From Gnetum montanum (Eukaryota; Plantae; Gnetophyta): a stretch of 64,000 bases of DNA. Positions 1 to 64,000 of the stretch are shown one piece after another; the stretch's first letter is position 1, and each line of letters starts with the position of its first letter. The translations under genes were made by a program, and so were the position numbers. Below the pieces are notes generated by a model. It searched no databases and was not told where the DNA came from. It worked only from the letters and a program-made list of their open reading frames with translations. Where the stretch lies: the NCBI GenBank assembly GCA_015680685.1, contig MNCI01002733.1, forward strand, positions 1-64,000, read 5' to 3'.

Positions 1-295
1 TGTTGACATAAATAAACACGTCATTTGCATCTTCCCCGAAACTGCTTCCAGTTACACACTTCCACCTCTCACGCCCGCCAGCCTTCCTTTTACATAAATA
101 GCGCAACACCTGAGTAGTCATGGATGGACGTTGTTCTTGCTTCTACCAATCCGGTGTTTCGCATTCTTTGTCGACGTTTTTCGGGTAAGCCCTCTAACCG
201 TCAACAAAGAGGGGCCATTGAAACATCGGGGAAAAAAAAAATTACGGGTCCGCCTCAAACGAAGATTCGTAATTCGAGCGAGAACGCGCCTCAAA

Positions 296-925
296 NNNNN
301 NNNNNNNNNNNNNNNNNNNNNNNNNNNNNNNNNNNNNNNNNNNNNNNNNNNNNNNNNNNNNNNNNNNNNNNNNNNNNNNNNNNNNNNNNNNNNNNNNNNN
401 NNNNNNNNNNNNNNNNNNNNNNNNNNNNNNNNNNNNNNNNNNNNNNNNNNNNNNNNNNNNNNNNNNNNNNNNNNNNNNNNNNNNNNNNNNNNNNNNNNNN
501 NNNNNNNNNNNNNNNNNNNNNNNNNNNNNNNNNNNNNNNNNNNNNNNNNNNNNNNNNNNNNNNNNNNNNNNNNNNNNNNNNNNNNNNNNNNNNNNNNNNN
601 NNNNNNNNNNNNNNNNNNNNNNNNNNNNNNNNNNNNNNNNNNNNNNNNNNNNNNNNNNNNNNNNNNNNNNNNNNNNNNNNNNNNNNNNNNNNNNNNNNNN
701 NNNNNNNNNNNNNNNNNNNNNNNNNNNNNNNNNNNNNNNNNNNNNNNNNNNNNNNNNNNNNNNNNNNNNNNNNNNNNNNNNNNNNNNNNNNNNNNNNNNN
801 NNNNNNNNNNNNNNNNNNNNNNNNNNNNNNNNNNNNNNNNNNNNNNNNNNNNNNNNNNNNNNNNNNNNNNNNNNNNNNNNNNNNNNNNNNNNNNNNNNNN
901 NNNNNNNNNNNNNNNNNNNNNNNNN
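296..925. other. Assembly gap (N run)
   Basis: 630 consecutive N. The four long ORFs at 118-976 exist only because they read through it. Confidence 0.99.
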
Positions 926-1661
926 ATGAGCCTGCTCTTTAGACGCACAGCACGCAAACAAGCGTGTTGTGCGTAGTCGCAGTTCGACTTAAAAGAACCG
1001 CATCGGCGAAACCCGCGACATTCGGGCCCACATCATCAGGGTTGCGGGTGTCGTGGTCTATAAATACCCCGACTGACAAATATATGAAGGGGGGGGGGGA
1101 CTTTTGACAAACAGACAGGAGACTGGACTTTTTTGAACGAAAAAGAAAAAAAAGAACCAGCAGTTAGCAGGGCGCATAACACTTTGACAGAGACCAAGAN
1201 AAGACCAAGAGGACAAGAGCATTTTTTGGGCAAGGGAAACTTATCGCCCTGAAACAGAGAAACAAGAGCAACCTCTTGGCCGCAGACACCATTCTTCAGC
1301 AGCAACAGAACACAGCACGCACGAGCTCCTAGCAGCAGATCTATCTGAAGCCGAGAGGCGAAACGGAAATCGCTTGACCATTTCTGCGCCTAAGTTTTGG
1401 CCTACGAGGTAGATCGGATTTCTGTCCAGACAGTTTTCTTGTTGTTTTGTGCTCATTTTGTATTCAGTCGTTGGGGGTCTTCTCCCATTGTAACGTAATA
1501 CACACGCAAACATACGCCAGATCCAGCATTGAGACATAGATCTTTGATCTTTGCAACATCCACTCTGTTTTCTCTCCTGAAATCAGCATCTTTCTGGTCT
1601 TCTTTGTTTTTAACGTTATCTTCGTAGCGATCCATTTACATCGTTGTCTCGCTCCGTTTTA
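926..1661 (+). mobile_element. CpG-retaining, LTR-like or promoter-like segment, unclassified
   Basis: CTATAAATACCCC at ~1058-1070, then a purine-rich and a T-rich leader. CpGs are intact, unlike the flanking repeats. Bounded by the gap and a single N at 1662, with no termini visible. Confidence 0.3.
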
Positions 1662-1662
1662 N

Positions 1663-4600
1663 GTTTGGTGGTGGCCTCCCCCATGACTATGGGTTTTTTG
1701 ACTATGGTTGATGATGGTATTGAGGCTAGTAATAAGTCCCCCTAGGATAATATGATTGGTTGTGGAACTGTTTGTAATTACCATGTGAAAAAGAAAATTT
1801 CTTAGGCATGTGCTTTTGTATGAATTTGGGATTTAATGCAAAATCCCAATACTCATGTAGATGTGACACAACTGGGAAATGGCCCTTTAGGTGGTAATAT
1901 ATGAAAATGTCACTTCTGTCATCTTCATCTATGGTTAACTCTATAGCCTTGCTTTCTTTAGCTATGTTCCCTCTTTCCCGAGAAGTGTTCCTAGTTGTTT
2001 CTTAGTTTGGCTTCCTCCATTTATTGTGATTTCCTGGTTCATTTTTTGTTACCTTCTCCTCTACATGTTATATGAAAGTTATAGATTTTTCACTTATCCA
2101 CTCTGACATCCTATCCAACCTTGCCTAGAGTTCATCAAGAGGTTGTTGCAATGGCAAGGTTTGTTGTGAAATCACCTCATTGAGAGTTGCCTCTTTTTGC
2201 TCATCATAGATATGGATCCTTTTCCTTTGAAGAGTTGGGTCCCAATTATTTTCCTCTACATTCTCTTGTTTACATAGATCTCCTACTTATTTTGCTACCT
2301 ACTCGATTAGCCTTTATATCTGATGGGATTTTAATTTCTATGATCAACCTTGAGCATACATCCCAAGGGTCTTCCTTGATTCATTACAAAGGCCATCTAT
2401 GATGTGGAAAAGTTACTCTTTTTGAGAGAAATCATAGCTAGGACATCTATGTAGTAGTGAATAGTATCTATCCAAGCCCACATCCAAGGGTTCATGATTT
2501 TCTTGCTTCCAACCTTGGATTTGTTTTCTTAGGATGGAAACTCTTGCATAGGTTTGGTATTTTGCATTGAAAATTTCTACCATTATGGACCACTAGTGGA
2601 TCAAACTTGGTTTCAATGATCTATATCAACTTTCAACTTCGTCTATTAGTATGATATGGAAGAAATTATGCTTTTGCCATCCACTTTCAATGTTTTATAA
2701 AACACAAGCATCATGGAAGGCTTGTAAATGATGTTGTGCATTAGAATTATAGCCACTACAAATTTAGGAATGTTATTCATATCAAGCTTTTGATGCAACT
2801 TTCCTTGCAATGCCTATGGGGTATTTTTACTACCTCTATGATCTACATAATGCTATTAATGGCCAACAAGGATTCACTATCATTAGACATTTCATGGTGA
2901 AAATTTCTATTTCTAAGTGTTCAAGTACATCAGTGCTTGAATAAGGATTTATAAACTTCTTGATTCCTACTATAGGCACTTAGAAAATATTCTATCATAG
3001 AAATAAACTGCAAGAACTTTCTTAAGCTATTGACCAACCAATGGCATAAATGCAATGGGGCGTACATTTATATAGGTAGATCCAAACACCACATTGATGC
3101 ATATGCATTGATGCATCAAATCATGCGTCAATGCATCAGATCATGTGTTGATGCATGACATCAAAGTAACCCATTAATGACAATTCATCATAGCCCCACA
3201 ATTGATTGAAAACTCGTACTTGAGTGAACACAAGTAGGATTGAGCTTCTTACAAAATTTGGGAATGTATGAAATCATCAATTGACTGACTGACTCCAAAA
3301 CTGATGCTAAGTACCCAAGTGTACAAATTGACAATGATTACAAAAAATGGATGTTCATTGAAATAAAGTTAGACAAATTTACGAAAATCGATAGCTAGAA
3401 CTCCTCTAATGATCAAAGATGAGAAGAAGATCAAATAGCCTTAGGAGTTAAAGGCTCTTGAGATGCTAAAGGACCTTCCCTTGCCTTTAGTGCACATGGT
3501 GGTTGAGGCTAAGGTAGTTGTGGCTATTCTACTATAGATGATACTTTTGATGAAAGATGGAAACCATCCAATAATGCTTTCATCTTCTCCTCCTTGCTTT
3601 AAGGCTCATACATCGTTCATGGAAACATGTCATGGACAAGGCATGGATAGGAATAACTCCTTAATGTTGATGAACAAGATAGTAAATTATTTTTGTTTGA
3701 TGTTAAACACTCTGATAGAGTTTTGTAGTGCATGTTAGTCATTCATCATATTGGCCAAGTTCTCCATGACTGATCATTGATCTATGAAGCACATGCAGAG
3801 AACTTTAAGCTCGATATTAGTTGTTTCCATATTTTTCTTTGTGTCTTTATGGTGCTTGAATTTGCCTTGTACAAGAGGTAAGAGCTAGTCACTTGCTTTT
3901 TGAGTTTCGACCTTGGCCTTCCAGCAATCAACATTGCCAAGTTTACATATCAAAGGTTGGCTAGCTTCATGTACTCTATCATATCTTCAATTTGCAATTC
4001 CTTAAGGTGGATTTTGGCCTTGTACATGTTAAGTCCATCAAAGATGGGCTACCATATGTCACCTCCCTATTGAAGTTGCTAAAGGACCTTGTAATGTCCC
4101 CATTCTCAAATAATGCTGCTGCATAACAAAGATGGTGCTTCTTTATAATAAGTGTTATTATTATCATAACAAGACCTGAAAAGGTAGTTGTAATTGAGAC
4201 CTAAAATGGTACATTATAATAATAGATGTGTCTCTTAAGGTAACCTTTTGGGATTTGACCTAAGAAATTTATACCAAGGCTTAGAGGTTGTGTCAACATG
4301 GATTCATAGATCTAGTCTAGGCAAGTCATAAGAGCCAGGTGAAGTAGGATAGGAAGAGGATTAGTCATCCCTTCTAGTTGGGATGTATGCCTAACCATGA
4401 TGGTAGTGCTGGATTGCCTCTAAGGGATAGATGCCAAAGGAAGAAAACCCCAAGAAACACTCTGGGAGCATGATCAAGATACTCTATTCCATATTAATCA
4501 AGCTTTCTTTTCTTTCTCCTTCTACATTTTTCTTATTATTTCCTTTACGCATAATTTTGAATGTTACATATATTTGACATTTGGTATATTGTATTCTTAT

Positions 4601-7029
4601 GCATAGTATCTAATATAATATATATTTGATGTTTTCCATGACATCCAGGAATAGGATGTCAGATGCCTTATTCAATTTTTCCTTCACTAGTTGAATTTCT
4701 TTATCATTCACCTCTTTGAAGAGTCCAAACTAGCCCCCATAATGATTTTCTACTCATTCAAATTTTAGGATCTCATTCTTCTATGTGGTTATCTCAATTA
4801 CTATTTCCTGGTGAAGGGCACGGACCTCCTCCATCAAGAGATTGTAATTCTTAGTAGCCAACCTCCTCAAATCCATGGTTACCTTGGCAAGCTACCTCTA
4901 CTACTATCATAAGAATTCTACCATATGATCTTTTTGGTTCTTAACATTCCACAAGTGATAATTCTCTTGTGTCAGAACTAGGTTCTCGTTACATACCTTT
5001 GACAAGTCCTTTTTGGTGTTGCAGATCATGTCCTCTACCAAGGACTAGTCAAAGACTACCATCTCCTTTACATGCTTTGAAGCTATAGAAAAGCTTCATC
5101 TCTTGTTATGTCTTGGTTAAGCATGATGGGATTAGCTAGTTAGGCTCTCAACTCCACAACCTCTACAACCAATCATCAATTCTTAGATGTAGCTGTCTCA
5201 AGTTGGGCATTGCGAATGATGAGCTTACCCCTAACTTCTAGCATCTCTAACTAGGTTACAGTGATGGTATATAGAAGATCAAAGATATCTAGAAGTAATT
5301 GTCTAATTTCCACTAGTTAGTCCAGCACCTCGTGTTGGGTTGTGCTTAGCCTTCCAATTATCACTCTTATGCAGATCTACACATCCCTGAGTGCAGTGAT
5401 ATTAGACACCAAGGCTATAGGAGTGTTCAATGCCTCTGCCACACAATTAGCCACCACCTCTAATACTGTCTCCTACCCTTGTTACTATATCACCAAGCTA
5501 ACTGCCCACTCATCCATCTCTAGGTACACTAAGAAAGTGGCAACATTCCTGAAATTTTCTAGGAATTGTTGTTATTCTAAGAGGGACACCATCACTTCCT
5601 AGGAACTAAGATTTGACCTTGTGGGCACCTACATCCTTTGGATAGAAAAGAATGATGCAATATCTTCTAGCCAGCTAATGGTTCTTGTTACCTCATTCAA
5701 ATTGTTCATAGCTAGCTGGTAGACTAATGGGTTACCACCACTTGTTCCTAATTGTTGCTACTATAGGAGTTTCTCAGAGAGCTTGTGCATGTGCTTAATG
5801 ACAGCATGAGCCTTAGGCATTGTTTCTTCTTAAGTGGATGATGGTGGTGGCTACTCCTCTTCTTGTAGCTTGGTATATGCCTTATCCTTCATCATCTCCT
5901 GCCAAGATGTAGTAGGAGAATGACAAAGTTTGTCATTAGCGTAGCTAGCTATGGCTTCCCTTTTGCACAATTTTTTGATTAGGCATGGAAAGAGAAGTGT
6001 CTTCCTTGCATGCTCATTCTCTTTGAAGTACTTCTCAATTTTGAGGAATATAAGTTGTAGGAGATTCACAGGGAATTTACTACTTAGAGTGGCACACACA
6101 CAGGTAGAGAAGGTGGTGATTTGGCTTAGCCTCACCATTGGGTTGATGTGGTAGGCCATAATTTTAAAGTTTGCCCTCTCTACCTTAATGAGTACACCGT
6201 ACTCCTTATGGTTGACTCCATAGGATTACTACATCCATTCTTTCTTCACTTTGGGACCCACCTGCATTGACATTTCCACCAAGGTTGTTTCAGTATCCAA
6301 CAACCTAAGGGCCTCTTCAATGGCCTCCATAGAGTAGGACACATTGATGTTCATTATCTTTGCTATGGCATCCACCCACTTGTTGCGCCAAAAGAGGTAC
6401 ATCTCTTCCATGTACCACTCTCCAATGGAAGTGAGGATAGGCCACATGGGAGAGGTTTCAGTTGTGTTTTAACCTCTTCTGGTGCCAAGTCCAAGAAAGG
6501 ATCAAAGTTTAGTTCTTGAAGAACTACACCTTAATGTCCTTGGAAAAAATATGCTTTAGGCATGCTTTAGTCAAAGTGACCTCTAGGTTTAGTTCAGGCC
6601 TACACACCTTGTCTCATTTCAATTGCCTAGTCTTAGCTATGGGAATCTATTAGATAGACTCCACCTCAAGCTCCTCCCAAAGGGGTCCCATTACATATGT
6701 TTTTGCTGCTTCCTCCAAGGGTTGCTACTATTGTTGGTCCCTTCCTCCTCTAGGTTGCTTATCCCTTGATTGGGATGGTCCTCCCTCCTACAATCTTTTA
6801 GGTCCTGATGCCATTTGTAATCACAACATGACCAAGAATTAGCATTTGATGTGTAACTTAGAATACTTGATACCTTGTCTCCTTTGATCAATTACACTTA
6901 GGCTAAGTTGTGATTATGGTAGATTGAGTATTTTAATATTATTTTAGTTTGATAACTACCAAAGCTTGTTGGTAAGGTTTAACTTTGGTGAATTTTTTAT
7001 TTTTAAGATTATTTTATTTGTTAAACCTT
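1663..7029. repeat. Copy 1 of a 5.4-kb duplicated block (copy 2 at 17604-23018)
   Basis: Collinear with 17604-23018 from GTTTGGTGGTGGCC to TTAAACCTT. ORF pairs match (5851/21888, 6229/22218, 6691/22680). Contains an Athila gag remnant (~2390-2790), a truncated LTR (2916-3190) and an env-like remnant (~5820-6450). Confidence 0.97.
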
Positions 7030-7931
7030 ATGTATGATTGTCCAATAATGCACGATGGTTACATCCATGTTGGATAATGTAGGGCACAAAGTTGCAGGTG
7101 TGATCACGAGGTACGCATGGGCAGGCATCACAGTAAGAACGAAGAACCGCCCAATTAATGGTTCATACAAGTTAATTGTTTGATTGTCAACATCTTAAAA
7201 AAAGAAATCCAGACAGCCACTATGCTGTGAGTGATGTTTCCAACTACTTCGATGCAGATGAACGATGGATATCCATGGATCATGTACTGATAGGCCACGT
7301 TTCTTTACATTTTTTTTGTAATCCACAAATCTAATATGTATGATTGTCCAATAATGCACGATGGTTACATTTACGTTGATAAAGTAGGACACAAAGTTGC
7401 AGCCGTGATCACGAGGTACGCGTGGGCAGGCATCGTAGTAAGAACAAAGAATCGCCCAATTAATGGTTCATACAAGTTAATTGTTTGATTGTGAACATCT
7501 CAAAAAAAAAAAAAAAATCCAGACTGCAACTATGCTGTGAGTGATGTTTCCAACTACTTTGATGCAGATGAACGGTGAATATCCATGGATCATGTACTAA
7601 TAGGCCACGTTTCTTTACATTTTTTTGTATTCCACAAATCTAATATGTATGATTGTCCAATAATGCACGATGGTTACATCCACGTTGATAAAGTAGGACA
7701 CAAAGTTGCAGTCGTGATCATGAGGTACGCGTGACGTTGATAAAGTAGGACACAAAGTTGCAGTCGTGATCATGAGGTACGCGTGACGTTGATAAAGTAG
7801 GACACAAAGTTGCAGTCGTGATCATGAGGTACGCGTGGGCAGGCATCACAGTAAGAATGAAGAACCGACCAATTAATGGTTCATACAAGTTAATTGTTTG
7901 ATTGTCAACATCCCAAAAAAAAAATCGGACA
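7030..7931. repeat. Tandem repeat, ~307-bp unit x ~2.6, with an internal 52-bp triplication
   Basis: Units start ATGTATGATTGTCCAATAATGCACG at 7030, 7336 and 7645. ACGTTGATAAAGTAGGACACAAAGTTGCAGTCGTGATCATGAGGTACGCGTG occurs three times at ~7683-7837. Confidence 0.95.
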
Positions 7932-8412
7932 GCGCCTGCAGAGCACCAAGTGTCGTCCGGCTTCGCCGCCGACGGCGTCACGCGCTACGGCCTGACTCTC
8001 GCGTCCAAGTGCGTGCTGACGCCGGCGTCGCGTAGCAGTGGGTCTCTGAAACCGCTGTTCATGTTGGTGAACGACGAGGTATGCATGGCGCCCTGGCACA
8101 GACTCGCCGACTGCGTCACCGGCGGTGTCCGCGCGTTCACGGATATTTATGGGTGCCACTTTTATGAGTACGGGTCGAGCCGGCCGGAGTTCCGCGCTTC
8201 CGTCAACGACACTATAGTGAGCACGGACGCCATGTTTGTGCCGTCGCTGCACGATACGTACGCGTCCGAGTTCGCGGGGCTGTCTTCCGTTGTCGATGTG
8301 GGAGGTGGCCACGGCTCCACTCTTGAGAGTCTTGTCCGCGCTTACCCTAACCTCACCACCGCCATAAACTTCGATCTCCCCCATGTCATCCACTCTGCTC
8401 CTCAGATCAAAG
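7932..8412 (+). CDS. Class II (COMT-fold) SAM-dependent O-methyltransferase, 5'-truncated first exon
   Basis: RYGLTLASK...APWHRL...VVDVGGGHG (SAM motif I)...AINFDLPHVI. Phase-1 donor AAAG|GTGCC at 8413. No start codon or N-terminal dimerisation helices upstream. Confidence 0.9.
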
Positions 8413-8557
8413 GTGCCAGCGTGTTTCTCTTTTTATTCCTCCGCTTAATTGATTTTCTTTCAAATACCGTGTAACGAAGGCAACTGGTTATGCATCGATT
8501 ATGCATTCCCGCCTCTGTTACCTCGGGAAAATTAACTTGGGTTAAGGTACGTTGCAG

Positions 8558-8622
8558 GGATCACACACGTCGCAGGAGACATGTTCAAGGAAATTCCAAA
8601 AGCCGACGCTGCTTTCATGAAA
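8558..8622 (+). CDS. O-methyltransferase internal exon (65 bp)
   Basis: TTGCAG|GG ATC...ATG AAA|GTAGGT. Encodes (G)ITHVAGDMFKEIPKADAAFMK, the GDMF exon whose 65-bp size is typical of COMT-like genes. Confidence 0.93.
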
Positions 8623-8732
8623 GTAGGTTCACAGTGTGATTATATAGTTTCTGTTTTTGTCTTTATGAACTGGAATATGGCAACTTGGCGAATGTGTTGA
8701 TACGAAATTCATATTACGATTCCATACTTTAG

Positions 8733-9047
8733 TGGGTGTTACTCCATTGGGCGGACGAGGAGTGCGTAAAGATTCTGAGCAATTGCAGAAAGGCCATTCC
8801 AGCGGACAAGGGCAAGGTCATCATCGTGGACTCGGTGTTGGAGGACGACATCTGCCCCCGTGATCGCACAGACGAGGTAGATCTGGCCCTGGCCTGCGAT
8901 CTGACTATGATTGCTCTGGCTGACGGCGGCAAAGAGCGCACAAAGAGCCAGTGGCTCCAGCTGCTCCATGCCGCAGGATTCCATGGCTACAAGTTCAAGC
9001 CACTCTCACCCCCTGATTGGCGATGCCTCATTGAAGCATTTCCATAG
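8733..9047 (+). CDS. O-methyltransferase last exon
   Basis: TACTTTAG|TGG. Encodes WVLLHWADEECVKILSNCRKAIP..GKVIIVD...GGKERT...AGF...LIEAFP, with stop TAG at 9045-9047. Confidence 0.93.
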   Translation, partial: WVLLHWADEECVKILSNCRKAIPADKGKVIIVDSVLEDDICPRDRTDEVDLALACDLTMIALADGGKERTKSQWLQLLHAAGFHGYKFKPLSPPDWRCLIEAFP

Positions 9048-9344
9048 CTGTCGTCGCCTAAATATTAATCCTAGTCTCCTACAATCCACTACTTTATAGG
9101 ACGCCTGCTTCGATATGCACATTATAGATTTTTCTCTGGTTTTTTTTATCATCTTTGCTTTCCTTTTCTTTAATCCTATGTAGCAAGCTGGCCTCAAAAG
9201 GTTTGTTATTGTACAGAAGCTTCTAAAAATAAAATAAAATCATATTCTATTATTACATTAACTCCTTTCTTATTTCACATTCTCTGCCTCATTTATGTAC
9301 TTACAGGATTTGTTTGCCATTACTCTTTCAAGTTGTACCCTACT

Positions 9345-9539
9345 TTGTTATACATATCCAGTGTTTCTCATAAAGGTTAGAAAACAAATATTTGGATGGA
9401 AAACCAAAATAGATACAATCTATAATAGATTGCCTACTATCGCGAGGATTCCATTTGTGTTAATGTGCTTGTGATTGTTATACATATCAAGTGTTTCTCA
9501 TAAAGGTTAGAAAACAAATATTTGGATGGAAAACCAAAA
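9345..9539. repeat. 65-bp direct repeat (9345-9409, 9475-9539)
   Basis: TTGTTATACATATC(C/A)AGTGTTTCTCATAAAGGTTAGAAAACAAATATTTGGATGGAAAACCAAAA occurs twice. Confidence 0.9.
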
Positions 9540-9589
9540 CAAATATATGAGATGGAAGTTATATAGAAGGTCATCCCTTTAAATTATGT

Positions 9590-9698
9590 AGGGTATTTTT
9601 TAATGAGATAGAATAAAGGTGAATGGTGAAAAAGAACTCATGTAGTTGGCCTTATTTTATTGGGACAAAGCTAGGATGATGATGATGATGATGATGAT
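9590..9698 (+). mobile_element. RTE-type LINE/SINE 3' end with (GAT)n tail
   Basis: AACTCATGTAGTTGGCCTTATTTTATTGGGACAAAGCTAG followed by (GAT)n resembles the plant RTE 3' terminus. Homologous to 12081-12181. Confidence 0.65.
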
Positions 9699-9949
9699 TT
9701 ATTGATGAGGTAGAAGAATAGATACATATTTCTAAAGATAATTTAGCTTTACATTTTGTTGTTTCAGTGTTAAAGATTTATAAAAAAGCTTATTCAATTT
9801 TTAAAAATAAATTTTATTAAACAATAGCATGAAAGAATGATTAGTGAGCTTAAATCAAATCCAAAAAGCTCTTGGAATTTATTCCATGATAGACATTAAA
9901 AGGGTTGGGATTTTTCCTTATATACTATTCAAACTTTCTTTAATAACCT

Positions 9950-11670
9950 TGTTAATCAAGAGGCTTCCCCTGCTATGCAAGATGACTCTAGTGTTCTTGA
10001 GTTATCCCTTGATGAGGTTTTTGTAAGAATTCAAAGTTATCTTTTGGGAAATGTGCTAATGTTAATGGATTATATGCAAAGCTTCTCAAATGGGGTAGTT
10101 TATTAATGTGGAAAGCAATTTGTAACCTTCTTAATAATGGGCTTTGACATGGTTTGGATCACTCTTAACATCCTAGTTGAGTAGTCTTACCTTTCAAAAA
10201 AGGGGTATATGATAGATCTTAATAATTACTGATTGATTGTAATCAATTTAGTTTTCACTAAGCTTTTGGGCACTATTTTGGAGAATAAAATTAGTTCATG
10301 TGTAAAAATGCAAGGTCTTTGTACTTAGTCACAAGTAGGCTTTAGGATGAATCATTCTACAGTAGACAATTTAATAACTTTATGTTATTGGGTAGAGAAA
10401 GCAAAAAGTTCCAACCATACAGATTTTATATGTTTTGTTGATTTTTCTAAGGCTTATCTTATTGTTGCTTGAGATAAACTTTGGAAAAGATTGGATAGCA
10501 TTAACATTCCACAAGATTTCTTTTTGGTTGCTAAAATAATCTATGAGATGATTAACATTCTTATTGAAGATAATCTTACTAGAGAAGGAATAATTACTAA
10601 TAGTTTAAAAGGAGTTAAACAAGGTTTTTATTTATCCCCTGCCCTTTTTGGTATATTTATAGATGATATGGATGAGTGGATGCAAAATGTCTCTAATCAT
10701 GCTATGTTAGTGAATGGCTTATTTTTTTAACATGCTTCTCTTTGCAGATGATGTGGTCTTGATTACAAAATTAGCTCCAGAATTAAATTATATGCTCCAA
10801 ATCCTCAATGACTACTGCTACCATTCTAGTATGAAAGTTAATATTGATAAGACTAAAATTTTAGTTTATGGTACTAGAAAGTTGAATCTTATAAATATTT
10901 AGGAGTTGAATTTGCCACTAACTATAGTTGGAATAACCTCATGATTGAAAGGGTTTCATGTGACATGTAAGCTCTATTTGCTTTAAGAAATAATTGCACT
11001 AGGAAATAACTTTTGGTATGGGAGATCAAAAGAAAAAAATTTTGTAGTCTTGTCCAACATGTATTATTATATAGGTGTGTTGTATAGGGACCTTCTCTTT
11101 CTACACATAATTAGAAAAAAATAGAGCATGTTCAAAAACAATTTCTTGTATGTGAATTTCAAGTGAAAATGCAAACTTCTTATGATATCTTACTTTTAGA
11201 AGCAAGTTTGCTTCCTCTTAAAGTTGAAGCCTTTTTTTAATTTATTGCCTGTACACAGAAGTTAAGCCACATGGAGGAATTCAATTATGCTAAAGAAATA
11301 ATGAATGCTACACAACAAAATGGATGGTTGCATCAAGGAAAATTATGACTTTAGTAATGGAATATTAAAATAGAGGATCTTCCTTTAAAAAAAAGGCTAT
11401 TTCAAAAGATTATAAAAGAAAAAGTCTTAGCTAAAGTTTGGTTGAACATGTTAGAAAAAAATACATTTTTATTTACATTTTGTTAAAGAAGGTTTCTTAT
11501 TAAGTACCCAAAAATATCTATTCTCAGCTATTCCTATTCAATTAAGGAATCAAATTACTAGAGAAAAAATGAGCTCTCATCATCTCCTTATTTAGACAAG
11601 TCATTGAATCAGAAGAGCATATTTGTAGATTGTGCAAACAAAGCATAGAAGATGAAAACATATCTTTTTT
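9950..11670 (+). mobile_element. Degenerate non-LTR retrotransposon RT (RTE/L2-like)
   Basis: SQVGFRMNHSTVDNL, CFVDFSKAY, GVKQGFYLSPALFGIFIDD and LLFADDVVL, with many stops and frameshifts. Confidence 0.9.
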
Positions 11671-12080
11671 TTCTCATCTTTGGTTCATATTTAAATGAAT
11701 TATAATTATAATTGTAATTAATTGATTATTTTCTTTCAAATTGACCATACCTACTTGGGGCATTACATCAATGTTATTTTCAACTTTCATAAAAAATATG
11801 ATGACGCTTTGTAACCATCCAGCAAATCCTTCATAATTCTTAAACATAATAAACATTTCTAGTTTCTAGTTCTCAATAAATAAAGACATGGCATTTCTTG
11901 CTTTCTTACAATTATTTAGTTTATTATTATTTTGATTGTCAAATTTTTAGAATATTGTTATACCTTTCAAGATAAATATTGAAGAGTTATGAATTTAGAA
12001 CTTTAGAATGTTGACTTATATTTTAAGCTTATGAAGATTGGTATTATTGCAACTCTTAATCTTTGCAAATGATGTAGCAT

Positions 12081-12181
12081 CCTCCTCCTCCTCCTCCTCC
12101 TAGCCTTGTCCCAACAAAATGGAGTTTACTACATGAGTTATTTTTCACTATTCACTTCTATGAAGAGCTAGATCTTTATTA
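12081..12181 (-). mobile_element. 101-bp RTE-type 3'-end insertion with (GAG)n tail and 15-bp TSD
   Basis: CAAATGATGTAGCAT at both 12066-12080 and 12182-12196. The minus strand ends ACTCATGTAG...TTGGGACAAGGCTAG followed by (GAG)n. Confidence 0.85.
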
Positions 12182-13332
12182 CAAATGATGTAGCATTATT
12201 CATAACATTATAAAAAAGGTTAGAAACAAGCTACAAAATTTTTATGAGTACTTTGGAATAAAGATGAATACTCACTAAATGAAAATTCTAATGTGTGAAA
12301 CCAATAAGAGAAATTGTAAATTTCAACTAATAATATGCAAATTGTTAGGGACAAGGATACCCTGAAAATTAGAAGTGAAAGCATTGCTCAATTATTTGGT
12401 TCAACTATAATCAATATGATGATATGACACATTGTTATGTTCTTCTTAAGTTCAATGAAAGTATTTTATTATTATATGTTCCATGAGTATACATACTCAT
12501 CTAAGTTTTGATTCTGACACCCCATTTCCAAAATTATAAGGGGAAGCATTACATATCACAAGTTGTAAAGGGCTAGACGGCTTATTACACAATGAATAAT
12601 AAGTGTTTCAATAAAATTTCAACGTGGAAGACTTAAAGAGCTCTATTTCAAAGAATTGCATAATCTAGTACTTGTTGGATGTGTGGTTTGGGATCTAGGT
12701 CTTAATTAATAATTCTTTTAGAAAATGAAATTGTTAATAATAGTTCTTATTGGATGAATACAAGGTTAAAATTAGAAACATATTGATAGAATATCTCAAT
12801 TGTATTTGCTACAAATGATAAAAGATGAGAAACATATCTTATTAAAATAATGTGAAATAAATTTATTTATAAGAATTCTTGTATATCTTAGTAACCCATT
12901 AGAATCAAACCTTATTGATGAATTAAATACTAAACATTAGATATTAGTAGTAACCTATGACTAACATTGAACATATTATTGTAATAAAAATATAGATAGC
13001 ATTTTAATTATGAGGTGAGATGGCATTTTCAATGAATGGCTAAGAAGAAGTGGATGACATCTTCAATGAAAATGCATGTTGCAAATAGATTGAGGAAAAA
13101 TTCCCTTGTGAATGCATTATCAAATATAGATTTTGTAGAAATGTGCTTTCTTCAATTGGACAAAATCAATCATTGAATTATTTTTAGGTGTAGAAAATGA
13201 CAACCTCATGGAGAAAGAGTTTTCCAAATTATCAACAATATTTGACTTTTTGACTATTATTATGCTCTAGCATGCACATGATTGTTGTAATAGATTAATT
13301 ATTTTAAAGTTTTGGATTGGTTTTCTAATACT

Positions 13333-14299
13333 TGATGGTGAGCGGTGGGGTACCCCCTACACCCAACCATATGAATCACAAGTGTTCATGCACAATCCAA
13401 CAAAATTCCATGGATAGGGCTAGTTGTGGGATCTAGATTGTTATGTCTTGATTGTAGCTCGTTGTCTTCCCACTTGGACTAGTGGTAGCTTTGTCATGTA
13501 TTGTTTAGTCTAAAGTGAGGCATGTGATAATTGATCTTGTTTTAGCCTTATGCTACTCCTAATAAAAATAGAGAAATCAATTATTTAATCTAATTAACAT
13601 AAAGTAAAGTCTAAACTAGACTACAGGGGATGAGTGTCCATTCCTAGCTTGCTATACATGGCCTAACTCACATATCCACTACTAGGATTACCAAGCACTA
13701 TGCTATTAGGCAAACCAAGCAATAACATTGTTGGGATTAGCAAGAGAATACGTGTTTATGCTTGAAATTGGTCATGCTTATTCCACCAATTTATTAATAT
13801 GTATGGAAATGTAAATATTAACTAAGTACATCAAATGTAAATTGCATTAAAAGTAAATGTAATCTAAGTCAAAGTGCTACAATGAATAAGAATCAATTTT
13901 GATCTTACTGTTGTTCATGGAATGTGTCCAAGTACATTGCCACTCAAATAAGACACCAGATAACTAACTCAGATCCACACTATAAGGACTTGCTAACTGT
14001 TCTCTAAGACTATGTTATAAAACTACAAAAGCTTGGATACCTTTACAAAAGAATGCTAATACATGGTGGGAGCAAGCATATTTATAAGTGAAAATAGACA
14101 CTGTATCGATGGGGTCTCATCAATGCATGAAACAATGCATTGATAGGGCCTAGTTGACAAGGCCAAGATATTGGAGTTAAGATATTGAAGCCAAGATGTT
14201 GAGGCTAAGATATCGTAGCCAAGATATTAGGTCTAAGATATTAGAGTTAACAAAAAATTAAATTTTTGTCAGATATCCTAGCTAATCGATGATTCATCA
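13333..14299 (-). repeat. 3' LTR of element A
   Basis: TGAT...ATCA termini, adjacent to the PPT-like tract. Homologous to 53512-54393 (inverted) and 28468-29308. Contains ~14-bp AAGATATT subrepeats at ~14165-14245. Confidence 0.85.
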
Positions 14300-17200
14300 T
14301 ACCCCCATGACTGAATTAAAACTCATCCCTGAGTTAACAGGATAGGACTAAGCATTCTTTTCAAAAAATTGGTAATGATGGAATTATTGACTAACACTAA
14401 CTATTGACTGAATTTGAGTGCCACATTACAAAATTTTATTCTAGTGGATGCATACAAAATAATAGAGTGATAAGAAGATTGGATAGACTTTGAAGATTAC
14501 CAAATTTGTAGAGGTCTTCAAGAATCCGCTGAAGATGATTCTTCTTGTTGTCGCTAGTGGTGGCAAACTTCCAACTTGGATTGTTATGTTGCTACTTCTT
14601 TGGTTATGTAGAACATTATTGAAGGATGGACTGGAATTTTTTTTCATCATCCCATGATTCTAGCAAACCTATGATGCTTGAGTGTCTATCTTGTATGTGC
14701 TACAATTTGTTCATGGGCATATCTATCCTTCATTGTCCCCCTTTTGGCTTCGTTTTCATGCCTGGAAAAAGACCTTCTTTCTTAGGCATTTCTTTTAGCA
14801 TCACTTATAGTTACCAAAGGATTAACATTAATTTTGATAAATTTTCCTTAATATTTAACCCTTTTCCAGTCCCTTAGTTTTCATTTAAGCATAAGGTGAT
14901 GACAAGATACTATGCCCAAGGCTATGAGGTAACTAAAATCATCAAACTATTCACATTATTTTGATCAATTACTATTAGTTATCATGATGTTCAAAAATGG
15001 GATGTTAGAAAAATTTCAAAATTTCAAAGAGAACATCCCTAGCCCCCATGACTAATAAGTGTAACTCTAGAAGCACACAAGTTTTCGAACAATTGAAACC
15101 TAAGGTTTCATTTAGAAGATGACCAAGAAATATTGAACTTGAAGGATAATTTAATAGAAAAGTAGGAAAATGTGAAAAAAATAATTGAAAGTGATGAGAA
15201 GTAGTCCCAAAATTATGCATAAATTTAGAGAAATGGTCATTAATGTTCTAGAAGATGTGAAGGTTAGTTCAAAGCCATGATAAACAAAAGTTATGCAAGT
15301 GGGTCCTCCCCAAAGTAGGCTCCTATCATAATGCCCTTGGATAACCAATTCTATAGATGTCTATGGACACTAAAGAAGTAAAATGTAAACCATGCCTTTG
15401 TTTCAAATAACACACAACTACCATGGTTGGGATGTTGCACTATACTACACAAAACCAAAAGGCTCATAATCACATGCAGTAGTGATGTGAATAATAGGAT
15501 TAGAAGGGATTAAAGAGATCAGGATGTAAGGTACTTGACCATGTTCACAATGAGTTCTTGTGAAAAATGTAATTAAAATGATCATCATACCTATTTGTCC
15601 AAGTTTAGACCAAGTCCATACCATGAATAGTGACCTCACATTGATGTGTTCCTCCCTACCAACTACCATGATTCCACAACCACCCCAAAGAACAATCACC
15701 ACTCCAAAAAGAGAAGAAAAGAGAAGAAGGAAGGACCTTAGTTAGAGGGACATCTTTAGGCATGGGCAACATGTCTTTCCAACCCCATAACTAGTGCTTG
15801 TAGCCTATTATTTTGTTAAGGGGTGTGGTTTGAATTTTCATTATTATTTTTTCTTCTCTTTTTTTTTTTGTTTTGTTTTATTTTTTTGGTTTTTTTTTCA
15901 TTTTTTTCCTCTTTATTTTTTAGATTTTTTAAATTTTTTTTTGGAATGGGAATCACACCATACAAAGACATAGCTTCCTATTTATTAGTCAACAAAGGAG
16001 TAATGATACATTCCTCGAGGAGTCATAAACCACATGAAGGAAGATAAGAAGAAAATCCAACAAGTCCCCTTAAGGTCACACCCTTTGCCATTCCCATTGG
16101 GTCATTTCCTCTTTATTCAAGGTACAATGATCATTTATTAATTTTATTTTCATGAATGAAGAACCAAATTATTTCCATGAAAAAGACCTTTTATTTAGAG
16201 AACTAGAGGGATGGATGAGGTGGTCTCACTACTTTACATAATTACTTATCCAATCATCTTTATAGTATAGCACAAAAACCCAACACATAGCATTGACTTT
16301 GGCATCATGACTTGGCAATATTATTAACACTAATATATAATACATTCATAAACATAAAGAAAATGACTTAGGAAAAGAGAAGATTCTAAAGAAAAGAAAA
16401 GAAAAATTAAGAAATGGAAAACATATGAGAAATTAAAAAAATGTGGAAGAAATAGGAAAATGATAAAAAATTGTAAAACAAAAAAGGGTGAAAAATACTT
16501 ATTAGTTCTTATACTAGGATGGAGCATCTCCCCCATGAATAATCTTATGGCAACACATTTGGGAGATAAACCACATAATCCCTTAGTTATACACCACATG
16601 TTTCCCATTTGTCATTGTTACTGATTTAATTAATCATGTTGTAGCACATCTAACATTGGTGATAGTCTTGTTTGGATCATTTGGAGACGTATCTTCATTT
16701 GGACTTGAAGGTATTTCCATTTTGGGGGATCCACATGTGTTTTCTTATTCTTATTAATTTTCTATTTTAATTCCTAGGTCTCCATGTTTAATATCCTTTT
16801 TGGTGTATAATCAAAGTGTAAGAAATATGTGTCTAAGTCCCCTATTTGGTTCATTTTCTTAAGTCTAGAACTAATAAGAAAATCAATTTCCTCCATGCAT
16901 CTTTGAAATAATTTTATATTCTCATTTTCAAGCCACTGGGTGTCTTTTGGTTTGCTAGCTACTACGTAGACTGGTTTTTGCTCACACACTTACTTTTGAA
17001 CTTTGTTGTGGGCTATGTTAATATTTTGAATTTTTGGCCCATAACTACACCCTTTACTATTAGTGGTGATGCATGGATTCATTTGTCTCTCCATAGCACT
17101 AGATTCATTTCTTTTGTTAGGTGTTGGAGTAATGATGGATGTTGGCCTTTGCATAAGATCAAAGGACATTGGTTGTGAAAGGAAGGGTGTTGCACTTGAT

Positions 17201-18855
17201 TGGCATTGTGCTAGTTTAGATGAGTTAGTAGGTCCATGAGTCTTTTCCTTTTGCCTAAGGCATATCCTAAATAAAAGATGTTTCCTAGTTTGCAATGGAA
17301 ACTTGTTGGTATCAGCATGTCTATACACATTCGTAGTACAAGTGGCATTCATTTGTTGATATTGTGGGAGTGAATCTTCCTGTGTCATTAGTGGTGGCAT
17401 CTAATGAGATGGAGTATAAGAATATCAAGGGTAGGATGGATGGTAAGAGGTGCAAGGTGGTGATCCTTAGGAGGTGTCATGGGTTGATGGTACTTGAAAG
17501 AGTAATAGTAGCAATTTGAAGTAGATGACATAGAACTAGTTAGAGAAACTGGGTGTTGAACATAACATCCATGTGGGTTTGGTTGGCAATAAGGGTAGGG
17601 CTAGTTTGGTGGTGGCCTTTCCCATGACTGTGGGTTTTTCCACTATGATTGATGATGGTATTGAGGCTAGTAATAAGTCCCCCTAGGATAATATGATTGG
17701 TTGTGGGACTGTTTGTAATTACCATGTGAAAATGAAAATTTCTTGGGCATGTGCTTTTGTATGAATTTGGGATTTAATGAAAAATCCCAATACTCATGTA
17801 GATGTGACACAACTGGGCAATGGCCCTTCAGGTGGTAATATATGCAAATGTCACTTATGTCATCTTCATCTATGGTTAAGTCTATAGCCTTGCTTTCTTT
17901 AGCTATGTTCCCTCTTTCCCGAGAAGTGTTCCTAGTTGTTTCTTGGTTCTACTTCCTCCATTTATTGTGATTGCCTAGTTCATTTTTTGTTACCTTCTCC
18001 TCTACATTTTCTATGAAAGTTATAGATTTTTCACTTATCCACTCTGACGTCCTATCCAACCTTGCCTAGAGTTCATCAAGAGATTGTTGCAATGGCAAGG
18101 TTTGTTGTGAAATCACCTCATTGAGAGTTGCCTCTTTTTCCTCATCATAGATATGGATCCTTTTCCTTTGAAGAGTTGGGTCCCAATTATTTTCCTCTAC
18201 ATTCTCTTGTTTACATAGATCTCATACTTCTTTTGCCACCTACTCGATTAGCCTTTATATCTGATGGGCTTTTAATTTGTATGATCAACCTTAAGCATAC
18301 ATCACAAGGGTCTTCCTTGATTCATTACAAAGCCCATATATGATGTGGAAAGGTACTCTTTTTGAGAGAAATCATGGCTGGGACATCTATGTAGTAGTGA
18401 ATAGTATCTATCCAAGCCCACATCCAAGGGTTCATGATTTTCTTGCTTCCACCCTTGGATTTGTTTTCTTAGGATGGACACTCTTGCATAGGTTTGGTAT
18501 TTTTCATTGAAAATTTCTACCATTGTGGACCACTAGTGGATCGAACTTGGTTCCAATGATCTATACCAACTTTCAACTTTTTCTATTAGTATCATATGGA
18601 AGAAATTATGCTTTTGCCATCCACTTTCAATGTTTTATAAAAAAAAAGCATCATGGAAGGGTTGTAAATGATGTTGTGCATTAGAATTATAGCCACTACA
18701 AATTTAGGGATGTTATTCATATCAAGATTTTGATGCAACTTTTCTTGCAATGCCTATGGGGTATTTTTACTACCTCTATGAACTACATCATGCTATTAAT
18801 GGCCAACAAGGATTCACTATCATTAGACATGTCATGGTGAAAATTTCTATTTCTA
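13333..18855 (-). mobile_element. Athila-like Ty3/gypsy remnant A (gag remnant to 3' LTR; no pol; 5' end lost)
   Basis: Gag remnant at ~18300-18760 (EKYQTYARVSILRKQIQGWKQENHEPL...RCPSHDF). Athila-type pre-LTR tract CTCAGGGATGAG...CATGGGGGTA|TGATG on the minus strand at ~14300. Confidence 0.8.
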
Positions 18856-21800
18856 AGTGTCCAAGTACATCAGTGCTTGAATAAGGATCTATAAACTTCT
18901 TGATTCCTACTATAGGCACTTAGAAAATATTCTATCATAGAAATAAACTGCAAAAAATTTCTTAAGGTATTGATCAACCAGTGCCATAAATGCAATGGGG
19001 CACGCATTTATATAGGTAGATCCAAACACCACATTGATGCATATGCATTGATGCATCAAATCATGTGTCAATGCATCTGATCATGTGTTGATGCATAACA
19101 TTAAAGCAACCCATTAATGAAAATTCATCATACCCCCACGACTGATTGAAAACTCGTACTTGAGTGAACATAAGTAGGATTGAGCTTCTTACAAAATTTG
19201 GGAAGGTATGGAATCATCAATTGACTAACTGACTCAAAAATTGATGCTAAGTGTCCAAGTGTACAAATTGATAATGATTACAAAAAATGGATGTTCATTG
19301 AAATAAAGTTAGATACATTTACAAAAATTGATAGCTAGAACTCCTCTAATGATCAAAGATGAGAAGAAGATCAAATAGCCCTAGGATTTAAAGGCTCTTG
19401 AGATGCTAAAGGACCTTCCCTTGCCTTTAGTGCACATGGTAGTTGAGGCTAAGGTAGTTGTGGCTATCCTACTATAGATGATACTTTTGATGAAAGATGG
19501 AAATCATCCAGTAATGCTTTCATCTTCTCCTTCTTGCTTCGAGGATCATACATAGTTCATGCGGCATCATTGATGTGAGTAGGTATGGAAACATGTCATG
19601 GACAAGGCATGGATAGGAATAACTCCTCAATGTTGATGAACAAGATAGTGAATTATTTGTGTTTGATGTTAAACACTCTGATAGAGTTTTGTAGTGCATG
19701 TTAGTCATTCATCATATTGGCCAAGTTCTCCATGACTAACCATTGATCTATGAAGCACATGTAGAGAACTTTAAGCTTGACATTAGTTGTTTCCATATTT
19801 TTCTTTGTTTCTTTATGGTGCTTGAACTTTACCTTGTACAAGAGGTAAGAGCTAGTCACTTGCTTCTTGAGTTCTGACCTTGGCCTTTCGGCAATCAACA
19901 TTGTCAAGTTTGCATATCAAAGGCTGGCTAGCTTCATGTACTCTATCATATCTTCAATTTGTAATTCCTTAAGGTGGATTTTGGCCTTGTACATGTTAAG
20001 TCCATCAAAGATGGAATACCATATGTCACCTCCCTATTGAAGTTGCTAAAGGACCTTGTAATGTCCCCATTCTCAAATAATGCTGCTGCATAACAAAGAT
20101 GGTGCCTCTTTATGATAAGTGTTATTCTTATTAGAACAAGACTTGAAAAGGTAGCTGTAATTGAGACCTAAAATGGTACATTATAATAATAGATGTGTCT
20201 CTTAAGGTAACCTTTTGGGATTTGACCTAAGAAATTTATACCAAGGTGTAGAGGTTGTGTCAACATGGATTCGTAGATCTAGTATAGGCAAGTCATAAGA
20301 GCCAGGTGAAGTAGGATAGGAAGAGGATTGATCATCCCTTCTAGCTGGGTTGTATGCCTAACCATGATGGTAGTGATGGATTGCCTCTAAGGGATAGATG
20401 CCAAAGGAAGAAAACTCCAAGAAACACTCTGGGAGCATGATCTAGATACTCTATTCCATATTAATCAAGTTTTATTTTCTTTCTCCTTCTACATTTTTCT
20501 TATTATTTCCTTTACGCATAATTTTGAATGTTACATATATTTGACATTTGGTATATTGTATTCTTATGCATAGTATCTAATATAATATATATTTGATGTT
20601 TTCCATGACATCCAAGAATAGGATGTCAGATGCCTTATTCAATTTTTCCTTCACTAGTTGAATTTCTTTATCATTCACCTCTTTGAAGAGTCCAAACTAG
20701 CCCCTATAATGATTTTCTACTCATTCAAATTTTAGGACCTCATTCTTCTTGGTGGTTATCTCAATTACTATTTTTTGGTGAAGGGCACGGACCTCCTCCA
20801 TCAAGAGATTGTAATTCTTAGTAGCCAACCTCCTCAAATCCATGGTTACCTTGGCAAGCTACCTCTACTACTATCATAAGAATTCTACCATATGATCTTT
20901 CTGGTTCTTAACATTCCACAAGTGATAATTCTCTTGTGTCAGAACTAGGTTCTCCTTGCATACCTTTGACAAGTCCTTTTTGGTGTTGTAGATCATGTCC
21001 TCTACTAAGGACTAGTCAAAGACTACCATCTCCTTTACATGCTTAGCCTCTTGAAGTTTGTGTTGAAGATGTAGAAAAGCTTCATCTCTTGTTATGTCTT
21101 GGCTAAGCATGATGGGATTAGCTAGTTAGGCTCTCAACTCCACAACCTCTACAACCAATCATCAATTCTTAGATGTAGCTGTCTCAAGTTGGGCATTGCC
21201 AATGATGAGCTTACCCCTAAGTTCTAGCACCTCTAACTAGGTTACAGTGATGGTATCTAGAAGATCAAAGATCTCTAGAAGTAATTGTCTAATTTTCACT
21301 AGTTGGTTTAGCACCTCCTTGTGCTGGGCTGTGCTTAGCCTCCTAATTATCACTCTTGTGGATATCTACACATCCCTGAGTGTAGTGATATTAGACATAA
21401 AGGCTATAGGAGTGTTCAATGCCTCTGCCACACAATTAGCCACCATCTCTAATAATGTCTCCTACCATTGTTGCTACATCACCAAGATAATTACCCACTC
21501 ATCCATCTCTAGGTATACTAAGAAAGTGGCAGCATTCCTAAAATTTTCTACGAATTTTTGTTGTTCTAAGAGGGACACCATCACTACCTAGGAACTAATA
21601 TTTGACCTTGTGGGCACCTACATCCTTTGGATAGAAAAGAATGATGCAATCTATTCTAGCCAGCTAATGGTTCTTGTTACCTCATTCAAATTGTTCATAG
21701 CTAGCTAGTAGACTAATGGGTTACCGCCACTTGTTCCTAATTGTTGCTACTATAGGAGTTTCTCAGAGAGCTTGTGCATGTGCTTAATGACAGCATGAGC

Positions 21801-23018
21801 CTTAGGCATTGTTTCTTCTTAAGTGGATGATGGTGGTGGCTACTCCTCTTCTTGTAGCTTGGTATATGCCTTATCCTTCATCATCTCCTACCAAGATGTA
21901 GTAGGAGAATGACAAAGTTTGTCATTAGCGTAGCTAGCTATGGCTTCCCTTTTGCACAATTTTTTGATTAGGAATGGAAAGAGAAGTGTCTTCCTTGCAT
22001 GCTCATTCTCTTTGAAGTACTTCTCAATTTTGAGGAATATAAGTTGTAGGAGATTCACAGGGAATTTACTACTTAGAGTGACACACACACAGGTAGAGAA
22101 GGTGGTGATTTGGCTTAGCCTCACCATTGGGTTGATGTGGTAGGCCATAATTTTAAAGTTTGCGCTCTCTACCTTAATGAGTACACCGTACTCCTTATGG
22201 TTGACTCCATAGGATTACTACATCCATTCTTTCTTCACTTTGGGACCCACCTGCATTGACATTTCCACCAAGTTTGTTTCAGTATCCAACAACCTAAGGG
22301 CCTCTTCAATGGCCTCCATAGAGTAGGACACATTGATGTTCATTATCTTTGCTATGGCATCCACCCACTTGTTGCGCCAAAAGAGGTACATCTCTTCCAT
22401 GTACCACTCTCCAATGGAAGTGAGGATAGGCCACATGGGAGAGGTTTCAGTTGTGTTTTAACCTCTTCTGGTGCCAAGTCCAAGAAAGGATCAAAGTTTA
22501 GTTCTTGAAGAACTACACCTTAATGTCCTTGGAAAAAATATGCTTTAGGCATGCTTTAGTCAAAGTGACCTCTAGGTTTAGTTCAGGCCTACACACCTTG
22601 TCTCATTTCAATTGCCTAGTCTTAGCTATGGGAATCTATTAGATAGACTCCACCTCAAGCTCCTCCCAAAGGGGTCCCATTACATATGTTTTTGCTGCTT
22701 CCTCCAAGGGTTGCTACTATTGTTGGTCCCTTCCTCCTCTAGGTTGCTTATCCCTTGATTGGGATGGTCCTCCCTCCTACAATCTTTTAGGTCCTGATGC
22801 CATTTGTAATCACAACATGACCAAGAATTAGCATTTGATGTGTAACTTAGAATACTTGATACCTTGTCTCCTTTGATCAATTACACTTAGGCTAAGTTGT
22901 GATTATGGTAGATTGAGTATTTTAATATTATTTTAGTTTGATAACTACCAAAGCTTGTTGGTAACGTTTAACTTTGGTGAATTTTTTATTTTTAATATTA
23001 TTTTATTTGTTAAACCTT
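17604..23018. repeat. Copy 2 of the 5.4-kb duplicated block
   Basis: Collinear with 1663-7029. This copy continues into element sequence on both sides, so it is the likely donor-type arrangement. Confidence 0.97.
21840..22560 (-). pseudogene. Athila env-like / extra ORF remnant
   Basis: WPILTSIGEWYMEEMYLFW...NVSYSMEAIEEAL and VNLLQLIF...LLFPFLIKKLCKREAI resemble the LPFP.LI..LC block of Athila env-like ORFs. A decayed coiled-coil-like region continues to ~19400. Confidence 0.6.
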
Positions 23019-25275
23019 GTGGAAGTTAGAAAAAGTTTAGAAATTTTTCTATTAAAAATCCATGGTTTATGGTCTCCATGACATAAATCTCACCTCCAAT
23101 AGTTGTAGGATTGATGAATGGAGTGAATGAGATAACTGATTCAAAAGTTATGGGCTTAGGAAGGCTTTGGGCTAAGAAAACTACAAAAAATCCTTGGGTG
23201 TTAAATGGAAAATGTGAAAAATGACTATGTCCCTAATGTTATTTATAGGCTTTTTTTGCTACATTGATGGAAAAATGTTAATGCATCTAGCTACATTGAT
23301 GTAGCCATAGGACAACATTTTTCCACATAAAAACTAAGTAAAAATAAGAAGTTTTTCAATGAAATTAGAGTATAAAGGAAGGTAGTATAGCCTATAATAC
23401 CAGAAAATGATTGAAGAGGACTTAGAATATGCACAAAAAAGAAGATTTGATTTAGAGATTATTGGTCAAGAAGTACAAAACTAGATGAAGTTGATGTGGA
23501 GTGCATAGGATTTGAGAGTGAAATGACTAAGGGATAAGGAATTTAACCATCCCAACTAAGGAGTATGCAAGTTGGCCCTCCCCATAGGAGACATACCCTC
23601 AAACCAAGCACTCCATGGACCCCAAGGATGATTATTGGTTGTGGATCATTAAAGACCAAATCACCAAAGACATCATCAAAGAATGTCAACCGTTTACTAA
23701 TGAACCCATCAAAATAATCATGAAGATAGGTAGTGAGGTGGTTTATGGAAAGAATTGGTGGATGAGAGAGTATGAAATGGAGTTCCCCATGGTGATCACA
23801 TGAAGTCCCTTTTCGAAGATGTGATTAAATATGATCTAAGAACCTCCTTGCTTAGTCCAAATTAAGACCATCCACTTCCAATGACTTCACATTAACACTT
23901 GAGACCATTCCACCCTCCAACAAACAAGAACATCCTCATAGACCACTCATCATTCCTAAAGAAGAAGAAAAGAGAAGAAAAAAGTGAAGAGGGCCTTAGT
24001 TAGAGGGGTGTCTTTAGGCATGGGCAACATATGTTTCTATCCCCATAACGAGTGCTTGAAGCTTGTTATTATGTCTAATGGATGTACCTTGAATTCCCAT
24101 TCTTATTATTTTTTTTAAAATGAAAACGACACCATGCAAAGACTTTGCTTCCTGGTAGGCATGTAAAAAAGTGACAAATGCCTTGGAAGTCATACCCTTG
24201 TCAATCCACTTAATTTGTCCAATGTTTGAAAAATACGAAGGTCACCAATTCATTATAAGTTCTTATTAAGAAGGGACCTCATAGTTTCAAAACAAGGAAA
24301 CACCAAAGATTTGTGTGAAGTAATGGATGATGTGGACTCACTACGTACTAACATGACAAGAATCAATGTCCCATTAGTAAAAATCAATATTCTAAAATGA
24401 ACTCCAATCATTTTGTAATCAAGTAATCAGCAAAGTTTCAAACCATCATTGATAATAGCTATATCTTGCACCAAGTCTTAATGGTCATATAGAAAAATAA
24501 AGGTGTGTAAGAAAAATTTAAATAAAGAAAAATAAAGGAAAATATAGAAAAATTATAAAATACCCATCAAAATGGAAAATGCACTAAAAATAGTGTAAAA
24601 AAAAGTTAATAACTAAGGAGCCATGTTATAAGATGTCAACATGTATGGCCATCTCCTCCACAACTACATTGGAAGGAGGAGATTCAAAAGATCGAGCTTT
24701 ATTGGCTATTGATCAAAATTCTTTTACATATGCTATTAGGATGGTATATCATCATGGACCTAGGTGGAAAGGTGTTAGAATTAATATAAGGCCTCACCCA
24801 TAATGTTTAATGATATGTGTGTTGAGGCACATGGATGGGGTTTCAGTACGGCATCTTACATATCTATTAGAGCTTGACCTTCTTAATCCTAGGGTCATAA
24901 AATTGTGTAGTATGTGCCTTGTACACTTCATTCATTAGATGTGTTTCATTATTAGAAACTAGTACACATGGAATACCAAACCTATTTACCACACCTGGGG
25001 GGTACAAAACTAGATTGTCATAGATGTTGAACAATCGATGACGGTCACAACTTTTGCTCCTTTTGTATAGTAGTCAACAACCAACCTTGATTGATCCATG
25101 ATTTCTACTTGAGAACTTATGAGACTCTCAGATGGTTTGATGCACATTACTAGTTTAGCCTCCTTTTTGGTTGTCAGCCACTAAGTACCTTCCTAATTAG
25201 TGGCTACTGTGTATAGGCACTTTTGAATTTTCATGACATCTGCACATTGACTGCATGGCTTAGGTGATATGCTTT

Positions 25276-25650
25276 TTATGATTCATAGTTTTTGCACATA
25301 GTGTCACTATACATTATGCATGGAACATGATTCTTCTCAATCTTTCCAAATTCATTCTCCTTGGAAATCTCCAAGGAGAGATCTCTTATCCCCAACCATG
25401 CATCAACTGTAGTTAGCCATGCTCTTCCCATGATAATAGGAAAGCCGCTTTTGCTGTTCTTCACATTGATTACTAAAAAATTGATAGGATATGACCATCC
25501 ACAAATAGTGATCATAATGTCCTCAACCAATTCCAAAGGAACAGTAATGGACTAGTCTACCAATTCCAATCTTATATTGCTCTTTTTTAGTAGAGGCAGG
25601 TTTCATGCTTTGTACATCTCTTGTGAAATCAAATTGACTTCAAAACCTAA
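25276..25650 (-). pseudogene. Retrotransposon aspartic protease remnant (element B)
   Basis: VEDIMITICGWSYPINFLVI...PIIMGRAWLTTVDA matches the Athila/Tat VEDV..FP.DF.V..PIILGRPFL pattern. Confidence 0.85.
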
Positions 25651-26949
25651 GTGTAAAGAGATTTAAAAGGTTCATTTTGAACAATATACAAATAGATAAG
25701 GGGACTCCTAGGATGAGATTGCTTTATGGAAAGATGACTAGGCTTAATCCAACCAATGACCATGTGGATTAGCATGATAGTGTGCAACGAGAGAGTGTTT
25801 TGGTTTGAAGGAGGCTTGATAAGTATTGTAGAGGAGATAGGAGCATAATTCATAGCCATAGGTATTTTTCAAGGATTTGTGGGGCTTTTTGTTCTAAAGC
25901 ATAGTCTCTTGTGAGGCCTAGATTCAAGACCACTTGACTAAGAAGTCAGTTGTACATTCATGACCCTTGTGATGTGTCTCTATTGTGGCTATGCTAGGAT
26001 CTCACCTTGTAAAGATGGATTAGGTATAGAAGGAGTTGTAGGTGAAGATGTAGGAGTGGAAGGATGAGGAGGAGAATAGTAGAAAAATTAGAACTCTTCC
26101 CTTGGAGATATTGCTCTATCATATTCAGGAGGGAAGTAGTGCTATTGGAAACAAGTGTAACTAGAAGAGTCACATAGAGAAATTAGCTACTGAACATAGT
26201 ATCCATAAGGATTTGGCTAGTATTATGGATATTACTATCTAAGAGGTAGCATCCCCATGACTGTGGATATTACCTTGGCTAATATTGCTTATGAGGTTGT
26301 TGCAATGCTCCACTTAGATAGTAAGTTTGGTGGTGGAACCATTACTGATAGTTGCCTTATAGATAAGGAAACTTGCAACGTTATTACTATTTTGCTAGTC
26401 TATGATTCAACTTGTACACCCAAAATTCTTGTAAGTGTGACACAATAGGACAACATCCATTAGGATTTTCATATTGGCATAAGTCACACCCATTATCATC
26501 TGACTCAGAATTTGCAACCTCTTCTACTACAACAACCTTTTTCTTACCCTTATGATGGGCATGTTCATCTTCCTTTTTCTTCTTGCTATCATGTTTACTA
26601 CCCTCGTGATCTCTATTCTCTTCAATAATTCTTAGAGTAGTTTATAAAATTTTTCATCCAAGAAGTCCTACATTTGGTCAACCTTGACCAATATTTTAGA
26701 TATAGATTTTTGTGTTGGCAAGGTTTTCCTTTGCATCACTTCATCAAGTGATGCCTCCTCATTGTCATAGAAATGGACCTCCCTCTTATAGAGAGAGGGG
26801 TCCCTGTTGTACTCTTCTATACTTTCTCTCTTTCTCAAATTTCCTTCTTCCTTAGCTACCTACTTAATGAGCCTTTGGATTTGATGGACCCTTAGTATTG
26901 AAAGGGCATAGACCCCAAGAGCTCTCCTCATTTTAGTTCAAAGCCCATT

Positions 26950-27414
26950 TATGATATGGCATAATTGATTCCTTTGAGAATAGCCATGGCCTAGGCATTA
27001 GTGCAATAGAGAGTAGTACTTGCCCATGGCCACATCGAAGGACTCATGAGTTCCCTATTTCCATCCTTGGATTTTAATTCTCAAGATGAACACTTAAAAG
27101 TATGTTTGGTACTTGTTATTGAATAGTTCAAGCATTGTACTTCACCTCCAGTTTGATTCTAGTTCCAAGAATTGGTACCAACTTTTAGCTTCTTTGATGA
27201 GTGTCCTAGGGAGCAACTTTAATTTTCGCCATTCATTTTTCACATTTTGGAAGGTACAACCATCATGAAATGCTTGCAAGTGGTTTTGTGTATTTGAATT
27301 ACACCCCTTCTTAAACTTGGGGATAGTATTCATATCTAGCCATTTGATTTGACTATCTTTCATGTACCTTGTTAGGATCCTAACAACCTTTGCAATGTTT
27401 AACATGTTTCTCAT
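26950..27414 (-). pseudogene. Retrotransposon gag remnant (element B)
   Basis: IPKF...NHLQAFHDGC...KLKLLPRTLIKEAKSWYQFL is a gag capsid pattern. Homologous to the gag of element A. Confidence 0.85.
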
Positions 27415-28448
27415 TACTCATAGGGGTTCATCATAGTCATAATGATCTCAGTAGTTCCTTTCATGGCCATGATGTTTATGATGAGTTCTGTTGTTCCTTA
27501 TTTTTCTAGAATGATCATCTCCTTGCTACTCATGCCCATGATTTCTATGATTATGATGGGATCAATGATCATCCTAATCCCATCATTCACGTCCATCACA
27601 GTTCTAATCACTTCTATAGCTCAGATTGGAGTTGGAGGAGGATGATGATGAGGGAGATGAAGGCAAAAAGGAGGAAGAATGAGCACCAAAGTGATGCCTG
27701 CTACTCCCCCTTCTTTAGTCCCTATTTTGTTCACCATATTTGTCTTTTTCTTAGTGCTTGTCCTCATTTTCACCTTGTTTGCCTCCTTTCATGGCCCTTT
27801 GATTATGGGATCCCTTATTCCCAAAACCAAGGTTGGTTACAGTTGACTATATCCACAAGATAAGGGTTCCCTTATCAAATAGAGGAGGAGAATCAATGTA
27901 TTGAGAACTCCCAAAAAGAAAGTCATTACCTTCCTTGTGTATTTGTAGGAACAAGTGGGTATTTGAACTCCATGTTCTGATCTTTCTTTTTCTATGCCTC
28001 TATGGGATGATAAACCTAATAAACATGGTCTTGCAATTTATACTTCAAATTAAGTCTTGTAATGCCTAATTTGATGAGATTGTTGACCAGCATTACAAGA
28101 ACAGATTGTTCAGGATGCAACATGATGTTTACTTCCATGGTCCTCCATCATAATTGCTCATCCTGATGTAGGATGAATGTGAACTCTAGAGTATACTCAT
28201 CTAGATGAGTGTAGACCACTTTAAACTATTGGGGCATCGACGTCTTGTGGCCTTCTTATTTTTGCTAATTGCATTTGCTTACAAATAGTGGAGAGTTTTC
28301 CTTGCTAGGAGAAGCCATGTTAATTCATAAGAAAAATAATATGCATGTGTTATATTATTTTTCTTAATGATTTTAATTTTAGGGTTTGTTACAATGTTGT
28401 TGGATTTTTTTCACTAACTCCCTAGGTAATGCACATAGCTAACTAAAG

Positions 28449-28466
28449 TCCTTAGCAATGGCACCA
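28449..28466 (-). promoter_or_regulatory. Primer-binding site (tRNA-Asp type), decayed
   Basis: TGGTGCCATTGCTAAGGA vs Athila-type TGGCGCCGTTGCCGGGGA: 13/18, with all five mismatches C>T or G>A. Lies 1 nt from the LTR end. Confidence 0.85.
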
Positions 28467-28467
28467 A

Positions 28468-29308
28468 TGATGAGCTATGAGTATACCCTACACCCAACCA
28501 TACAAATTGCAAGAATTTGCATGAAATCTAGTCAAATTATATGGGCTGTAGTTCTTTAAATGCACATTATCTAGGTAGTGAAACTAAGGACATGATCATT
28601 TTCTTCTTAGTTCCACTTGTGTAAGTACAAGCTTATGGCTAAGTGTAACCAAGGCATATGATTTGTATCATTTTATATTTTTATCTAGTTTAAGCCCAAG
28701 TGTAAAATAGGATAATTAAGTATTCATTAATCTAACAAACTAAATAATTCCTTGAGTTATTTCCTAACACAAGTATCTGGTCCCACCTACTGTACACATC
28801 CTTAATGCATTATAATGTTTTTGGGCTACCAAGTGCTAACACTACTAAGATTACCAAGTATTAACATTATGCTCAAGGTGGTCATACTCATGTGTGTATT
28901 AATTAATCTTTTAATTAAATAAGGACATGGAAGTAAATTGCATAAACAGTAGAATGCATTAAAGTAAACATTAAGCTATTTTTAAATGCTACAAGGTATT
29001 CTAAGAAGTTTTTCATTATTGTTGCCACACCAAGATGTCCAAGTATATCAGTGCTCGAATAAGGATCTGTATAGTTCTTAACTCCTACTATGCGCACTTA
29101 GAAAATATTCTAATTATCACGGAAACAAACTACAAGAACTTCCTTAAGCTATTGACCAACTGATGCCATAAATGTAGTGGGTGTGCATATTTATATAGAT
29201 AGAAGTAGATGCAATGTTGATGCATATGCATCAATGAATTAGAGCATGCATTGATGGGTATACACTAATGGGGATGTGTCAACATACCCCACTGATGATG
29301 ATTCATCA
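28468..29308 (-). repeat. 5' LTR of element B
   Basis: TGATG...CATCA termini and an adjacent PBS. Homologous to 18856-19130 and 2916-3190. Confidence 0.85.
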
Positions 29309-30619
29309 ACTATGTTTTACTATTTGAGCTAGATATTAAATTTATGGAATGATTTTTTTCATAGGTAAATCTAAGAATTATGGAGATCATTAGTATTTTT
29401 GGGCCAAAAGGATTTCAATTGCAAACAATGGAAAGCCTATATTTTCATAAACCAAAGATCTCAAAACATGATAATGATATCTTGTTTGTGGGGAGGAGTC
29501 AAGGATTTTTACATTACATTCATTTAAACACTTTATGGTGCTATGATTTAGCAGCAAAAACAAGGATAGGATAGCATGCAGAATCACATGGAAATTCCTA
29601 TGGAATCGATCCAAATTGCAATTACAATTCTACAAGTTTTGTCAATATAAAGGGTTAAGAACCCTAAGCCTACACTAGTATATCAATTTCAAGAGATTAT
29701 TTCTTGGGGCCCAAACCCTACACCATTACAAATGGCATCATATACCCTATCAATACAACTCCATAAACTTATTCTAATTGCCAATTATAGTGAGTTAAGT
29801 GACTAAGGTGGTCCAAAAATGATGCAATATTAATGCTAAGGATAAAAAGTAGTTGCAGTTGAGTTGTTAGGATGCTCTAAAGAATTGACATGAAGGAACC
29901 TATTCCTTCACCCCAAAACAAAAATTCTCAACTATAATGTGATAACATACTAGTAGATTATGGTAGTCTTATGAAAAGTTGAATTTTATATGCTTATGTG
30001 AAACTAAAATTAGTGATGTAAATAGCATTGCTACTATTCATGGTCTTTTCCCTTAGTGTGGTTTCAATATTTATGGTTCATCTAGAAGTTCAAGTGGACT
30101 ATGAACAATTTGAAAATTTCATCTTATGGTCTCCTTTGGTCTCATTAGCATTCTCTCATCATCTAAATTACAAGAACATCGTACTAGATTTTCATTAATG
30201 TTTATGAGTCTCTCTATGTCAAATATTAAGCATTATATTAGGAAAAATTTTCATTAAAACTCCAAAACATTATTGTGGCCTATTCCTCATGCTTGTGAGA
30301 ATGTCTAGTAATAAGAATTAGAGTATTAAAAATAAAGGGCCATAATGAAATGACTACTTTATGGTAATGCATGTACAAGATAGTTTTTATCAATATGTAT
30401 CAGTATGTCATTTAAAATCATGAATTATTCAATCAAAATAAGATGATGGTATTATCACTTTAGGTCAAGATTAAATTTCCATCATTGCAGTAAATTTATT
30501 TTATGATTTATTCGGAAAAAAAATAAATCCTAGGAAAAAGAGGCATTAAAAGAGATCATTAAAGTAATTGATTCTAAACTCACACCATACAATATTCAAT
30601 TACTTATTATTGCATTAAT

Positions 30620-31100
30620 AATAGTGGAGGTCTAAGATACCATAAAAAGTATGACCAATAATAAGGCACTAGGCTCAAATGGATTTCCAATTAAATTTTT
30701 CAAAAAAGTATGACACATTTTTTGTAGAGATTTATTTAACATTGTCCTTGTGTTTTAGAGGTTGAGTTGTATCTTGAGTAAATTCAATGTCACATGGATT
30801 TCTTTATAGCCAAAGAAGGTTGAACCATGTAATATCAAAATTTTTTAATCCCATTAGCTTATGCAACATAATAAATCCAAATTTATGGCAAATCAAGAAA
30901 TCAAGACTCTACAATCTATTATTGTACTTGATCAAGCTAGTTTTGCATCTAGCAAATACTTTTAAATCAATATTTTCTCACCCAAGAAATTCGCTATTTA
31001 GTCCATCTCTAGAAGACACCCAATGTAGCTATCAAATTAGATATAAGCATAGCCTATGATATAAAATTAGATACATCTGAGCTTACATAGAGATAAAAAA
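30620..31100 (+). mobile_element. L1-type LINE RT N-terminal remnant
   Basis: NNKALGSNGFPIKFF (KAPGPDGF), SKFNVTWISL*PK (N.T.I.LIPK) and PISLCNII. Confidence 0.75.
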
Positions 31101-31515
31101 TTACCATTGGATGCCTTATCAATTTGTTTAGTTAGTATGTGTTCTATTAGGCTTTACTTTTTATTTTTTTCTTGATATTTTTTCTATTGTTATCTCAATT
31201 ACAATTTCTAATCTTTTCTTTTTCTTGGCTTGCTTCATGTAAGAATTTTTGTTACTTGATGTACCCTAATCACTATAGACTTTAGTTTACCTTTTCATAA
31301 AAAATTATTCATACAAATAATAAAATTTAAGGAAAGCTTTGTATGTGTTATTTAACTTAGTAGTGTTGGTTCTAGGTCATTATACAAAAAAACATGTGTT
31401 GTATTGATATTTTATTTTAAAAAATACTAGTACTAATAATAATATTTTATTATTTCTGTGTAGATACAAAGTGAAACACCACCAAAATTTGCATGTTGTA
31501 TTTATTTTTTCATTA

Positions 31516-32791
31516 TGTAACCTTCTCTCCATGAAACCCGAGGTACGAACATCATTGTAAATGTGAATATTATATCCATGAAAGGGAAATTTCACATTCT
31601 TTAGGCTTCTGGGGTTGAAAAATGCCTCATAAGTGGTTAAAGCCTCATCCTCCAAGTGGAAAAGGCTATGTAATGTCTATACTTAGGCTTTTGGGGGGAT
31701 GGGGGGTGGGTGGTTTGTCCAAAATGCCTTTTGGGATGCCATAAATGGCAATTTGATGGGTTTTATGGGGGGTGCATAATTTTATACACTGGAGATACCA
31801 ATTGGCAAGTAGATCTCATGCACTCCCAGCATGGAGGGGTGTAGGATCAACAATGTCAACTGTCAAGGGGTATAACATTTCCCCAGCATTGACACTCCAT
31901 CCCCCCAACATTGATGTACCTTCCCCCTAGTGTTGATGTACCTTCCCCCCTATCTATGACACTTTCCATAGATAGTAACCCTCGAATTTGGGCATCCATC
32001 TAACCTAAACGTAGTAGAAATTTGCAGTAGTTTTGTAGTCCAATTTGTAGCAATTTAGTAGCATTTGTTGCTAAATTAGTGGCCCAAAACCCTATAAAAC
32101 CAAACATCCAACACCATGTATAGATTCCACAATGTTTGCAACTACACCCCCTTGGCATTTCAAGCATTCTTACATCCAAGAGCACTTGCACACTTTGCAA
32201 TCATGTTGCTTCTTGGATCATCCCAATGTGGAAGCCCTATTTACCTTGTAACTATTATTATCCCCCTTGAGATTTGTGATATTTTAGGTGTCTACATTAA
32301 GCATTTGGAAATCACATCTCCCAATTTTGCTCACATTTGTAGCCTAAAAGCATAGATAACATTGTAGATCTATGGAAGTAGCAAAGGTTTGATAGCATCA
32401 AGAGTGGTAGAACATCTAGATCATGGAGTTGATTACATCAGCTTCAATGAACTCTGAGCCCTTGCACAAGTGAATTCCCCTGCTCTTCTCTCAAGAACAT
32501 TTTTTTATATAATCTCTAAATTCTCTTTTTTTATTTTGTGAAATAAATTTTACAATTTTGGTTTATGTATGAATTAGATCTATTATTTATTTTTAGTGCA
32601 TTCACATTTTTAGATCTACAATCATATTTTCATTTTATTACCTTATTTTTCCCTCCTTAAGTCCCTGGGTGATCTACTAGACTAGGCAAGGTACCCTGAA
32701 TTCCATTTTTTAGAGGCCCTACAAATTCAAGATTTAAGCTATTGCATTAGGATTTTTGATTTTCTACCAACTAAATTTTCTAGTCTCTATA
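31516..32791 (+). repeat. Putative 5' LTR of the Tat/Ogre-like element
   Basis: Starts TGTAAC, has CCCTATAAAA at ~32090 and ends just before a PBS-like motif. The first ~180 bp are homologous to 61175 onward. Confidence 0.65.
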
Positions 32792-32797
32792 GTTTTA

Positions 32798-32815
32798 TGG
32801 TGCTCTAAGGAGGGC
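32798..32815 (+). promoter_or_regulatory. Putative PBS (tRNA-Asn type)
   Basis: TGGTGCTCTAAGGAGGGC vs TGGCGCTAGAAGGAGGGG (complement of the plant tRNA-Asn 3' end, from memory): 14/18. Confidence 0.55.
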
Positions 32816-34539
32816 CTCCACCTAATTTCTGTAATTGAATTAGCTTACCCCATTGCCAACATTGTATATTAGTTTAAAATCTTTGATATTTCAGCAAAAA
32901 CCTTGAATCTACACCAAAATCAATTCTTTAATCCATCCCTCTTTATCCCACAAACCTAACATGAGTGTTGTAGGTGTTTGGATTTTGAAAGTTTTACAAT
33001 GGTTGTTGTTAAATTCCAAAGCCAACATTTGGTTTCTGGTCCCATTCATACCCCCTTGGCTACCAAAATTTTCTCAATTTTCTAGCATTGGTGGATTTAA
33101 AAATCAAATCTCCATCCCCCATTTCTATGAAAATTGATAGCTTTCCAAAGCCATCTTTGTGTGAAAAATCAAGGTTTTCAACCCTTCCCCCTACTCCAAT
33201 GTTAAAAGAAAAAGGTGTAATCCCCTCCATCTTACCACCTTTCTTTCCCTCCCTTGCTACACCCTAGCCTAGGTGTAGCTAAGAAGCTAAGAGTAGGTGA
33301 TACCACACCTTGATACATTTAGTAAAGGGGTATACCCCCTCTGATAACCCTCTTACTATTTATAATAAGGAACTTGTTTACAGCCATTTTTTCCTTTTTT
33401 AGTCTTTTTCAAATTCCACTTGCTAGAATTTACATTTTTATCCAACATTTTGTAACATTTTAAAGCCATTTTTAGTGTCATAACCATGTCTTTCCAATAG
33501 TTGATCAAGTTGCCCTTTGATTTCACCAATAGTTGGTCCAACCAACAAGCCGTGAGGATATATGATCCCAAGGATCCTACTATAGCTAAATGCAAAAAAA
33601 GTTTGAGACTTAGGGGAAAATAGCCCTAAGCTCTTAGTGATAAATGAAGAGAACTACAACTTCACTTTTTGCCAATATCTAGGCTAGCATGATGATTCCA
33701 TGACATGAAGCATAAGCTAAGAGGAAGTGTGAGCTTATACATTGCATTGGGAAGTGGCATATTCCCTCTTAATATGAAAAAATATCCCTCATGAAATCTA
33801 TTAGCTCATCTAATTGAGATGGAAAAAATGGATAAGAAGGCTACCTTGGATGGGTAGCCAAAGGAGGAATCATGGAATCTGAACCCAAAAACATCTTGGT
33901 TGTGCTTTTCTAACAAGTCACCCCTAAGACAATAAGACCTAACTCCACCCCCTTCACCTCTTTCATAGGGAATGTCCCACCACCTTCATCCCCACCTTAC
34001 CCAACTATATTCAATCCCATACCATTTGTAGCTATCCACCAAGCACAATCAGTGTCATACTCTACCACCTTCCATTTCTTAATGCCTTTAGCCACTTAGC
34101 CTTGGTCAATGTGATCATCATTGGTGGTGGTTACAACCTTCAATCCTTTAATAATCCAAATGGGATCCACCATGGAATCTCAAGTAGCATAAGGAACACA
34201 TACCCTCTTCATCTCGTTTATGCCTTAGATATCAACACAAACATCATTCTCTTTGTTTAGCCCACCTACCACTACTATTGTAATGCAACCCCTCCTCTCT
34301 GTCCCACAACCAATAGTGAGGCCACATGTCTCCTAGCAAACACTGCATCCTTTTGTATAGACCCCATAGCCTAAAAGGGCATCCCAATGCCTAGATCAAG
34401 CCTTCCAAATGATCCATAACTTGATGAAGAAGTTGAAGAGGTTCAGAGCCTCTACATCATAAAGCGTCAAGGTCATGAACTTTTACTAGGATGATCCCAT
34501 AAATCCTATGATCCCACTCTTTATGCTTCCTCTTGGTGT

Positions 34540-35560
34540 TCCTATTCTCTAATTTACAAAGTATAATGATGAGGGTGATCCCAATACTTACCTTATAACC
34601 TTTTGTTCAGAGTACCTATTATTATAGGCTTGGTCACATACAATTACAAGAATTTTCCATATGTTCTTGATTAAGAAAGCACTTGACTAGTACCATGCTC
34701 AACCTAGAGGATCTATATCCACTCTTGGGAACCTAATAGCCCAATTCATTAACTACTTTAAGTACAACTTGAATCCCAACACTATCATTGACCAACTAAT
34801 GAAGGTCAAGCAGGGACCCCTCAAACTAGTGTAGAAGTTCATCTAATGATGGAATACTCTAATAAATGAGATACCATAGCCTATAGCCAAAACCCAACTT
34901 TTGGCTATATTCAAATAGACAATAAATGATTTTATTAAATCTAAGCTATACTAGCTTGACCAACAGTCACTTAGTTAACCCTTCTCTTAGACAAAAGACA
35001 TAGAGGATGCTATATAGGCTAATCATGACTCTACCTACATGGCATACAAAAATCAACATACATGAAGGGACAAGGAGAGGGACAAGTAGAACAATGTGAT
35101 GGTGGCAACCACAATGAAAGAAGCCAAAATAATAAACAAGGGGCCAAGGGCCAATCCATCCAAAGGCCATGCTAATAATCAAGATAATCAATCATTGATC
35201 TCTAGGGCCACTACATTGACCACAACTAAACCAAACTTTGTGTGAAAGAACAAGTCCAAATACACTAGGTTGTCATTGAAGTTATCCAAACTATTAGATC
35301 AATTGTTGAAGAGTGGGTGTATCCAATATAAGTAGATGACTGAGGCTTCTTGAAAGAAGCATGAGAGGCTATGCAAAATAGCCAAGGATCCTACTTGAGT
35401 GAAAAAGGATGACCCACAACTACCTAAATATTTTAAGCTTGACCACTTTTTCCATTATCATCAATTACCTAATCATGACACTAACTTCTACCTCAAGTTG
35501 AAGGATGACCTACAAAAGATGATAGATAGGGGAGAGTTGGTCCTAGATGCATCTAATCCT
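34540..35560 (+). pseudogene. Tat/Ogre gag remnant with decayed zinc knuckle
   Basis: FTKYNDEGDPNTYL...ALD*YHAQPRGSIST...LMKVKQG, and FFHYHQLPNHDTNFYLKLKDDLQKMIDRGEL. Confidence 0.85.
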
Positions 35561-36429
35561 ATTTGACCAAAAAATTAATCAATGTAAGTGTACGAGAACC
35601 TATTGAATGCTAATAATAGTGCATAAGTTATATTAGCATTCAACATCAATGATAATCAAAGACCTACAAGGGAACCATTCATGATTCGAATATCCCCTCA
35701 TGATGAAAGGGCCTTTTTAGCTTTCACTAGCTCAAGACTTCTTTTGTTGTGAAAGTACCATTGTGAATGCCTCCAAGGAAACCTTTCATTATTAGGGTGC
35801 CTAAACCCACTACAACTAAAAATTGGCCTCCTATGGTGGCCAATGCTACAAATTCTTCCTCTCAAATAATCAATAATGACCAGAACGTCTCAACTAGGCA
35901 AAGAAAGAAGCTTAAGGGAAATCCCAACAATAAGGATGACAAGCAGGCCAAGTCATAGAAGGAAGTGGACCTACCAAAGTCCACTCCTATATCCTCAGTG
36001 CCCATGAATGTCACAACCCAGGCTACTTCTACAAGAAAACCATGAGAGAACTCTAAGGGCCAAGAGAAGGAGAAAGAGAAATGGCCACAACTACCTAAGG
36101 TTAAAGTATTCATTTTGGGGTGCATGAAGGAAGTAAAGCACAACTAGGATGACAAGTTCATGGCCAACAACAAAGGCTTTATCAATGCAATGGAGCAAGT
36201 TAAGTAGTCTCTCAAAGAGAAGAACATAACCTTGAGCTTATACAACTTAATTATGGCTTTCGCTACACATCATGAGGTGCTAGGAAAAATGTTAACTTAC
36301 ATTTCCATTAATGAGGACATCTCTTCTAACAAAGAATCCATCCATGTAGTTATGGTTCCTTCTTCATCAAGGAAGAAGAAGTCAACATTATTAGTATTTT
36401 GTGATAGTGAAATCAAGACCAATCCTCAA

Positions 36430-36820
36430 AATGGCAAGGTAACTAGGGCTTATCTTTTTATCACCATACAAGTAGGCCAATATAAGGTGCATCAAGTGCA
36501 CGTAGATGATGGGGCTACAATTAATGTTATCCCATGCACTATCATGGAGTGCCTAGGCTTGATAGAGTAGATACAACATACAGTAATTGTAGCTCTCAAG
36601 TTCTTTAATAGATTATAGGTTGCTATCAAGGGGTAAATCTCCTTAGACTTTATGGCAGGGAAGTAATTCCCCATAACTATGTATTTCTTGGTGGTGGAGG
36701 AAATACTAGGATTCAACATTATCCTAGGAAAATTTTGGTTGGCTTAACTATAAGACATATTTTCATCCATTCATCAAGAGATTCACCTTCCTTATGAGGA
36801 AGGTGAAATCATCATTCATG
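36430..36820 (+). pseudogene. Tat/Ogre aspartic protease remnant
   Basis: VHQVHVDDGATINVIP and FNIILGKFW...SSIHQ (canonical LLLGRPW...STLHQ). Confidence 0.85.
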
Positions 36821-37349
36821 GTGATAACATGGTTTCCCTGGTGGTCAACAACATGAATATAGAGTAGGGGTCTAAAGTGGAGTTTTAGGAAGAATCTTCC
36901 GACCACAAAGTCAAGCAACCTAAGAGAGAAAAAAAAAGCCAAAGATGTTAACAATGGATGATGGGACATGATATGGGACAAACTTTCCTTTAACATCATT
37001 AGTAAAGGAAATGGTGAGGATAGACTAGTGTAGAATAGGCCTTATACATTTCCTAATCTTTCCAAGATTAGGAAAAACTTGCATAGGTGATGTACATCCT
37101 TGATCCTTCCACCCCATGCCCTTATGACAATGTAACCATATGTATTAATAGCCTTTTAGCCTAAATTTTCTTTGTTGACCTATTGTGCCTTTTTATACAT
37201 TTTATTTTAATTTTTTAATCCATGTAGCTTAGGGATTTACTTTTATTTACATTTGTATTTATTAAAGCCTTTTCCTTCAAAACTAGAAAACCGATAAAAA
37301 ATTTAAAATAGAAAATCACCAAAAATATAAGTTTCCTTTCAACATGGAC

Positions 37350-37500
37350 CCATCATGGCCTAAAAATAGCAAAACCCATAGCCTATCTAGGCCTTAAACT
37401 AGTGTCATGATCTACTAAGACCTTAAACTAGCACTGCAGCCTATCATGACCTTAAACCAGTGATAAACATACAACCCACCATGGACTAAAACTAGCAAGC
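37350..37500 (+). repeat. ~28-bp subrepeat array (ATGGCCYACYAAGGCCTTAAACTAGTAGC-like)
   Basis: The same unit, in the same orientation, recurs at ~46310-46350, ~46615-46680 and ~49540-49770. Confidence 0.8.
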
Positions 37501-37829
37501 AACCCTTCTCTTATAACTATTTATATTCTTATAGTTTAGCCATTTCTAACATAGCCAACATAGTCATTTTCATTTATAATGTTTATAACCTTTAAAACCT
37601 TGAAAGTAGTAAAGCCATCAAACACATATTTACCAAACTTAAAAATAGTATACTTGATATTTAAAATGTCTAAACATACATAGCCATGGCCACATAGTGT
37701 GGTGAAAATGTTAAAATAATAAAATGAGTATAAAATGTCTACAACTAAAACATTGTTCATACAAAATGCATCAACAAACTAAACAAAAACTAATAGCAAG
37801 TGCTATCATATCAAGCACTTGGTGTGCTA

Positions 37830-40800
37830 AGGGGCATCTAGAGGAGGAGGAGGAGGGTCATCATCTTTGCCTTAACCACTAAGGCTACCAACATTGCCTA
37901 ATGCTTGCGACACACAAACATAAAACTAATCAATGGTTAATAGCCAAAAGCTATAACTTAAATAAATTCAAAATTAAGATAAAGACATAAAAATCATCAA
38001 ACTTGTAGGGAATCCAACTCCATGAATTTCAAGGAAAGATGTTAAAGACCAATCTCCAAATGTTGGAGAATATGGTCTTCTATCATGTTGGCCCAGTCAA
38101 CATCTCCAAAATTAATACTTGTGAGGATGTTTGTCCTATCCACACCCATAAATGTTGGTGACTCCAATAAGATTGTAGCTATAAAGACCTCATTTTTAGC
38201 CATAGTAATCTAAGGAGAAGAGGATTCAGCTACCATGAGAGTGCTTTTATAGAGTTTGTAAGTATTCTCAACCTAAATTCTCTAAATGAATAGGTCCATC
38301 TTATATCGTTTAGTCATATCCTTCTTTAGCCACTTTAAGTATGCCTCTTGATTAGCCTTATACTACCTCTTATGATCTTTTTGTGTCCAACCCTAGTCTA
38401 GGACCCAAGAATAACAATCCTTATAGTCTTGGACCTTTTGGAAGATTAGATTCATATACATCTACTACTCAACTAGCTCCCTAGCAAGGGAAAACTTGTC
38501 ATGGATGCTATGCCAGTAGCAGGCCCACATGATCTCTTTGGTTTGTAGGTTCTCTAAGTTAGTTACTAGGGCATCCACAAAGGCCTTATGGTACTTAAGA
38601 TCCTTGATCCTCTCAACTTACCTTTTAATTTCCTTTCTAAAGGTCATAACTTACTCCCATAGGGTATTCATTGAACCTTTGAAGCTCCCATGAATTTTTT
38701 ACACATGAAACTACAAGATTAGTGGTGTTTTCATATAACTTTAGGAGGACATTTTAAGTATTGGGAGGAAGCTTAGGCAAGGATTCAAACTCCATGTTGT
38801 AGTTTGGGTTCCACATAATTGATGGCACTGAAAATGACAAGTATAATCATAAACACAATGAACAACTAAGATAGCCATAACATAACCCAAATATACCTCT
38901 AAAAACCATAGAAAAATGACTAAGTCATAGTAAAATGTAGTTCTTACTAATCTCAAGTGCAACGTATTGCAATCGATAAATGATGTCTTTTGCCACTCCA
39001 CACATGAATTATATCTTGTCTAGGACCTCTACCCATGGCTTCACATAAAACATGGATGTAGAGGCCTCCACTAGTGGCTCAAGAACTATAATAAGCATCA
39101 TAATTATCAATAGGTTAAAATGAAGACCAAGCATAAGACCATAGGCTATAATGAGTAGAGCTAAGGCATAGGCATATAGGAATCCTCATCCTCATCAAGG
39201 ATGATGACTAAGGGCTCCCTGGGTAGTGGCTCATCAAACAAGATGTCTAGCTCATCAAACAAGATGTCTAGATCATCCATGTCAACATTGGCCAACCCTT
39301 CAACCTCATGTTGCTATAAGAGTATGTCATCTGCATGCCTTTGTTCCTCTACTGCTACTATAGTCACATGCCTTTGCTCCTCAAAAACATGTCTATGCTT
39401 CTTCTACACATGCCTATACTCTTCTTCCATAGTGTTAGCTTAAGCTACCATCTCTTGTAGCTAATCTATAACCATAACCCATTAGACAAGTTAGCAAATT
39501 TAGCCATAAGATATAGAACATAACATAGTAAAAAACATTGAAAATATAGCTAAAGTTACTTGAAATTACCTGATGTGATCAATTGAGCCTAAAGAGGATC
39601 TTCTACTTGGTGGGTGGTTGTGATGATGATGGTGCTTTCATTGTGGGCCATTTCAACTTGGCCTTAGCTAACTCATTAGCCTCACAATGCAAATTTTAGG
39701 CCTTCTTGATGTCCAATGGAATTATCAAGGGCTCCTCCCTCAGGTTGTTATGGGATTCACACTACTTACCACCAAATCCTTTGGTGGTAATAGATAGCAA
39801 GTCTCTCTTGTTCTTTAGTGGATTATGAGCTTACATAGTTCAATAAAGATGCTTTATCCAAGGCCTAGAGAGTTGGTTTGGATCTTGGCTTACCCATTGC
39901 CCATTCCTACTCACCACCAAGAACTCTACAAATCTCTTCAAATAACCTATAGGAAAGACATAATGCATGTGGATTATCATAGAGGTGCCTTTGTAGAGTT
40001 TGGGGATTTCCTCCTTGAGGCCCATAGCCAAGGAAGCAACCTAGTTGAAATGAGTATCCTCCATCAAGACCTTCTTGACAGTCCATCCCTGTGCGATACC
40101 AATTACCCTCTTTTATGAAAATAGTTTAGGAAAGGTGCAGGATCAGAATAAAGGATAAGATTCATTTTCTTAAAGATTCATGAAGCCATCCAAGGTAAGT
40201 CTAGAGTTTTACTTGTTCATACTAGACCATTTCTCAACTTCCTCATGATGGCAGACCTCCTTCACTTGTTTGATAGCAACTATCATCCTGTAAGTGGGAA
40301 CACTAAACAAGTTATGGAAGGTTGTCTCACTAATGGAAATGGTAATTGATATGCCTTATACAATGGTATGAAAAATATTGGCTCCTATGTTGAAGGAGTT
40401 GATGATGTTCAGCTTCTTTGTGAAAGGGATGGAAGGGCTAGACAACATGAATACATTAAGCAAATCTACAAGTATAGTGTTTGTTTGGATGTTTCCAAAT
40501 ACCATCCTCCTCAACCACTCATGTACTAGCCCCACATCACCAAATTTTAGGATGAGGGTATTTGCAGAGCATCTGGAAAGGGATACAGTAACATTAGAAG
40601 GAGTGAAAGGACTTGCAAGAAAATGATAAATTCCTAGAATCAGTATAGGTATGCTTAAACCATATATTAAGATCATATGACACTTAAGAATCCAATAGCT
40701 ATAAAGCCTTATGTATAACATAGAAAACCATTCTTATTCTCACCTTTCTTCTTCTTACTCAGTGAAGATCATGCAAGGATCTTGGTGGCAATGCCTTTAT

Positions 40801-41600
40801 CTCTAATGCTCTTTGGGGTCACCCACTAGCTGTGTGTTATTTTGGTAGCTGCACACTTCTTGTAAATAAGGTTAAATGTGTTAGTGTATTCATTAAAGCC
40901 TCCTCTTAACTATTCATATATAATAATTCTAATCTTGGAGCCTTTGGTAAACTCAATGTAGTTTGGGCCATCATCAAGATTTAATCATTCCTGATCAAGC
41001 CTTGATCATTAACCCTATACTTGCAAGATGTGTGTAAAATCGATAAGTTAGGAAAGGTGACCAAACTAGTAAAGCCAAGACATTAAAAACTTGTAATAAC
41101 TATGCTTACCCTTGTAGGAAATACATGTTGCCTAGAGGATTCTAGAACAAGTTGTGAACTATATGCACCATAATCAAAGTATTATCAACATTGTACTAAG
41201 AATACTCTAGCATCCTCTAGATGTCCAAAAGATAACATGTACCAACTGTGTCCTTAGTCTTCATTGACTATTCTGTTGCCTAGGTTTCTAGATCATCAGT
41301 TATGAACCTAGTGATAAGTCTCATAAACCTAGGTTGCAAGGTCTCCACTATAAGCCTAGCCATATCTACAAATAAGTATGACCATAGTATCACACTAAAG
41401 TCCTATAAGATGTAGGTAAGGAATTCCTTTGCCTCTGGTCAAAACCATAGTGAGGCCCTCTCTAGGACCATGTCAAGCAAAGGGGTGTTTGCCTTAGTTT
41501 GGCTTATGTAACATAGGATGCTAACTAGCTCAACCATGATGAATACGGGTTTTAGAAAGGCCCTTCATGGGAAAACAAGAACACCATTAAGATGATGTCT
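37830..41600 (-). pseudogene. Multi-exon cargo gene copy A: NIF/FCP1-like HAD domain + PMD-like domain + charged tail
   Basis: Exon ~41561-41110 reads AFLKPVFIMVELVSIL...F*PEAKEFLTYIL*DFSVILWS...YNVDNTLIM...NPLGNMYFLQG|gtaagc. Further exons start at 41020 and span 40612-39570, with more to ~37830. Homologous to 57990-61170. Confidence 0.8.
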
Positions 41601-43499
41601 CCACACTTAGAATTTCTTAACAAATTTTACAAAACATCTTAGTTGGGGGTGAAATTACCTTTCCTAAAAAAACTCTAAGGTTTTTGTTAAGATTTATTAA
41701 GAAATCCAACAACAACATTTTTACATCCCTCGTAGCCTTCACACATCATAGCCAAAACCATGCCTTAGTCAAAAACGACATTTTCAAAAATAGCTTTAAA
41801 ACCTCAAAAACCACCATAGGAAGATGCTTACTAAAAATAGTAAAAAATTTGTAGTTTTTTGGAAACTAAATTTAGAACATTGCCAACATGATAACACTAC
41901 CCATCTCCAAGGGCATCTTCAAGAACATGGGACATTGATAAGAAAAGTTTCTAAGCATGTCAACACTACCCATATCCAAGGGGTAAAGCTGATACAACCA
42001 TGACAAAGCCTAATTTACACAGTTGAGATGAAAGATTCAGAAAAAAATTCATTACAAATCTAATTTTAGTGATTCCATCATTAAAAGAATCCTAAAACCA
42101 TAAAATTTTTAGCCATAACTAGAGGAAGCCAAAACCACTAGACATTTTTGAACAAAATGTAGCCAAATTCACATAAACATAGTTGTTACCATAAACCTCC
42201 TTTGAGGTAGGATTAGGAAATTTTTTTTTAAAACTATGTTTAAACTCCAAACAAGGTAATTCCACCATTGTTTGAAAGCTTAAATTAAGCCCTACATATC
42301 TAGAGCCATAGAAAATTTAAAATCCTTTTCATTTCTCAAAAAAAAAATAAAATAAAATAAATAAATTCATAAGCTTTCATAAAATTTGAAAAATGGCACA
42401 AACCCTAACTACACAACCTAATCAAAACGATCATAACCTATCCATATCAACTCCAAAATGAATGAGATCATAGCCAATAGAAACCTTACACCTAACACTA
42501 AAGACTCATAACCTTATATTTTTACAACTCATAACCTTTTATTTGTAAACATTTGTACAAATAGGGTTGCTTTTATGACAAGAAACATTAAAAAACACAT
42601 AAAATTTACAAGACCTATTTTTTAACTCACATTTAAAAAATCCAAAAAATGAAACAACCTTAGGGAGGCATAAAGACCATGAAAATACCATGTAGTATTT
42701 AGTTGAAATAAAATTTTACTAGAATCTCTAACCTAGATCTAAGAAAAACATCTACATCATCAAATTGGCAAGAAAAGCACATGAGAATGATAAATTTAAT
42801 TTTAGAAACTAAATAAAATAAATCCTAGATGATTGAATGACCTTGGATCTATGTATAAATAGGTAAAATATGAGGTGGAATTTCCTTAGAATTTAATTTT
42901 ATCAACCTCCTTAGTGTAAGTCTAAGAGAAAATAGCCTCTCTCCTAGCTAGGAGAACATAAGAAAAAAATAACTAGGAAATTATAGAAAATGGATAAGAA
43001 TGACCTACCTTGGCATAAGTGAGGATGATGATTGGATTGAAACTAGCCTAAGTAGTTGGGAGATTCCATGTGCAGCTTCATCTACCTCTTGGATTCTTTT
43101 GCTTTTACTACTACCTCCATGTTTCTTCATGATTGCTTCACCAACATTGAAGAAGTTTGGAAATTTAAAGGGTTGAAGCCTTTACATTACCTAGGGAGGA
43201 AGATCTATGCACACATGCTAAGAATGAGAAGTATTTTGTAGCAAGAACCTTTGCTAGAGCCCTCCTCCAATGCACTATATGCTAGGATTGGAGTTGTGAT
43301 AAATTTTTGCAACACTTTAGCATTAAAATATGGATTAAAACATAGACACCTCCTCCCTTAACCCCATTGCCAATTTTGTGCACTGGAAATTAAGGTGCAC
43401 TAAAGTGCATAGGGGGGACTCTCTTCTCTCCATTGGAACTATGTTCAAATGTTTGAATTTTGGATAGTGGACCCCACCATATGTCCCCCATGCATGGTG

Positions 43500-46240
43500 T
43501 TGCAAGTTTGGAAACTCCATCAACGCTAGGGTTTTAACCTCTTAGAACATCTATAATTATGTTTAAGCCTTATCCCCATTGCATCTATGCTAGGTAGTGT
43601 GGATACGAGTATCCCTTACCTCACAATGCTCCCATACTAATCCCCTTGCCATTTTTAGTAGCAATGACCTATCCCATCAAGTGCCAAACTCTAAAAAGGA
43701 GTTAAATCTTAATGAAACCTACCACTTTGGGCATCCATGTTAGGGCAACACTGCCTAATGTGGACCAAATAGGGTAACATCCATACTTGCCCCCAGTGCC
43801 CATCAAGCCTAAATATGACCCCCAGAGTGGGCCCACATGATGTAGAACCCCTCTAGTTACCCCCTAACAACCCCAAAACCTCATCAAACCTAGTTGAAAC
43901 TGCTCAAAACTTTTGGATTTGGTGGATCCATGCTAGGGGATGCCTCATATATTTTTCCCAATGTGGATGGGTGGGGGATAATCAAAACTATCAAAATCGA
44001 CTGCCTAGTTATCATATTTTAATTTCAACACTCCTTGGTAGCCTCTGGTAATCTAGATTTGCTAAAAATAACTCAATTTTTCATACCTACATCTATCTCC
44101 ATGCTATTGAATCCCCCCTCCCTCACATCACTTTACATGGAGCTAGCATTGAGGCTTAGGGGATATGCCATAAAACCATTTTAGAAGTCTCAAATCATTA
44201 GAAAGTTCACTTTGATAGCCCTAGTGTCCCTCCATGACCTCCAATAGTTGATAGTTGCTAAAACTTAAGTAGATTTCCATCCCTGAAGCCTTCTCCACAC
44301 TAGTGAACCCTGCCTCCACATTGCCTAGCATGGAGCTAACATGGATGCCCTAGGAATATGCAATATAACCTACTCTATAGCTAGAAATAACCTAATAACC
44401 TACTCTAGTGACTTCTAGATCCAATTGGAGCTTGCCAAAGCCTTCATATGCCTCAAACCTAAACAAAATTAGTAGGAAAACCATCATTCCCCTCCCAGCC
44501 ATGCTAGGGTCACCTTGTCCAACATGGAGAAAAGGGGGAATGACTGCATGGACACTTAGGAGCCTTCAAACTAATTAATTTCAATGTCAAATTTTAACCC
44601 TTGATCCCTTGCAATCCTAACAACTTCAAAACCCTATTAAATCTTGTCAAAAGTGGTCCAAAACTTGAAGCCAAGTTGATCCATGTAGGGGGACATCCTA
44701 TCCATGCTAGCCAACATTAAGCCAATATGAATGGAAGGGGAGATAACCAAAGTTTCAAAAATTTGCCAAAAATTAACTTTTATTGATAACCTAGCCATAT
44801 TAGATGATCTAATAGCTAAAATATTTCAAAAAATGATCCTATATCATAATTTTTCTAGCTTCTATGCTGAGCCCCTACCTCCCTCTTCCACGCTAGCTAA
44901 CATGGATGCAACTAGGAAGGTTCATGGAGGATTATAAATACACTAAAATGATGTCAAATTACCCTGTACTTATCCTACAATGCTATCAACCCTTATAGAA
45001 GCCACTAGACCTTGTGAAATCAACCTAAATTAGGAAAAAACCCAATCCCCTAAGGTCCTTCACACTAATTTCATGCTGGCTAGTGTGGAACTAGTATGGA
45101 ACTAGGGGGTAACTGATAAAACAACCTAGGGACCCTACAAACTATCTAGTTTTGATCCTAAACCTTAGCCCTAAACACTGATGACCCTAGGACCTAATAT
45201 GCATGATTGATTGTGGTCAAAGTTGGCCTAGATTTAATATTTTTGTTCTATCCATGCTAGGCATCACCTCATCCATCTTGGGTAGTGTGAAGCTAATGTG
45301 GATGAGTTTCCTTTCCTTCTTCGATAGTAGATTAACATCCTAGGAGTCCAAAAACCTACACTGGCAAAGCCTAGAATCCCAAAGCCTTGAGATTGCACTC
45401 ATTTGACCTTGATTTAGTTACTAAAATCCATCAACTCCTCTCCTTCACACTGGAGCAACATTGCCTAGTATGGATCAAGGGGGTGTGATCATGCATGACC
45501 TTAAATATCCTCTAAACCTAGCCAAAATCAATCAAAAACTTGGAATATCATAGTATATAGCCTTATAAGTCTAGAAACTTGGTTAATGTGCACCTAAGAC
45601 CATCTTAAAGACAAAAAGCAAGGGCACCCCCTTTACTCCATGCTAGCTAGTGTGGATCTAGCATGGAGACTATCCCAAGCTTGTTTTAGCACTCAAAACC
45701 CTATCCAAATGGCCTCAAAACCTAGTTAGAAGGTACATAACTATAAGATCTTAATTTTAAATACCCATCCAATCCTATTTAATCCTATTTTGATCAAATT
45801 TGAATCCTCTATGTTGAGTCCCCTTCCATCCACACTGGCTTGTATGGAGACAAGTGGTGTAACTTTAAGACCTACTTTTTGACCATCTTCAGCCTTCAAA
45901 ATGATCAGTTTTGATAGATCTAGCCCTATGTTACCTTGGGAAGGCATTGGAATCTAGAAATTGATCCTTTGAATGTCATGTAACATACTTTCATTGGCCT
46001 CGACATTGGCCAATGTGGATTCAATATGGAAGACACTTTTAGGATTTAATGGGGGGTTCCAAGGGTTGAGCATGATGCTAAAACTAGTCCACTTCCTTTC
46101 CTAGTCAACTACGATGACATGCAAGAATTTGGGAATTGAAAATTATCCAAGATGAGCCTGAAAACCATCTAGATGTTTCATCCACACTAGGGATCACCCC
46201 ATCCATGTTGGCCAACATTGGTCTAGCATGGATAGCATGA
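43500..46240. repeat. Dispersed array of a decayed TCCACGCTGG / CCAGCGTGGA motif, often as inverted pairs
   Basis: Examples: TCCACATTGCCTAGCATGGAGCTAACATGGA ~44315, TCCACGCTAGCTAACATGGA ~44887, TCCATGCTAGCTAGTGTGGATCTAGCATGGA ~45637, TCCACACTGGCTTGTATGGA ~45829. Confidence 0.75.
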
Positions 46241-47149
46241 AAACCTTGCTGTTTTAGCCCAAACAGCCTCCAAATAGCCTTGGTTAATGCCTAAAATATT
46301 CTATAATCCTTTTAGCCTAAAATAATGGCCCACTAAGGTCTAAAAATAGCAAAATCTAGCCATTTTTTTATCATGTGTTGGCCAAGATTTATAATATGTA
46401 TTTTGCTTTATCTTATGTGACATTGTCTCATCATATTATGACCTATTTTGATCATTGTTGCATTGTTGTCCTTGTTTACCTTTAATACTACTTCTATTTC
46501 AATGTTTTTTCCTTTATTCTCTACATTATAGCATTGTATAACCTTTTTTAGCCTTTAATTGGTATTGAATGATGGGGTTTGGCCCTTCTTGGCCACCATT
46601 TGGAACCATGTGACAATGGCCCACTAAGGCCTAAAACTAGCATCATGGCCCACCAAGGCCTTAAACTAGCAAGCTTATGACCTTAGTTGACCTTGTTTTA
46701 CCTTATTATACTTGTTTAATGGCCTTTTTTTAGTCCTCATTTCATCTTATTTCTCTCTTTCCATCTCTTATAGCCTTATATGACCTTGTTCACCTTTTGT
46801 TTGCATTCTATATCATAGATTTGCATAATTTTACAACATTTTGATATTATTTACTCATCTTTACTTAGGTGCCACTTAATGTGCTTATGGTTGACATGTA
46901 ATATTGAAGTATGAATACCTAGGAGTAGATCAATTTTTATTTAAGCCTCAGTGGGCCTTACAGTGCTGTTGAATGGTGTATTGACCCTAATTACCTAGAT
47001 CTTGAGCTTAAAAGTCTTATCGACAACATAGACTCGATAGGAAAACCTCTAGAATGGCCTAAAAACCTAGTTAAAACCCTTGACCTAGAGGTTGATGACA
47101 TTACTAAAGACTCTCTCATTGAGGTTCTTGTCACAACACACAGTGGTGA

Positions 47150-48600
47150 GGAAAAAACCCTAAAACTAAATTCCTCATTGGAACCTTAATAGGCTCAAGA
47201 CATCACCAATGTTCTACAAGATAATATCAAGGCCTTCACTTCATCATATGAAGATATGCGAAGCCTACACCTATGCCTAGTATAAAACAACATCATACTT
47301 GATACTAGCTATAGACCAATTAAGCAAAAATTTCTCAAGATTAGACCTAATTTGGCCTTGGTAGTCTATAATAAAATCACAAAACTCTACAAAGCTAGTT
47401 TCATTAGGGCTATTGACTATGCAGAATGGGTATCCAACATAGTGGTAGTTCCTAAAAGAAATGGAAGTATCAACATTTGCATAAGTTTCTAAGATCTAAA
47501 TAAGGAAACCATCAAGCATAACTTTCCTTTGCATACTATTGATCAACTTATCAATACCATGATCAAGCATGCCTTGTTGTCCTTTATGGATGGGTTCTTA
47601 GGATATAACCAGTTTAGGATCAACCAAGAACATCAACTTAGCATGACCTTCATGATCCCTTTTAGTAACTTTTTCTATACCATGATGCCCTTTGGCCTTA
47701 AAAATGTAGGGGCAACCTAGCAACAAGCCATGATGTATATCTTTAGTGATTACATGCTAGGTTTTCTCGACAATTACATAGACGATATAGCTATTAAGTC
47801 TAAAGTGACCAATAACCATGCTAATGACCTTGATCTTGTATTTAAATGATGCCTCAAGTATGAGCTTAGGCTCAATCCTAAGAAGTGTATCTTTGATGTC
47901 AAGATTGATAAGATGCTTAGCTTTGTAGTATTTAAAGTAGGGATACGTGCCGATCATGATAAGGTTAGGACCATGTTCAACTTGGTAGCACCTACTAACC
48001 TTAAGAAGCTTTAGGGACTACAAGGCATATTACAATTTATTTGTAGGTTTATCACTAGGCTTATGGATAAATTACAATCCATGCAACATTTGCTTAAGAA
48101 AGGAGTTTACGATGAGTGGAAAACTCAATGTCAAGAAATCTCTAAAAACCTTAAGCAAGAGTTGGCACAACTACTGATAGTCTATCCTCCACAAGAAGGT
48201 AAGCCTTTTTACATATACCTTGATATCTCTAACACATCCATTGCCTCTCTACTTTGTCAAAAATGTGATGATGGAGTATAGATGCCAATGTACTACCTGA
48301 GCCATGTATTAGCTACCCATGAAACCCAATACACTAAAGTGGAGAAGCATTTTCTAGCACTAGTCTTCTCATTGAAGAAGTGGAGACACTACCTCTTTAG
48401 GAACCAAGTCAACATCATTTATAAAGGTAACATACTTATAGCCATAATAACCAATATTTATAAGAGTAGTAGTATAGCTGAATGGAAAGCCATAACCGTA
48501 GAGTTTGACCTTCATTACATCTCTCAATACTCAACGAAGAGTTAACCCATAGTAGTACAACTCACTATTTCACTTGTTGATGACTAAGCAACTATAGATC
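47150..48600 (+). pseudogene. Gypsy RT and RNase H remnant (Tat/Ogre type)
   Basis: YAEWVSNIVVVPKRNG, LSFMDGFLGYNQ, MPFGLKNVGAT, NYIDDIAIKS, PFYIYLDIS and YYLSHVL...YTKVEKHFLALVF. Confidence 0.95.
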
Positions 48601-48659
48601 TTGAGTTTCCCGATCAACATGTCAACACTGTTAGCCAATTAAGTTACATACTACTTAGA

Positions 48660-49520
48660 TAACTTGGCCATTTCAATGATGGGGGTTGGATATCATTGGA
48701 TAGATAATGTCTAAGTCTTCTATGGGTCATAGATTCATCATCACCACAACCAAATACTTTACAAATTAGGTTGAAGCTATTCCCCTAAGAAAGACAACAT
48801 CTAAACAAGTTTGTGAATTTATACCAGATAACATTGTAGCTCGTTTTGACATTCCTATGATCATGGACATAGATAATGGACCATAATCTAGTAGTAAAGA
48901 AACAAAGGATTTTTGTCATCACTTGGAAATTAAGCACTCTTTCTTGTCATATTACCTTCAAGCCAATGATCAAGTAGAAGCAAGTAATAAGGCCATTACA
49001 AATTTTCTTGAGAAAATGCTAAGCAATAGTAAACATAAGTGGCATGGGTGAATTGTCCATGCACTTTAGGCTTATTGAACAACATATCATATCACAAAAA
49101 GTGTAATTCCTTATAGCTTGGTTTATGGTTCTGAAGTTCTTTTACCTCTTGAATTGTAGGTTCCATTACTCTGAGTAGTCCTATTCAATTTCATCAATGA
49201 TGAACATACTAAGAAGTTGTATATCATGGACTTGCACTCAGTGGAAGAGCAACGTGTACAAACACTTGCTCATATCAAGTAGTATTAAGAGAGGCAAAAG
49301 TGACAACACAACCATAACTTGACTAAGCATAAGATGAAGGAAGGTGACTTGGTCCTCGAGGCCATTTGTGAGCATGTGGAAAATTTCTTAGCTAACTAGG
49401 AAGGACCTTTCTTGGTCACCAAATCCTACAGCAATAGTGCATTCAAAATAGTAGACATGGATGAAAATGAGTTATCCAATTTAATCAGTCAATCTTATCT
49501 AAATCCTTACTACATATAGC
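48660..49520 (+). pseudogene. Gypsy integrase core and GPF region remnant
   Basis: KYFTN*VEAIPL, IVARFDIP..MDIDNGP, QANDQVEASNK, PYSLVYGSEVLLPLE and N*EGPFLV. Confidence 0.93.
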
Positions 49521-49539
49521 CAATAGCCAACAATGATGA

Positions 49540-49770
49540 CCTGTCAAGGCCTTCAACTGGTAAGATGGCCTACCATGACCTAAAACTAGTGAAACCATGG
49601 CTTGTTAGGGCCTTAAAGTAGCATCACAACCCGCTGAGGTCTTAAATGGATAATAATGCTTGCTAAGGCCTTAAAATGGTAGCATAGTCTACTAAGACTT
49701 CAAACTAGTAACACAGCCTGCTAAGGCCTTAAACTAGTATCATGACCCATCATGGCCTTAAACTGGTAAT
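49540..49770 (+). repeat. ~28-bp subrepeat array after the integrase
   Basis: Repeated CTAAGGCCTTAAACTAGTA units, same family as at 37350 and 46615. Confidence 0.85.
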
Positions 49771-50269
49771 AGTGATGACTTGGGTAGCTTGGTTCTATCT
49801 ATCATTCTCTTGTGTGGCTTGTATGCATTGTAATGTTATAACATGCTTTATTTGCTTGTTTTTCTTGTCCTCATGAAGTTATGCTTGTATGATGAAGCCT
49901 TAGACCCTTTGCAAAGGTGCAACTCATTGTGGCAGAAAATCACCATGTGACTCTAATGCGCAAGACTTGGTAAGTTCATCTTGCCAAGAGTGCTTGCCTC
50001 ATATCATTGCCCTCTTCTTTTCCAAGGTATGGAATGTCATCATTAGGGTACAAGGTTGGATTCAAGGAGTGGTTGACCTATGTTTGACACTCATTCACTA
50101 TGGTGGAATGAAATCCTTCCATTATGCTCCACCTTCAAGTCCATTGAGTATAAGATAGCTCATTCAATGGGAAAACCAAGTCCATTCAAATGTAACACAT
50201 CTTGTTTGATGGGAAAACCACCAAATCCATTGAGTGCAACATAGCTCACGTAGTGGGAAAATCAAGTGA

Positions 50270-53200
50270 AAACTTTCTTTGACCATGAAACACAAATTAA
50301 GGTTTCAACCTACAAACAAAATGGGAACCAAAGTTTGTACAGAAGCACATGCCCGAGAGATTTTCTTTCCCACATGGTGATTATAGATAACCCCACAACC
50401 AATTGTACTATCATAGGGAGACTTATTACTAACCTCAACATTGTCATCAACCATAGTCATGGGGGAGACCATCATCAAATTATCCCTATCCTTCCTATCC
50501 ACCGAAACTGCACAAATATTATGTTCAACACCTTATTTTTCCAACTAATTCTATGTCCTCTACTTCAAATCACCACTCTCACTCTCTTGATTATGATCAA
50601 CCCATGACATCCCTTGAGGGATCACCACCTCATGCCTCTTACCATCCATCCTACCCTTGATATTCTCATACTCCACCTCATCACATGCCATCGCCAACAA
50701 CACTGAAAGGTTTGACACCACACTATCCAAAAACAAGTGGTACTTGTGCTGTGAATATGCATAGAAATGTTGATACTAGTAGGTTCCCACCACAAGCTTG
50801 GAAACATCCTTTCTTTAGGTAAGGCCATAGGTAGGAGCAAAACACTCATGAATCGACCACATCGTCTAAACTAGCATAATGCCAATTTGGTGCAATGCCT
50901 TCCTTTTCATCACCATTTTCCTCTAATCCTACATAAGGGTCACCATCCATTGTTACACCAATTACAAACCTAAGTAATGAATCTACAAGCATGGGGAGAC
51001 CAACAAATCCATGCATACAATATCATGATCAAGGATGCAATCGTGGGCTAGACATCCATCATGTTACCACACCTCATAGCCTAACCCACCATACATTTAA
51101 TAGTTAAGTGTGTGACCAACAATTTTTCTACCTAGCCACTACAACATCAAAAGAAATCTAGTGGTTGAGGTAGGCATATAGCAAGGATAACAAAACATAC
51201 AATGAATTGACTCTAGAAGAGATGACCTATTTCAAGATAGGGACATATCACCTCTCCCCCACCAAGGGGCTCAATAGGATCTCCAAATATGTGGCTAGGG
51301 GAAGTGCCATACTAATGGGTAAATAAATGAACAATCTTCCTGAATTATATTGCATAGAAATTCAAATATGGTTTAAAGAGAAGAAGGTAAGGAAGCCAAC
51401 ACTTCCATTCCCTTGCCTAATGCAAAAATCCTAGGGTACATAAATGACATTCTCACGAAGGCTTAAAATACATTCCTCACTAAATTACTTAAACTAGTAG
51501 CATCAAGGAAAGACCTTGGTGAAGAATTAGAACTAAAGAAGGAAGAAAAATCGAAAAATGAAGTAGAATAGGAACTTGAATAGTGCCACAAAAAATAGGT
51601 TCCACCAACATTGACATAAGACTATAGGTTGGCATTGAGCCACTTACAGAAAATTACTAAAACACTTAGTTGGAAAGGTAGAGAAGAATCTAGCCTCTTC
51701 AGAGTCATTGACAACATCATGTAGTCCACTATTTCAACAGATCCAACAAGAGGATAGATCTTACTATAATCATGAGGAGAATCCTAGTGGTCATGTCAAA
51801 TCTATGGTAACTCTACATCCTTCTAGGTAATGCTTGAAATAAGTGAAGGTGCCATGGTAGTGGTCATGCAACATCAGGATGCAATGGGTGCAATAGAGGT
51901 GATAATAGATCATATTAAAGAGTCTTTCAATGTGCCTATTATCCCTTTAGTTAATTTGATGGGGACCAAAGATGTGTAGATGGCTGTTGGGACTTCAATG
52001 ACTCATGAAGCATGTTAGATGGACTACTCCAAATGGGACAAGTAATGATCACCTTATTTGACATCCTCAATGATGTCACTACAACATAGTCAGACCTCAT
52101 AGCCACCTAGGGAAAGATAGTCATGGTTGAGATTAGGGAAGAACATGTAGATGTTGAAGTGCAATGTTTGCAATAAGAGCTAACCACCCTAAGAGTTGAG
52201 AGATAGGACCTTATCCAATTTATTACACCTAACTAGCTAAATTCATTTAAAATAGAGTAGCTAAACAATTTAATTAAGGGGAATAAAGCTACCAAATTTG
52301 AAAAGGAGAAGGTGGTTTGGAATTCCTTTGCTATTGATGCATAGTCTTATGCTCACAAGAAGGCATTGACTATCATGCAAGAAGAAAATAAATAGCTTGC
52401 TATAGAGAACTCATAGTTGACAACTATTAAAAAATAAAAGAATGTTCTAGAAGAAAGTGTCTATTAGTTAGGAAAACAACTAATGGGGGTCAAACAAGAT
52501 ATTAGCAAATTGGCTAGAGAAAATATAATCCTCTCAATGCAAGAGGTCCACGCCATTCAACAAAAGTTTGCAATTGAAATGAGCTTGTGGCAGAATAAGG
52601 CAAGAAACATAAAAAGCTAAAAGAACACTTTCGGGACCAAGTAGGCATGTACAAGTAGATAAATGAAAAGGAAATCTAGATGGATAAAGCTCACATTAGG
52701 TTCATGTTAGCATAGAATCCTAATTGTCAGACAATTCTGGATAGTTATGCACTAGTCCATTAGGTAGAAGTGAAGAACAAAGGCCTATAGACCAATAATT
52801 TGAAAGAATACATGGCATTGCCTAATCTCAAATATTCCAAACTTTCCATGTTAATAGCAAGTTAGCTTGGAAGCGAGCTAGAGAAATAGGTAGTGCCCAC
52901 TTACGCATTATACAAAAAAGAGTTTGCAGACAAAAAAGCTATTTTGCAAAAACTTCATGTTTCAAACTAAGAAATTTAGGTGGTTAAAGTTCATTACCAT
53001 GGATAGAAGGATGTCACTTTACACTAGGCCAAGAGACTCATAGATTATCATGAGTTCAAAGAAAAGGCTAGGACATTTGAAGAGGAGCGTTGACAATTTG
53101 CAACTTGGAACGTGAAGGCCAACAAAATGTTTCTACAACTGCCCTATCCTTGGGATGTACCAACACCAACACACATTAATTCAATAGCATAGATGGTACA

Positions 53201-54393
53201 TGATCCAAGAATGGAAGAAGAAAAGTTATAGCAACTCCTAAACTATTACAAATTTTAGAAGCCTAGTGACAAAGGGAAGCAATTGATGGAAGAGCCACCA
53301 CCTCCAAGAACTACATGAGCTTTCCTAATTTTGTGTCTTATAATATTATGTTCAAATGTTTTGTAAAACATCACTACACCATGTAAGATTCCATGTTTTT
53401 TTTTGCTTGTTTGAGTTAGTTAATAATTCCATACCTTCCCAACATTTTGTAAAGAACTTGTTCCTCATTTTTTTTAACTTGAGAATGAGTTTTCATTTAG
53501 TCGTGGGGGTATGATGTCTCATGATTTTGTCAACCCCAATATCGAATATTTGATATCGAGGCTTCGATATCAGATATGCGATATTAGGTCTTGAGAAATG
53601 ATGTCAGATATGCAATATCATCTCCTTCGTGCTAGCCTATAAATACAACACTTTGATGCATGGTTGGGGGATAGTTCTAGTTTTAGATTTTAGTTAGCGT
53701 TTTCATAGATTATTAATTTTTAGTCCTATTATTTTCCAATGCATCCCTGTAGTGTGATGTTTGTAGTCATATGACATTCTTATTGAAGTGTGATGTACTT
53801 GGATGTGTTACATCACTGGAAATAAAGATCGAGGTTACCCCCATCATTGCAACATCCACTTAGATTTATTATTGATTGAATTTTTTAATTATTTATTATT
53901 TTATTTAGTTAATGTTTCCATTTATTACTAGTTACTATTCTTTTCATTAAGCAAAATGAGTACGAATTATCACGAGTACTTAAGTGTAATTACTGGATAA
54001 CATAGTAGTTAATCATTTGGCAAGCCCAGTGACGTACGCTTGGCAATCCCAGTGGTAGTTATATGAAGTCCAAGGTGTGTACAAATGATTTAGGATGGAT
54101 ACTCATCAAATGTAGGCTAGTTTAGATCCTATTTTCCATTTTCTAACTTAATCAATTAATCTCTTTATCATGATTAGGAGCAGCATAGGATTAGACGACA
54201 TCATCTTATGTCTCACTTTGGACTAAACCATATGTGACAAAGCTACCAGTTGTCCAAGTGGGAAGATAACGAACTATGATTAGAGCATAATGATTTAGAT
54301 GTAGAACTACTCCCATCCATAGAACTCAACTAGATCATGCATGAATGTTTCTAATTCATATGGTTGGATGTAGGGGTACCTCACCGCTCATCA
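50270..54393 (+). mobile_element. Athila-like remnant C (post-gag region, decayed coiled-coil ORF, PPT, 3' LTR)
   Basis: ~50330-51270 is an inverted homologue of ~16790-17770. GAGAATGAGTTTTCATTTAGTCGTGGGGGTA|TGATG at ~53481-53516. Confidence 0.8.
53512..54393 (+). repeat. 3' LTR of element C
   Basis: TGATG...CTCATCA termini, CCTATAAATA at ~53636, and a right end that is the reverse complement of ~13336-13520. Confidence 0.88.
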
Positions 54394-54959
54394 ATTACTT
54401 AATATTTCATTAGGTATCATTTTTAGATGATATTTTGATTATCAAACTATTTAGAATATTTTTTTAAGGTAGGATAATAATTAAGGATTTCTTTGGAAGT
54501 TTGGAACAATACCTCTAGGCTAGCTTATAGTGCTTTCAATGTTGACTATATGCACAAGGTAGCTATAGTCTCATAGTTTTGGTTTGGATATTTGTAGATG
54601 AGGACTTGACGTCATTAATTATTATAATGATTTGTAAAGAGCATTGATTGAAAAAATGTTTAGATGCTTCTTTTAAAAAAACCTAAAAATGATAATGGTT
54701 AGAATTCTAATAATTTTTTTCACTATCTTCTTTTTCCTAAGACATTTCTACTTTTAGTTCTCTAGTTATTATGGTGTAAGCTTAGTAAGTATTAGAATTA
54801 CAACTGTATTACAATTTTAGAAGATATACTTAAGCATATTAGCCCATGGTAGCTTTCTTTTAATGAACCAATTTGAGCTACTAATTCATCTAGATTTTGT
54901 AACACTTTGAAAACTACAGTTTCCTATGTATAATAAATGGTTATTATTCTATTATTCAG

Positions 54960-55351
54960 TTCATAATAAAGGAATATCTCCATCTATTATAATACATAAT
55001 TATATAATTGCATCTCTGCACAAAGCTTCACTGCACATACATGTTATAGAGTTATGTGAAGATGTATTTAACAATGAAGGTCTCAAACCTAATGGATTTA
55101 CTTTCTCTATCTTAATAGATTCATACAACAAAGAAGATAGACCAAAGAAATCCCTAAAATTTTTTGAAGAAATGAGAAGTCAAGGTTTTATTCCCAATGA
55201 AAATACATACAATATAGTTATAAATTTGGCAATCAAACTAGACATGCCAGAATATGCCTTGAGACTTTTTAATGACATGCAATCACATAATGTCTTGCTA
55301 AGGATAATAAAAGAAAATCCAAGCAACTTTAATTCAATTTTAAAATGCTAA
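54960..55351 (+). CDS. Pentatricopeptide repeat (P-type PPR) exon or gene fragment, about 3 motifs
   Basis: GLKPNGFTFSILIDSYNKEDRPKKSLKFFEEMRSQGFIPNENTYNIVINLAIKLDMPEYALRLFNDM. Candidate acceptor ATTATTCAG|T at 54959. No other exons identified, so it may be a pseudogene. Confidence 0.7.
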
Positions 55352-55359
55352 TCAATAAA

Positions 55360-56069
55360 ATTAAATATGTTCAAAGTTTTTACACAATTGTATATAGAAA
55401 AAATTTGTTGAATCAAGCATGATTTTTATTTGAATAACCATGATTTTTTAATTTATGATTATTTCAAAGAGATCTGAATTTGCAAAATAGTCATTTCCAC
55501 TTTATCACATAGTTCCTATTGCACATAGCCTCATATATTAATTAAGGGACTTTAGGATAGATAGTTACATTTCATTTAAACCATAGTTTTCTAATTTAGT
55601 GATAAATTGCTGATTTAACAATTAGTGGCCAGATCAGAAATTTTTTGCCCTCAACCTAAATTGATTCAACATGACTTTTATAATAAACCTTATTTTTAGA
55701 AAGAAATCAATAGATTTAGGTATATTTTTGTAACCTTTAAATATAATTTAGCCTGACTTACCAATTTATCATGATTCTTGAAACATGTTAATTTGACTTA
55801 TTTTCTAACTATTTAAACATTACTTTAAACTTATCCAATCCTAGAAAACACTCACTCACTTCCAACTCATCACAAAGTTCTTATTAAATATGTTCAAAGT
55901 TGTTACACAATTGTATATAGCAAAACTTTTTTGAATCAAGTGTGAATTTTACTTGAATTTTCAAGATTTTTTAATTTATGATTATTTCAAAGCCATCTAA
56001 ATTTGCAAAATGCTCATTTCCACTTTATCACATAGCTCCTATTACTCATAGTCTCATATATTAATTAAG
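55360..56069. repeat. ~187-bp diverged direct repeat (55360-55546, 55883-56069)
   Basis: ATTAAATATGTTCAAAG...TCATATATTAATTAAG occurs twice. Confidence 0.9.
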
Positions 56070-56882
56070 AATAATAAGAAATGAAAAAAAAATTAATAAG
56101 AATAATTTATTTTCAGCCTATTCGACTATGTTGCTACCAACAAGGATAGTGAAAGCCTTGAATCTTAACATGGAAGACTTGAGTGTTAAGCCATGTGGGT
56201 TGACTAATGAATCCCAAAGTTGGCGGGGTATGGCTACATTATTTTATATTTTAGCCTCAGTAAGTTGCCTCTTCACTTTCAAATATGAGCATGCCAATTT
56301 GGCATAGAAGGGGGACCCCCTTTTCATTTTGAAGAGGGTTGAAAACTTTAATTTTAAGCTTATGGCTTGAAGGTTGCAATAGAGGCTATTTCTCCTTTCT
56401 CTTACTCTTGTCCTGTGGTTGCCTAATCAAGTTTTGGACATTATAACTTTTATTTTAAGCTTATGTCTATAATTAATATCTATGATTATGTTGGCTAGCT
56501 TTCATAAAATTAGAAGAATATGCTAAAAGCACAATGGCTACCATTAAGGTGTCTAGAGTTGGAGAATACTTTAAATAGTTCTATTAATATTTTAACAACT
56601 TGAACATTTATAACTATGTCCTTTATAATGATAATTGATAACATAAAAACTTTAAAAAATAATTAAATACTACTCATAGCCTATGAAACTACTCCACTCT
56701 ATATATATATCAATTGGCCTTGAAAAAAAGATAGAGCAAACTTGATTGAGAGGGTAAAACTAAATTTGGTAAGTGGTAGAAAAATAGAGGGATGAGTGAT
56801 TCTATTTTTAGTTATCTTGTTACCTCATCTAGTAGTTGAGCTTGGTTAACATCTTCTTCTTTAAAATCATCTTGGAGAATTG

Positions 56883-56907
56883 ATATATATATATATATAT
56901 ATATATA
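56883..56907. repeat. (TA)n microsatellite
   Basis: Directly visible. It is followed by ATATGCTACCCCATA repeats at ~56927 and ~56988. Confidence 0.95.
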
Positions 56908-57989
56908 TTTAAGCTAGTGTATGTCCATATGCTACCCCATACACTATGTAGCATATGGAATAAAAAATAGTATTTTTTATGTGTCTATATGCTACCCCAT
57001 ATGGAATTTGATTTTTAGTGTATGGAATCAAAAATAAAAATTTCCATGTGTCACATGTTGCCACATGCTACAAAGTGTGTGGACTTCGATTTTAGCATGT
57101 GAGTAGAAAATAGAAGCTTGTATACAAATTATGTACCCAAATGCATAAGGAGTTGCACAAACAGAGCTTGAAGCTTGTTAAAGTTGGCAAGTTGTGTTTT
57201 GTAGTCAACCTCATGATCCAGGTACTTCCCAACATTGATTTCCAAAACCCCTTGCTAGTTTGCAAGTTGGAATTGTATTTTTGCAAACTAGTTTTTTCAT
57301 ATTATTTTATAGTGGTTTTAGATTATCATGTGAATTTTCCTAGGTCTAAAATTACAACATTAATGTCAAAGTTTTGTTAAATTTCATGTATGTGTAATAG
57401 CTAGACTTAGAAATTTTTTTTACTAAAATATTATCATTTTATTTTTGCATGTGAATTACACTACACAGTTGCAATTTTAGCTGTTGAAATTGCTAAGGTT
57501 GTCCAAGTAGCATTGGTCCACTTTTGGTATCTTGTTATGCATGGTTTAGGTTATTAGTGGTTATTTACATGTTTTATTTTGATTTTCAATAGTATTTTGA
57601 ATATTTTGAAATTTTTTATCTAGCTTTCCTAAAGTTTTACTACAACTATTTCATCATAAACTAGGATTTCTAGTTAAAATCCCATCAAATTCGAGTTGGA
57701 ATTTTGTAATTGTTGTTGTGGGTTAAATTTCAATACAAGATAATTCTCATGGTTTATTTATTTTTTGAACATAAAATTTCTACAATTTTTATGTATATTT
57801 CCACCGTGAGATTTCCATCAATGTTAATGGACTATTTTTTTCTTAATTTTTTGGTTAAATTCTGCAATGGTTTTGATTTTTGAAATTTGAAAATCTCATT
57901 GTGTGGTTTTGTATGAAAATTTTAACATCATGCTCATAATTTTTGTTTAATAGTTGTGTAATTTTTCATTATGGTCACATGAGGTTCTA

Positions 57990-60900
57990 ATGGTCATCTT
58001 TGAGTTATGCAAGGCTTTCTTAAAGCCAATCTTCGTGGTAATTAATCTAGTTGGCCTATTGTGATGCATCCATATACTAGAACCCAACACTCCACCTCTC
58101 AATATGATCTTAGACCATAGTTCTCTCTAGTTTAGACCAGGGCCAAGGATTTCCTAGCCTTTTTGCTTCAACACTTTAGTGTGATCATATGGTCATACTT
58201 GGCATTAGATACTGATGCTATCATCGTGGAGACCTTGCTACCCCATTTTGCTATCTTGATCATCAAATTCATAGTTGATGATCTTAACATTGGTGTGGAA
58301 GATGAAGAATTTGATGGCATGTACACCACAGGCACATGTAAGTTATCTAGAATCTGGGATATGCCTGAGTTCATTCAATACAATGCCAACAATATGTTAA
58401 TGATGGATCACTGAGTCCACACTTTATTCTGAAATCCTCTTGACACTTTCTACCATCTAGAAGGGTAAGTGAAATTCTAAGTTTTTGGTTCATCTCTTAG
58501 TTTCACTAAGAAACTTAGATTTAACAATTTTTGTTTGGGTTTAAATGCTTGTAGGTATAGGATAGATGACTAAGATTTGATCAAGAGTAATCAAATCTTA
58601 CCCTTGGCCCACACCACACTAGAGGTCTTTCCCAAAAGCCAAGTAGTGAGGCTTATGTTCATGAAGCAACTCAAGGATGACTTTGACAGGTATACCTCAT
58701 GTTACTCTCAGGCCTACTATAGGTGCCTAACAAATGGGATAACTCATATTTTGTAGGGTATCCCAGATTTTGGTATACATGCACATATACCTCTTAGGAT
58801 CTTGATGTTGCCTTCATCAAATAAGCAAATAATTTTTATTTTTATTTTTTATACAATGTCAATTTTTTTTGGTTATGTAGTTCAATTATCTAGGCTTTAC
58901 TTGTTTGACTAGTTTTATCGATATGGATACAAGCTTTGCTTAATGTTATGTATATGTCAAAGTTGATGGGTGTTTTTCTTTATGTTTTAGGGGCTACGCC
59001 AACATCCATTGTTACCACGATTGTTTCATGATATGTAGAAGAGACACTTATCCTCAAGTTTGGTGAGGTGGATTCAGCACAACATGAGTTGGCTAGCCAA
59101 GCACCTAGCCCAACTAGGAAAGGATTGCTAGTGTAGGTTTTCTTGATTTATTTATGGCTCCTAGCCCAACCATACCTACCCTTGAGATGATGAATGTCAT
59201 TGACTCCTTTAATGAAGGAGTCAAAAAATTCATCACTCATGTTCATGGTGTACCTATCACTTTGGCTGTTAACAAATCTACCCTCAATAACCTCTTTAAT
59301 ATCACTTGTCAGGGTATGAAGGTTGCCCATAAAATAGGGAAAGAGGTGGAAGAATGGTTGACACACATTGCAATCACATTGGATCACCTCTAGACTAGTG
59401 TCAAGCCATCAAGGTTAATGAGATGTTCCCATTGTTTCAATCCTCGACATTCCTCACATTGTTGTCATAAAAGAAGATACTAGGCATTTGATAGCATGGA
59501 CCATGAAGAATATCCTCACTAAGGATGCTCAATTCAATTGAATAGCTCACTTGGTTTTTAGGCTATGAGAGGAGATCCTGAAACTTCAGAACAACCTTGA
59601 GATGATATGACATTTACATTTTGAATTTTTGTACGATATGCAAGGGGGTTCATAGAGTTGTTAGTGGTGAAGAAGAATGGATGATGGGTAAGCCATGATC
59701 CATCCCAATTTTTTAAACCTTGGATTAAACACATTGTTCAAACTATGTAGGTTCAAAACCCACCTATTGAGGATGTTGGGGAATCATTATCTATTACCAC
59801 TAAGAATTTTAGTGGTATGTATTGTCCTTCCCTTGACACCATGAGGGTTGAACCCCAAGTTGCTCATAAGAATGATTAAAAGACTGAGTTATGTGATGAG
59901 GCTAATGGTGTAGCTAAAGCAAAGTTAAAGAGGCTTATGAATGAGGAGATAGCACTAGTTGTTGAGCAACTTTTCATGAAGAAACTCTTCATCAGACTTG
60001 GTCAAGCATAACATATGGTTATGGGTATGTTCCATTTTCATTCATGTTTAAGTTATTTTTGCATCTATGTTTTATGTTATATAGTCATGTTTTTCTTTTG
60101 TTCTAGATAAAATATGCTAACTTGTTCTATGTTTTTTCTTCACTATTCTTGTCGGTAAACAAAAATAATGGATACCATAGGTAGTTGTAGTAGAGGAAAA
60201 AAAAACCTAGAGGAGATGGCACTATAATGGCATGAGGATGAGGAGCTATCCAATGCCACATTAGATGAAATTGATGCCATTATTGAAGGCTCATAGTTAG
60301 GTAAACCTCTTGTTGTTATCCAAGATGATCTTCTAGGTACTTATGAATTTTGTTTCATATGTTGCATTTTGTATTTTCACATTCGAACTTGGTTTTAATC
60401 ATTAGTTGATGGTTACGCCCATTGTAGTGCCTAAACCTCAACTAGATGCTCCAACCTCTATGGTTCACATGAAACCATGGGCAAAATTTCCTAACAAAAC
60501 TGAATTCATAAGTGACATGGTCAAAGACATGATTAATTGATTGCACCAAATTGTTCCCAATGTTGGTAAGAACCTTATCTTATTTTTCCTTTAGATGTTT
60601 TTATGGGTTATGCACTTCATTTCATATGGGTTTTATGGTTATATGATATTAGTAGTTTAAAGTGTTTTTGGTTATTTCATTATTTACTATTTTTGTGTAT
60701 ATTTTATTATATTGTTCACAATGTCCAAGGTTGGGTGGGATTCCAACTGTTCCATTGATATTCATGAACTACCCAAATTTCCACCTAAAGTGGAAAATGT
60801 TCCACAAAATTTATATGAAAGTACCACTAAATGTTGACTCTCATATGCCAAAACTTCGTGGGAATGTCAATGCTTCAATGAGTTCCTATGGGAGTGAGTT

Positions 60901-61170
60901 GTAGCATTGGAAAAGGAAAATAAAAAGTAGGCTAGGGAGATTAAAGACCTTAGGAATCACAAGGAGTTTGTGGAAGCCTAAGTGGCTTATAGAGACTATT
61001 TGCAAACTAAGAAGATATAATGATTATGGTATTGAAACACCATCCACAGCAAGGTTGCACTTGTCAGGTTCCTTATGAAACAAAAGTTACAGATGGACTT
61101 GTTGGCTTGTAAAGCCAAGGATTAAAGGGACTATTTGAAACACCACCAATATGCAAGTTAAAACCTTTTA
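57990..61170 (+). pseudogene. Multi-exon cargo gene copy B: NIF/FCP1-like HAD domain + PMD-like domain + charged tail
   Basis: Exon ~58014-58464 reads AFLKPIFVVINLVGLL...FRP-AKDFLAFLLQHFSVIIWS...KLSRIW...YNANNMLMMDH...NPLDTFYHLEG|gtaagt. Further exons at 58555-58689 and 58991-~60024, with more to ~61130. Homologous to copy A. Confidence 0.8.
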
Positions 61171-61174
61171 GCAC

Positions 61175-62460
61175 TATAACCTTCACCCCTACACTTGAGG
61201 GTACATGATCATTATAAAATGTAAGGTTTGTAGCCCATGAGCTACAATTTCACATACTTAAACTTTTGGGGCTGAAAAATGCCTCATAAGTCATCATAGC
61301 CTCACTTCCCAAGTGGACAAAGTCATGTCATGTCTATATTTGGGCTTGGAAAGTTTGAAAATGCCTTGGGAATTTCCAAATTTGGCATTTTCATGGGTTT
61401 TGTGGGGGTATAGCCTCAACTACACTAGAATCACCTACATCCAACATTGGTGGTGTTGGGTTCTCATTTTTCTAGCCATAACCCCCAGCGTTCATGATAT
61501 AAGGCTAGTGTTGAGGTTGTGGATATTTCTATTTTTCCACAAATCTAGCATTGAAGTGGTTGGGGATTTGGTTTCTTTAGAAGGCCAACATTCCTCCAAA
61601 ATTTCATCATGGATCCCATGGAGCCACCATGGATGGATGAATCTAGCATAGTTGGAAAAATACATTTACTATTTATAGTATCTACCATGGTTTTGATAGC
61701 CTTAGGAATATCAAAACTTATCATAAATGGATAACTACACTAGAGATTATGGCCTGCCACACCTAGAAATTGTATCAATCTATAAACAAACATGGCAGAA
61801 ATTTGCAACCAAAAACTAGAAATCCTATGACCTATAAATAAAGATTTTGAACACATTGAACATGTTCAAGAAATTGAAAAACATTGGAAATCTTAAGCAC
61901 TTGTAACCATTGTCTTTTGCAAGACTTTTAGTAAACTAGCAATTGGCTAAGCATTAGAAACTCTTAGAGTAATTGCCTAACATCAAAAAGTGAAGCACAT
62001 ACCTTACCCTCCCTTTGCAACCAACATTGCTAAAACCTTTTCCTCCTTGGAAATGAATAGTACACATACTTACCTCCTTAGCAACCAATGCTACACAAAT
62101 CATACACCCTTTGCAACCAATGTTGCATGTATCTTATCCTCTTGGAAACCAACAATGCATAAACCTTACCCACTTTGCAACCAATGTTAAACATACCTGA
62201 CCTTGTTGGAAGCCAACATAGTACCTTTGAAACCAATGTTGCAAAAGAATTATCCCCTAGTGACCAATGTTGAATATCTAAGCTACAAACATGCAAGGAT
62301 TTTTGGCATCTAAAGTTCCAAAGTACTTGGATTGTGAAGCTGACTTGAATACTTTGAACTTTATGCTTTGAAAATTTTCATTATTTTAATAAAGTTTTCA
62401 ATTCATTTATTATGCAAGTTCATTCCATGTTTAATGTCTAGGCTTTCTAAGGGCCTATGC
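61175..62460 (+). mobile_element. Tat-type LTR related to 31516-32791, with internal tandem repeats
   Basis: TATAACCTTC...GAAAAATGCCTCATAAGT...CCAAGTGGA matches ~31516-31690. CCTATAAATA at ~61831 and TTGCAACCAATG repeats at ~61990-62270. The right end is uncertain. Confidence 0.6.
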
Positions 62461-64000
62461 AACTCCTTTCTAAGATGCATGGTAGTTGAGCTCCAACGCC
62501 ATTCAACACCGACAAGTGTGGCTGATTTGATGATGACTATGAGAATCTAGGAGCTAGTGCAAGGGCTTAAGGTATGATGGAGTAGTAGTGGCATCATGGT
62601 CATAGGTGAATTAGTGGGAGGACACCATGTAATAGTAGTAGTAGGAGGGCAAGTGTAGGACATAGTAGTGATGACAGTGAGTAGTGACAAGTCGCCTGCA
62701 AATAAGATGTGGCTCAGGCCTATGAAACCCTTAGTGGGGGTTTACTATGTCAAGGAAATGGTGGATTGGTGATTTGTAGTGTGGTTTTTGCCTAGGTGGT
62801 GATGGGAAAACAATTTTTTCTAATGCATGAGGGTTTCAATAGATTTGGCACAACTTGGGGTAGATAGGACAGTGAGGCAGTGTAATGGAAATGGAATGCG
62901 TAGCAAGAAATAAGGAGAGGAGTGTAGTAGCATGGAGAGTGATCGGTGCGTGTGGTGGTGGGAAGGGCAGGTAGCTGGTGCATAAGGTGAATAGCAAGGC
63001 ATGTGGGAGGAGGCAGGCAATGTAGCAGTAAATAGGCAAAGCATGAAATAATAGTAGCTAAGGAGGCTTGCTCGATATAATGAGCTAATATTGGGGTTGT
63101 GCAGTCCTCGACGGGCTTATGTAAATGACAAGATGCTTTATTATAAAGGCATTCATGAGGATTAGCATAAAAGTAGTCTTTCTCTTTAGGTTTTTCTACA
63201 ATGGATCTTCTCTTTTTAGGTGTACTAATTCCTTCTCTCTACATTGCTTTGACAACATGAGCAAATTGCTCTCATATTGAGTAACCCAACTAGCTATGTT
63301 CAATTTAATAGTGACATCCTTGTAAATCCTAAATGCCTTTGGTGATCTTCTACAACTTTTGCCATATTACCATCATATGTAACAACAAAAATATTGCTTT
63401 CAATTAAAACTAGGTAGTCAAAGGCTACCATTTATGAGGAGTGGTTTTGAAACAAATATTTGTGCATCTTCTAGTTACAAGTCACTTGCCTATGTTTAGT
63501 TGGGCTAACATTTTAAATTTTAAATTTTTGGTACATAAATGGATGTCACTTTTGATATTATAGATTTTTTTTTGCATTGGCATTGTTTTGAGTTAGTGTT
63601 AGTCTAGGTTGTAATTATAAGATTCCTAATACATCCACAACATATTGTTTAGAAGTTGTTTCTTGTTTTATTCAACATGAGGATATTTGTAACATTCATG
63701 AGCCAATTTTGTGATTGTGGATTTAGTTTCAAGTTTTACTATCTGAAGATGATTTTTATATAGATATTTAGATAGTGTTCATGATAATTCTGAGAATTAT
63801 GTGAATTTTTTTTAAAATTTTTACATTATAGTTTTTTTATGTTTTTCTTTGTTTTATAGTTATGTTTTTATTTATCGAGGATACTAATAGTTTGTCTATT
63901 TTATTGGTTTACAAGCTTCTAGCTTCTAGAATAATATGATGGCTTAACAACATATCCCCTCTTTCTCCCATAGCTTAGTCTTGCTCGTAATGGACATGTT

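Follow-up and report, generated by a model that had tools for sequence, protein, structure and literature searches.

Antisense extra open reading frames (eORFs) have been described from large Ty3 retrotransposons of the Tat group. In the accessible parts of the respective papers, a PMD eORF is reported from the 3' end of TatIII elements in gymnosperm lineage III (PMC4408406), and the TRP28 ORFs of Retand (PMC11963269) and gene23 of Grande (PMC7264820) are further antisense examples. They are described as ORFs placed between pol and the 3' LTR (or in sense orientation, upstream of gag), and the word 'intron' does not occur in the available text of the Retand paper (PMC11963269). Ogre elements, described from angiosperms in the accessible sections of two sources (PMC6317226, PMC4408406), have their gag-protease region split from the reverse transcriptase (RT) by a partly spliced non-coding gap averaging 274 bp (PMC6317226); the term NIF is absent from the supplementary text of that source that was searched. 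Ty3 elements of orchids carry a captured AlkB demethylase ORF, according to the available portion of PMC9289625. Among DNA transposons, TnpA of CACTA/EnSpm and VANC of MULEs are accessory proteins encoded in separate genes (PMC13547354, accessible text).

The window analyzed here is a 64,000-nucleotide stretch of the Gnetum montanum contig MNCI01002733.1. It contains two dead copies of one multi-exon gene, copy A on the minus strand (41.6-38.0 kb) and copy B on the plus strand (58.0-61.1 kb), which are ~58% alike along 3.3 kb of alignment. This is probably an accessory gene, old, selected and probably spliced, and what is unusual about it is its position and its domain. The product deduced from the exons has a predicted length of ~1,000 aa and would consist, in order, of a short N-terminus, a NIF/FCP1-like HAD domain, ~430 aa, an acidic linker and a coiled-coil-like tail. 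The two copies are made up of the following features:

43009..43130, minus strand: copy A candidate first exon, from an ATG to a phase-2 GT donor; the copy B counterpart (donor 57222) is tentative
41563..43008, minus strand: copy A candidate long first intron
41110..41562, minus strand: copy A exon 1, NIF/FCP1-like HAD domain
41021..41109, minus strand: copy A intron 1, 89 bp, phase 2, acceptor AA
40759..41020, minus strand: copy A exon 2, with one frameshift
40613..40758, minus strand: copy A intron 2, 146 bp, phase 1, acceptor AA
39570..40612, minus strand: copy A exon 3, a single frame of 347 codons with 12 stops
39461..39569, minus strand: copy A intron 3, phase 0, GT..AG; the acceptor is the best in-frame candidate
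39178..39460, minus strand: copy A exon 4, acidic
39086..39177, minus strand: copy A intron 4, 92 bp, phase 1, donor AT
38948..39085, minus strand: copy A exon 5
38828..38947, minus strand: copy A intron 5, 120 bp, phase 1, GT..AG
37991..38827, minus strand: copy A exon 6; the match to B reaches ~38420 and the extent beyond is uncertain
58013..58464, plus strand: copy B exon 1, decayed NIF/FCP1-like HAD domain with frameshifts
58465..58554, plus strand: copy B intron 1, 90 bp, phase 2, GT..AG
58555..58820, plus strand: copy B exon 2
58821..58990, plus strand: copy B intron 2, 170 bp, phase 1, donor AT, acceptor AG
58991..60014, plus strand: copy B exon 3, large, no database match, 3' end approximate
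60015..60154, plus strand: copy B probable intron 3, approximate at both ends
60155..60336, plus strand: copy B exon 4, acidic, start approximate
60337..60427, plus strand: copy B intron 4, 91 bp, phase 1, GT..AG
60428..60565, plus strand: copy B exon 5, 138 bp, without gaps relative to copy A
60566..60721, plus strand: copy B intron 5, 156 bp, phase 1, acceptor AA
60722..61135, plus strand: copy B exon 6, coiled-coil-like by inspection; homology to A ends at the start of an LTR-like repeat

A preliminary description of this DNA had proposed that intron positions and phases are conserved between the copies, and its observations hold. The intron 1 donors (GTAAGC at 41109 in A, GTAAGT at 58465 in B) each follow two bases of a Gly codon, the first intron measures 89 bp in A (41109-41021) and 90 bp in B (58465-58554), and the next exon starts G-TAT-AGG in both. 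The large exon begins at 40612 and 58991, with TLILKFG 2 nt plus 17 codons further on in each copy, and the acceptors of introns 1 and 2 in copy A both read CAA. The donors of the second intron are GTAAGA (A, 40758) and ATAAGC (B, 58821). The match runs further than the introns originally noted: two more agree in position and phase (A 39177-39086 with B 60337-60427, and A 38947-38828 with B 60566-60721), and in a global alignment four clear introns fall at identical codon and phase. A fifth pair is probable (A 39569-39461 with B ~60015-60154, its ends blurred in B), and an acceptor further upstream is common to both copies (A 41563, B 58012). For the candidate first exon, A/B homology is not significant at the DNA level (flanks z -0.3).

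Of the 16 splice dinucleotides in the four clear introns, 11 are canonical and the other five all carry a G-to-A change. Such decay is expected, since both copies are strongly depleted in CG (observed/expected 0.04-0.11) and CHG (0.27-0.29). Every one of these splice sites is canonical in at least one copy, and none is changed in A and B together. Judging from the splice signals and the continuity of phase across the joints, the gene was likely spliced. It is highly improbable that the AT-rich interruptions are instead linkers between short antisense ORFs. This reading would accord with the RNA data, in which no splice joint is listed on either gene at a depth of at most 1.7 (four runs, each read to 2-26%), and with the fact that exon/intron boundaries were picked by eye; what speaks against it is that, for four introns, GT/AG-type sites are aligned in both copies and the frame continues in the same phase (with one frameshift needed in A exon 2), and that the interruptions are T-rich (38-54% T, compared with 29-33% in exons).

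Exons and introns are not equally diverged. Seven hand-picked 90-nt exon windows align with z scores of 6.1-16.2, compared with a mean z of 2.1 for matched intron pairs; 20 mismatched intron pairs gave 0.6 +/- 1.1, with a maximum of 4.3. The introns had been said not to align visibly, which is right insofar as they are near noise and too strong if taken to mean wholly unalignable. Percent identity of aligned columns was discarded as an intron test, as shuffled sequences score equally high. Common descent alone suffices to explain shared intron positions, which are therefore not in themselves evidence of function; that evidence comes from codon bias and from the retained splice sites.

The gene evolved under purifying selection at the protein level. 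Between A and B (734 of 786 aligned codon pairs usable), dN is 0.435 and dS 1.40, giving a dN/dS of 0.31 (95% bootstrap 0.22-0.40), and all six exons taken singly fall between 0.22 and 0.38. Identity at codon positions 1, 2 and 3 is 0.61, 0.70 and 0.48. The remaining five frames gave dN/dS values of 0.45-1.23, the lowest belonging to the antisense shadow frame. Masking of CG/CHG-prone codons left dN/dS at 0.35 (0.27-0.46; 509 of 538 codons used), far from 1 and also below a position-blind null of 0.68 +/- 0.07, whose minimum over 300 runs was 0.47. Transversions provide a separate test, since deamination does not cause them; of 108 four-fold sites, 24 differ by a transversion, compared with 169 of 1360 zero-fold sites (p 0.007). 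These values bear out the earlier proposal that the gene stayed under protein-level selection long after its two lineages split. They also favor its description as spliced, functional cargo over passive capture, with the splicing read from sequence signals and with the word cargo underselling what appears to be an accessory gene. Each copy also decayed neutrally after insertion, so that dN/dS on the active lineages would be lower than the measured value. A decay simulation bounds this post-insertion decay at up to ~0.3 per site, from a starting sequence that was already depleted. With a dS of 1.4, the gene pair is old and its synonymous sites are nearly saturated.

By its sequence features, exon 1 is NIF/FCP1-like. 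A stop-free 91-aa piece of the copy B exon retrieved PF03031 (NIF) in 29 of 30 Atlas matches (top 0.93, 192/256 features), the Pfam match of copy A exon 1 is NIF at an E value of 0.078, which falls below the curated threshold, and a two-copy profile placed UBLCP1 top in the PDB through two stretches in order, at a sub-threshold E value of 0.22. Exon 1 follows the motif order and spacing of FCP1, SCP and UBLCP1 (NIF, PF03031), but its catalytic motifs are altered and it is joined to ~800 aa without a match. The canonical HAD motif I is D-x-D-x-T. In A and B it reads E/N-L-V-S/G-I/L, and the closing DD reads V-H or D-H; neither copy has the catalytic DxDx(T/V) or the closing DD, and both are altered at the same two positions, where the second Asp of motif I has become Val and that of the closing pair His. 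Deamination accounts for neither replacement, so that the domain was likely not a canonical phosphatase, and exon 1 likely encodes a pseudo-phosphatase devoid of the catalytic residues. The structure model of exon 1 has a mean pLDDT of 38.9, too low for use. Comparisons of exon 1 with longer proteins yielded none among 82 candidates, and its profile none among 53.

The other exons have few discernible affinities. Exon 4 is acidic and exon 6 is coiled-coil-like by inspection. Exon 3 has no relative at an E value of 0.001 among 1.84 billion representatives and none among 7990 by profile, and no Pfam family at E values up to 1, in searches whose sensitivity is lowered by decay; its PDB matches are at chance level, and an 86-aa piece from copy B gave no usable match in the Atlas (top 0.79). 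PMD-like or Transposase_32-like identities considered for exon 3 were not supported (no Pfam match; profile comparison with the Transposase_32-like ORFs of the window, probability 0.1%). Transposase_28, Athila ORF1 and PMD domains were not detected in the gene by profile or Pfam searches of the decayed sequence, and NCBIfam returned no match for three proteins. Among candidate related loci, 0 of 272 metagenomic and 0 of 37 viral ones were confirmed, and a 23-base pattern matched neither collection.

Stop codons occupy 32 of 856 codons in the exons of copy A (3.7%), 28 of 801 in those of copy B and 49 of 1379 in the gag/pol sequences flanking A (3.6%; p 0.82), compared with 5.8-9.8% in six non-coding frames. 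Because the stop density equals that of flanking gag/pol, the gene frame was open until about the time of element death or insertion. The RT-RNase H region has only 8 stops in 517 codons, fewer than gag, protease or integrase (gag plus protease against pol, p 0.076), and the element may, given this low count, be a chimera. Both A and B are many-copy repeats: Logan contigs carrying two species labels pile up on both loci, mostly at less than 90% likeness (15,410 contigs placed on 8 kb and 125,845 on 20 kb). Summed depth, which is not a copy number and is used here to indicate that many diverged copies exist and which parts are relatively conserved, is 101-1945 over the copy B gene, compared with 14-16 at 62.7-63.5 kb (run X1), and 292-2412 in all 14 bins of the copy A region from 37.0 to 46.3 kb (run X2). 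In run X1, the five exon-only bins of copy B reach 740-1945 and five of the seven intron-overlapping bins stay below 500 (the remaining two at 849 and 1178). This excess of exon over intron depth among copies suggests that constraint continued during amplification.

These data bear on a further explanation, in which two paralogues of a host NIF-family gene, having diverged under selection as ordinary genes, were each taken up as genomic DNA in a separate event and thereafter multiplied as passengers; the signal of selection would then be older than the capture. Transposons of gymnosperms very commonly capture gene fragments (PMC13477047, accessible portion), and a pairwise dN/dS cannot place selection in time. 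We nevertheless consider it very unlikely, given the stop density shared with flanking gag/pol, the signs of constraint during amplification and the lack of a relative of exon 3 in the searches above. Nor is there abundant RNA at 80% likeness, a level at which a donor at ~58% would be missed.

In a Ty3 element, labeled Ogre/Tat-like from its layout and its motifs, a 10 kb gap separates gag-protease-like ORFs from the RT-RNase H-integrase region, and copy A occupies this gap in antisense orientation. The element is composed as follows:

31472..33528, plus strand: candidate 5' LTR, TG..CA; TGG at 33534 is a candidate primer site
34400..36870, plus strand: gag-like and protease-like decayed ORFs, recognized by their motifs, without a Pfam match
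37344..37500, plus strand: 29-bp repeat array, its family shared with the two further arrays listed below
43500..46250, no strand assigned: spacer upstream of gene A, non-coding, with 17 dispersed CCATGCTAG-like motif copies on both strands
46324..46672, plus strand: 29-bp repeat array before RT
46950..48500, plus strand: reverse transcriptase and RNase H (RVT_1 E 5.7e-12; RT_RNaseH_2 E 1.9e-23)
48650..49504, plus strand: integrase core and tail (rve E 5.3e-10)
49536..49770, plus strand: 29-bp repeat array after integrase

The order RT, RNase H, integrase on a single strand is that of Ty3/gypsy elements. The ORFs at 34.4-36.9 kb, which we take to be gag-like and protease-like, gave no Pfam match (35.5-38.0 kb in the plus frames was among the regions searched). 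A single family of 29-bp repeats, in identical orientation, occurs after the protease, before RT and after the integrase. Another element begins at 50.3 kb, which would account for the lack of a 3' LTR matching the candidate 5' LTR in the window. The sequence just upstream of the integrase core appears to be deleted in this element copy, and loose ends occur at 48635 in 184-187 contigs. The additional, archaeal-type RNase H that marks the Tat clade was found neither in the plus frames of 35.5-38.0 and 48.4-50.35 kb nor in six frames of 43.2-46.95 kb. A T-rich acceptor-like site stands just before RT, the gap measures ~10 kb, and no RNA joint is listed across it. No listed contig joins gene A to protease or RT.

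It is also possible, if unlikely, that the gene belongs to a non-autonomous DNA transposon of CACTA/EnSpm type, of which copy A jumped into the protease-RT spacer and copy B is another insertion; selection and splicing would then be real and would serve the transposon. CACTA elements typically have genes with several introns and motif arrays on both strands. Two-gene EN/SPM layouts are known (PMC13547354, accessible text), and the left flank of copy B holds short two-strand repeats and a CACTA pentamer adjoining an AT microsatellite. Contig joints that skip 37.4 to 46.6 kb would also fit, but their sides of 21-28 nt lie inside repeats, and since the sides are this short and like joints link other repeat arrays, they are probably repeat artefacts. 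Moreover, searches revealed inverted termini at neither A nor B (z 0.2 each), no CACTA terminus pattern, and no transposase in the A spacer or to the right of B; the spacer has no Pfam domain in six frames. Terminal inverted repeats, a 3-bp target duplication and TnpD, by which CACTA/EnSpm elements are recognized, were not found, and ends could have been lost or have decayed beyond recognition. The motif array is one-sided: 17 of the window's 42 near-copies of the 9-base motif sit in the 2.7 kb spacer upstream of A, on one side of A only. Finally, the depth of this spacer matches that of the element's leader (33.0-34.3 kb; summed depth 435-491 in run X2).

Copy B is a fragment, truncated on both sides. 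It starts near the AT microsatellite and is cut by one further feature:

61136..61450, plus strand: very high-depth repeat that starts with TG and resembles the sequence from 31472 onward, likely an inserted LTR

No gag, pol, transposase or inverted terminus was found in the flanks of copy B within the window. The link between gene and retrotransposon is seen at one copy, A, and copy B has no neighboring gag or pol. The stretch at 61.2-61.45 kb was considered as further coding sequence and rejected: the similarity to 31.47 kb has a sharp edge at TG, depth there is 6,000-20,000, and the z score against the tail of A is 2.1.

We propose that the gene is probably an accessory gene of the Ogre/Tat-like Ty3 group's own, whose introns survive reverse transcription by facing backwards. 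A promoter within the protease-RT gap would drive its transcription, which would run antisense to the genomic RNA, and the host would splice the transcript. The genomic RNA would carry these introns in reverse, where they are not splice substrates, and they would thus be copied intact at each retrotransposition. The same logic underlies intron reporters, in which the packaged RNA contains a reversed intron (PMC12786077, accessible text). Regarding function, we suggest only tentatively that the product was a nuclear helper, a pseudo-phosphatase that would bind phosphorylated host proteins, such as the tail of RNA polymerase II, and favor transcription of the element against silencing, possibly with the upstream motif array as its target. 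More doubtful still is the full picture, in which a gymnosperm Ogre-like group kept, in the gap before RT and while synonymous sites came close to saturation, a seven-exon antisense gene for a NIF pseudo-phosphatase fused to a new domain; this protein would hold on to phosphorylated RNA polymerase II or to a silencing factor, with the motif array of the element as its target. With similar reserve, such a gene might be viewed as a retrotransposon counterpart of VANC-type anti-silencing, in the form of a host-style spliced gene whose introns are safe from reverse transcription.

The proposed accessory gene has features in common with each of the described systems. Like the Tat eORFs, it would be a conserved antisense accessory gene in a large Ty3 element with internal tandem repeats, a presumed promoter of its own and a coiled-coil-like tail. 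It differs from them in lying between protease and RT, upstream of RT and not between pol and the 3' LTR, and in having five or six introns and a NIF-like domain. The layout recalls Ogre in that gag-protease stands apart from RT-RNase H-integrase, with an acceptor-like site before RT, whereas the gap here is ~10 kb long with a gene inside, compared with an Ogre average of 274 bp. The orchid AlkB ORF likewise represents an enzyme domain of host type that a Tat-related family has retained as an additional gene; it is recent and keeps its catalytic residues, unlike the gene described here, which looks catalytically altered and is old (dS 1.4), antisense and rich in introns. The TnpA and VANC systems feature spliced genes and motif binding. 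The present gene resembles these as a separate accessory gene, but shows no sequence match to them, and no termini or transposase were found with it.

In the accessible literature, we found no antisense gene between protease and RT that has several introns or a NIF domain. Extra ORFs of plant LTR elements have been found by ORF finders, by which split genes with short introns are missed or fragmented; cut-offs of 250 codons or 600 bp are given in the available text of PMC6317226 and PMC11963269, and a review, in its accessible part, calls for looking for antisense and spliced transcripts (PMC7264820). Were a NIF-like module to recur in unrelated plant transposons, it would offer a tangible clue to the role of these accessory proteins. 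If our preferred reading, an antisense accessory gene of the retrotransposon itself, is true, accessory genes in giant gymnosperm genomes would be under-counted, and conserved introns in a repeat need not mean a DNA transposon or a host gene. Retrotransposons could then keep full intron-bearing genes for a very long time by facing them backwards.

The left limit of copy B, the diverged dead copy of the likely accessory gene on the plus strand, is marked by a high-depth stretch at 56534-57067, where contig depth (the summed depth of Logan contigs, which is not a copy number) reaches very high values of 12,000-26,000 on either side of an AT microsatellite (56883-56908). At the other end of copy B, an LTR-like sequence sets in at 61136, and the stretch beyond this start contains a tandem repeat with 3.8 copies of a 32-bp unit (62011-62264). 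Elsewhere in the window, the stretches 1663-7032 and 17604-23021 have a related copy in inverted orientation at about 50328-54400.

Around the element that holds copy A, the dead minus-strand copy, the candidate first donor site of this gene (42987-43013) has a 27-nt near-repeat (89%, E 0.02) at 33825-33849, upstream of gag and on the same strand; this resemblance may be due to chance. Directly ahead of RT lies a long T-rich tract ending in AG (46700-46870, plus strand), which may serve as the acceptor if sense-strand RNA is spliced from protease to RT.

The window also holds a PPR-repeat ORF fragment (54911-55351, plus strand; PPR_2 E 1.5e-20), and after it a segment of 187 bp occurs twice in direct orientation (55360-55546 and 55883-56069). 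Partial RNA reads gather on a low-depth stretch holding a short O-fucosyltransferase-like match (about 63335-63460, minus strand; Pfam E 5.9e-06), possibly a scrap of a host gene. Tandem repeats with 305-bp and 52-bp units (7029-7837) lie immediately upstream of an open O-methyltransferase exon (7902-8474, plus strand; Pfam E 4.9e-19). CG and CHG are undepleted in this exon (observed/expected 1.32 and 1.01, respectively), which is probably part of a live host gene.
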